Assembly (NCBI RefSeq): GCF_036321535.1
Contig: NC_087436.1
Coordinates: 1,240,001-1,304,000 of the forward strand
Direction: 5' to 3'
Source of the DNA: Camelus dromedarius
Taxonomy: Eukaryota
Length of the DNA: 64,000 nucleotides
The translations under genes and the position numbers were made by a program. A model generated the notes under the pieces. That model was not told where the DNA came from, ran no database searches, and worked only from the letters and a program-made list of their open reading frames with translations. The stretch's first letter is position 1, and each line of letters opens with the position of its first letter. Shown here one piece after another: positions 1 to 64,000 of the stretch.

Positions 1-478
1 AATGGAGTTTGCAACTGAAAAGAAACTTTGTGTTCCCAACAAGCTAGTTGAAGGACGGCTTTCACACACACTTATCTCTCAGAACTGAGCAAGTGGAGAG
101 AAGTTCGTTCATCTAGCACCAAGGGAACGGGTTGCAGGAGACACTTTTTCTCTGCTTTCTCAGTCTGTTTCCTAGTGCCGGTTTGAAGTTCCTGCAGTTT
201 TCACTGTCAAACCGAGTTGGAGCTAGAACCTCCCCATATATAAGTATGGAATTGATTTGGCAACTGAAAAGAAACTTTGTGTTCCCAACAAGGTAGTTGA
301 AGGACGGCTTTCACACACACTTATCTCTCAGAACTGAGCAAGTGGAGAGACGTTCTTTTATGTAGCACCAAGGGAACGGGTTGCAGGAGACACTTTTTCT
401 CTGCTTTCTCAGTCTGTTTCCTAGTGCCGGTTTGAAGTTCCTGCAGTTTTCACTGTAAAACCGAGTTGGAGCTTGTAC

Positions 479-505
479 CTCCCCATATATATGTATGGAA
501 TGGAG
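479..505. repeat. Short dyad at each monomer junction (CTCC-CCATA-tatatg-TATGG-aat-GGAG), containing the palindrome CATATATATG (example copy)
   Basis: CTCC 479-482 pairs with GGAG 502-505, and CCATA 483-487 pairs with TATGG 494-498. Confidence 0.75.
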
Positions 506-996
506 TTTGCAACTGAAAAGAAACTTTGTGTTCCCAACAAGCTAGGTGAAGGACGGCTTTCACACACACTTATCTCTCAGAACTGATCAAGTGGAGAGAC
601 GTTCGTTCATCTAGCACCAAGGGAACGGGTTGCAGGAGACACTTTTTCTCTACTTTCTCAGTCTGTTTCCTAGTGCCGGTTTGAAGTTCCTGCAGTTTTC
701 ACTGTAAAACCGAGTTGGAGCTTCTACCTCCCCATATATATGTATGGAATGGAGTTTGCAACTGAAAAGAAACTTTGTGTTCCCAACAAGCTAGGTGAAG
801 GACGGCTTTCACACACACTTATCTCTCAGAACAGAGCAAGTGGAGAGACGTTCGTTCATCTAGCACCAAGGGAACGGGTTGCAGGAGACACTTTTTCTCT
901 GCTTTCTCAGTCTGTTTCCTAGTGCCGGTTTGAAGTTCCTGCAGTTTTCACTGTGAAACCGAGTTGGAGATAGTACCTCCCCATATATATGTATGG

Positions 997-1991
997 AATG
1001 GAGTTTGCAACTGAAAAGAAACTTTGTGTTCCCAACAAGCTAGTTGAAGGACGGCTTTCACACACACATATCTCTCAGAACTGAGCAAGTGGAGAGACGT
1101 TCGTTCATCTAGCACCAAGGGAACGGGTTGCAGGTGACACTTTTTCTCTGCTTCCTCAGTCTGTTTCCTAGTGCCGGTTTGAAGTTCGTGCAGTTTTCAC
1201 TGTAAAACCGAGTTGGAGCTTGTACCTCCCCATATATATGTATGGAATGGAGTTTGCAACTGAAAAGAAACTTTGTGTTCCCAACAAGCTAGGTGAAGGA
1301 CGGCTTTCACACACACTTATCTCTCAGAACTGAGCAAGTGGAGAGACGTTCGTTCATCCAGCACCAAGGGAACGGGTTGCAGGAGACACGTTTTCTCTGC
1401 TTTCTCAGTCTGTTTCCTAGTGCCGGTTTGAAGTTCCTGCAGTTATCACTGTAAAACCGAGTTGGAGCTTGTACCTCCCCATATATATGTATGGAATCGA
1501 GTTTGCAACTGAAAAGAAACTTTGTGTTCCCAACAAGCTAGTTGAAGGACGGCTTTCACACACACATATCTCTCAGAACTGAGCAAGTGGAGAGACGTTC
1601 GTTCATCTAGCACCAAGGGAACGGGTTGCAGGTGACACTTTTTCTCTGCTTCCTCAGTCTGTTTCCTAGTGCCGGTTTGAAGTTCGTGCAGTTTTCACTG
1701 TAAAACCGAGTTGGAGCTTGTACCTCCCCATATATATGTATGGAATGGAGTTTGCAACTGAAAAGAAACTTTGTGTTCCCAACAAGCTAGGTGAAGGACG
1801 GCTTTCACACACACTTATCTCTCAGAACTGAGCAAGTGGAGAGACGTTCGTTCATCCAGCACCAAGGGAACGGGTTGCAGGAGACACGTTTTCTCTGCTT
1901 TCTCAGTCTGTTTCCTAGTGCCGGTTTGAAGTTCCTGCAGTTATCACCGAAAACCGAGTTGGAGCTTGTACCTACCCATATATATGTATGG
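997..1991 (+). repeat. Tandem dimer duplication (2 x 2 monomers)
   Basis: Monomer type A (AGTTG, CACATA, GGTGAC, CTTCCTC, TTCGTG) followed by type B (CATCCA, CACGTT, GTTATC) occurs twice, 498 bp apart. Confidence 0.9.
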
Positions 1992-2746
1992 AATGGAGTT
2001 TGCAACTGAAAAGAAACTTTGTGTTCCCAACAAGCTAGGTGAAGGACGGCTTTCACACACACATATCTCTCAGAACTGAGCAAGTGGAGAGACGTTCGTT
2101 CATCTAGCACCAAGGGAACGGGTTGCAGGAGACACTTTTTCTCTGCTTTCTCAGTGTGTTTCCTAGTGCCGGTTTGAAGTTCCTGCAGTTTTCACTGTAA
2201 AACCGAGTTGGAGCTAGTACCTCCCCATATATATGTATGGAATGGAGTTTGCAACTGAAAAGAAACTTTGTGTTCCCAACAAGCTAGTTGAAGGACGGCT
2301 TTCACACACACTTATCTCTCAGAACTGAGCAAGTGGAGAGAAGTTCGTTCATCTAGCACCAAGGGAACGGGTTGCAGGAGACACTTTTCTCTGCTTTCTC
2401 AGTCTGTTTCCTAGTGCCGGTTTGAAGTTCCTGCAGTTTTCACTGTCAAACCGAGTTGGAGCTAGTACCTCCCCATATATATGTATGGAATTGAGTTGGC
2501 AACTGAAAAGAAACTTTGTGTTCCCAACAAGCTAGTTGAAGGACGGCTTTCACACACACTTATCTCTCAGAACTGAGCAAGTGGAGAGACGTTCGTTCAT
2601 GTAGCACCAAGGGAACGGGTTGCAGGAGACAATTTTTCTCTGCTTCCTCAGTCTGTTTCCTAGTGCCGGTTTGAAATTCCTGCAGTTTTCACTGTCAAAC
2701 CGAGTTGGAGCTAGTACCTCCCCATATATATGTATGGAATGGAGTT

Positions 2747-2873
2747 TGCAACTGAAAAGAAACTTTGTGTTCCCAACAAGCTAGGTGAAGGACGGCTTTC
2801 ACACACACTTATCTCTCAGAACTGAGCAAGTGGAGAGACGTTCGTTCATCTAGCACCAAGGGAACGGGTTGCA
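2747..2873. repeat. Imperfect inverted repeat within every monomer (monomer positions 10-136; example copy)
   Basis: Nested complementary pairs: TGCAAC/GTTGCA, GTTCCC/GGGAAC, GCTAG/CTAGC, GTGAA/TTCAT, GGACG/CGTTC, CTTTC/GAGAG, CACTT/AAGTG and CTCAG/CTGAG around a central AA. Confidence 0.85.
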
Positions 2874-5800
2874 GGAGACACTTTTTCTCTGCTTTCTCAG
2901 TCTGTTTCCTAGTGCCGGTTTGAAGTTCCTGCAGTTTTCACTGTCAAACCGAGTTGGAGCTAGTACCACCCCTTATATATGTATGGAATGGAGTTTGCAA
3001 CTGAAAAGAAACTTTGTGTTCCCAACAAGCTAGGTGAAGGACGGCTTTCACACACACTTATCTCTCAGAACTGAGCAAGTGGAGAGACGTTCGTTCATCT
3101 AGCACCAAGGGAACGGGTTGCAGGAGACACTTTTTCTCTGCTTTCTCAATCTGTTTCCTAGTGCCGGTTTGAAGTTCCTGCAGTTTTCACTGTCAAACCG
3201 AGTTGGAGCTAGTTCCTCCCCATATATATGTATGGAATGGAGTTTGCAACTGAAAACAAACTTTGTGTTCCCAACAAGCTAGGTGAAGGACGGCTTTCAC
3301 ACACACTTATCTCTCAGAACTGAGCAAGTGGAGAGACGTTCGTTCATCTAGCACCAAGGGAACGGGTAGCAGGAGACACTTTTTCTCTGCTTTCTCAGTC
3401 TGTTTCCTAGTGCCGGTTTGAAGTTCCTGCAGTTTTCACTGTAAAACCGAGTTGGAGCTAGTACCTCCCCAAATATATGTATGGAATGGAGTTTGCAACT
3501 GAAAAGAAACTTTGTGTTCCCAACAAGCTAGGTGAAGGACGGCTTTCACACACATTTATCTCTCAGAACTGAGCAAGTGGAGAGACGTTCGTTCATGTAG
3601 CACCAAGGGAACGGGTTGCAGGAGACACATTTTCTCTGCTTTCTCAGTCTGTTTCCTAGTGCCTGTTAGAAGTTCCTGCAGTTTTCACTGTCAAACCGAG
3701 TTGGAGCTAGTACCTCCTCATATATATGTATGGAATGGAGTTTGCAACTGAAAAGAAACTTTGTGTTCCCAACAAGCTAGGTGAAGGACGGCTTTCACAC
3801 ACACTTATCTCTCAGAACTGAGCAAGTGGAGAGACGTTCGTTCATCTAGCACCAAGGGAACGGGTTGCAGGTGACACTTTTTCTCTGCTTTCTCAGTCTA
3901 TTTCCTAGTGCCGTTTTGAAGTTCCTGCAGTTTTCACTGTCAAACCGTGTTGGAGCTAGTACCTCCCCTTATATATGTATGAATGGACTTGGCAACTGAA
4001 AAGAAACTTTGTGTTCCCAACAAGCTAGGTGAAGGACGGCTTTCACACACACTTATCTCTCAGAACTGAGCAAGTGGAGAGACGTTCGTTCATCTAGCAC
4101 CAAGGGAACGGGTTGCAGGAGACACTTTTTCTCTGCTTTCTCAGTGTGTTTCCTAGTGCCGGTTTGAAGTTCCTGCAGTTTTCACTGTAAAACCGAGTTG
4201 GAGCTAGTACCTCCCCATATATATGTATGGAATGGAGTTTGCAACTGAAAAGAAACTTTGTGTTCCCAACAAGCTAGTTGAAGGACGGCTTTCACACACA
4301 CTTATCTCTCAGAACTGAGCAAGTGGAGAGAAGTTCGTTCATCTAGCACCAAGGGAACGGGTTGCAGGAGACACTTTTTCTCTGCTTTCTCAGTCTGTTT
4401 CCTAGTGCCGGTTTGAAGTTCCTGCAGTTTTCACTGTCAAACCGAGTTGGAGCTTGTACCTCCCCATATATATGTATGGAATGGAGTTTGCAACTGAAAA
4501 GAAACTTTGTGTTCCCAACAAGCTAGGTGAAGGACGGCTTTCACACACACTTATCTCTCAGAACTGATCAAGTGGAGAGACGTTCGTTCATCTAGCACCA
4601 AGGGAACGGGTTGCAGGAGACACTTTTTCTCTACTTTCTCAGTCTGTTTCCTAGTGCCGGTTTGAAGTTCCTGCAGTTTTCACTGTAAAACCGAGTTGGA
4701 GCTTCTACCTCCCCATATATATGTATGGAATGGAGTTTGCAACTGAAAAGAAACTTTGTGTTCCCAACAAGCTAGGTGAAGGACGGCTTTCACACACACT
4801 TATCTCTCAGAACAGAGCAAGTGGAGAGACGTTCGTTCATCTAGCACCAAGGGAACGGGTTGCAGGAGACACTTTTTCTCTGCTTTCTCAGTCTGTTTCC
4901 TAGTGCCGGTTTGAAGTTCCTGCAGTTTTCACTGTGAAACCGAGTTGGAGCTAGTACCTCCCCATATATATGTATGGAATGGAGTTTGCAACTGAAAAGA
5001 AACTTTGTGTTCCCAACAAGCTAGTTGAAGGACGGCTTTCACACACACATATCTCTCAGAACTGAGCAAGTGGAGAGACGTTCGTTCATCTAGCACCAAG
5101 GGAACGGGTTGCAGGTGACACTTTTTCTCTGCTTCCTCAGTCTGTTTCCTAGTGCCGGTTTGAAGTTCGTGCAGTTTTCACTGTAAAACCGAGTTGGAGC
5201 TTGTACCTCCCCATATATATGTATGGAATGGAGTTTGCAACTGAAAAGAAACTTTGTGTTCCCAACAAGCTAGGTGAAGGACGGCTTTCACACACACTTA
5301 TCTCTCAGAACTGAGCAAGTGGAGAGACGTTCGTTCATCCAGCACCAAGGGAACGGGTTGCAGGAGACACGTTTTCTCTGCTTTCTCAGTCTGTTTCCTA
5401 GTGCCGGTTTGAAGTTCCTGCAGTTATCACTGTAAAACCGAGTTGGAGCTTGTACCTCCCCATATATATGTATGGAATGGAGTTTGCAACTGAAAAGAAA
5501 CTTTGTGTTCCCAACAAGCTAGGTGAAGGGCGGCTTTCACACACATATATCTCTCAGAACTGAGCAAGTGGAGAGACGTTCGTTCATCTAGCACCAAGGG
5601 AACGGGTTGCAGGAGACACTTTTTCTCTGCTTTCTCAGTGTGTTTCCTAGTGCCGGTTTGAAGTTCCTGCAGTTTTCACTGTAAAACCGAGTTGGAGCTA
5701 GTACCTCCCCATATATATGTATGGAATGGAGTTTGCAACTGAAAAGAAACTTTGTGTTCCCAACAAGCTAGTTGAAGGACGGCTTTCACACACACTTATC

Positions 5801-8800
5801 TCTCAGAACTGAGCAAGTGGAGATTCGTTCCTTCATCTAGCACCAAGGGAACGGGTTGCAGGAGACACTTTTTCTCTGCTTTCTCAGTCTGTTTCCTAGT
5901 GCCGGTTTGAAGTTCCTGCAGTTTTCACTGTAAAACCGAGTTGGAGCTAGTACCTCCCCATATATATGTATGGAATTGAGTTGGCAACTGAAAAGAAACT
6001 TTGTGTTCCCAACAAGCTAGTTGAAGGACGGCTTTCACACACACTTATCTCTCAGAACTGAGCAAGTGGAGAGACGTTCGTTCATGTAGCACCAAGGGAA
6101 CGGGTTGCAGGAGACACTTTTTCTCTGCTTCCTCAGTCTGTTTCCTAGTGCCGGTTTGAAATTCCTGCAGTTTTCACTGTCAAACCGAGTTGGAGCTAGT
6201 ACCTCCCCATATATATGTATGGAAAGGAGTTTGCAACTGAAAAGAAACTTTGTGTTCCCAACAAGCTAGGTGAAGGACGGCTTTCACACACACTTATCTC
6301 TCAGAACTGAGCTAGTGGAGAGACGTTCGTTCATCTAGCACCAAGGGAACGGGTTGCAGGGGACACTTTTTCTCTGCTTTCTCAGTCTGTTTCCTAGTGC
6401 CTGTTTGAAGTTCCTGCAGTTTTCACTGTCAAACCGAGTTGGAGCTAGTACCTCCCCATATATATGTATGGAATGGAGTTTGCAACTGAAAAGAAACTTT
6501 GTGTTCCCAACAAGCTAGGTGAAGGACGGCTTTCACACACACTTATCTCTCAGAACTGAGCAAGTGGAGAGACGTTCGTTCATCTAGCACCAAGGGAACG
6601 GGTTGCAGGAGACACTTTTTCTCTGCTTTCTCAATCTGTTTCCTAGTGCCGGTTTGAAGTTCCTGCAGTTTTCACTGTCAAACCGAGTTGGAGGTAGTTC
6701 CTCCCCATATATATGTATGGAATGGAGTTTGCAACTGAAAACAAACTTTGTGTTCCCAACAAGCTAGGTGAAGGACGGCTTTCACACACACTTATCTCTC
6801 AGAACTGAGCAAGTGGAGAGACGTTCGTTCATCTAGCACCAAGGGAACTGGTAGCAGGAGACACTTTTTCTCTGCTTTCTCAGTCTGTTTCCTAGCGCCG
6901 GTTTGAAGTTCCTGCAGTTTTCACTGTAAAACCGAGTTGGAGCTAGTACCTCCCCATATATATGTATGGAATGGAGTTTGCAACTGAAAAGAAACTTTGT
7001 GTTCCCAACAAGCTAGGTGAAGGGCGGCTTTCACACACATTTATCTCTCAGAACTGAGCAAGTGGAGAGACGTTCGTTCATGTAGCACCAAGGGAACGGG
7101 TTGCAGGAGACACATTTTCTCTGCTTTCTCAGTCTGTTTCCTAGTGCCTGTTAGAAGTTCCTGCAGTTTTCACTGTCAAACCGAGTTGGAGCTAGTACCT
7201 CCCCATATATATGTATGGAATGGAGTTTGCAACTGAAAAGAAACTTTGTGTTCCCAACAAGCTAGGTGAAGGACGGCTTTCACACACACTTATCTCTCAG
7301 AACTGAGCAAGTGGAGAGACGTTCGTTCATCTAGCACCAAGGGAACGGGTTGCAGGTGACACTTTTTCTCTGCTTTCTCAGTCTATTTCCTAGTGCCGTT
7401 TTGAAGTTCCTGCAGTTTTCACTGTCAAACCGTGTTGGAGCTAGTACCTCCCCTTATATATGTATGAATGGACTTGGCAACTGAAAAGAAACTTTGTGTT
7501 CCCAACAAGCTAGGTGAAGGACGGCTTTCACACACACTTATCTCTCAGAACTGAGCAAGTGGAGAGACGTTCGTTCATCTAGCACCAAGGGAACGGGTTG
7601 CAGGAGACACTTTTTCTCTGCTTTCTCAGTGTGTTTCCTAGTGCCGGTTTGAAGTTCCTGCAGTTTTCACTGTAAAACCGAGTTGGAGCTAGTACCTCCC
7701 CATATATATGTATGGAATGGAGTTTGCAACTGAAAAGAAACTTTGTGTTCCCAACAAGCTAGTTGAAGGACGGCTTTCACACACACTTATCTCTCAGAAC
7801 TGAGCAAGTGGAGAGAAGTTCGTTCATCTAGCACCAAGGGAACGGGTTGCAGGAGACACTTTTTCTCTGCTTTCTCAGTCTGTTTCCTAGTGCCGGTTTG
7901 AAGTTCCTGCAGTTTTCACTGTAAAACCGAGTTGGAGCTAGTACCTCCCCATATATATGTATGGAATGGAGTTTGCAACTGAAAAGAAACTTTGTGTTCC
8001 CAACAAGCTAGGTGAAGGACGGCTTTCACACACACTTATCTCTCAGAACTGAGCAAGTGGAGAGACGTTCGTTCATCTAGCACCAAGGGAACGGGTTTAG
8101 GGGACACTTTTTCTCTGCTTTCTCAGTCTGTTTCCTAGTGCCTGTTTGAAGTTCCTGCAGTTTTCACTGTCAAACCGAGTTGGAGCTAGTACCTCCCCAT
8201 ATATATGTATGGAATGGAGTTTGCAACTGAAAAGAAACTTTGTGTTCCCAACAAGCTAGGTGAAGGACGGCTTTCACACACACTTATCTCTCAGAACTGA
8301 GCAAGTGGAGAGACGTTCGTTCATCTAGCACCAAGGGAACGGGTTGCAGGAGACACTTTTTCTCTGCTTTCTCAATCTGTTTCCTAGTGCCGGTTTGAAG
8401 TTCCTGCAGTTTTCACTGTCAAAACGAGTTGGAGCTAGTTCCTCCCCATATATATGTATGGAATGGAGTTTACAACTGAAAACAAACTTTGTGTTCCCAA
8501 CAAGCTAGGTGAAGGACGGCTTTCACACGCACTTATCTCTCAGAACTGAGCAAGTGGAGAGACGTTCGTTCATCTAGCACCAAGGGAACGGGTAGCAGGA
8601 GACACTTTTTCTCTGCTTTCTCAGTCTGTTTCCTAGTGCCGGTTTGAAGTTCCTGCAGTTTTCACTGTAAAACCGAGTTGGAGCTAGTACCTCCCCATAT
8701 ATATGTATGGAATGGAGTTTGCAACTGAAAAGAAACTTTGTGTTCCCAACAAGCTAGGTGAAGGACGGCTTTCACACACATTTATCTCTCAGAACTGAGC

Positions 8801-11800
8801 AAGTGGAGAGACGTTCGTTCATGTAGCACCAAGGGAACGGTTTGCAGGAGACACATTTTCTCTGCTTTCTCAGTCTGTTTCCTAGTGCCTGTTAGAAGTT
8901 CCTGAAGTTTTCACTGTCAAACCGAGTTGGAGCTAGTACCTCCCCATATATATGTATGGAATGGAGTTTGCAACTGAAAAGAAACTTTGTGTTCCCAACA
9001 AGCTAGGTGAAGGACGGCTTTCACACACACTTATCTCTCAGAACTGAGCAAGTGGAGAGACGTTCGTTCATCTAGCACCAAGGGAACGGGTTGCAGGTGA
9101 CACTTTTTCTCTGCTTTCTCAGTCTATTTCCTAGTGCCGTTTTGAAGTTCCTGCAGTTTTCACTGTCAAACCGTGTTGGAGCTAGTACCTCCCCTTATAT
9201 ATGTATGAATGGAGTTGGCAACTGAAAAGAAACTTTGTGTTCCCAACAAGCAAGGTGAAGGACGGCTTTCACACACACTTATCTCTCAGAACTGAGCAAG
9301 TGGAGAGACGTTCGTTCATCTAGCACCAAGGGAACGGGTTGAAGGAGACACTTTTTCTCTGCTTTCTCAGTGTGTTTCCTAGTGCCGGTTTGAAGTTCCT
9401 GCAGTTTTCACTGTAAAACCGAGTTGGAGCTATTACCTCCCCATATATATGTATGGAATGGAGTTTGCAACTGAAAAGAAACTTTGTGTTCCCAACAAGC
9501 TAGTTGAAGGACGGCTTTCACACACACTTATCTCTCAGAACTGAGCAAGTGGAGAGAAGTTCGTTCATCTAGCACCAAGGGAACGGGTTGCAGGAGACAC
9601 TTTTTCTCTGCTTTCTCAGTCTGTTTCCTAGTGCCAGTTTGAAGTTCCTGCAGTTTTCACTGTCAAACCGAGTTGGAGCTAGAACCTCCCCATATATATG
9701 TATGGAATTGATTTGGCAACTGAAAAGAAACTTTGTGTTCCCAACAAGGTAGTTGAAGGACGGCTTTCACACACACTTATCTCTCAGAACTGAGCAAGTG
9801 GAGAGACGTTCTTTTATGTAGCACCAAGGGAAGGGGTTGCAGGAGACACTTTTTCTCTGCTTCCTCAGTCTCTTTCCTAGTGCCGGTTTGAAGTTCCTGC
9901 AGTTTTCACTGTAAAATCGAGTTGGAGCTTGTACCTCCCCATATATATGTATGGAATGGAGTTTGCAACTGAAAAGGAACTTTGTGTTCCCAACAAGCTA
10001 GGTGAAGGACGGCTTTCACACACATTTATCTCTCAGAACTGAGCAAGTGGAGAGACGTTCGTTCATGTAGCACCAAGGGAACGGGTTGCAGGAGACACTT
10101 TTTCTCTGCTTTCTCAGTCTGTTTCCTAGTGCCTGTTAGAAGTTCCTGCAGTTTTCACTGTGAATCAGTGTTGGAGCTAGTACCTCCCCATATATATGTA
10201 TGGAATGGAGTTTGCAACTGAAAAGAAACTTTGTGTTCCCAACAAGCTAGGTGAAGGACGGCTTTCACACACACTTATCTCTCAGAACTGAGCAAGTGGA
10301 GAGACGTTCGTTCATCTAGCACCAAGGGAACGGGTTGCAGGTGACACTTTTTCTCTGCTTTCTCAGTCTATTTCCTAGTGCCGTTTTGAAGTTCCTGCAG
10401 TTTTCACTGTCAAACCGTTTTGGAGCTAGTACCTCCCCATATATATTTATGGAATGGAGTTTGCAACTGAAAAGAAACTTTGTGTTCCCAACAAGCTAGT
10501 TGAAGGACGGCTTTCACACACACATATCTCTCAGAACTGAGCAAGTGGAGAGACGTTCGTTCATCTAGCACCAAGGGAACGGGTTGCAGGTGACACGTTT
10601 TCTCTGCTTCCTCAGTCTGTTTCCTAGTGCCGGTTTGAAGTTCCTGCAGTTATCACTGTAAAACCGAGTTGGAGCTTGTACCTCCCCATATATATGTATG
10701 GAATGGAGTTTGCAACTGAAAAGAAACTTTGTGTTCCCAACAAGCTAGGTGAAGGACGGCTTTCACACACACATATCTCTCAGAACTGAGCAAGTGGAGA
10801 GCCGTTCGTTCATCTAGCACCAAGGGAACGGGTTGCAGGAGACACTTTTTCTCTGCTTTCTCAGTGTGTTTCCTAGTGCCGGTTTGAAGTTCCTGCAGTT
10901 TTCACTGTAAAACCGAGTTGGAGCTAGTACCTCCCCATATATATGTATGGAATGGAGTTTGCAACTGAAAAGAAACTTTGTGTTCCCAACAAGCTAGTTG
11001 AAGGACGGCTTTCACACACACTTATCTCTCAGAACTGAGCAAGTGGAGAGAAGTTCGTTCATCTAGCACCAAGGGAACGGGTTGCAGGAGACACTTTTTC
11101 TCTGCTTTCTCAGTCTGTTTCCTAGTGCCGGTTTGAAGTTCCTGCAGTTTTCACTGTCAAACCGAGTTGGAGCTAGAACCTCCCCATATATATGTATGGA
11201 ATTGATTTGGCAACTGAAAAGAAACTTTGTGTTCCCAACAAGGTAGTTGAAGGACGGCTTTCACACACACTTATCTCTCAGAACTGAGCAAGTGGAGAGA
11301 CGTTCTTTCATGTAGCACCAAGGGAAGGGGTTGCAGGAGACACTTTTTCTCTGCTTCCTCAGTCTCTTTCCTAGTGCCGGTTTGAAGTTCCTGCAGTTTT
11401 CACTGTAAAATCGAGTTGGAGCTTGTACCTCCCCATATATATGTATGGAATGGAGTTTGCAACTGAAAAGAAACTTTGTGTTCCCAACAAGCTAGGTGAA
11501 GGACGGCTTTCACACACACTTATCTCTCAGAACTGAGCAAGTGGAGAGACTTTCATTCATGTAGCACAAAGGGAACGGGTTGCAGGAGACACTATTTCTC
11601 TGCTTTCTCAGTCTGTTTCCTAGTGCCGGTTTGAAGTTCCTGCAGTTTTCACTCTCAAACAGAGTTGGAGCTAGTACCTCCCCATATATATGTATGGAAT
11701 TGAGTTGGCAACTGAAAAGAAACTTTGTGTTCCCAACAATCTAGGTGAAGGACGGCTTTCACACACACTTATCTCTCAGAACTGAGCAAGTGGAGAGACG

Positions 11801-14800
11801 TTCTTTCATGTAGCACCAAGGGAACGGGTTGCAGGAGACACTTTTTCTCTGCTTCCTCAGTCTGTTTCCTAGTGCCGGTTTGAAGTTCCTGCAGTTTTCA
11901 CTGTAAAACCGAGTTGGAGCTTCTACCTCCCCATATATATGTATGGAATGGAGTTTGCAACTGAAAAGAAACTTTGTGTTCCCAACAAGCTAGGTGAAGG
12001 ACGGCTTTCACACACACTTATCTCTCAGAACTGAGCAAGTGGAGAGACGTTCGTTCATCTAGCACCAAGGGAACGGGTTGCAGGAGACACTTTTTCTCTG
12101 TTTTCTCAGTCTGTTTCCTAGTGCCGGTTTGAAGTTCCTGCAGTTTTCACTGTGAATCCGAGTTGGAGCTTCTACCTACCCATATATATGTATGGAATGG
12201 AGTTTGCAACTGAAAAGAAACTTTGTGTTCCCAACAAGCTAGGTGAAGGACGGCTTTCACACACACTTATCTCTCAGAACTGAGCAAGTGGAGAGACGTT
12301 CGTTCATCTAGCACCAAGGGAACGGGTTGCAGGAGACACTTTTTCTCTGTTTTCTCAGTCTGTTTCCTAGTGCCTGTTTGAAGTTCCTGCAGTTTTCTCT
12401 GTGAATCCGAGTTGGAGCTTCTACCTCCCCATATATATGTATGGAATGGAGTTTGCAACTGAAAAGTAACTTTGTGTTCCCTACAAGCAAGGTGAAGGAC
12501 GGCTTTCACACACACTTATCTCTCAGAACTGAGCAAGTGGAGAGACGTTCGGTCATCTAGCACCAAGGGAATGGGTTGCAGGAGAAACTTTTTCTCTGCA
12601 TTCTCAGTCTGTTTCCTAGTGCCGGTTTGAAGTTCCTGCAGTTTTCACTGTCAAACCGAGTTGGAGCTAGTACCTCCCCATATATATGTATGGAATGGAG
12701 TTTGCAACTGAAAAGAAACTTTGTGTTCCCAACAAGCTAGGTGAAGGACGGCTTTCACACACATTTATCTCTCAGAACTGAGCAAGTGTAGAGACGTTCG
12801 TTCATCTAGCACCAAGGGAACGGGTTGCAGGAGACACTTTTTCTCTGCTTTCTCAGTCTGTTTCCTAGTGCCTGTTAGAAGTTCCTGCAGTTTTCACTGT
12901 CAAACCGAGTTGGAGCTAGTACCTCCCCATATATATGTATGGAATGGAGTTTGCAACTGAAAAGAAACTTTGTGTTCCCAACAAGCTAGGTGAAGGACGG
13001 CTTTCACACACACTTATCTCTCAGAACTGAGCAAGTGGAGAGACGTTCGTTCATCTAGCAGCAAGGGAACGGGTTGCAGGTGACACTTTTCTCTGCTTTC
13101 TCAGTCTATTTCCTAGTGCCGTTTTGAAGTTCCTGCAGTTTTCACTGTCAAACTGTGTTGGAGCTAGTACCTCCCCTTATATATGTATGGAATGGAGTTG
13201 GCAACTGAAAAGAAACTTTGTGTTCCCAACAAGCTAGGTGAAGGACGGCTTTCACACACACTTATCTCTCAGAACTGAGCAAGTGGAGAGACGTTCTTTC
13301 ATGTAGCACTAAGGGAACGGGTTGCAGGAGACACTTTTTCTCTGCTTTCTCAGTCTGTTTCCTAGTGCCGGTTTGAAGTTCCTGCAGTTTTCACTGTAAA
13401 ACCGTGTTGGAGCTTGTACCTCCCCATATATATGTATGGAATGGAGTTTGCAACTGAAAAGAAACTTTGTGTTCCCAACAAGCTAGGTGAAGGACGGCTT
13501 TCACACACACTTATCTCTCAGAAATGAGCAAGTGGAGAGACGTTCGTTCATCTAGCACCAAGGGAACGGGTTGCAGGAGACACTTTTTCTCCGCTTTCTC
13601 AGTCTGTTTCCTAGTGCCGGTTTGAAGTTCCTGCAGTTTTCACTGTAAAACCGAGTTGGAGCTTCTACCTCCCCATATATATGTATGGAATGGAGTTTGC
13701 AACTGAAAAGAAACTTTGTGTTCCCAACAAGCTAGGTGAAGGACGGCTTTCACACACACTTATCTCTCAGAACTGAGCAAGTGGAGAGACTTTCGTTCAT
13801 GTAGCACAAAGGGAACGGGTTGCAGGAGACACTTTTTCTCTGCTTTCTCAGTCTGTTTCCTAGTGCCGGTTTGAAGTTCCTGCAGTTTTCACTCTCAAAC
13901 CAAGTTGGAGCTAGTACCTCCCCATATATATGTATGGAATTGAGTTGGCAACTGAAAAGAAACTTTGTGTTCCCAACAATCTAGGTGAAGGACGGCTTTC
14001 ACACACACTTATCTCTCAGAACTGAGCAAGTGGAGAGACGTTCTTTCATGTAGCACCAAGGGAACGGGTTGCAGGAGACACTTTTTCTCTGCTTCCTCAA
14101 TATGTTTCCTAGTGCCTGTTTGAAGTTCCTGCAGTTTTCACTGTAAAACCGAGTTGGAGCTTCTACCTCCCCATATATATGTATGGAATGGAGTTTGCAA
14201 CTGAAAAGAAACTTTGTGTTCCCAACAAGCTAGGTGAAGAGCGGCTTTCACACACACTTATCTCTCAGAACTGAGCAAGTGGAGAGACGTTCGTTCATCT
14301 AGCACCAAGGGAACGGGTTGCAGGAGACACTTTTTCTCTGCTTTCTCAGTCTGTTTCCTAGTGCCGGTTTGAAGTTCCTGCAGTTTTCACTGTGAAACCG
14401 AGTTGGAGCTTCTACCTCCCCATATATATGTATGGAATGGAGTTTGCAACTGAAAAGAAACTTTGTGTTCCCAACAAGCTAGGTGAAGGACGGCTTTCAC
14501 ACACACTTATCTCTCAGAACTGAGCAAGTGGAGAGACGTTCGTTCATCTAGCACCAAGGGAACGGGTTGCAGGAGACACTTTTTCTCTGTTTTCTCAGTC
14601 TGTTTCCTAGTGCCGGTTTGAAGTTCCTGCAGTTTTCACTGTGAATCAGAGTTGGAGCTTCTACCTCCCCATATATATGTATGGAATGGAGTTTGCAACT
14701 GAAAGTAACTTTGTGTTCCCTACAAGCAAGGTGAAGGACGGCTTTCACACACACTTATCTCTCAGAACTGAGCAAGTGGAGAGACGTTCGTTCATCTAGC

Positions 14801-17749
14801 ACCAAGGGAACGGGTTGCAGGAGACACTTTTTCTCTGCTTTCTCAGTCTGTTTCCTAGTGCCGGTTTGAAGTTCCTGCAGTTTTCACTGTCAAACCGTGT
14901 TGGAGCTAGTACCTCCCCATATATAAGTATGGAATGGAGTTTGCAACTGAAAAGAAACTTTGTGTTCCCAACAAGCTAGGTGAAGGACGGCTTTCACACA
15001 CATTTATCTCTCAGAACTGAGCAAGTGGAGAGACGTTCGTTCATGTAGCACCAAGGGAACGGGTTGCAGGAGACACTTTTTCTCTGCTTTCTCAGTCTGT
15101 TTCCTAGTGCCTGTTAGAAGTTCCTACAGTTTTCACTGTCAAACCGAGTTGGAGCTAGTACCTCCCCATATATATGTATGGAATGGAGTTTGCAACTGAA
15201 AAGAAACTTTGTGTTCCCAACAAGCTAGGTGAAGGACGGCTTTCACACACACTTATCTCTCAGAACTGAGCAAGTGGAGAGACGTTCGTTCATCTAGCAC
15301 CAAGGGAACGGGTTGCAGGTGACACTTTTTCTCTTCTTTCTCAGTCTATTTCCTAGTGCCGTTTTGAAGTTCCTGCAGTTTTCACTGTCAAACCGTGTTG
15401 GAGCTAGTACCTCCCCTTATATATGTATGAATGGAGTTGGCAACTGAAAAGAAACTTTGTGTTCCCAACAAGCTAGGTGAAGGACGGCTTTCACACACAC
15501 TTATCTCTCAGAACTGAGCAAGTGGAGAGACGTTCTTTCATGTAGCACCAAGGGAACGGGTTGCAGGAGACACTTTTTCTCTGCTTTCTCAGTCTGTTTC
15601 CTAGTGCCGGTTTGAAGTTCCTGCAGTTTTCACTGTAAAACCGAGTTGGAGCTTGTACCTCCCCATATATATGTATGGAATGGAGTTTGCAACTGAAAAG
15701 AAACTTTGTGTTCCCAACAAGCTAGGTGAAGGACGGCTTTCACACACACTTATCTCTCAGAACAGAGCAAGTGGAGAGACGTTCGTTCATCTAGCACCAA
15801 GGGAACGGGTTGCAGGAGACACTTTTTCTCTGCTTTCTCAGTCTGTTTCCTAGTGCCGGTTTGAAGTTCCTGCAGTTTTCACTGTCAAACCGAGTTGGAG
15901 CTAGTACCTCCCCATATATATGTATGGAACTGAGTTGGCAACTGAAAAGAAACTTTGTGTTCCCAACAAGCTAGGTGAAGGACGGCTTTCACACACACTT
16001 ATCTCTCAGAACTGAGCAAGTGGAGAGACGTTCTTTCATGTAGCACCAAGGGAACGGGTTGCAGGAGACACTTTTTCTCTGCTTCCTCAGTCTGTTTCCT
16101 AGTGCCGGTTTGATGTTCCTGCAGTTTTCACTGTAAAACCGAGTTGGAGCTTGTACCTCCCCATATATATGTATGGAATGGAGTTTGCAACTGAAAAGAA
16201 ACTTTGTGTTCCCAACAAGCTAGGTGAAGGACGGCTTTCACACACACTTATCTCTCAGAACTGAGCAAGTGGAGAGACTTTCGTTCATGTAGCACAAAGG
16301 GAACGGGTTGCAGGAGACACTTTTTCTCTGCTTTCTCAGTCTGTTTCCTAGTGCCGGTTTGAAGTTCCTGCAGTTTTCACTGTGAAACCGAGTTGGAGCT
16401 TCTACCTCCCCATATATATGTATGGAATGGAGTTTGCAACTGAAAAGAAACTTTGTGTTCCCAACAAGCTAGGTGAAGGACGGCTTTCACACACACTTAT
16501 CTCTCAGAACTGAGCATGTGGAGAGACGTTCGTTCATCTAGCACCAAGGGAACGGGTTGCAGGAGACACTTTTTCTCTGTTTTCTCAGTCTGTTTCCTAG
16601 TGCCGGTTTGAAGTTCCTGCAGTTTTCACTGTTAAACCGTGTTGGAGCTTCTACCTCCCCATATATATGTATGGAATGGAGTTTGCAACTGAAAAGTAAC
16701 TTTGTGTTCCCTACAAGCAAGGTGAAGGACGGCTTTCACACACACTTATCTCTCAGAACTGAGCTAGTGGAGAGACGTTCGTTCATCTAGCACCAAGGGA
16801 ACGGGTTGCAGGAGACAGTTTTTCTCTGCTTTCTCAGTCTGTTTCCTAGTGCCGGTTTGAAGTTCCTGCAGTTTTCACTGTCAAACCGAGTTGGAGCTAG
16901 TACCTCCCCATATATATGTATGGAATGGAGTTTGCAACTGAAAAGAAACTTTGTGTTCCCAACAAGCTAGGTGAAGGACGGCTTTCACACACATTTATCT
17001 CTCAGAACTGAGCAAGTGGAGAGACGTTCGTTCATGTAGCACCAAGGGAACGGGTTGCAGGAGACACTTTTTCTCTGCTTTCTCAGTCTGTTTCCTAGTG
17101 CCTGTTAGAAGTTCCTGCAGTTTTCACTGTCAAACCGAGTTGGAGCTAGTACCTCCCCATATATATGTATGGAATGGAGTTTGCAACTGAAAAGAAACTT
17201 TGTGTTCCCAACAAGCTAGGTGAAGGACGGCTTTCACACACACTTATCTCTCAGAACTGAGCAAGTGGAGAGACGTTCGTTCATCTAGCACCAAGGGAAC
17301 GGGTTGCAGGAGACACTTTTTCTCTGCTTTCTCAGTGTGTTTCCTAGTGCCGGTTTGAAGTTCCTGCAGTTTTCACTGTAAAACCGAGTTGGAGCTTGTA
17401 CCTCCCCATATATATGTATGGAATGGAGTTTGCAACTGAAAAGAAACTTTGTGTTCCCAACAAGCTAGTTGAAGGACGGCTTTCACACACACTTATCTCT
17501 CAGAACTGAGCAAGTGGAGAGAAGTTCGTTCATCTAGCACCAAGGGAACGGGTTGCAGGAGACACTTTTTCTCTGCTTTCTCAGTCTGTTTCCTAGTGCC
17601 GGTTTGAAGTTCCTGCAGTTTTCACTGTCAAACCGAGTTGGAGCTAGTACCTCCCCATATATATGTTTGGAATTGAGTTTGCAACTGAAAAGAAAGTTTG
17701 TGTTCCCAACAAGCTAGTTGAAGGACGGCTTTCACACACACTTATCTCT

Positions 17750-20700
17750 CAGAACTGAGCAAGTGGAGAGACGTTCGTTCATCTAGCACCAAGGGAACGG
17801 GTTGCAGGAGACACTTTTTCTCTGCTTCCTCAGTCTGTTTCCTAGTGCCGGTTTGAAGTTCCTGCAGTTTTCACTGTAAAACCGAGTTGGAGCTAGTACC
17901 TCCCCATATATATGTATGGAATGGAGTTTGCAACTGAAAAGAAACTTTGTGTTCCCAACAAGCTAGGTGAAGGACGGCTTTCACACACACTTATCTCTCA
18001 GAACTGAGCAAGTGGAGAGACGTTCGTTCATCTAGCACCAAGGGAACGGGTTGCAGGAGACACTTATTCTCTGCTTTCTGTCTGTTTCCTAGTGCCTGTT
18101 TGAAGTTCCTGCAGTTTTCACTGTGAAACCGAGTTGGAGCTAGTACCTCCCCATATATATGTATGGAATGGAGTTTGCAACTGAAAAGAAAGTTTGTGTT
18201 CCCAACAAGCTAGGTGAAGGTCGGCTTTCACACACACTTATCTCTCAGAACTGAGCAAGTGGAGAGACGTTCGTTCATCTAGCAGCAAGGGAACGGTTTG
18301 CAGGAGACACTTTTTCTCTGCTTTCTCAGTCTGTTTCCAAGTGCCGGTTTAAAGTTCCTGCAGTTTTCACTGTCAAACCGAGTTGGAGCTAGTACCTCCC
18401 CATATATATGTATGGAATTGAGTTGGCAACTGAAAAGAAACTTTGTGTTCCCAACAAGCTAGGTGAAGGACGGCTTTCACACACATTTATCTCTCAGAAC
18501 TGAGCAAGTGGAGAGACGTTCTTTCATGTAGCACCAAGGGAACGGGTTGCAGGAGGCACTTTTTCTCTGCTTCCTCAGTCTGTTTCCTAGGGCCGGTTTG
18601 AAGTTCCTGCAGTTTTCACTGTAAAACCGAGTTGGAGCTTGTACCTCCCCATATATATGTATGGAATGGAGTTTGCAACTGAAAAGAAACTTTGTGTTCC
18701 CAACAAGCTAGGTGAAGGACGGCTTTCACACACACTTATCTCTCAGAACTGAGCAAGTGGAGAGACGTTCGTTCATGTAGCACAAAGGGAACGGGTTGCA
18801 GGATACACTTTTTCTCTGCTTTCTCAGTCTGTTTCCTAGTGCCGGTTTTAAGTTCCTGCAGTTTTCACTGTAAAACCGAGTTGGAGCTTCTACCTCCCCA
18901 TATATATGTATGGAATGGAGTTTGCAACTGAAAAGAAACTTTGTGTTCCCAACAAGCAAGGTGAAGTACGGCTTTCACACACACTTATCTCTCAGAACTG
19001 AGCAAGTGGAGAGACGTTCGTTCATCTAGCACCAAGGGAACGGGTAGCAGGAGACACTTTATCTCTGCTTTCTCAGTCTGTTTCCTAGTGCCGGTTTAAA
19101 GTTCCTGCAGTTTTCACTGTAAAACAGAGTTGGAGCTAGTACCTCCCCATATATATGTATGGAATGGAGTTTGCAACTGAAAAGAAACTTTGTGTTCCCA
19201 ACAAGCTGGTGAAGGACGGCTTTCACACACACTTATCTCTCAGAACTGAGCAAGTGGAGAGACGTTCGTTCATCTAGCACCAAGGGAACGGGTTGCAGGA
19301 GACACTTTTTCTCTGCTTTCTCAGTCTGTTTCCTAGTGCCGGTTTGAAGTTCCTGCAGTTTTCACTGTGAAACCGAGTTGGAGCTTCTACCTTCCCATAT
19401 ATATGTATGGAATGGAGTTTGCAACTGAAAAGAAACTTTGTGTTCCCAACAAGCTAGGTGAAGGACGGCTTTCACACACACTTATCTCTCAGAACAGAGC
19501 AATTGGAGAGACGTTCGTTCATCTAGCACCAAGGGAACGGGTTGCAGGAGACACTTTTTCTCTGTTTTCTCAGTCTGTTTCCTAGTGCCGGTTTGAAGTT
19601 CCTGCAGTTTTCACTGTGAATCCGAGTTGGAGCTTCTACCTCCCCATATATATGTATGGAATGGAGTTTGCAACTGAAAAGTAACTTTGTGTTCCCTACA
19701 AGCAAGGTGAAGGACGGCATTCACACACACTTATCTCTCAGAACTGAGCAAGTGGAGAGACGTTCGTTCATCTAGCACCAAGGGAAAGGGTTGCAGGAAA
19801 CACTTTTTCTCTGCTTTCTCAGTCTGTTTCCTAGTGCCGGTTTGAAGTTCCTGCAGTTTTCACTGTCAAACCGAGTTGGAGCTAGTACCTCCCCATATAT
19901 ATGTATGGAATGGAGTTTGCAACTGAAAAGAAACTTTGTGTTCCCAACAAGCTAGATGAAGGACGGCTTTCACACACATTTATCTCTCAGAACTGAGCAA
20001 GTGGAGAGACGTTCGTTCATGTAGCACCAAGGGAACGGGTTGCAGGAGACACTTTTTCTCTGCTTTCTCAGTCTGTTTCCTAGTGCCTGTTAGAAGTTCC
20101 TGCAGTTTTCACTGTCAAACCGTGTTGGAGCTAGTACCTCCCCATATATATGTATGGAATGGAGTTTGCAACTGAAAAGAAACTTTGTGTTCCCAACAAG
20201 CTAGGTGAAGGACGGCTTTCACACACACTTATCTCTCAGAACTGAGCAAGTGGAGAGACGTTCGTTCATCTAGCACCAAGGGAACGGGTTGCAGGAGACA
20301 CTTTATCTCTGCTTTCTCAGTCTGTTTCCTAGTGCCGGTTTAAAGTTCCTGCAGTTTTCACTGTCAAACCGAGTTGGAGCTAGTACCTCCCCATATATAT
20401 GTATGGAATGGAGTTTGCAACTGAAAAGAAACTTTGTGTTCCCAACAAGCTAGGTGAAGGACGGCTTTCACACACACTTATCTCTCAGAACTGAGCAAGT
20501 GGAGAGACGTTCGTTCATCTAGCACCAAGGGAACGGGTTGCAGGAGACACTTTTTCTCTGCTTTCTCAGTGTGTTTCCTAGTGCCGGTTTGAAGTTCCTG
20601 CAGTTTTCACTGTAAAACCGAGTTGGAGCTAGTACCTCCCCATATATATGTATGGAATGGAGTTTGCAACTGAAAAGAAACTTTGTGTTCCCAACAAGCT

Positions 20701-23700
20701 AGTTGAAGGACGGCTTTCACACACACTTATCTCTCAGAACTGAGCAAGTGGGGAGAAGTTCGTTCATCTAGCACAAAGGGAACGGGTTGCAGGAGACACT
20801 TTTTCTCTGCTTTCTCAGTCTGTTTCCTAGTGCCGGTTTGAAGTTCCTGCAGTTTTCACTGTCAAACCGAGTTGGAGCTAGTACCTCCCCATATATATGT
20901 ATGGAATTGAGTTGGCAACTGAAAAGAAACTTTGTGTTCCCAACAAGCTAGGTGAAGGACGGCTTTCACACACACTTATCTCTCAGAACTGAGCAAGTGG
21001 AGAGACGTTCTTTCATGTAGCACCAAGGGAACGGGTTGCAGGAGACACTTTTTCTCTGCTTCCTCAGTCTCTTTCCTAGTGCCGGTTTGAAGTTCCTGCA
21101 GTTTTCACTGTAAAATCGAGTTGGAGCTTGTACCTCCCCATATATATGTATGGAATGGAGTTTGCAACTGAAAAGAAACTTTGTGTTCCCAACAAGCTTG
21201 GTGAAGGACGGCTTTCACACACACTTATCTCTCAGAACTGAGCAAGTGGAGAGACTTTCGTTCATGTAGCACAAAGGGAACGGGTTGCAGGAGACACTAT
21301 TTCTCTATTTCTCAGTCTGTTTCCTAGTGCCGGTTTGAAGTTCCTGCAGTTTTCACTCTCAAACCGAGTTGGAGCTAGTACCTCCCCATATATATGTATG
21401 GAATGGAGTTTGCAACTGAAAAGAAACTTTGTGTTCCCAACAAGCTAGGTGAAGGACGGCTTTCACACACACTTATCTCTCAGAACTGAGCAAGTGGAGA
21501 GACGTTCGTTCATCTAGCACCAAGGGAACGGGTTGCAGGAGACACTTTATCTCTGCTTTCTCAGTCTGTTTCCTAGTGCCGGTTTAAAGTTCCTGCAGTT
21601 TTCACTGTCAAACCGAGTTGGAGCTAGTACCTCCCCATATATATGTATGGAATGGAGTTTGCAACTGAAAAGAAACTTTGTGTTCCCAACAAGCTAGGTG
21701 AAGGACGGCTTTCACACACACTTATCTCTCAGAACTGAGCAAGTGGAGAGACGTTCGTTCATCTAGCACCAAGGGAACGGGTTGCAGGAGACACTTTTTC
21801 TCTGCTTTCTCAGTGTGTTTCCTAGTGCCGGTTTGAAGTTCCTGCAGTTTTCACTGTAAAACCGAGTTGGAGCTAGTACCTCCCCATATATATGTATGGA
21901 ATGGAGTTTGCAACTGAAAAGAAACTTTGTGTTCCCAACAAGCTAGTTGAAGGACGGCTTTCACACACACTTATCTCTCAGAACTGAGCAAGTGGGGAGA
22001 AGTTCGTTCATCTAGCACAAAGGGAACGGGTTGCAGGAGACACTTTTTCTCTGCTTTCTCAGTCTGTTTCCTAGTGCCGGTTTGAAGTTCCTGCAGTTTT
22101 CACTGTCAAACCGAGTTGGAGCTAGTACCTCCCCATATATATGTATGGAATTGAGTTGGCAACTGAAAAGAAACTTTGTGTTCCCAACAAGCTAGGTGAA
22201 GGACGGCTTTCACACACACTTATCTCTCAGAACTGAGCAAGTGGAGAGACGTTCTTTCATGTAGCACCAAGGGAACGGGTTGCAGGAGACACTTTTTCTC
22301 TGCTTCCTCAGTCTCTTTCCTAGTGCCGGTTTGAAGTTCCTGCAGTTTTCACTCTAAAATCGAGTTGGAGCTTGTACCTCCCCATATATATGTATGGAAT
22401 GGAGTTTGCAACTGAAAAGAAACTTTGTGTTCCCAACAAGCTTGGTGAAGGACGGCTTTCACACACACTTATCTCTCAGAACTGAGCAAGTGGAGAGACT
22501 TTCGTTCATGTAGCACAAAGGGAACGGGTTGCAGGAGACACTATTTCTCTATTTCTCAGTCTGTTTCCTAGTGCCGGTTTGAAGTTCCTGCAGTTTTCAC
22601 TCTCAAACCGAGTTGGAGCTAGTACCTCCCCATATATATGTATGGAATTGAGTTGGCAACTGAAAAGAAACTTTGTGTTCCCAACAATCTAGGTGAAGGA
22701 CGGCTTTCACACACACTTATCTCTCAGAACTGAGCAAGTGGAGAGACGTTCGTTCATGTAGCACCAAGGGAAGGGGTTGCAGGAGACACTTTTTCTCTGC
22801 TTTCTCAGTCTGTTTCCTAGTGCCGGTATGAAGTTCCTGCAGTTTTCACTGTCAAACCGAGTTGGAGCTAGTACCTCCCCATATATATGTATGGAATGGA
22901 GTTTGCAACTGAAAAGAAACTTTGTGTTCCCAACAAGCTAGGTGAAGGACGGCTTTCACACACACTTATCTCTCAGAACTGAGCTAGTGGAGAGACGTTC
23001 GTTCATCTAGCAACAAGGGAACGGGTTGCAGGTGACACTTTTTCTCTGCTTTCTCAGTCTATTTCCTACTGCCGGTTTGAAGTTCCTGCAGTTTTCACTG
23101 TCAAACCGAGTTGGAGCTAGTACCTCCCCTTATATATGTATGGAATGGAGTTGGCAACCGAAAAGAAACTTTGTGTTCCCAACAAGCTAGGTGAAGGACG
23201 GCTTTCACACACACTTATCTCTCAGAACTGAGCAAGTGGAGAGACGTTCTTTCATGTAGCACCAAGGGAACGGGTTGCAGGAGACACTTTTTCTCTGCTT
23301 TCTCAGTCTGTTTCCTAGTGCCGGTTTGAAGTTCCTGCAGTTTTCACTGTAAAACAGTGTTGGAGCTTGTACCTCCCCATATATATGTATGGAATGGAGT
23401 TTGCAACTGAAAAGAAACTTTGTGTTCCCAACAAGCTAGGTGAAGGACGGCTTTCACACACACTTATCTCTCAGAACTGAGCAAGTGGAGAGACGTTCGT
23501 TCATCTAGCACCAAGGGAACGGGTTGCAGGAGACACTTTTTCTCTGCTTTCTCAGTCTGTTTCCTAGTGCCGGTTTGAAGTTCCTGCAGTTTTCACTGTA
23601 AAACCGAGTTGGAGCTTCTACCTCCCCATATATATGTATGGAATGGAGTTTGCAACTGAAAAGAAACTTTGTGTTCCCAACAAGCTAGGTGAAGGACGGC

Positions 23701-26700
23701 TTTCACACACACTTATCTCTCAGAACAGAGCAAGTGGAGAGACGTTCGTTCATCTAGCACCAAGGGAACGGGTTGCAGGAGACACTTTTTCTCTGCTTTC
23801 TCAGTCTGTTTCCTAGTGCCGGTTTGAAGTTCCTGCAGTTTTCACTGTGAAACCGTGTTGGAGCTAGTACCTCCCCATATATATGTATGGAATGGAGTTT
23901 GCAACTGAAAAGAAACTTTGTGTTCCCAACAAGCTAGTTGAAGGACGGCTTTCACACACACATATCTCTCAGAACTGAGCAAGTGGAGAGACGTTCGTTC
24001 ATCTAGCACCAAGGGAACGGGTTGCAGGAGACACTTTTTCTCTGCTTCCTCAGTCTGTTTCCTAGTGCCGGTTTGAAGTTCGTGCAGTTTTCACTGTAAA
24101 ACCGAGTTGGAGCATGTACCTCCCCATATATATGTATGGAATGGAGTTTGCAACTGAAAAGAAACTTTGTGTTCCCAACAAGCTAGGTGAAGGACGGCTT
24201 TCACACACACTTATCTCTCAGAACTGAGCAAGTGGAGAGACGTTCGTTCATCCAGCACCAAGGGAACGGGTTGCAGGAGACACGTTTTCTCTGCTTTCTC
24301 AGTCTGTTTCCTAGTGCCGGTTTGAAGTTCCTGCAGTTATCACTGTAAAACCGAGTTGGAGCTTGTACCTCCCCATATATATGTATGGAATGGAGTTGGC
24401 AACTGAAAAGAAACTTTGTGTTCCCAACAAGCTAGGTGAAGGACGGCTTTCACACCCACTTATCTCTAAGAACTGAGCAAGTGGAGAGACGTTCGTTCAT
24501 CTAGCACCAAGGGAACGGGTTGCAGGAGACACTTTTTCTCTGTTTTCTCAGTCTGTTTCCTAGTGCCGGTTTGATGTTCCTGCAGTTTTCACTGTGAAAC
24601 CGAGTTGGAGCTTCTACCTCCCCATATATATGTATGGAATGGAGTTTGCAACTGAAAAGAAACTTTCAGTTCCCAACAAGCAAGGTGAAGGACGGTTTTC
24701 ACACACACTTATCTCTCAGAACTGAGCAAGTGGAGAGACGTTCGTTCATCTAGCACCAAGGGAACGGGTTGCAGGAGACACTTTATCTCTGCTTTCTCAG
24801 TCTGTTTCCTAGTGCCGGTTTGAAGTTCCTGCAGTTTTCACTGTGAAACCGAGTTGGAGCTAGTACCTCCCCATATATATGTATGGAATGGAGTTTGCAA
24901 CTGAAAAGAAACCTTGTGTTCCCAACAAGCTAGGTGAAGGACGGCTTTCACACACACTTATCTCCCAGAACTGAGCAAGTGGAGAGACGTTCGTTCATCT
25001 AGCACCAAGGGAACGGGTTGCAGGTGACACTTTTTCTCTGCTCTCTCAGTCTGTTTCCTAGTGCCGGTTTGAAGTTCCTGCAATTTTCACTGTAAAACCG
25101 AGTTGGAGCTAGTACCTCCCCATATATATGTATGGAATGGAGTTTGCAACTGAAAAGAAACTTTGTGTTCCCAACAAGCTAGGTGAAGGACGGCTTTCAC
25201 ACACACTTATCTCTCAGAACTGAGCAAGTGGAGAGACGTTCGTTCATCTAGTACCAAGGGAAGGGGTTGCAGGAGACACTTTTTCTCTGCCTTCTCAGTC
25301 TGTTTCCTAGTGCCGGTTTGAAGTACCTGCAGTTTTCACTGTCGAACCGAGTTGGTGCTAGTACCTCCCCATATATATGTATGGAATGGAGTTTGCAACT
25401 GAAAAGAAACTTTGTGTTCCCCACAAGCTTTTTGAAGGACGGCTTTCACACACAATTATCTCTCAGAACTGAGCAAGTGGAGAGACGTTCGTTCATCTAG
25501 CACCAAGGGAACGGGTTGCAGGAGACACTTTTTCTCTGCTTCCTCAGTCTGTTTCCTAGTGCCGGTTTGAAGTTCCTGCAGTTTTCACTGTAAAACCGAG
25601 TTGGAGCTAGTACCTCCCCATATATATGTATGGAATGGAGTTTGCAACTGAAAAGAAACTTTGTGTTCCCAACAAGCTAGGTGAAGGACGGCTTTCACAC
25701 ACACTTATCTCTCAGAACTGAGCAAGTGGAGAGACGTTCGTTCATCTAGCACCAAGGGAACGGGTTGCAGGAGACACTTATTCTCTGCTTTCTGTCTGTT
25801 TCCTAGTGCCTGTTTGAAGTTCCTGCAGTTTTCACTGTGAAACCGAGTTGGAGCTAGTACCTCCCCATATATATGTATGGAATGGAGTTTGCAACTGAAA
25901 AGAAAGTTTGTGTTCCCAACAAGCTAGGTGAAGGTCGGCTTTCACACACACTTATCTCTCAGAACTGAGCAAGTGGAGAGACGTTCGTTCATCTAGCACC
26001 AAGGGAACGGGTTGCAGGGACACTTTTTCTCTGCTTTCTCAGTCTGTTTCCTAGTGCCGGTTTGAAGTTCCTGCAGTTTTCACTGTCAAACCGAGTTGGA
26101 GCTAGTTCCTCCCCATAGATATGTATGGAATGGAGTTTGCAACTGAAAACAAACTTTGTGTTCCCAACAAGCTAGGTGAAGGATGGCTTTCACACACACT
26201 TATCTCTCAGAAATGAGCAAGTGGAGAGACGTTCGTTCATCTAGCACCAAGGGAACGGGTAGCAGGAGACACTTTTTCTCTGCTTTCTCAGTCTGTTTCC
26301 TAGTGCCGGTTTGAAGTTCCTGCAGTTTTCACTGTAAAACCGAGTTGGAGCTAGTACCTCCCCATATATATGTATGGAATGGAGTTTGCAACTGAAAAGA
26401 AACTTTGTGTTCCCAACAAGCTAGGTGAAGGACGGCTTTCACACACACTTATCTCTCAGAACTGAGCAAGTGGAGAGACGTTCGTTCATCTAGCAGCAAG
26501 GGAACGGTTTGCAGGAGACACTTTTTCTCTGCTTTCTCAGTCTGTTTCCAAGTGCCGGTTTAAAGTTCCTGCAGTTTTCACTGTCAAACCGAGTTGGAGC
26601 TAGTACCTCCCCATATATATGTATGGAATTGAGTTGGCAACTGAAAAGAAACTTTGTGTTCCCAACAAGCTAGGTGAAGGACGGCTTTCACACACATTTA

Positions 26701-29700
26701 TCTCTCAGAACTGAGCAAGTGGAGAGACGTTCTTTCATGTAGCACCAAGGGAACGGGTTGCAGGAGGCACTTTTTCTCTGCTTCCTCAGTCTGTTTCCTA
26801 GGGCCGGTTTGAAGTTCCTGCAGTTTTCACTGTAAAACCGAGTTGGAGCTTGTACCTCCCCATATATATGTATGGAATGGAGTTTGCAACTGAAAAGAAA
26901 CTTTGTGTTCCCAACAAGCTAGGTGAAGGACGGCTTTCACACACACTTATCTCTCAGAACTGAGCAAGTGGAGAGACGTTCGTTCATGTAGCACAAAGGG
27001 AACGGGTTGCAGGATACACTTTTTCTCTGCTTTCTCAGTCTGTTTCCTAGTGCCGGTTTTAAGTTCCTGCAGTTTTCACTGTAAAACCGAGTTGGAGCTT
27101 CTACCTCCCCATATATATGTATGGAATGGAGTTTGCAACTGAAAAGAAACTTTGTGTTCCCAACAAGCAAGGTGAAGTACGGCTTTCACACACACTTATC
27201 TCTCAGAACTGAGCAAGTGGAGAGACGTTCGTTCATCTAGCACCAAGGGAACGGGTAGCAGTAGACACTTTATCTCTGCTTTCTCAGTCTGTTTCCTAGT
27301 GCCGGTTTAAAGTTCCTGCAGTTTTCACTGTAAAACCGAGTTGGAGCTAGTACCTCCCCATATATATGTATGGAATGGAGTTTGCAACTGAAAAGAAACT
27401 TTGTGTTCCCAACAAGCTGGTGAAGGACGGCTTTCACACACACTTATCTCTCAGAACTGAGCAAGTGGAGAGACGTTCGTTCATCTAGCACCAAGGGAAC
27501 GGGTTGCAGGAGACACTTTTTCTCTGCTTTCTCAGTCTGTTTCCTAGTGCCGGTTTGAAGTTCCTGCAGTTTTCACTGTGAAACCGAGTTGGAGCTTCTA
27601 CCTTCCCATATATATGTATGGAATGGAGTTTGCAACTGAAAAGAAACTTTGTGTTCCCAACAAGCTAGGTGAAGGACGGCTTTCACACACACTTATCTCT
27701 CAGAACAGAGCAATTGGAGAGACGTTCGTTCATCTAGCACCAAGGGAACGGGTTGCAGGAGACACTTTTTCTCTGTTTTCTCAGTCTGTTTCCTAGTGCC
27801 GGTTTGAAGTTCCTGCAGTTTTCACTGTGAATCCGAGTTGGAGCTTCTACCTCCCCATATATATGTATGGAATGGATTTTGCAACTGAAAAGTAACTTTG
27901 TGTTCCCTACAAGCAAGGTGAAGGACGGCATTCACACACACTTATCTCTCAGAACTGAGCAAGTGGAGAGACGTTCGTTCATCTAGCACCAAGGGAAAGG
28001 GTTGCAGGAAACACTTTTTCTCTGCTTTCTCAGTCTGTTTCCTAGTGCCGGTTTGAAGTTCCTGCAGTTTTCACTGTCAAACCGAGTTGGAGCTAGTACC
28101 TCCCCATATATATGTATGGAATGGAGTTTGCAACTGAAAAGAAACTTTGTGTTCCCAACAAGCTAGATGAAGGACGGCTTTCACACACATTTATCTCTCA
28201 GAACTGAGCAAGTGGAGAGACGTTCGTTCATGTAGCACCAAGGGAACGGGTTGCAGGAGACACTTTTTCTCTGCTTTCTCAGTCTGTTTCCTAGTGCCTG
28301 TTAGAAGTTCCTGCAGTTTTCACTGTCAAACCGTGTTGGAGCTAGTACCTCCCCATATATATGTATGGAATGGAGTTTGCAACTGAAAAGAAACTTTGTG
28401 TTCCCAACAAGCTAGGTGAAGGACGGCTTTCACACACACTTATCTCTCAGAACTGAGCAAGTGGAGAGACGTTCGTTCATCTAGCACCAAGGGAACGGGT
28501 TGCAGGAGACACTTTATCTCTGCTTTCTCAGTCTGTTTCCTAGTGCCGGTTTAAAGTTCCTGCAGTTTTCACTGTAAAACCGAGTTGGAGCTAGTACCTC
28601 CCCATATATATGTATGGAATGGAGTTTGCAACTGAAAAGAAACTTTGTGTTCCCAACAAGCTAGGTGAAGGACGGCTTTCACACACACTTATCTCTCAGA
28701 ACTGAGCAAGTGGAGAGACGTTCGTTCATCTAGCACCAAGGGAACGGGTTGCAGGAGACACTTTTTCTCTGCTTTCTCAGTGTGTTTCCTAGTGCCGGTT
28801 TGAAGTTCCTGCAGTTTTCACTGTAAAACCGAGTTGGAGCTAGTACCTCCCCATATATATGTATGGAATGGAGTTTGCAACTGAAAAGAAACTTTGTGTT
28901 CCCAACAAGCTAGTTGAAGGACGGCTTTCACACACACTTATCTCTCAGAACTGAGCAAGTGGGGAGAAGTTCGTTCATCTAGCACAAAGGGAACGGGTTG
29001 CAGGAGACACTTTTTCTCTGCTTTCTCAGTCTGTTTCCTAGTGCCGGTTTGAAGTTCCTGCAGTTTTCACTGTCAAACCGAGTTGGAGCTAGTACCTCCC
29101 CATATATATGTATGGAATTGAGTTGGCAACTGAAAAGAAACTTTGTGTTCCCAACAAGCTAGGTGAAGGACGGCTTTCACACACACTTATCTCTCAGAAC
29201 TGAGCAAGTGGAGAGACGTTCTTTCATGTAGCACCAAGGGAACGGGTTGCAGGAGACACTTTTTCTCTGCTTCCTCAGTCTCTTTCCTAGTGCCGGTTTG
29301 AAGTTCCTGCAGTTTTCACTGTAAAATCGAGTTGGAGCTTGTACCTCCCCATATATATGTATGGAATGGAGTTTGCAACTGAAAAGAAACTTTGTGTTCC
29401 CAACAAGCTTGGTGAAGGACGGCTTTCACACACACTTATCTCTCAGAACTGAGCAAGTGGAGAGACTTTCGTTCATGTAGCACAAAGGGAACGGGTTGCA
29501 GGAGACACTATTTCTCTATTTCTCAGTCTGTTTCCTAGTGCCGGTTTGAAGTTCCTGCAGTTTTCACTCTCAAACCGAGTTGGAGCTAGTACCTCCCCAT
29601 ATATATGTATGGAATTGAGTTGGCAACTGAAAAGAAACTTTGTGTTCCCAACAATCTAGGTGAAGGACGGCTTTCACACACACTTATCTCTCAGAACTGA

Positions 29701-32440
29701 GCAAGTGGAGAGACGTTCGTTCATGTAGCACCAAGGGAAGGGGTTGCAGGAGACACTTTTTCTCTGCTTTCTCAGTCTGTTTCCTAGTGCCGGTATGAAG
29801 TTCCTGCAGTTTTCACTGTCAAACCGAGTTGGAGCTAGTACCTCCCCATATATATGTATGGAATGGAGTTTGCAACTGAAAAGAAACTTTGTGTTCCCAA
29901 CAAGCTAGGTGAAGGACGGCTTTCACACACACTTATCTCTCAGAACTGAGCTAGTGGAGAGACGTTCGTTCATCTAGCAACAAGGGAACGGGTTGCAGGT
30001 GACACTTTTTCTCTGCTTTCTCAGTCTATTTCCTACTGCCGGTTTGAAGTTCCTGCAGTTTTCACTGTCAAACCGAGTTGGAGCTAGTACCTCCCCTTAT
30101 ATATGTATGGAATGGAGTTGGCAACCGAAAAGAAACTTTGTGTTCCCAACAAGCTAGGTGAAGGACGGCTTTCACACACACTTATCTCTCAGAACTGAGC
30201 AAGTGGAGAGACGTTCTTTCATGTAGCACCAAGGGAACGGGTTGCAGGAGACACTTTTTCTCTGCTTTCTCAGTCTGTTTCCTAGTGCCGGTTTGAAGTT
30301 CCTGCAGTTTTCACTGTAAAACCGTGTTGGAGCTTGTACCTCCCCATATATATGTATGGAATGGAGTTTGCAACTGAAAAGAAACTTTGTGTTCCCAACA
30401 AGCTAGGTGAAGGACGGCTTTCACACACACTTATCTCTCAGAACTGAGCAAGTGGAGAGACGTTCGTTCATCTAGCACCAAGGGAACGGGTTGCAGGAGA
30501 CACTTTTTCTCTGCTTTCTCAGTCTGTTTCCTAGTGCCGGTTTGAAGTTCCTGCAGTTTTCACTGTAAAACCGAGTTGGAGCTTCTACCTCCCCATATAT
30601 ATGTATGGAATGGAGTTTGCAACTGAAAAGAAACTTTGTGTTCCCAACAAGCTAGGTGAAGGACGGCTTTCACACACACTTATCTCTCAGAACAGAGCAA
30701 GTGGAGAGACGTTCGTTCATCTAGCACCAAGGGAACGGGTTGCAGGAGACACTTTTTCTCTGCTTTCTCAGTCTGTTTCCTAGTGCCGGTTTGAAGTTCC
30801 TGCAGTTTTCACTGTGAAACCGTGTTGGAGCTAGTACCTCCCCATATATATGTATGGAATGGAGTTTGCAACTGAAAAGAAACTTTGTGTTCCCAACAAG
30901 CTAGTTGAAGGACGGCTTTCACACACACATATCTCTCAGAACTGAGCAAGTGGAGAGACGTTCGTTCATCTAGCACCAAGGGAACGGGTTGCAGGAGACA
31001 CTTTTTCTCTGCTTCCTCAGTCTGTTTCCTAGTGCCGGTTTGAAGTTCGTGCAGTTTTCACTGTAAAACCGAGTTGGAGCATGTACCTCCCCATATATAT
31101 GTATGGAATGGAGTTTGCAACTGAAAAGAAACTTTGTGTTCCCAACAAGCTAGGTGAAGGACGGCTTTCACACACACTTATCTCTCAGAACTGAGCAAGT
31201 GGAGAGACGTTCGTTCATCCAGCACCAAGGGAACGGGTTGCAGGAGACACGTTTTCTCTGCTTTCTCAGTCTGTTTCCTAGTGCCGGTTTGAAGTTCCTG
31301 CAGTTATCACTGTAAAACCGAGTTGGAGCTTGTACCTCCCCATATATATGTATGGAATGGAGTTGGCAACTGAAAAGAAACTTTGTGTTCCCAACAAGCT
31401 AGGTGAAGGACGGCTTTCACACCCACTTATCTCTAAGAACTGAGCAAGTGGATAGACGTTCGTTCATCTAGCACCAAGGGAACGGGTTGCAGGAGACACT
31501 TTTTCTCTGTTTTCTCAGTCTGTTTCCTAGTGCCGGTTTGAAGTTCCTGCAGTTTTCACTGTGAAACCGAGTTGGAGCTTCTACCTCCCCATATATATGT
31601 ATGGAATGGAGTTTGCAACTGAAAAGAAACTTTCAGTTCCCAACAAGCAAGGTGAAGGACGGTTTTCACACACACTTATCTCTCAGAACTGAGCAAGTGG
31701 AGAGACGTTCGTTCATCTAGCACCAAGGGAACGGGTTGCAGGAGACACTTTATCTCTGCTTTCTCAGTCTGTTTCCTAGTGCCGGTTTGAAGTTCCTGCA
31801 GTTTTCACTGTGAAACCGAGTTGGAGCTAGTACCTCCCCATATATATGTATGGAATGGAGTTTGCAACTGAAAAGAAACCTTGTGTTCCCAACAAGCTAG
31901 GTGAAGGACGGCTTTCACACACACTTATCTCCCAGAACTGAGCAAGTGGAGAGACGTTCGTTCATCTAGCACCAAGGGAACGGGTTGCAGGTGACACTTT
32001 TTCTCTGCTCTCTCAGTCTGTTTCCTAGTGCCGGTTTGAAGTTCCTGCAATTTTCACTGTAAAACCGAGTTGGAGCTAGTACCTCCCCATATATATGTAT
32101 GGAATGGAGTTTGCAACTGAAAAGAAACTTTGTGTTCCCAACAAGCTAGGTGAAGGACGGCTTTCACACACACTTATCTCTCAGAACTGAGCAAGTGGAG
32201 AGACGTTCGTTCATCTAGTACCAAGGGAAGGGGTTGCAGGAGACACTTTTTCTCTGCCTTCTCAGTCTGTTTCCTAGTGCCGGTTTGAAGTACCTGCAGT
32301 TTTCACTGTCGAACCGAGTTGGTGCTAGTACCTCCCCATATATATGTATGGAATGGAGTTTGCAACTGAAAAGAAACTTTGTGTTCCCCACAAGCTTTTT
32401 GAAGGACGGCTTTCACACACAATTATCTCTCAGAACTGAG
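17750..32440 (+). repeat. Large tandem segmental duplication of the array (copy A ~17750-25470; copy B ~25470-32440)
   Basis: Markers recur at offsets of 7714 (CACTTATTCT plus 2-bp deletion, 18061/25775), 8211 (ORFs 18726/26937 and 19367/27578) and 6967 (ORFs 23634/30601 and 25267/32234). The offset steps equal a 2-monomer indel (497 bp) and a 5-monomer indel (1244 bp). Confidence 0.9.
20158..22645 (+). repeat. Tandem 5-mer duplication (1244-bp unit)
   Basis: CTTTATCT/TTAAAG, CAGTGTG, GGGGAGAAG, GTCTCTT/AAATCG, AAGCTTGG and CTATTTCTCTATTT (1-bp deletion) all repeat at +1244. Confidence 0.92.
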
Positions 32441-35400
32441 CAAGTGGAGAGACGTTCTTTCATGTAGCACCAAGGGAACGGGTTGCAGGAGACACTTTTT
32501 CTCTGCTTTCTCAGTCTGTTTCCTAGTGCCGGTTTGAAGTTCCTGCAGTTTTCACTGTAAAACCGTGTTGGAGCTTGTACCTCCCCATATATATGTATGG
32601 AATGGAGTTTGCAACTGAAAAGAAACTTTGTGTTCCCAACAAGCTAGGTGAAGGACGGCTTTCACACACACTTATCTCTCAGAACTGAGCAAGTGGAGAG
32701 ACGTTCGTTCATCTAGCACCAAGGGAACGGGTTGCAGGAGACACTTTTTCTCTGCTTTCTCAGTCTGTTTCCTAGTGCCGGTTTGAAGTTCCTGCAGTTT
32801 TCACTGTAAAACCGAGTTGGAGCTAGTACCTCCCCATATATATGTATGGAATGGAGTTTGCAACTGAAAAGAAACTTTGTGTTCCCAACAAGCTAGGTGA
32901 AGGACGGCTTTCACACACACTTATCTCTCAGAACTGAGCAAGTGGAGAGACGTTCGTTCATCTAGCACCAAGGGAACGGGTTGCAGGAGACACTTTTTCT
33001 CTGCTTTCTCAGTGTGTTTCCTAGTGCCGGTTTGAAGTTCCTGCAGTTTTCACTGTAAAACCGAGTTGGAGCTAGTACCTCCCCATATATATGTATGGAA
33101 TGGAGTTTGCAACTGAAAAGAAACTTTGTGTTCCCAACAAGCTAGTTGAAGGACGGCTTTCACACACACTTATCTCTCAGAACTGAGCAAGTGGGGAGAA
33201 GTTCGTTCATCTAGCACAAAGGGAACGGGTTGCAGGAGACACTTTTTCTCTGCTTTCTCAGTCTGTTTCCTAGTGCCGGTTTGAAGTTCCTGCAGTTTTC
33301 ACTGTCAAACCGAGTTGGAGCTAGTACCTCCCCATATATATGTATGGAATTGAGTTGGCAACTGAAAAGAAACTTTGTGTTCCCAACAAGCTAGGTGAAG
33401 GACGGCTTTCACACACACTTATCTCTCAGAACTGAGCAAGTGGAGAGACGTTCTTTCATGTAGCACCAAGGGAACGGGTTGCAGGAGACACTTTTTCTCT
33501 GCTTCCTCAGTCTCTTTCCTAGTGCCGGTTTGAAGTTCCTGCAGTTTTCACTGTAAAATCGAGTTGGAGCTTGTACCTCCCCATATATATGTATGGAATG
33601 GAGTTTGCAACTGAAAAGAAACTTTGTGTTCCCAACAAGCTTGGTGAAGGACGGCTTTCACACACACTTATCTCTCAGAACTGAGCAAGTGGAGAGACTT
33701 TCGTTCATGTAGCACAAAGGGAACGGGTTGCAGGAGACACTATTTCTCTATTTCTCAGTCTGTTTCCTAGTGCCGGTTTGAAGTTCCTGCAGTTTTCACT
33801 CTCAAACCGAGTTGGAGCTAGTACCTCCCCATATATATGTATGGAATTGAGTTGGCAACTGAAAAGAAACTTTGTGTTCCCAACAATCTAGGTGAAGGAC
33901 GGCTTTCACACACACTTATCTCTCAGAACTGAGCAAGTGGAGAGACGTTCGTTCATGTAGCACCAAGGGAAGGGGTTGCAGGAGACACTTTTTCTCTGCT
34001 TTCTCAGTCTGTTTCCTAGTGCCGGTATGAAGTTCCTGCAGTTTTCACTGTCAAACCGAGTTGGAGCTAGTACCTCCCCATATATATGTATGGAATGGAG
34101 TTTGCAACTGAAAAGAAACTTTGTGTTCCCAACAAGCTAGGTGAAGGACGGCTTTCACACACACTTATCTCTCAGAACTGAGCTAGTGGAGAGACGTTCG
34201 TTCATCTAGCAACAAGGGAACGGGTTGCAGGTGACACTTTTTCTCTGCTTTCTCAGTCTATTTCCTACTGCCGGTTTGAAGTTCCTGCAGTTTTCACTGT
34301 CAAACCGAGTTGGAGCTAGTACCTCCCCTTATATATGTATGGAATGGAGTTGGCAACCGAAAAGAAACTTTGTGTTCCCAACAAGCTAGGTGAAGGACGG
34401 CTTTCACACACACTTATCTCTCAGAACTGAGCAAGTGGAGAGACGTTCTTTCATGTAGCACCAAGGGAACGGGTTGCAGGAGACACTTTTTCTCTGCTTT
34501 CTCAGTCTGTTTCCTAGTGCCGGTTTGAAGTTCCTGCAGTTTTCACTGTAAAACCGTGTTGGAGCTTGTACCTCCCCATATATATGTATGGAATGGAGTT
34601 TGCAACTGAAAAGAAACTTTGTGTTCCCAACAAGCTAGGTGAAGGACGGCTTTCACACACACTTATCTCTCAGAACTGAGCAAGTGGAGAGACGTTCGTT
34701 CATCTAGCACCAAGGGAACGGGTTGCAGGAGACACTTTTTCTCTGCTTTCTCAGTCTGTTTCCTAGTGCCGGTTTGAAGTTCCTGCAGTTTTCACTGTAA
34801 AACCGAGTTGGAGCTTCTACCTCCCCATATATATGTATGGAATGGAGTTTGCAACTGAAAAGAAACTTTGTGTTCCCAACAAGCTAGGTGAAGGACGGCT
34901 TTCACACACACTTATCTCTCAGAACAGAGCAAGTGGAGAGACGTTCGTTCATCTAGCACCAAGGGAACGGGTTGCAGGAGACACTTTTTCTCTGCTTTCT
35001 CAGTCTGTTTCCTAGTGCCGGTTTGAAGTTCCTGCAGTTTTCACTGTGAAACCGTGTTGGAGCTAGTACCTCCCCATATATATGTATGGAATGGAGTTTG
35101 CAACTGAAAAGAAACTTTGTGTTCCCAACAAGCTAGTTGAAGGACGGCTTTCACACACACATATCTCTCAGAACTGAGCAAGTGGAGAGACGTTCGTTCA
35201 TCTAGCACCAAGGGAACGGGTTGCAGGAGACACTTTTTCTCTGCTTCCTCAGTCTGTTTCCTAGTGCCGGTTTGAAGTTCGTGCAGTTTTCACTGTAAAA
35301 CCGAGTTGGAGCATGTACCTCCCCATATATATGTATGGAATGGAGTTTGCAACTGAAAAGAAACTTTGTGTTCCCAACAAGCTAGGTGAAGGACGGCTTT

Positions 35401-37081
35401 CACACACACTTATCTCTCAGAACTGAGCAAGTGGAGAGACGTTCGTTCATCCAGCACCAAGGGAACGGGTTGCAGGAGACACGTTTTCTCTGCTTTCTCA
35501 GTCTGTTTCCTAGTGCCGGTTTGAAGTTCCTGCAGTTATCACTGTAAAACCGAGTTGGAGCTTGTACCTCCCCATATATATGTATGGAATGGAGTTGGCA
35601 ACTGAAAAGAAACTTTGTGTTCCCAACAAGCTAGGTGAAGGACGGCTTTCACACCCACTTATCTCTAAGAACTGAGCAAGTGGAGAGACGTTCGTTCATC
35701 TAGCACCAAGGGAACGGGTTGCAGGAGACACTTTTTCTCTGTTTTCTCAGTCTGTTTCCTAGTGCCGGTTTGAAGTTCCTGCAGTTTTCACTGTGAAACC
35801 GAGTTGGAGCTTCTACCTCCCCATATATATGTATGGAATGGAGTTTGCAACTGAAAAGAAACTTTCAGTTCCCAACAAGCAAGGTGAAGGACGGTTTTCA
35901 CACACACTTATCTCTCAGAACTGAGCAAGTGGAGAGACGTTCGTTCATCTAGCACCAAGGGAACGGGTTGCAGGAGACACTTTATCTCTGCTTTCTCAGT
36001 CTGTTTCCTAGTGCCGGTTTGAAGTTCCTGCAGTTTTCACTGTGAAACCGAGTTGGAGCTAGTACCTCCCCATATATATGTATGGAATGGAGTTTGCAAC
36101 TGAAAAGAAACCTTGTGTTCCCAACAAGCTAGGTGAAGGACGGCTTTCACACACACTTATCTCCCAGAACTGAGCAAGTGGAGAGACGTTCGTTCATCTA
36201 GCACCAAGGGAACGGGTTGCAGGTGACACTTTTTCTCTGCTCTCTCAGTCTGTTTCCTAGTGCCGGTTTGAAGTTCCTGCAATTTTCACTGTAAAACCGA
36301 GTTGGAGCTAGTACCTCCCCATATATATGTATGGAATGGAGTTTGCAACTGAAAAGAAACTTTGTGTTCCCAACAAGCTAGGTGAAGGACGGCTTTCACA
36401 CACACTTATCTCTCAGAACTGAGCAAGTGGAGAGACGTTCGTTCATCTAGTACCAAGGGAAGGGGTTGCAGGAGACACTTTTTCTCTGCCTTCTCAGTCT
36501 GTTTCCTAGTGCCGGTTTGAAGTACCTGCAGTTTTCACTGTCGAACCGAGTTGGTGCTAGTACCTCCCCATATATATGTATGGAATGGAGTTTGCAACTG
36601 AAAAGAAACTTTGTGTTCCCCACAAGCTTTTTGAAGGACGGCTTTCACACACAATTATCTCTCAGAACTGAGCAAGTGGAGAGACGTTCTTTCATGTAGC
36701 ACCAAGGGAACGGGTTGCAGGAGACACTTTTTCTCTGCTTTCTCAGTCTGTTTCCTAGTGCCGGTTTGAAGTTCCTGCAGTTTTCACTGTAAAACCGTGT
36801 TGGAGCTTGTACCTCCCCATATATATGTATGGAATGGAGTTTGCAACTGAAAAGAAACTTTGTGTTCCCAACAAGCTAGGTGAAGGACGGCTTTCACACA
36901 CACTTATCTCTCAGAACTGAGCAAGTGGAGAGACGTTCGTTCATCTAGCACCAAGGGAACGGGTTGCAGGAGACACTTTTTCTCTGCTTTCTCAGTCTGT
37001 TTCCTAGTGCCGGTTTGAAGTTCCTGCAGTTTTCACTGTAAAACCGAGTTGGAGCTTCTACCTCCCCATATATATGTATGG
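28618..37081 (+). repeat. Tandem 17-mer duplication (4232-bp unit), near-identical copies
   Basis: ORFs 30601/34833 and 32234/36466 are offset by 4232, and the marker order is the same in 28618-32849 and 32850-37081. Confidence 0.9.
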
Positions 37082-40000
37082 AATGGAGTTTGCAACTGAA
37101 AAGAAACTTTGTGTTCCCAACAAGCTAGGTGAAGGACGGCTTTCACACACACTTATCTCTCAGAACAGAGCAAGTGGAGAGACGTTCGTTCATCTAGCAC
37201 CAAGGGAACGGGTTGGAGGAGACACTTTTTCTCTGCTTTCTCAGTCTGTTTCCTAGTGCCGGTTTGAAGTTCCTGCAGTTTTCACTGTGAAACCGAGTTG
37301 GAGCTAGTACCTCCCCATATATATGTATGGAATGGAGTTTGCAACTGAAAAGAAACTTTGTGTTCCCAACAAGCTAGTTGAAGGACGGCTTTCACACACA
37401 CATATCTCTCAGAACTGAGCAAGTGGAGAGGCGTTCGTTCATCTAGAACCAAGGGAACGGGTTGCAGGAGACACTTTTTCTCTGCTTCCTCAGTCTGTTT
37501 CCTAGTGCCGGTTTGAAGTTCGTGCAGTTTTCACTGTAAAACCGAGTTGGAGCATGTACCTCCCCATATATATGTATGGAATGGAGTTTGCAACTGAAAA
37601 GAAACTTTGTGTTCCCAACAAGCTAGGTGAAGGACGGCTTTCACACACACATATCTCTCAGAACTGAGCAAGTGGAGAGACGTTCGTTCATCCAGCACCA
37701 AGGGAACGGGTTGCAGGAGACACGTTTTCTCTGCTTTCTCAGTCTGTTTCCTAGTGCCGGTTTGAAGTTCCTGCAGTTATCACTGTAAAACCGAGTTGGA
37801 GCTTGTACCTCCCCATATATATGTATGGAATGGAGTTGGCAACTGAAAAGAAACTTTGTGTTCCCAACAAGCTAGGTGAAGGACGGCTTTCACACCCACT
37901 TATCTCTAAGAACTGAGCAAGTGGAGAGACGTTCGTTCATCTAGCACCAAGGGAACGGGTTGCAGGAGACACTTTTTCTCTGTTTTCTCAGTCTGTTTCC
38001 TAGTGCCGGTTTGAAGTTCCTGCAGTTTTCACTGTGAAACCGAGTTGGAGCTTCTACCTCCCCATATATATGTATGGAATGGAGTTTGCAACTGAAAAGA
38101 AACTTTCAGTTCCCAACAAGCAAGGTGAAGGACGGTTTTCACACACACTTATCTCTCAGAACTGAGCAAGTGGAGAGACGTTCGTTCATCTAGCACCAAG
38201 GGAACGGGTTGCAGGAGACACTTTATCTCTGCTTTCTCAGTCTGTTTCCTAGTGCCGGTTTGAAGTTCCTGCAGTTTTCACTGTGAAACCGAGTTGGAGC
38301 TAGTACCTCCCCATATATATGTATGGAATGGAGTTTGCAACTGAAAAGAATCCTTGTGTTCCCAACAAGCTAGGTGAAGGACGGCTTTCACACACACTTA
38401 TCTCCCAGAACTGAGCAAGTGGAGAGACGTTCGTTCATCTAGCACCAAGGGAACGGGTTGCAGGAGACACTTTTCCTCTGCTTTCTCAGTATGTTTCCTA
38501 GTGCCGGTTTGAAGTACCTGCAGTTTTCACTGTCGAACCGAGTTGGTGCTAGTACCTCCCCATATATATGTATGGAATGGAGTTTGCAACTGAAAAGAAA
38601 CTTTGTGTTCCCCACAAGCTTTTTGAAGGACGGCTTTCACACACAATTATCTCTCAGAACTGAGCAAGTGGAGAGACGTTCGTTCATCTAGCACCAAGGG
38701 AACGGGTTGCAGGAGACACTTTTTCTCTGCTTTCTCAGTCTGTTTCCTAGTGCCGGTTTGAAGTTCCTGCAGTTTTCACTGTAAAACCGAGTTGGAGCTA
38801 GTACCTCCCCATATATATTTATGGAATGGAGTTTGCAACTGAAAAGAAACTTTGTGTTCCCAACAAGCTAGGTGAAGGACGGCTTTCACACACACTTATC
38901 TCTCAGAACTGAGCAAGTTGAGAGACGTTCGTTCATCTAGCACCAAGGGAACGGGTTGCAGGAGACACTTTTTCTCTGCTTTCTCAGTCTGTTTCCTAGT
39001 GCCGGTTTGAAGTTCCTGCAGTTTTCACTGTCAAACCGAGTTGGAGATAGTACCTCCCCATATATATGTATGGAATGGAGTTTGCAACTGAAAAGAAACT
39101 TTGTGTTCCCAACAAGCTAGGTGAAGGACGGCTTTCACACACACTTATCTCTCAGAACTGAGCAAGTGGAGAGACGTTCGTTCATCTAGCACCAAGGGAA
39201 CGGGTTGCAGGAGACACTTTTTCTCTGCTTTCTCAGTCTGTTTCCTAGGGCCGGTTTGAAGTTCCTGCAGTTTTCACTGTCAAACCGAGTTGGAGCTAGT
39301 TCCTCCCCATATATATGTATGGAATGGAGTTTGCAACTGAAAAGAAACTTTGTGTTCCCAACAAGCTAGGTGAAGGACGGCTTTCACACACACTTATCTC
39401 TCAGAACTGAGCAAGTGGAGAGACGTTCGTTCATCTAGCACCAAGGGAACGGGTTGCAGGAGACACTTTTTCTCTGCTTTCTCAGTCTGTTTCCTAGTGC
39501 CGGTTAGAAGTTCCTGCAGTTTTCACTGTAAAACCGAGTTGGAGCTAGTACCTCCCCATATATATGTATGGAATGGAGTTTGCAACTGAAAAGAAACTTT
39601 GTGTTCCCCAAAAGCTAGGTGAAGGACGGCTTTCACACACACTTATCTCTCAGAACTGAGCAAGTGGAGAGACGTTCGTTCATCTAGCACCAAGGGAACG
39701 GGTTGCAGGAGACACTTTTTCTCTGCTTTCTCAGTCTGTTTCCTAGTGCCGGTTTGAAGTTCCTGCAGTTTTCACTGTCAAACAGAGTTGGAGATAGTAC
39801 CTCCCCATATATATGTATGGAATGGAGTTTGCAACTGAAAAGAAACTTTGTGTTCCCAACAAGCTAGGTGAAGGACGGCTTTCACACACACTTATCTCTC
39901 AGAACTGAGCAAGTGGAGAGACGTTCGTTCATCTAGCACCAAGGGAACGGGTTGCAGGAGACACTTTTTCTCTGCTTTCTCAGTCTGTTTCCTAGGGCCG

Positions 40001-42769
40001 GTTTGAAGTTCCTGCAGTTTTCACTGTCAAACCGAGTTGGAGCTAGTACCTCCCCATATATATGTATGGAATGGAGTTTGCAACTGAAAAGAAACTTTGT
40101 GTTCCCAACAAGCTAGGTGAAGGACGGCTTTCACACACACTTATCTCTCAGAACTGAGCAAGTGGAGAGACGTTCGTTCATCTAGCACCAAGGGAACGGG
40201 TTGCAGGAGACACTTTTTCTCTGCTTTCTCAGTCTGTTTCCTAGTGCCGGTTTGAAGTTCCTGCATTTTTCACTGTAAAACCGAGTTGGAGCTTCTACCT
40301 CCCCATATATATGTATGGAATGGAGTTTGCAACTGAAAAGAAACTTTGTGTTCCCAACAAGCTAGGTGAAGGACGGCTTTCACACACACTTATCTCTCAG
40401 AACAGAGCAAGTGGAGAGACGTTCGTTCATCTAGCACCAAGGGAACGGGTTGCAGGAGACACTTTTTCTCTGCTTTCTCAGTCTGTTTCCTAGTGCCGGT
40501 TTGAAGTTCCTGCAGTTTTCACTGTGAAACCGAGTTGGAGCTAGTACCTCCCCATATATATGTATGGAATGGAGTTTGCAACTGAAAAGAAACTTTGTGT
40601 TCCCAACAAGCTAGTTGAAGGACGGCTTTCACACACACTTATCTCTCAGAACCGAGCAAGTGGAGAGACGTTCGTTCATGTAGCACCAATGGAACGGGTT
40701 GCACGAGACACTTTTTCTCTGCTTTCTCAGTCTGTTTCCTAGTGCCGGTTTGAAGTTCCTGCAGTTTTCACTGTCAAACCGAGTTGGAGCTAGTACCTCC
40801 CCATATATATGTATGGAATGGAGTTTGCAACTGAAAAGAAACTTTGTGTTCCCAACAAGCTAGGTGAAGGACGGCTTTCACACACGCTTATCTCTCAGAA
40901 CTGAGCAAGTGGAGAGACGTTCGTTCATCTAGCACCAAGGGAATGGGTTGCAGGAGACACTTTTTCTCTGCTTTCTCAGTCTGTTTCCTAGTGCCGGTTT
41001 GAAGTTCCTGCAGTTTTCACTTTAAAACCGAGTTGGAGCTAGTACCTCCCCATATATATGTATGGAATGGAGTTTGCAACTGAAAAGAAACTTTGTGTTC
41101 CCAACAAGCTAGGTGAAGGACGGCTTTCACACACACTTATCTCTCAGAACTGAGCAAGTGGAGAGACGTTCGTTTATCTAGCACCAAGGGAACGGGTTGC
41201 AGGAGACACTTTTTCTCTCCTTTCTCAGTCTGTTTCCTAGTGCCGTTTTGAAGTTCCTGCAGTTTTCACTGTAAAACCAAGTTGGAGCTAGTACCTCACC
41301 ATATATATGTATGGAATGGAGTTTGCAACTGAAAAGAAACTTTGTGTTCCCAACAAGCTAGGTGAAGGACGGCTTTCATACACACTTATCTCTCAGAACT
41401 GAGCAAGTGGAGAGACGTTCGTTCATCTAGCACCAAGGGAACGGGTTGCAGGAGACACTTTTTCTCTGATTTCTCAGTCTGTTTCCTAGTGCTGGTTTGA
41501 AGTTCCTGCAGTTTTCACTGTAAAACCGAGTTGGAGCTAGTATCTCCCCATATATATGTATGGAATGGAGTTTACAACTGAAAAGAAACTTTGTGTTCCC
41601 AACAAGCTAGGTGAAGTACGGCTTTCACACACACTTATCTCTCAGAACTGAGCAAGTGAAGAGACGTTCGTTCATCTAGCACCAAGGGAACGGGTTGCCG
41701 GAGACACTTTTTCTCTGCTTTCTCAGTCTGTTTCCTAGTGCCGGTTTGAAGTTCCTGCAGTTTTCACTGTAAAACCGAGTTGGAGCTAGTACCTCCCCAT
41801 ATATATGTATGGAATGGAGTTTGCAACTGAAAAGAAACTTTGTGTTCCCAACAAGCTAGGTGAAGGACGGCTTTCACACACACTTATCTCTCAGAACTGA
41901 GCAAGTGGAGAGACGTTCGTTCATCTAGAACCAAAGGAACGGTTTTCAGGAGACACTTTTTCTCTGCTTTCTCAGTCTTTTTCCTAGTGCCGGTATGAAG
42001 TTCCTGCAGTTTTCACTGTCAAACCGAGTTGGAGCTAGTACCTCACCATATATATGTATGGAATGGAGTTTGCAACTGAAAAGAAACTTTGTGTTCCCAA
42101 CAAGCTAGGTGAAGGACGGCTTTCACACACACTTATCTCTCAGAACTGAGCAAGTGAAGAGACGTTCGTTCATCTAGCACCAAGGGAACGGGTTGCCGGA
42201 GACACTTTTTCTCTGCTTTCTCAGTCTGTTTCCTAGTGCCGGTTTGAAGTTCCTGCAGTTTTCACTGTAAAACCGAGTTGGAGCTAGTACCTCCCCATAT
42301 ATATGTATGGAATGGAGTTTGCAACTGAAAAGAAACTTTGTGTTCCCAACAAGCTAGGTGAAGGACGGCTTTCACACACACTTATCTCTCAGAACTGAGC
42401 AAGTGGAGAGACGTTCGTTCATCTAGCACCAAAGGAACGGTTTTCAGGAGACACTTTTTCTCTGCTTTCTCAGTCTGTTTCCTAGTGCCGGTTTGAAGTT
42501 CCTGCAGTTTTCACTGTCAAACCGAGTTGGAGCTAGTACCTCCCCATATATATGTATGGAATGGAGTTTGCAACTGAAAAGAAACTTTGTGTTCCCAACA
42601 AGCTAGGTGAAGGACGGCTTTCACACACACTTATCTCTCAGAACTGAGCAAGTGGAGAGACGTTCGTTCATCTAGCACCAAGGGAACGGTTTGCAGGAGA
42701 CACTTTTTCTCTGCTTTCTCAGTCTGTTTCCTAGTGCCGGTTTGAAGTTCCTGCAGTTTTCACTGTAAA

Positions 42770-45700
42770 ACCGATTTGGAGCTTGTATCTCCCCATATAT
42801 ATGTATGGAATGTAGTTTACAACTGAAAAGAAACTTTGTGTTCAAAACAAGCTAGGTGAAGGACGGCTTTAACACACACTTATCTCTCAGAACTGAGCAA
42901 GTGGAGAGACGTTCGTTCATCTAGCACCAAGGGAACGGGTTGCAGGAGACAATTTTTCTCTGCTTTCTCAGTCTGTTTCCTAGTGCCGGTTTGAAGTTCC
43001 TGCAGTTTTCACTGTAAAACCGAGTTGGAGCTAGTACCTCCCTGTATATATGTATGGAATGGAGTTTGCAACTGAAAAGAACCTTTTTGTTCCCAACAAG
43101 CTATGTGAAGGACGTCTTTCACACACTCCTATCTCTCAGAACTGAGCAAGTGGAGAGACGTTCGTTCATCTAGCACCAAGGGAACGGGTTGCAGGAGACA
43201 CTTTTTGTCAGCTTTCTCAGTCTGTTTCCTAGTGCCGGTTAGAAGTTCCTGCAGTTTTCACTGTAAAATCGAGTTGGAGCTTCTACCTCCCCATATATAT
43301 GTATGCAATGGAATTTGCAACTGAAAAGAAACTTTGAGTTCCCAACAAGCTAGGTGAAGGACGGCTTTCACACACATTTATCTCTCAGAACTGAGCAAGT
43401 GGAGAGACGTTCGTTCATCTAGCACCAAGGGAACGGGTTGCAGGAGACACTTTTTGTCTGCTTTCTCAATCTGTTTCCTAGTGCCGGTTTGAAGTTCCTG
43501 CAGTTTTCACTTTAAAACCGAGTTGGAGCTAGTACCTCACCATATATATGTATGGAATGGAGTTTCCAACTGAAAAGAAACTTTGTGTTCCCAACAAGCT
43601 AGGTGAAGGACGGCTTTCACACAAACTTATCTCTCAGAACTGAGCAAGTGGAGAGACGTTCGTTCATCTAGCACCAAGGGAACGGTTTGCAGGAGACACT
43701 TTTTCTCTGCTTTCTCAGTCTGTTTCCTAGTGCCGGTTTGAAGTTCGTGCAGTTTTCACTGTCAAAACGATTTGGAGCTAGTACCTCACCATATATATGT
43801 ATGGAATGGAGTTTGCAACTGAAAAGAAACTTTGTGTTCCCAACAAGCTAGGTGAAGGACGGCTTTCACACACACTTATCTCTCAGAACTGAGCAAGTGG
43901 AGAGACGTTCGTTCATCTAGCACCAAGGGAACGGGTTGCAGTAGTCACTTTTTCTCTGCTTTCTCAGTCTGTTTCCTAGTGCCTGTTGGAAGTTCCTGCA
44001 GTTTTCACTGTAAAACCGAGTTGGAGCTAGTACCTCCCCATATATATGTATGGAATGGAGTTTGCAACTGAAAAGAATCTTTGTGTTCCCAACAAGCTAG
44101 GTGAAGGACGGCTTTCACACACACTTATCTCTCAGAACTGAGCAAGTGGAGAGACGTTCGTTCATCTAGCACCAAGGGAACGGGTTGCAGGAGACACTTT
44201 TTCTCTGCTTTCTCAGTCTGTTTCCTAGTGCCGGTTTCAAGTTCCTGCAGTTTTCACTGTAAAACCGAGTTGGAGCTAGTATCTCCCCATATATATTTAT
44301 GGAATGGAGTTTACAACTGAAAAGAAACTTTGTGTTCCCAACAAGCTAGGTGAAGGACGGCTTTCACACACACTTATCTCTCAGAACTGAGCAAGTGGAG
44401 AGACGTTCGTTCATCTAGCACCAATGGAACGGGTTGCAGGAGACAATTTTTCTCTGCCTTCTCAGTCTGTTTCCTAGTGCCTGTTTGATGTTCCTGCAGT
44501 TTTCACTGTAAAACCGAGTTGGAGCTAGTACCTACCCATATATATGTATGGAATGGAGTTTGCAACTGAAAAGAAACTTTGTGTTCCCAACAAGCTAGGT
44601 GAAGGACGGCTTTCACACACTCCTATCTGTCAGAACTGAGAAATGGACAGACGTTCGTTCATCTAGCACCAAGGGAACGGGTTGCAGGAGACACTTTTTC
44701 TCAGCTTTCTCAGTCTGTTTCCTAGTGCCGGTTTGAAGTTCCTGCAGTTTTCACTGTAAAACCGATTTGGAGCTTGTATCTCCCCATATATATGTATGGA
44801 ATGGAGTTTGCAACTGAAAAGAAACTTTGTGTTCCCAACAAGCTAGGTGAAGGACGGCTTTCACACACACTTATCTCTCAGAACTGAGCAAGTGGAGAGA
44901 CGTTCGTTCATCTAGCACCAAGGGAACGGGTTGCAGGAGACACTTTTTCTCTGCTTTCTCAGGCTGTTTCCTAGTGCCGGTTGGAAGTTCCTGCAGTTTT
45001 CACTGTCAAACCGAGTTGGAGCTAGTACCTCCCCATATATATGTATGGAATGGAGTTTGCAACTGAATAGAAACTTTGTGTTCCCAACAAGCTAGGTGAA
45101 GGACGGCTTTCACACACACTTATCTCTCAGAACTGAGCAAGTGGAGAGACGTTTGTTCATCTAGCACCAAGGGAACGGGTTGCAGGAGTCACTTTTTCTC
45201 TGCTTTCTCAGTCTGTTTCCTAGTGCCGGTTTGAAGTTCCTGCAGTTTTCACTGTAAAACCGAGTTGGAGCTAGTATCTCCCCATATATATGTATGGAAT
45301 GGAGTTTACAACTGAAAAGAAACTTTGTGTTCCCAACAAGCTAGGTGAAGGACGGCTTTCACACACACTTATCTCTCAGAACTGAGCAAGTGGAGAGACG
45401 TTCGTTCATCTAGCACCAAGGGAACGGGTTGCAGGAGACAATTTTTCTCTGCTTTCTCAGTCTGTTTCCTAGTGCCGGTTTGATGTTCCTGCAGTTTTCA
45501 CTGTGAAACCGAGTTGGAGCTAGTACCTCCCCATATATATGTATGGAATGGAGTTTGCAACTGAAAAGAAACTTTTTGTTCCCAACAAGCTAGGTGAAGG
45601 ACGGCTTTCACACACTCCTATCTCTCAGAACTGAGAAATGGAGAGACGTTCGTTCATCTAGCACCAATGGAACGGGTTGCAGGAGACACTTTTTCTCAGC

Positions 45701-48700
45701 TTTCTCAGTCTGTTTCCTAGTGCCGGTTTGAAGTTCGTGCAGTTTTCACTGTAAAACCGAGTTGGAGCTAGTACCTCCCCTTATATATGTATGGAATGGA
45801 GTTTGCAACTGAAAAGAAACTTTGTGTTCCCAACAAGATAGGTGAAGGATGGCTTTCACACACACTTATCTCTCAGAACAGAGCAAGTGGAGAGACGTTC
45901 GTTCATCTAGCACCAAGGGAACGGGTTGCAGGAGACACTTTTTCTCTGCTTTCTCAATCTGTTTCCTAGTGCCGATTTGAAGTTCCTGCAGTTTTCACTG
46001 TCAAACGGAGTTGGAGCTAGTACCTCCCCATATATACGTATGGAATGGAGTTTGCAACTGAAAAGAAACTTTGTGTTCCCAACAAGCTAGGTGAAGGACG
46101 GCTTTCACACACGCTTATCTCTCTGAACTGAGCAAGTGGAGAGACTTTCGTTCATCTAGCACCAAGGGAACGGGTTGCAGGAGACACTTTTTCTCTGCTT
46201 TCTCAGTCTGTTTCCTAGTGCCGGTTTGAAGTTCCTGCAGTTTTCACTGTAAAACCGAGTTGGAGCTAGTACCTCCCAATATATATGTATGGAATGGAGT
46301 TTGCAACTGAAAAGAAACTTTGTGTTCCCAACAAGCTAGGTGAAGGACGGCTTTCACACACACTTATCTCTCAGAACTGAGCAAGTGGAGAGACGTTCGT
46401 TCATCTAGCACCAAAGGAACGGGTTGCAGGAGACACTTTTTCTCTGCTTTCTCAGTCTGTTTCCTAGTGCCGGTTTGAAGTTCCTGCAGTTTTCACTGTA
46501 AAACCGAGTTGGAGCTAGTACCTCCCAATATATATGTATGGAATGGAGTTTGCAACTGAAAAGAATCTTTGTGTTCCCAACAAGCTAGGTGAAGGACGGC
46601 TTTCACACACACTTATCTCTCAGAACTGAGCAAGTGGAGAGACGTTCGTTCATCTAGCACCAAGGGAACGGGTTGCAGGAGACACTTTTTCTCTGCTTTC
46701 TCAGTCTGTTTCCTAGTGCCGGTTTGAAGTTCCTGCAGTTTTCACTGTAAAACCGAGTTGGAGCTAGTACCTCCCCATATATATGTATGGAAAGGAGTTT
46801 GCAACTGAAAAGAAACTTTGTGTTCCCAACAAGCTAGGTGAAGGACGGCTTTCACACACACTTATCTCTCAGAACTGAGCAAGTGGAGAGACGTTCGTTC
46901 ATCTAGCACCAAGGGAACGGGTTGCAGGAGACACTTTTTCTCTGCTTTCTCAGTCTGTTTCCTAGTGCCGGGTTGAAGTTCCTGCAGTTTTCACTGTAAA
47001 ACCGAGTTGGAGCTAGTACCTCCCAATATATATGTATGGAATGGAGTTTGCAACTGAAAAGAAACTTTGTGTTCCCAACAAGCTAGGTGAAGGACGGCTT
47101 TCACACACACTTATCTCTCAGAACTGAGCAAGTGGAGAGACGTTCGTTCATCTAGCACCAAGGGAACGGGTTGCAAGAGACACTTTTTCTCTGCTTTCTC
47201 AGTCTGTTTCCTAGTGCCGGTTTGATGTTCCTGCAGTTTTCACTGTAAAACCGAGTTGGAGCTAGTACCTCCCAATATATATGTATGGAATGGAGTTTGC
47301 AACTGAAAAGAATCTTTGTGTTCCCAACAAGCTAGGTGAAGGACGGCTTTCACACACACTTATCTCTCAGAACTGAGCAAGTGGAGAGACGTTCGTTCAT
47401 CTAGCACCAAGGGAACGGGTTGCAGGAGACACTTTTTCTCTGCTTTCTCAGTCTGTTTCCTAGTGCCGGTTTGAAGTTCCTGCAGTTTTCACTGTAAAAC
47501 CGAGTTGGAGCTAGTACCTCCCCATATATATGTATGGAATGGAGTTTGCAACTGAAAAGAAACTTTGTGTTCCCAACAAGCTAGGTGAAGGACGGCTTTC
47601 ACACACACTTATCTCTCAGAACTGAGCAAGTGGAGAGACGTTCGTTCATCTAGCACCAAGGGAACGGGTTGCAGGAGACACTTTTTCTCTGCTTTCTCAG
47701 TCTGTTTCCTAGTGCCGGTTTGAAGTTCCTGCAGTTTTCACTGTCAAACCGAGTTGGAGCTAGTACCTCACCATATATATGTATGGAATGGAGTTTGCAA
47801 CTGAAAAGAAACTTTGTGTTCCCAACAAGCTAGGTGAAGGACGGCTTTCACACACACTTATCTCTCAGAACTGAGCAAGTGGAGAGACGTTCGTTCATCT
47901 AGCACCAAGGGAACGGGTTGAAGTAGACACTTTTTCTCTGCTTTCTCAGTCTGTTTCCTAGTGCCGGTTGGAAGTTCCTGCAGTTTTCACTGTAAAACCG
48001 AGTTGGAGCTAGTACCTCCCCATATATATGTATGGAATGGAGTTTGCAACTGAAAAGAAACTTTGTGTTCCCAACAAGCTAGGTGAAGGACGGCTTTCAC
48101 ACACACTTATCTCTCAGAACTGAGCAAGAGGAGAGACGTTCGTTCATCTAGCACCAAGGGAACGGGTTGCAGGAGACACTTTTTCTCTGCTTTCTCAGTC
48201 TGTTTCCTAGTGCCGGTTTGAAGTTCCTGCAGTTTTCACTGTAAAACCGATTTGGAGCTTGTATCTCCCCATATATATGTATGGAATGTAGTTTACAACT
48301 GAAAAGAAACTTTGTGTTCAAAACAAGCTAGGTGAAGGACGGCTTTAACACACACTTATCTCTCAGAACTGAGCAAGTGGAGAGACGTTCGTTCATCTAG
48401 CACCAAGGGAACGGGTTGCAGGAGACAATTTTTCTCTGCTTCCTCAGTCTGTTTCCTAGTGCCGGTTTGAAGTTCCTGCAGTTTTCACTGTAAAACCGAG
48501 TTGGAGCTAGTACCTCCCTGTATATATGTATGGAATGGAGTTTGCAACTGAAAAGAACCTTTTTGTTCCCAACAAGCTATGTGAAGGACGTCTTTCACAC
48601 ACTCCTATCTCTCAGAACTGAGCAAGTGGAGAGACGTTCGTTCATCTAGCACCAAGGGAACGGGTTGCAGGAGACACTTTTTCTCAGTTTTCTCAGTCTG

Positions 48701-51700
48701 TTTCCTAGTGCCGGTTAGAAGTTCCTGCAGTTTTCACTGTAAAATCGAGTTGGAGCTTCTACCTCCCCATATATATGTATGCAATGGAATTTGCAACTGA
48801 AAAGAAACTTTGAGTTCCCAACAAGCTAGGTGAAGGACGGCTTTCACACACATTTATCTCTGAGAACTGAGCAAGTGGAGAGACGTTCGTTCATCTAGCA
48901 CCAAGGGAACGGGTTGCAGGAGACACTTTTTGTCTGCTTTCTCAATCTGTTTCCTAGTGCCGGTTTGAAGTTCCTGCAGTTTTCACTTTAAAACCGAGTT
49001 GGAGCTAGTACCTCACCATATATATGTATGGAATGGAGTTTCCAACTGAAAAGAAACTTTGTGTTCCCAACAAGCTAGGTGAAGGACGGCTTTCACACAA
49101 ACTTATCTCTCAGAACTGAGCAAGTGGAGAGACGTTCGTTCATCTAGCACCAAGGGAACGGTTTGCAGGAGACACTTTTTCTCTGCTTTCTCAGTCTGTT
49201 TCCTAGTGCCGGTTTGAAGTTCGTGCAGTTTTCACTGTCAAAACGATTTGGAGCTAGTACCTCACCATATATATGTATGGAATGGAGTTTGCAACTGAAA
49301 AGAAACTTTGTGTTCCCAACAAGCTAGGTGAAGGACGGCTTTCACACACACTTATCTCTCAGAACTGAGCAAGAGGAGAGACGTTCGTTCATCTAGCACC
49401 AAGGGAACGGGTTGCAGGAGACACTTTTTCTCTGCTTTCTCAGTCTGTTTCCTAGTGCCGGGTTGAAGTTCCTGCAGTTTTCACTGTAAAACCGAGTTGG
49501 AGCTAGTACCTCCCAATATATATGTATGGAATGGAGTTTGCAACTGAAAAGAAACTTTGTGTTCCCAACAAGCTAGGTGAAGGACGGCTTTCACACACAC
49601 TTATCTCTCAGAACTGAGCAAGTGGAGAGACGTTCGTTCATCTAGCACCAAGGGAACGGGTTGCAGGAGACACTTTTTCTCTGCTTTCTCAGTCTGTTTC
49701 CTAGTGCCGGTTTGATGTTCCTGCAGTTTTCACTGTAAAACCGAGTTGGAGCTAGTACCTCCCAATATATATGTATGGAATGGAGTTTGCAACTGAAAAG
49801 AATCTTTGTGTTCCCAACAAGCTAGGTGAAGGACGGCTTTCACACACACTTATCTCTCAGAACTGAGCAAGTGGAGAGACGTTCGTTCATTTAGCACCAA
49901 GGGAACGGGTTGCAGGAGACACTTTTTCTCAGCTTTCTCAGTCTGTTTCCTAGTGCCGGTTAGAAGTTCCTGCAGTTTTCACTGTAAAATCGAGTTGGAG
50001 CTTCTACCTCCCCATATATATGTATGCAATGGAATTTGCAACTGAAAAGAAACTTTGAGTTCCCAACAAGCTAGGTGAAGGACGGCTTTCACACACATTT
50101 ATCTCTGAGAACTGAGCAAGTGGAGAGACGTTCGTTCATCTAGCACCAAGGGAACGGGTTGCAGGAGACACTTTTTGTCTGCTTTCTCAATCTGTTTCCT
50201 AGTGCCGGTTTGAAGTTCCTGCAGTTTTCACTTTAAAACCGAGTTGGAGCTAGTACCTCACCATATATATGTATGGAATGGAGTTTCCAACTGAAAAGAA
50301 ACTTTGTGTTCCCAACAAGCTAGGTGAAGGACGGCTTTCACACAAACTTATCTCTCAGAACTGAGCAAGTGGAGAGACGTTCGTTCATCTAGCACCAAGG
50401 GAACGGTTTGCAGGAGACACTTTTTCTCTGCTTTCTCAGTCTGTTTCCTAGTGCCGGTTTGAAGTTCGTGCAGTTTTCACTGTCAAAACGATTTGGAGCT
50501 AGTACCTCACCATATATATGTATGGAATGGAGTTTGCAACTGAAAAGAAACTTTGTGTTCCCAACAAGCTAGGTGAAGGACGGCTTTCACACACACTTAT
50601 CTCTCAGAACTGAGCAAGTGGAGAGACGTTCGTTCATCTAGCACCAAGGGAACGGGTTGCAGTAGTCACTTTTTCTCTGCTTTCTCAGTCTGTTTCCTAG
50701 TGCCTGTTGGAAGTTCCTGCAGTTTTCACTGTAAAACCGAGTTGGAGCTAGTACCTCCCCATATATATGTATGGAATGGAGTTTGCAACTGAAAAGAATC
50801 TTTGTGTTCCCAACAAGCTAGGTGAAGGACGGCTTTCACACACACTTATCTCTCAGAACTGAGCAAGTGGAGAGACGTTCGTTCATCTAGCACCAAGGGA
50901 ACGGGTTGCAGGAGACACTTTTTCTCTGCTTTCTCAGTCTGTTTCCTAGTGCCGGTTTCAAGTTCCTGCAGTTTTCACTGTAAAACCGAGTTGGAGCTAG
51001 TATCTCCCCATATATATTTATGGAATGGAGTTTACAACTGAAAAGAAACTTTGTGTTCCCAACAAGCTAGGTGAAGGACGGCTTTCACACACACTTATCT
51101 CTCAGAACTGAGCAAGTGGAGAGACGTTCGTTCATCTAGCACCAATGGAACGGGTTGCAGGAGACAATTTTTCTCTGCTTTCTCAGTCTGTTTCCTAGTG
51201 CCTGTTTGATGTTCCTGCAGTTTTCACTGTAAAACCGAGTTGGAGCTAGTACCTACCCATATATATGTATGGAATGGAGTTTGCAACTGAAAAGAAACTT
51301 TGTGTTCCCAACAAGCTAGGTGAAGGACGGCTTTCACACACTCCTATCTGTCAGAACTGAGAAATGGACAGACGTTCGTTCATCTAGCACCAAGGGAACG
51401 GGTTGCAGGAGACACTTTTTCTCAGCTTTCTCAGTCTGTTTCCTAGTGCCGGTTTGAAGTTCCTGCAGTTTTCACTGTAAAACCGATTTGGAGCTTGTAT
51501 CTCCCCATATATATGTATGGAATGTGGTTTACAACTGAAAAGAAACTTTGTGTTCAAAACAAGCTAGGTGAAGGACGGCTTTCACACACACTTATCTCTC
51601 AGAACTGAGCAAGTGGAGAGACGTTCGTTCATCTAGCAACAAGGGAACGGGTTGCAGGAGACACTTTTTCTCTGCTTTCTCAGTCTGTTTCCTAGTGCCG

Positions 51701-54470
51701 GTTTGAAGTTCCTGCAGTTTTCACTGTAAAACCGAGTTGGAGCTAGTACCTCCCCATATATATGTATGGAATGGAGTTTGCAACTGAAAAGAAACTTTGT
51801 GTTCCCAACAAGCTAGGTGAAGGACGGCTTTCACACACACTTATCTCTCAGAACTGAGCAAGTGGAGAGACGTTCGTTCATCTAGCACCAAGGGAACGGG
51901 TTGCAGGAGACACTTTTTCTCTGCTTTCTCAGTCTGTTTCCTAGTGCCGGTTGGAAGTTCCTGCAGTTTTCACTGTCAAACCGAGTTGGAGCTAGTACCT
52001 CCCCATATATATGTATGGAATGGAGTTTGCAACTGAAAAGAAACTTTGTGTTCCCAACAAGCTAGGTGAAGGACGGCTTTCACACACACTTATCTCTCAG
52101 AACTGAGCAAGTGGAGAGACGTTTGTTCATCTAGCACCAAGGGAACGGGTTGCAGGAGTCACTTTTTCTCTGCTTTCTCAGTCTGTTTCCTAGTGCCGGT
52201 TTGAAGTTCCTGCAGTTTTCACTGTAAAACCGAGTTGGAGCTAGTATCTCCCCATATATATGTATGGAATGGAGTTTACAACTGAAAAGAAACTTTGTGT
52301 TCCCAACACGCTAGGTGAAGGACGGCTTTCACACACACTTATCTCTCAGAACTGAGCAAGTGGAGAGACGTTCGTTCTTCTAGCACCAAGGGAACGGGTT
52401 GCAGGAGACAATTTTTCTCTGCTTTCTCAGTCTGTTTCCTAGTGCCGGTTTGATGTTCCTGCAGTTTTCACTGTGAAACCGAGTTGGAGCTAGTACCTCC
52501 CCATATATATGTATGGAATGGAGTTTGCAACTGAAAAGAAACTTTTTGTTCCCAACAAGCTAGGTGAAGGACGGCTTTCACACACTCCTATCTCTCAGAA
52601 CTGAGAAATGGAGAGACGTTCGTTCATCTAGCACCAATGGAACGGGTTGCAGGAGACACTTTTTCTCAGCTTTCTCAGTCTGTTTCCTAGTGCCGGTTTG
52701 AAGTTCGTGCAGTTTTCACTGTAAAACCGAGTTGGAGCTAGTACCTCCCCTTATATATGTATGGAATGGAGTTTGCAACTGAAAAGAAACTTTGTGTTCC
52801 CAACAAGATAGGTGAAGGATGGCTTTCACACACACTTATCTCTCAGAACAGAGCAAGTGGAGAGACGTTCGTTCATCTAGCACCAAGGGAACGGGTTGCA
52901 GGAGACACTTTTTCTCTGCTTTCTCAATCTGTTTCCTAGTGCCGATTTGAAGTTCCTGCAGTTTTCACTGTCAAACGGAGTTGGAGCTAGTACCTCCCCA
53001 TATATACGTATGGAATGGAGTTTGCAACTGAAAAGAAACTTTGTGTTCCCAACAAGCTAGGTGAAGGACGGCTTTCACACACGCTTATCTCTCTGAACTG
53101 AGCAAGTGGAGAGACGTTCGTTCATCTAGCACCAAGGGAACGGGTTGCAGGAGACACTTTTTCTCTGCTTTCTCAGTCTGTTTCCTAGTGCCGGTTTGAA
53201 GTTCCTGCAGTTTTCACTGTAAAACCGAGTTGGAGCTAGTACCTCCCAATATATATGTATGGAATGGAGTTTGCAACTGAAAAGAAACTTTGTGTTCCCA
53301 ACAAGCTAGGTGAAGGACGGCTTTCACACACACTTATCTCTCAGAACTGAGCAAGTGGAGAGACGTTCGTTCATCTAGCACCAAAGGAACGGGTTGCAGG
53401 AGACACTTTTTCTCTGCTTTCTCAGTCTGTTTCCTAGTGCCGGTTTGAAGTTCCTGCAGTTTTCACTGTAAAACCGAGTTGGAGCTAGTACCTCCCAATA
53501 TATATGTATGGAATGGAGTTTGCAACTGAAAAGAATCTTTGTGTTCCCAACAAGCTAGGTGAAGGACGGCTTTCACACACACTTATCTCTCAGAACTGAG
53601 CAAGTGGAGAGACGTTCGTTCATCTAGCACCAAGGGAACGGGTTGCAGGAGACACTTTTTCTCTGCTTTCTCAGTCTGTTTCCTAGTGCCGGTTTGAAGT
53701 TCCTGCAGTTTTCACTGTAAAACCGAGTTGGAGCTAGTACCTCCCCATATATATGTATGGAAAGGAGTTTGCAACTGAAAAGAAACTTTGTGTTCCCAAC
53801 AAGCTAGGTGAAGGACGGCTTTCACACACACTTATCTCTCAGAACTGAGCAAGTGGAGAGACGTTCGTTCATCTAGCACCAAGGGAACGGGTTGCAGGAG
53901 ACACTTTTTCTCTGCTTTCTCAGTCTGTTTCCTAGTGCCGGGTTGAAGTTCCTGCAGTTTTCACTGTAAAACCGAGTTGGAGCTAGTACCTCCCAATATA
54001 TATGTATGGAATGGAGTTTGCAACTGAAAAGAAACTTTGTGTTCCCAACAAGCTAGGTGAAGGACGGCTTTCACACACACTTATCTCTCAGAACTGAGCA
54101 AGTGGAGAGACGTTCGTTCATCTAGCACCAAGGGAACGGGTTGCAGGAGACACTTTTTCTCTGCTTTCTCAGTCTGTTTCCTAGTGCCGGTTTGATGTTC
54201 CTGCAGTTTTCACTGTAAAACCGAGTTGGAGCTAGTACCTCCCAATATATATGTATGGAATGGAGTTTGCAACTGAAAAGAATCTTTGTGTTCCCAACAA
54301 GCTAGGTGAAGGACAGCTTTCACACACACTTATCTCTCAGAACTGAGCAAGTGGAGAGACGTTCGTTCATCTAGCACCAAGGGAACGGGTTGCAGGAGAC
54401 ACTTTTTCTCTGCTTTCTCAGTCTGTTTCCTAGTGCCGGTTTGAAGTTCCTGCAGTTTTCACTGTAAAAC
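42770..54470 (+). repeat. Mosaic duplications of a divergent monomer block (offsets of 22, 27 and 28 monomers)
   Basis: CCGATTT/TGTAGTTTAC/TTCAAAAC at 42771/48247 (5476); GTATGCAATGGAATTT at 43301/48777/50022; GGTTTCAA at 44233/50954 (6721); ORFs 45787/52757 (6970). Confidence 0.85.
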
Positions 54471-54756
54471 CGAGTTGGAGCTAGTACCTCCCCATATATA
54501 TGTATGGAATGGAGTTTGCAACTGAAAAGAAACTCTGTGTTCCCAACAAGCTAGGTGAAGGACGGCTTTCACACACACTTATCTCTCAGAACTGAGCAAG
54601 TGGAGAGACGTTCGTTCATCTAGCACCAAGGGAACGGGTTGCAGGAGACACTTTTTCTCTGCTTTCTCTGTCTGTTTCCTAGTGCCGGTTTGAGGTTCCT
54701 GCAGTTTTCACTGTAAAACCGAGTTGGAGCTAGTACCTCCCCATATATATGTATGG

Positions 54757-57700
54757 AATGGAGTTTGCAACTGAAAAGAAACTTTGTGTTCCCAACAAGC
54801 TAGGTGAAGGACGGCTTTCACACACACTTATCTCTCAGAACTGAGCAAGTGGAGAGACGTTCGTTCATCTAGCACCAAGGGAACGGGTTGCAGGAGACAC
54901 TTTTTCTCTGCTTTCTCAGTCTGTTTCCTAGTGCCGGTTTGAAGTTCCTGCAGTTTTCACTGTAAAACCGAGTTGGAGCTAGTACCTCCCCATATATATG
55001 TATGGAATGGGGTTTGCAACTGAAAAGAAACTTTGTGTTCCCAACAAGCTAGGTGAAGGACGGCTTTCACACACACTTATCTCTCAGAACTGAGCAAGTG
55101 GAGAGACGTTCGTTCATCTAGCACCAAGGGAACGGGTTGCAGGAGACACTTTTTCTCTGCTTTCTCAGTCTGTTTCCTAGTGCCGGTTTGAAGTTCCTGC
55201 AGTTTTCACTGTAAAACCGAGTTGGAGCTAGTACCTCCCCATATATATGTATGGAATGGTGTTTGCAACTGAAAAGAAACTTTGTGTTCCCAACAAGCTA
55301 GGTGAAGGACGGCTTTCACACACACTTATCTCTCAGAACTGAGGAAGTGGAGAGACGTTCTTTCATCTAGCACCAAGGGAACGGGTTGCAGGAGACACTT
55401 TTTCTCTGCTTTCTCAGTCTGTTTCCTAGTGCCGGTTTGAAGTTCCTGCAGTTTTCACTGTAAAACCGAGTTGGAGCTTGTACCTCCCAATATATATGTA
55501 TGGAATGGAGTTTGCAACTGAAAAGAATCTTTGTGTTCCCAACAAGCTAGGTGAAGGACGGCTTTCACACACACTTATCTCTCAGAACTGAGCAAGTGGA
55601 GAGACGTTCGTTCATCTAGCACCAAGGGAACGGGTTGCAGGAGACACTTTTTCTCTGCTTTCTCAGTCTGTTTCCTAGTGCCGGTTTGAAGTTCCTGCAG
55701 TTTTCACTGTAAAACCGAGTTGGAGCTAGTACCTCCCCATATATATGTATGGAATGGATTTTGCAACTGAAAAGAAACTTTGTGTTCCCAACAAGCTAGG
55801 TGAAGGACGGCTTTCACACACACTTATCTCTCAGAACTGAGCAAGTGGAGAGACGTTCGTTCATCTAGCACCAAGGGAACGGGTTGCAGGAGACACTTTT
55901 TCTCTGCTTTCTCAGTCTGTTTCCTAGTGCCGGTTTGAAGTTCCTGCAGTTTTCACGGTAAAACCGAGTTGGAGCTAGTACCTCCCCATATATATGTATG
56001 GAATGGAGTTTGCAACTGAAAAGAAACTTTGTGTTCCCAAGAAGCTAGGTGAAGGACGGCTTTCACACACACTTATCTCTCAGAACTGAGCAAGTGGAGA
56101 GAAGTTCGTTCATCTAGCACCAAGGGAACGGGTTGCAGGAGACACTTTTTCTCTGCTTTCTCAGTCTGTTTCCTAGTGCCGGTTTGAAGTTCCTGCAGTT
56201 TTCACTGTAAAACCGAGTTGGAGCTAGTACCTCCCCATATATATGTATGGAATGGAGAATGCAACTGAAAAGAAACTTTGTGTTCCCAACAAGCTAGGTG
56301 AAGGACGGCTTTCACACACACTTATCTCTCAGAACTGAGCAAGTGGAGAGACGTTCGTTCATCTAGCACCAAGGGAACGGGTTGCAGGAGACACTTTTTC
56401 TCTGCTTTCTCAGTCTGTTTCCTAGTGCCGGGTTGATGTTCCTGCAGTTTTCACTGTAAAACCGAGTTGGAGCTAGTACCTCCCCATATATATGTATGGA
56501 ATGGAGTTTGCAACTGAAAAGAAACTTTGTGTTCCCAACAAGCTAGGTGAAGGACGGCTTTCACACACACTTATCTCTCAGAACTGAGCAAGTGGAGATT
56601 CGTTCGTTCATCTAGCACCAAGGGAACGGGTTGCAGGAGACACTTTTTCTCTGCTTTCTCAGTCTGTTTCCTAGTGCCGGTTTGAAGTTCCTGCAGTTTT
56701 CACTGTAAAACCGAGTTGGAGCTAGTACCTCCCCATATATATGTATGGAATGGAGTTTGCAACTGAAAAGAAACTTTGTGTTCCCAACAAGCTAGGTGAA
56801 GGACGGCTTTCACACACACTTATCTCTCAGAACTGAGCAAGTGAAGAGACGTTCGTTCATCTAGCACCAAGGGAACGGGTTGCAGGAGACACTTTTTCTC
56901 TGCTTTCTCAGTCTGTTTCCTAGTGCCGGTTTGAAGTTCCTGCAGTTTTCACTGTAAAACCGAGTTGGAGCTAGTACCTCCCAATATATATGTATGGAAT
57001 GGAGTTTGCAACTGAAAAGAAACTTTGTGTTCCCAACAAGCTAGGTGAAGGACGGCTTTCACACACACTTATTTCTCAGAACTGAGCAAGTGGAGAGACT
57101 TTCGTTCATCTAGCACCAAGGGAACGGGTTGCAGGAGACACTTTCTCTCTGCTTTCTCAGTCTGTTTCCTAGTGCCGGGTTGAAGTTCCTGCAGTTTTCA
57201 CTGTCAAACCGAGTTGGAGCTAGTACCTCCCCATATATATGTATGGAATGGAGTTTGCAACTGAAAAGAAACTTTGTGTTCCCAACAAGCTAGGTGAAGG
57301 ACGGCTTTCACACACACTTATCTCTCAGAACTGAGCAAGTGGAGAGACGTTCGTTCATCTAGCACCAAGGGAACGGGTTGCAGGAGACACTTTTTCTCTG
57401 CTTTCTCAGTCTGTTTCCTAGTGCCGGTTTGAAGTTCCTGCAGTTTTCACTGTAAAACCGAGTTGGAGCTAGTACCTCCCCATATATATGTATGGAATGG
57501 GGTTTGCAACTGAAAAGAAACTTTGTGTTCCCAACAAGCTAGTTGAAGGACGGCTTTCACACACACTTATCTCTCAGAACTGAGCAAGTGGAGAGACGTT
57601 CGTTCATCTAGCACCAAGGGAACGGGTTGCAGGAGACACTTTTTCTCTGCTTTCTCAGTCTGTTTCCTAGTGCCGGTTTGAAGTTCCTGCAGTTTTCACT

Positions 57701-59985
57701 GTAAAACCGAGTTGGAGCTAGTACCTCCCCATATATATGTATGGAATGGTGTTTGCAACTGAAAAGAAACTTTGTGTTCCCAAGAAGCTAGGTGAAGGAC
57801 GGCTTTCACACACACTTATCTCTCAGAACTGAGGAAGTGGAGAGACGTTCTTTCATCTAGCACCAAGGGAACGGGTTGCAGGAGACACTTTTTCTCTGCT
57901 TTCTCAGTCTGTTTCCTAGTGCCGGTTTGAAGTTCCTGCAGTTTTCACTGTAAAACCGAGTTGGAGCTTGTACCTCCCAATATATATGTATGGAATGGAG
58001 TTTGCAACTGAAAAGAATCTTTGTGTTCCCAACAAGCTAGGTGAAGGACGGCTTTCACACACACTTATCTCTCAGAACTGAGCAAGTGGAGAGACGTTCG
58101 TTCATCTAGCACCAAGGGAACGGGTTGCAGGAGACACTTTTTCTCTGCTTTCTCAGTCTGTTTCCTAGTGCCGGTTTGAAGTTCCTGCAGTTTTCACTGT
58201 AAAACCGAGTTGGAGCTAGTACCTCCCCATATATATGTATGGAATGGATTTTGCAACTGAAAAGAAACTTTGTGTTCCCAACAAGCTAGGTGAAGGACGG
58301 CTTTCACACACACTTATCTCTCAGAACTGAGCAAGTGGAGAGACGTTCGTTCATCTAGCACCAAGGGAACGGGTTGCAGGAGACACTTTTTCTCTGCTTT
58401 CTCAGTCTGTTTCCTAGTGCCGGTTTGAAGTTCCTGCAGTTTTCACGGTAAAACCGAGTTGGAGCTAGTACCTCCCCATATATATGTATGGAATGGAGTT
58501 TGCAACTGAAAAGAAACTTTGTGTTCCCAAGAAGCTAGGTGAAGGACGGCTTTCACACACACTTATCTCTCAGAACTGAGCAAGTGGAGAGAAGTTCGTT
58601 CATCTAGCAACAAGGGAACGGGTTGCAGGAGACACTTTTTCTCTGCTTTCTCAGTCTGTTTCCTAGTGCCGGTTTGAAGTTCCTGCAGTTTTCACTGTAA
58701 AACCGAGTTGGAGCTAGTACCTCCCCATATATATGTATGGAATGGAGAATGCAACTGAAAAGAAACTTTGTGTTCCCAACAAGCTAGGTGAAGGACGGCT
58801 TTCACACACACTTATCTCTCAGAACTGAGCAAGTGGAGAGACGTTCGTTCATCTAGCACCAAGGGAACGGGTTGCAGGAGACACTTTTTCTCTGCTTTCT
58901 CAGTCTGTTTCCTAGTGCCGGGTTGATGTTCCTGCAGTTTTCACTGTAAAACCGAGTTGGAGCTAGTACCTCCCCATATATATGTATGGAATGGAGTTTG
59001 CAACTGAAAAGAAACTTTGTGTTCCCAACAAGCTAGGTGAAGGACGGCTTTCACACACACTTATCTCTCAGAACTGAGCAAGTGGAGATTCGTTCGTTCA
59101 TCTAGCACCAAGGGAACGGGTTGCAGGAGACACTTTTTCTCTGCTTTCTCAGTCTGTTTCCTAGTGCCGGTTTGAAGTTCCTGCAGTTTTCACTGTAAAA
59201 CCGAGTTGGAGCTAGTACCTCCCCATATATATGTATGGAATGGAGTTTGCAACTGAAAAGAAACTTTGTGTTCCCAACAAGCTAGGTGAAGGACGGCTTT
59301 CACACACACTTATCTCTCAGAACTGAGCAAGTGGAGAGACGTTCGTTCATCTAGCACCAAGGGAACGGGTTGCAGGAGACACTTTTTCTCTGCTTTCTCA
59401 GTCTGTTTCCTAGTGCCGGTTTGAAGTTCCTGCAGTTTTCACTGTAAAACCGAGTTGGAGCTAGTACCTCCCAATATATATGTATGGAATGGAGTTTGCA
59501 ACTGAAAAGAAACTTTGTGTTCCCAACAAGCTAGGTGAAGGACGGCTTTCACACACACTTATTTCTCAGAACTGAGCAAGTGGAGAGACTTTCGTTCATC
59601 TAGCACCAAGGGAACGGGTTGCAGGAGACACTTTCTCTCTGCTTTCTCAGTCTGTTTCCTAGAGCCGGGTTGAAGTTCCTGCAGTTTTCACTGTCAAACC
59701 GAGTTGGAGCTAGTACCTCCCCATATATATGTATGGAATGGAGTTTGCAACTGAAAAGAAACTTTGTGTTCCCAACAAGCTAGGTGAAGGACGGCTTTCA
59801 CACACACTTATCTCTCAGAACTGAGCAAGTGGAGAGACGTTCGTTCATCTAGCACCAAGGGAACGGGTTGCAGGAGACACTTTTTCTCTGCTTTCTCAGT
59901 CTGTTTCCTAGTGCCGGTTTGAAGTTCCTGCAGTTTTCACTGTAAAACCGAGTTGGAGCTAGTACCTCCCCATATATATGTATGG
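54757..59985 (+). repeat. Tandem 10-mer duplication (2490-bp unit)
   Basis: AATGGGG at 55006/57496, AATGGTG at 55255/57745, CACGGTA at ~55954/58444, GAGAAT at ~56255/58745, GAGATTC at ~56595/59085 and ATTTCT at 57071/59561. Confidence 0.92.
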
Positions 59986-62900
59986 AATGGAGAATGCAAC
60001 TGAAAAGAAACTTTGTGTTCCCAACAAGCTAGGTGAAGGACGGCTTTCACACACACTTATCTCTCAGAACTGAGCAAGTGGAGAGACGTTCGTTCATCTA
60101 GCACCAAGGGAACGGGTTGCAGGAGACACTTTTTCTCTGCTTTCTCAGTCTGTTTCCTAGTGCCGGTTTGAAGTTCCTGCAGTTTTCACTGTAAAACCGA
60201 GTTGGAGCTAGTACCTCCCCATATATATGTATGGAATGGAGTTTGCAACTGAAAAGAAACTTTGTGTTCCTAACAAGCTAGGTGAAGGACGGCTTTCACA
60301 CACACTTATCTCTCAGAACTGAGCAAGTGGAGATTCGTTCGTTCATCTAGCACCAAGGGAACGGGTTGCAGGAGACACTTTTTCTCTGCTTTCTCAGTCT
60401 GTTTCCTAGTGCCGGTTTGAAGTTCCTGCAGTTTTCACTGTAAAACCGAGTTGGAGCTAGTACCTCCCCATATATATGTATGGAATGGGGTTTGCAACTG
60501 AAAAGAAACTTTGTGTTCCCAACAAGCTAGGTGAAGGACGGCTTTCACACACACTTAACTCTCAGAACTGAGCAAGTGGAGAGACGTTCGTTCATCTAGA
60601 ACCAAGGGAACGGGTTGCAGGAGACACTTTTTCTCTGCTTTCTCAGTATGTTTCCTAGTGCCGGTTTGAAGTTCCTGCAGTTTTCACTGTAAAACCGAGT
60701 TGGAGCTAGTACCTCCCCTTATATAATTATGGAAAGGAGTTTGCAACTGAAAAGAGACTTTGTGTTCCCAACAAGCTAGGTGAAGGAAGGCTTTCACACA
60801 CACTTATCTCTCAGAACTGAGCAAGTGGAGAGACGTTCGTTCATCTAGCACCAAGGGAACGGGTTGCAGGAGACACTTTTTCTCTGCTTTCTCAGTCTGT
60901 TTCCTAGTGCCGGGTTGAAGTTCCTGCAGTTTTCACTGTAAAACCGAGTTGGAGCTAGAACCTCCCCATATATATGTATGGAATGGAGTTTGCAACTGAA
61001 AAGAAACTTTGTGTTCCCAACAATCTAGGTGAAGGACGGCTTTCACACACACTTATCTCTCAGAACTGAGCAAGTTGAGAGACGTTCTTTCATCTAGGAC
61101 CAAGGGAACGGGTTGAAGGAGACACTCTTTCTCTGCTTTCTCAGTCTGTTTCCTAGTGCCGGTTTGAAGTTCCTGCAGTTTTCACTGTCAAACCGAGTTG
61201 GAGCTAGTACCTCCCCATATATATGTATGGAATGGAGTTTGCAACTGAAAAGAAACTTTGTGTTCCCAACAAGCTAGGTGAAGGACGGCTTTCACACACA
61301 CTTATCTCTCAGAACTGAGCAAGTGGAGAGACGTTCGTTCATCTAGCACCAAGGGAACGGGTTGCAGGAGACACTTTTTCTCTGCTTTCTCAGTCTGTTT
61401 CCTAGTGCCGGTTTGAAGTTCCTGCAGTTTTCACTGTCAAACCGAGTTGGAGCTAGTACCTCCCCATATATATGTATGGAATGGAGTTTGCAACTGAAAA
61501 GAAACTTTGTGTTCCCAACAAGCTAGGTGAAGGACGGCTTTCACACACACTTATCTCTCAGAACTGAGGAAGTGGAGAGACGTTCGTTCATCTAGCACCA
61601 AGGGAACGGGTTGCAGGAGACACTTTTTCTCTGCTTTCTCAGTCTGTTTCCTAGTGCCGGTTTGAAGTTCCTGCAGTTTTCACTGTAAAACCGAGTTGGA
61701 GCTAGTACCTCCCAATATATATGTATGGAATGGAGTTTGCAACTGAAAAGAATCTTTGTGTTCCCAACAAGCTAGGTGAAGGACGGCTTTCACACACACT
61801 TATCTCTCAGAACTGAGCAAGTGGAGAGACGTTCGTTCATCTAGCACCAAGGGAACGGGTTGCAGGAGACACTTTTTCTCTGCTTTCTCAGTCTGTTTCC
61901 AAGTGCCGGTTTGAAGTTCCTGCAGTTTTCACTGTAAAACCGAGTTGGAGCTAGTACCTCCCCATATATATGTATGGAATGGAGTTTGCAACTGAAAAGA
62001 AACTTTGTGTTCCCAACAAGCTAGGTGAAGGACGGCTTTCACACACACTTATCTCTCAGAACTGAGCAAGTGGAGAGACGTTCGTTCATCTAGCACCAAG
62101 GGAACGGGTTGCAGGAGACACTTTTTCTCTGCTTTCTCAGTCTGTTTCCTAGTGCCGGTTTGAAGTTCCTGCAGTTTTCACTGTAAAACCGAGTTGGAGC
62201 TAGTACCTCCCAATATATATGTATGGAATGGAGTTTGCAACTGAAAAGAAACTTTGTGTTCCCAACAAGCTAGGTGAAGGACGGCTTTCACACACACTTA
62301 TTTCTCAGAACTGAGCAAGTGGAGAGACGTTCGTTCATCTAGCACCAAGGGAACGGGTTGCAGGAGACACTTTTTCTCTGCTTTCTCAGTCTGTTTCCTA
62401 GTGCCGGGTTGAAGTTCCTGCAGTTTTCACTGTAAAACCGAGTTGGAGCTAGTACCTCCCCATATATATGTATGGAATGGAGTTTGCAACTGAAAAGAAA
62501 CTTTGTGTTCCCAACAAGCTAGGTGAAGGACGGCTTTCACACACACTTATCTCTCAGAACTGAGCAAGTGGAGAGCGTTCGTTCATCTAGCACCAAGGGA
62601 ACGGGTTGCAGGAGGCACTTTTTCTCTGCTTTCTCAGTCTGTTTCCTAGTGCCGGTTTGAAGTTCCTGCAGTTTTCACTGTAAAACCGAGTTGGAGCTAG
62701 TACCTCCCCATATATATGTATGGAATGGAGAATGCAACTGAAAAGAAACTTTGTGTTCCCAACAAGCTAGGTGAAGGACGGCTTTCACACACACTTATCT
62801 CTCAGAACTGAGCAAGTGGAGAGACGTTCGTTCATCTAGCACCAAGGGAACGGGTTGCAGGAGACACTTTTTCTCTGCTTTCTCAGTCTGTTTCCTAGTG

Positions 62901-64000
62901 CCGGGTTGAAGTTCCTGCAGTTTTCACTGTAAAACCGATTTGGAGCTAGTACCTCCCTTTATATATGTATGGAAAGGAGTTTGCAACTGAAAAGAAACTT
63001 TGTGTTCCCAACAAGCTAGGTGAAGGACGGCTTTCACACACACTTATCTCTCAGAACTGAGCAAGTGGAGAGACGTTCGTTCATCCAGCACCAAGGGAAC
63101 GGGTTGCAGTAGACACTTTTTCTCTGCTTTCTAAGTCTGTTTCCTAGTGCCGGTTGGAAGTTCCTGCAGTTTTCACTGTCAAACCGAGTTGGAGCTAGTA
63201 CCTCCCCATATATATGTATGGAATGGAGTTTGCAACTGATAAGAAACTTTGTGTTCCCAACAAGCTAGGTGAAGGACGGCTTTCACACACACTTATCTCT
63301 CAGAACTGAGCAAGTGGAGAGACGTTCGTTCATCTAGCACCAAGGGAACGGGTTGCAGGAGTCACTTTTTCTCTGCTTTCTCAGTCTGTTTCCTAGTGCC
63401 GGTTTGAAGTTCCTGCAGTTTTCACTGTAAAACCGAGTTGGAGCTAGTATCTCCCCATATATATGTATGGAATGGAGTTTACAACTGAAAAGAAACTTTG
63501 TGTTCCCAACAAGCTAGGTGAAGGACGGCTTTCACACACACTTATCTCTCAGAACTGAGCAAGTGGAGAGACGTTCGTTCATCTAGCACCAAGGGAACGG
63601 GTTGCAGGAGACAATTTTTCTCTGCTTTCTCAGTCTGTTTCCTAGTGCCGGTTTGATGTTCCTGCAGTTTTCACTGTAAAACCGAGTTGGAGCTAGTACC
63701 TCCCCATATATATGTATGGAATGGAGTTTGCAACTGAAAAGAAACTTTTTGTTCCCAACAAGCTAGGTGAAGGACGGCTTTCACACCTCCTATTTCTCAG
63801 AACTGAGAAATGGAGAGACGTTCGTTCATCTAGCACCAAGGGAACGGGTTGCAGGAGACACTTTTTCTCAGCTTTCTCAGTCTGTTTCCTAGTGCCGGTT
63901 TGAAGTTCGTGCAGTTTTCACTGTCAAACGGAGTTGGAGCTAGTACCTCCCCTTATATATGTATGGAATGGAGTTTGCAACTGAAAAGAAACTTTGTGTT

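What the first reader, a model, noticed from the sequence alone, without database searches (positions are those of the whole stretch)
2747..2873. Half of the 249-bp monomer is a hidden long foldback (cruciform or hairpin-RNA candidate, possibly MITE-derived)
Seen: the left arm is GTTCCC aacaa GCTAGGTGAA-GGACGGCTTTC acaca CACTT atct CTCAG (monomer 32-82). The reverse complement of the right arm is GTTCCC ttggt GCTAGATGAACGAACGTCTCTC CACTT g CTCAG (monomer 85-128). They are closed outside by TGCAAC/GTTGCA (10-15/131-136). That is eight nested, correctly ordered complementary blocks, repeated ~257 times. Known: dyad symmetry and non-B DNA have been proposed as features of centromeric satellites lacking CENP-B boxes, and some satellites derive from foldback or MITE elements. 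Inference: the monomer may have arisen from a palindromic element or be maintained for its structure.
Basis: partly seen in the sequence, partly recalled or inferred. Interest (0 to 1): 0.75.

Follow-up and report, generated by a model that had tools for sequence, protein, structure and literature searches.

The report
Camelid satellite with incidental one-strand foldback
This is the already catalogued main tandem repeat of the camel family; each unit can fold into a loose hairpin on one strand, but nothing here suggests the hairpin is maintained, forms a cruciform or came from a transposon.

Summary
The window is a pure head-to-tail array of 257 copies of a 249-bp unit. By eye the unit is 92% identical to the 248-nt llama 'candidate centromere repeat' of Melters et al. 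2013, so the family is already catalogued. On the + strand it folds better than most shuffles after correcting for choice of window (0-6 of 150-500, spans 100-200 nt). The - strand does not (40 of 400), and none of ten Watson-Crick alignment scores is significant (53-343 of 500). Paired sites vary as often as unpaired ones (52 of 82 vs 27 of 45), with no Watson-Crick compensation; in llama 5 of 8 differences break pairs. Cruciform extrusion would cost about +48 to +80 kcal/mol net. No MITE ends, target duplication or CENP-B box. Verdict: a passive feature copied by concerted evolution. A side result is more useful: the array's Ti/Tv is 0.29-0.45, like active human alpha satellite (0.55); a 2026 preprint leaves open whether other satellites share this.

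The parts
1..64000 (+). Uninterrupted head-to-tail array of the camelid 248-249-bp major satellite, 257 copies, all in one orientation
   Evidence: TRF period 249, 257.1 copies, 96%; 0 reverse-strand anchors; 185 distinct monomers among 256 rows; mean pairwise identity 96.2%
2738..2986 (+). The monomer that holds the finding (3 differences from the column majority)
32601..32849 (+). A real monomer identical to the column majority, used for all statistics
2747..2752 (+). Outer helix, left arm (monomer 10-15); weak, competes with another pairing
   Evidence: exact complement of 2868-2873; pair probability 0.51 (DNA) and 0.26 (RNA) in a 3-monomer context
2769..2800 (+). Core left arm (monomer 32-63), with a 5x5 internal loop at 38-42
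   Evidence: pair probabilities 0.84-0.88 for the sampled pairs 34-50 on + DNA, about 0.2 on - DNA; inverted pair I1, 24 nt, 71%
2806..2832 (+). Inner region (monomer 69-95): CACTT/AAGTG and CTCAG/CTGAG dyads
   Evidence: the pair at 72-92 is absent in llama and in the commoner form in the laid runs
2833..2865 (+). Core right arm (monomer 96-128)
2868..2873 (+). Outer helix, right arm (monomer 131-136)
2886..2901 (+). Competing inverted partner (monomer 149-164) of monomer 84-99; 16 nt, 81% complementary in the modal monomer
2935..2949 (+). Competing inverted partner (monomer 198-212) of monomer 7-21; 15 nt, 73% complementary in the modal monomer
32834..32849 (.). A+T-rich short dyad at the monomer end (234-249), containing a perfect 10-bp palindrome (235-244); the cheapest cruciform candidate, still unfavourable

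Best explanation
The window lies in an array of the camelid major satellite (llama candidate centromere repeat of Melters et al. 2013). The array is kept homogeneous by duplication and loss of whole units and probably gene conversion. Shown: block duplications of 4-9 monomers at lags such as 17, 28, 33 and 45. Inferred: the mechanism, by analogy with Arabidopsis and human arrays. The foldback is a passive property of the unit, either the worn remains of an old inverted duplication in the founding sequence or a chance arrangement. It is copied with every unit and erodes at the same rate as the rest. It can form only when the + strand is single-stranded (lagging strand, displaced strand of an R-loop, + transcript), not as a cruciform in duplex DNA. 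A centromeric position is likely but not shown.
For: Family match: 229 of 249 positions, 19 substitutions and 1 deletion against the llama repeat, which is 248 nt, 45% GC and 2.9% of the genome (compared by eye). No selection on pairs: variable sites 52 of 82 in stems, 27 of 45 in loops, 82 of 122 outside (Fisher p 0.71). Of 75 distinct stem variants, 57 break the pair, 14 give G-T, 2 give Watson-Crick and 2 are gaps. Mean fold of every fourth monomer (64 of 256) is matched by 39 of 200 permutations. Spanning-tree events per site: stem 1.94, loop 1.44, outside 2.30 (p 0.37 and 0.91). At opposed mismatches 6 of 20 variants create a pair, against 1 in 3 expected. In llama 8 differences fall in 10-136: 5 break pairs, 2 make pairs, 1 is neutral; 5 of 82 stem vs 3 of 45 loop positions (p 1.0). 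Strand asymmetry -23.8 vs -16.9 kcal/mol. Cruciform net cost +48 to +80 kcal/mol. Block duplications. No Rfam match near a gathering score.
Against: The + strand fold is better than most shuffles even after correction (0 of 500 DNA, 2 of 500 RNA). Short-dyad density is raised (0.357 vs 0.196, 4 of 500). The foldback half differs slightly less from llama than the rest (8 of 127 vs 12 of 122, p 0.36). Three monomer instances change both sides of a pair, each to a T-G wobble. Llama gains two pairs at 38-39 where the window has a loop, which fits a once-better inverted repeat. The selection tests have limited power: one array, 96% identity, one outside species.
Confidence: 0.7

Rival explanations
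1. The + strand hairpin (core 32-63/96-128) is functional as RNA or single-stranded DNA, for example a structured centromeric transcript or a source of small RNAs, and is under weak selection.
For: Only one strand folds well, as a transcript would need. RNA fold -48.2 vs -37.4 kcal/mol, 2 of 500. Sampled core pair probabilities about 0.8 in a 3-monomer context. The repeat is present in RNA libraries.
Against: Raw RNA reads (X21): 284 of 12,895,792 reads laid, in both directions, and no place where many molecules begin or end; a single-cell cDNA library would probably miss small or non-polyadenylated RNA. DNA carry-over is not excluded. No Rfam family. No stem conservation. Five pairs broken in llama. 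G-T wobbles make any fold strand-asymmetric.
Confidence: 0.12
2. Short dyads in the unit (not the long foldback) form small cruciforms or melted DNA that help recruit CENP-A in place of CENP-B, as in the Kasinathan-Henikoff model.
For: No CENP-B box: 0 matches with up to 1 mismatch; 7 with 2 mismatches, against 81 expected. Ten dyads with arms of 5 or more and spacer under 20; density 0.357 vs 0.196, 4 of 500. The model itself is in PMC5889037 (passages).
Against: Arms of 6 or more are not enriched (378 of 500). Even the cheapest dyad (234-249) has a net cost of +5 to +9 kcal/mol in my rough model. CENP-A occupancy is unknown. PMC11639080 (passages) finds the lowest dyad density in active human arrays. 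A divergent form in run X5 has lost the CTCAG/CTGAG dyad (loose end behind 2807, 112 records, agreement 0.77).
Confidence: 0.1
3. The unit descends from a MITE or foldback DNA transposon whose terminal repeats are the two arms.
For: Satellites derived from MITEs and foldback elements are known (review PMC12628747, passages). An unchecked note reports an old piggyBac family in this genome.
Against: The outer repeat is only 6 bp and lies inside the unit. The flanks carry no adjacent TA, TTAA or 8-bp duplication (sequence). The arms are not a significant inverted repeat. In X5, 2,001 of 230,790 laid contigs fit only partly, and the 6 X5 loose ends listed are satellite-like (466 rows across the four runs not shown). 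The share running on into unlike sequence is 0 in X15 and X17.
Confidence: 0.06
4. The whole 97-127-bp foldback extrudes as a cruciform in chromosomal DNA.
For: Nested complementary blocks exist.
Against: Melting 127 bp costs about 177 kcal/mol and the two hairpins return about 41. Net cost is +80 (sigma -0.06) or +48 (sigma -0.08) kcal/mol; for 32-128 it is +58 or +34 (recalled nearest-neighbour and supercoiling constants, assumed junction penalty). The longest perfect stem at its centre is 5 bp with a 2-nt spacer. The - strand fold is not better than shuffles (40 of 400).
Confidence: 0.02

Closest known systems
Lama glama candidate centromere repeat, 248 nt (Melters et al. 2013, PMC4053949, supplementary file 1 and Table S1)
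   Same: Same family: collinear over the whole unit, 229 of 249 positions, 45% GC. Llama letters at monomer 92, 120, 142, 149 and 155 are also common in the laid runs: 33-70% of contig depth in X5, 95-98% in X17.
   Different: 19 substitutions and 1 deletion. The window holds a subfamily with its own letters at those places. Llama-type changes at 38, 39 and 114 are not among the rows listed for the laid runs (39 rows not shown), so the source is probably not llama; an Old World camel is my inference. Melters named it centromeric only because it is the most abundant tandem repeat; 'llama' and 'secondary structure' do not occur in the main text.
Dyad-rich satellites without CENP-B boxes (Old World monkey alpha satellite, horse, chicken; Kasinathan and Henikoff 2018, PMC5889037)
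   Same: No CENP-B box; modest excess of short dyads by their definition.
   Different: Their feature is many dyads under 10 bp, not one long imperfect foldback. CENP-A binding and non-B DNA are untested here.
Active human alpha-satellite arrays (PMC13684623, preprint)
   Same: Homogeneous array with whole-unit block duplications and loss of transition bias: 0.29-0.45 here vs 0.55 there.
   Different: No sequence relationship was tested. My ratio compares monomers within one array; theirs compares haplotypes.
MITE- or foldback-derived satellites (Xenopus Xstir and miDNA4, Drosophila Tetris; review PMC12628747)
   Same: Tandem unit with internal inverted similarity.
   Different: No terminal repeats at the unit ends, no target duplication, no dispersed parent element seen.
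Alpaca satellites VpaSat01-13 and SAC-SAT (PMC13751797)
   Same: Same lineage.
   Different: VpaSat units are 2.3-8.6 kb and the study set centromeric repeats aside; SAC-SAT is described as NOR-associated and South American only. No match to my six short motifs beyond one chance 8-mer, but the supplement cells are cut at 400 characters.

Membership tests
Camelid 248-249-bp major satellite (Melters 2013 llama repeat) | Full-length sequence similarity to the published monomer | tested here: met
   229 of 249 positions by eye against the sequence shown
Camelid 248-249-bp major satellite (Melters 2013 llama repeat) | Long tandem array, very high genomic abundance | tested here: met
   64 kb pure array; 230,790 of 5,229,630 contigs of run X5 lie on one monomer (X5 may be the source of this DNA, and contig counts are no copy number)
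Functional centromeric satellite | CENP-A occupancy or FISH at primary constrictions | not testable with these tools
   no such data found in ten paper searches
Functional centromeric satellite | CENP-B box (optional feature) | tested here: not met
   0 matches at 0-1 mismatch; 7 at 2 mismatches vs 81 expected
Dyad-enriched satellite (Kasinathan-Henikoff) | Excess of perfect dyads with arm over 4 and spacer under 20, against permuted sequence | tested here: met
   4 of 500 for arms of 5 or more; 14 of 500 for 4 or more; 378 of 500 for 6 or more
Dyad-enriched satellite (Kasinathan-Henikoff) | Non-B DNA detected experimentally | not testable with these tools
   needs permanganate or S1 sequencing
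Cruciform-forming inverted repeat | Near-perfect arms, both strands folding, extrusion affordable at physiological supercoiling | tested here: not met
MITE | Terminal inverted repeats (usually 10 bp or more; recalled) at both ends of the element | tested here: not met
   outer repeat 6 bp; arms not significant under ten scorings
MITE | Target-site duplication | tested here: not met
   no adjacent TA, TTAA or 8-bp direct repeat around 10-136 or 32-128 (sequence, by eye)
MITE | Dispersed copies and a related autonomous element | tested here: inconclusive
   listed loose ends are satellite-like, but most rows were not shown; no host genome held; no Dfam/Repbase
Conserved structured RNA | Compensatory covariation | tested here: not met
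   0 Watson-Crick double changes in 256 rows; 3 instances to T-G wobble; none in llama
Conserved structured RNA | Discrete strand-specific transcript | tested here: inconclusive
   284 reads, both directions, no pile-up of ends, single-cell cDNA only

The most novel reading that the evidence does not exclude
Two readings are not excluded. (a) The + strand hairpin is a working element of a CENP-B-independent camelid centromere, formed on centromeric transcripts or the displaced R-loop strand and kept loosely for more than 11 million years (lower bound for the camel-llama split in PMC13751797); about 0.12. (b) The loss of transition bias seen here (Ti/Tv 0.29-0.45, and 3 transitions to 15 transversions against llama) is a general signature of actively homogenising mammalian centromeric arrays, usable as a sequence-only marker of the active array; about 0.5 that it holds between haplotypes and separates active from old arrays. 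The probability given is for (a).
Probability: 0.12. Interest if true: 0.65.

Novelty: already known. Interest (0 to 1): 0.3.

Why it matters
The satellite family has been in print since 2013 as a line in a supplement. I found no description of its foldback or any functional study in ten searches of the held library, which lacks most subscription papers, including the 1987 and 1994 camelid restriction-satellite papers that I saw only as citations. The foldback matters little unless in-cell evidence appears. It is a fair example of how a fixed-window z-score and 257 copies overstate a single unselected feature. The substitution spectrum matters more: PMC13684623 reports Ti/Tv 0.55 in active human alpha satellite, a similar value for HSat1A, and says it is unknown whether other centromeric satellites share it. 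This camelid array shows the same or a lower ratio, which makes the question directly testable in a non-primate mammal.

Tried and rejected
No whole genome is held, so dispersed copies could not be searched directly. Rfam: 10 matches up to E 10, all far below gathering scores. No tRNA in 32000-34000. One stop-free frame of 100 codons or more in the window. No plasmid match. No exact 26-mer match in metagenome contigs. No look-alike in earlier scan notes by sequence. Prospero PaB6 (249 bp) rejected: it is built of TTAGGG repeats. Dog and coyote also have 249-nt entries in Melters Table S1, at 51-53% GC; not pursued, since llama matched. My first motif search of the Melters supplement found nothing because llama differs at those motifs; the species-name search found it. 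No hit for six 16-17-mers in paper full texts. Cichlid inverted 'centroids' are 15-kb elements, not comparable. Palindrome self-correction by template switching was tested and not seen (6 of 20). No internal direct sub-repeat: best lag 83 matches vs 80.5 +/- 3.1 in shuffles. One of the 256 alignment rows is a dimer whose second unit has a deletion in my anchor, so that unit is not properly counted. The llama monomer and the commoner run variant were not folded, so their energies are unknown. RNA-run contigs X15 and X17 show presence only.

Full report
What the window is. All 64,000 bases are one tandem array: period 249, 257.1 copies, 96% matches, flat at about 45% GC, all units in one orientation. 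Splitting gave 256 rows (232 of 249 nt, 20 of 248, 3 of 247, and one dimer caused by a deletion in my anchor). Of these, 185 are distinct, with mean pairwise identity 96.2%. There is no regular higher-order repeat, but runs of 4-9 monomers recur at lags such as 17, 28, 33 and 45. That fits recent duplication of whole-unit blocks, as measured in Arabidopsis centromeres (10.1101/2025.06.02.657473, passages).

Identity. Supplementary file 1 of Melters et al. 2013 (PMC4053949) gives the Lama glama candidate centromere repeat; Table S1 lists 248 nt, 45% GC, 2.9% of the genome, no higher-order structure found. By eye it is collinear with the window's modal monomer: 19 substitutions and one deletion, 229 of 249 positions. 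'Candidate' there means only the most abundant tandem repeat (passages). Contigs and reads of four public runs laid on one monomer show the llama letters at monomer 92, 120, 142, 149 and 155 in 70, 55, 36, 33 and 41% of contig depth in X5 and 95-98% in X17. The window therefore holds a subfamily. Earlier unchecked notes call this genome camelid. An Old World camel is my inference, because llama-type changes at 38, 39 and 114 are not among the listed variants (39 rows not shown). Of a 2026 alpaca satellite paper (PMC13751797) I read parts 1-4 of 8 and searched the supplement, whose cells are cut at 400 characters. It covers kilobase units, sets centromeric repeats aside, and says no comprehensive camelid satellite study existed. 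The 1987 and 1994 restriction-satellite papers I saw only as citations.

The foldback is there. Six nested blocks are exact complements at the stated positions. The DNA minimum-energy structure has 41 main-stem pairs, 37 Watson-Crick and 4 G-T. The fixed window gives z -3.83 (DNA) and -4.85 (RNA). A fair null takes the best structure anywhere in a shuffled circular monomer, on either strand. At span 127 the real unit still wins: 0 of 500 (DNA) and 2 of 500 (RNA). A coarser window scan that missed the best window gave 6 of 199. At spans 100, 160 and 200 the counts are 1, 6 and 1 of 150; without G-T pairs, 3 of 150; at span 60, 144 of 150.

Two results cut against a true inverted repeat. The - strand folds at -16.9 against -23.8 kcal/mol and is not better than shuffles (40 of 400); sampled core pairs have probability about 0.85 on + and 0.2 on -. 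And none of ten alignment scorings of inverted similarity is significant (53-343 of 500). Two other inverted pairs in the unit (84-99/149-164 and 7-21/198-212) are about as good as the core. The span was chosen after seeing the feature, and the scan reads very many windows, so the real excess is modest.

It is not maintained. Variable sites: 52 of 82 in stems, 27 of 45 in loops, 82 of 122 outside (p 0.71). Of 75 distinct stem variants, 57 break the pair, 14 give G-T, 2 give Watson-Crick and 2 are gaps. Both sides change in 3 monomer instances, each to a T-G wobble, none to Watson-Crick. The mean fold of 64 of 256 monomers is matched by 39 of 200 permutations of variant positions. Counting events on a spanning tree of the 185 distinct monomers gives 1.94 per stem site, 1.44 per loop site and 2.30 outside (p 0.37 and 0.91). 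Variants at opposed mismatches create a pair in 6 of 20 cases, as chance predicts, so there is no template-switch correction.

Against llama (by eye), 8 differences fall in 10-136. Five break pairs (47, 92, 114 and two in 125-128), two create pairs (38, 39), one is neutral (120); none is compensatory. The foldback half is slightly more conserved than the rest (8 of 127 vs 12 of 122, p 0.36). The 72-92 pair exists only in the window's subfamily. The two llama gains hint at a once-better inverted repeat from which each lineage lost different pairs, but two events are weak evidence. I put an old inverted duplication and chance at about even odds.

It cannot be a cruciform. With recalled nearest-neighbour constants, an assumed 4 kcal/mol junction and the recalled 1100RT/N supercoiling energy for a 3-kb domain, extruding 10-136 costs +80 (sigma -0.06) or +48 (sigma -0.08) kcal/mol net. 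For 32-128 it is +58 or +34. The short dyads are cheaper (+5 to +19) but still unfavourable; the best is the A+T-rich 234-249. By the definition in PMC5889037 (passages), short dyads are modestly enriched: density 0.357 vs 0.196, 4 of 500; arms of 6 or more are not. There is no CENP-B box. The unit thus fits that paper's class on sequence, through its short dyads rather than the long foldback. PMC11639080 (passages) reports the lowest dyad density in active human arrays, so the class itself is disputed.

RNA and transposon readings. No Rfam family. In the one raw-read RNA run laid (X21, single-cell cDNA, about 1 in 100 of the run), 284 of 12,895,792 reads matched, in both directions, with no place where many molecules begin or end. 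Some loose ends resemble a template-switch adapter (recalled). This shows at most low, diffuse transcription and cannot exclude small RNAs. MITE features are absent: a 6-bp outer repeat inside the unit, no target duplication, and satellite-like loose ends. The host genome and Dfam/Repbase could not be searched. Routes from MITEs to satellites are real in other taxa (PMC12628747, passages).

Side result. Substitutions in the array are transversion-rich: 74 transitions to 164 transversions among distinct variants, 47 to 125 for variants in two or more copies, 0.29 over all pairs and 0.37 on the spanning tree. Allowing for saturation, a ratio of 2.1 predicts 145 to 93 (p about 2e-20); no bias (1 in 3) fits (p 0.49). 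Short-read contigs agree: 1 transition place of 26 in X5, 0 of 14 in X15 and 1 of 12 in X17, though X21 raw reads have 16 of 77. The llama comparison gives 3 to 15 with one ambiguous. CpG bases are only modestly more transition-prone (9 of 12 vs 33 of 101). PMC13684623 (section 14 and passages) reports 0.55 for active human alpha satellite, rising in older arrays, and leaves other satellites open. Arabidopsis centromeres also show fewer GC-to-AT transitions. My measure compares paralogous monomers, not haplotypes, and has no matched unique-DNA control from this genome. By analogy it weakly supports an actively homogenising array.

Verdict. This is a known satellite family with a modest, one-strand, unselected foldback. 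Interest 0.3, carried partly by the substitution spectrum. Supplements I could not see (the alpaca paper's slides and cut cells; bioRxiv files) may bear on whether the family's location or structure has been described.

Noticed in passing
window 1-64000: Transversion-rich substitution spectrum (Ti/Tv 0.29-0.45), dominated by G>T/C>A and T>A/A>T, like active human alpha satellite (0.55, PMC13684623); echoed in short-read contigs and in the llama comparison.
   Followed up: partly
window 1-64000, monomer rows 73-130 and 171-185: Recent block duplications of 4-9 monomers at lags 9, 17, 22, 26-28, 33, 45 and 54; no regular higher-order repeat.
   Followed up: partly
window 2808 onward (monomer 71-100), loose end in run X5: A divergent form of the satellite (112 records, agreement 0.77) lines up by eye without gaps, with about 10 changes in 30 bases, and lacks the CTCAG/CTGAG dyad: an older subfamily useful for a covariation test.
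   Followed up: no
monomer 2, 92, 120, 142, 149, 155: The window's subfamily has its own letters here, while llama and much of the laid runs share another state. The share differs between runs (X5 33-70%, X17 95-98% at the five tabulated places), suggesting species- or chromosome-specific subfamilies.
   Followed up: partly
window 32834-32849 (monomer 234-249): A+T-rich dyad with a perfect 10-bp palindrome; it folds on both strands and is the best cruciform candidate in the unit.
   Followed up: partly
monomer 178-181 and 192-197: One MspI and one PstI site per unit; by eye llama keeps the first and lacks the second. This may correspond to a camelid restriction satellite of the 1987/1994 papers (names recalled, not checked).
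   Followed up: no
monomer 56, 102, 106, 128, 179, 213: Six CpGs (observed/expected 0.47), with only a modest excess of transitions.
   Followed up: partly
window 2860, 2894, 2972 in run X21: Adapter-like loose ends (4-7 reads each, agreement about 0.6) on both strands; possible cDNA 5' ends of satellite transcripts (adapter identity recalled).
   Followed up: no
window 14685-14720: A monomer with a 1-bp deletion and several changes at its start, missed by my anchor.
   Followed up: yes
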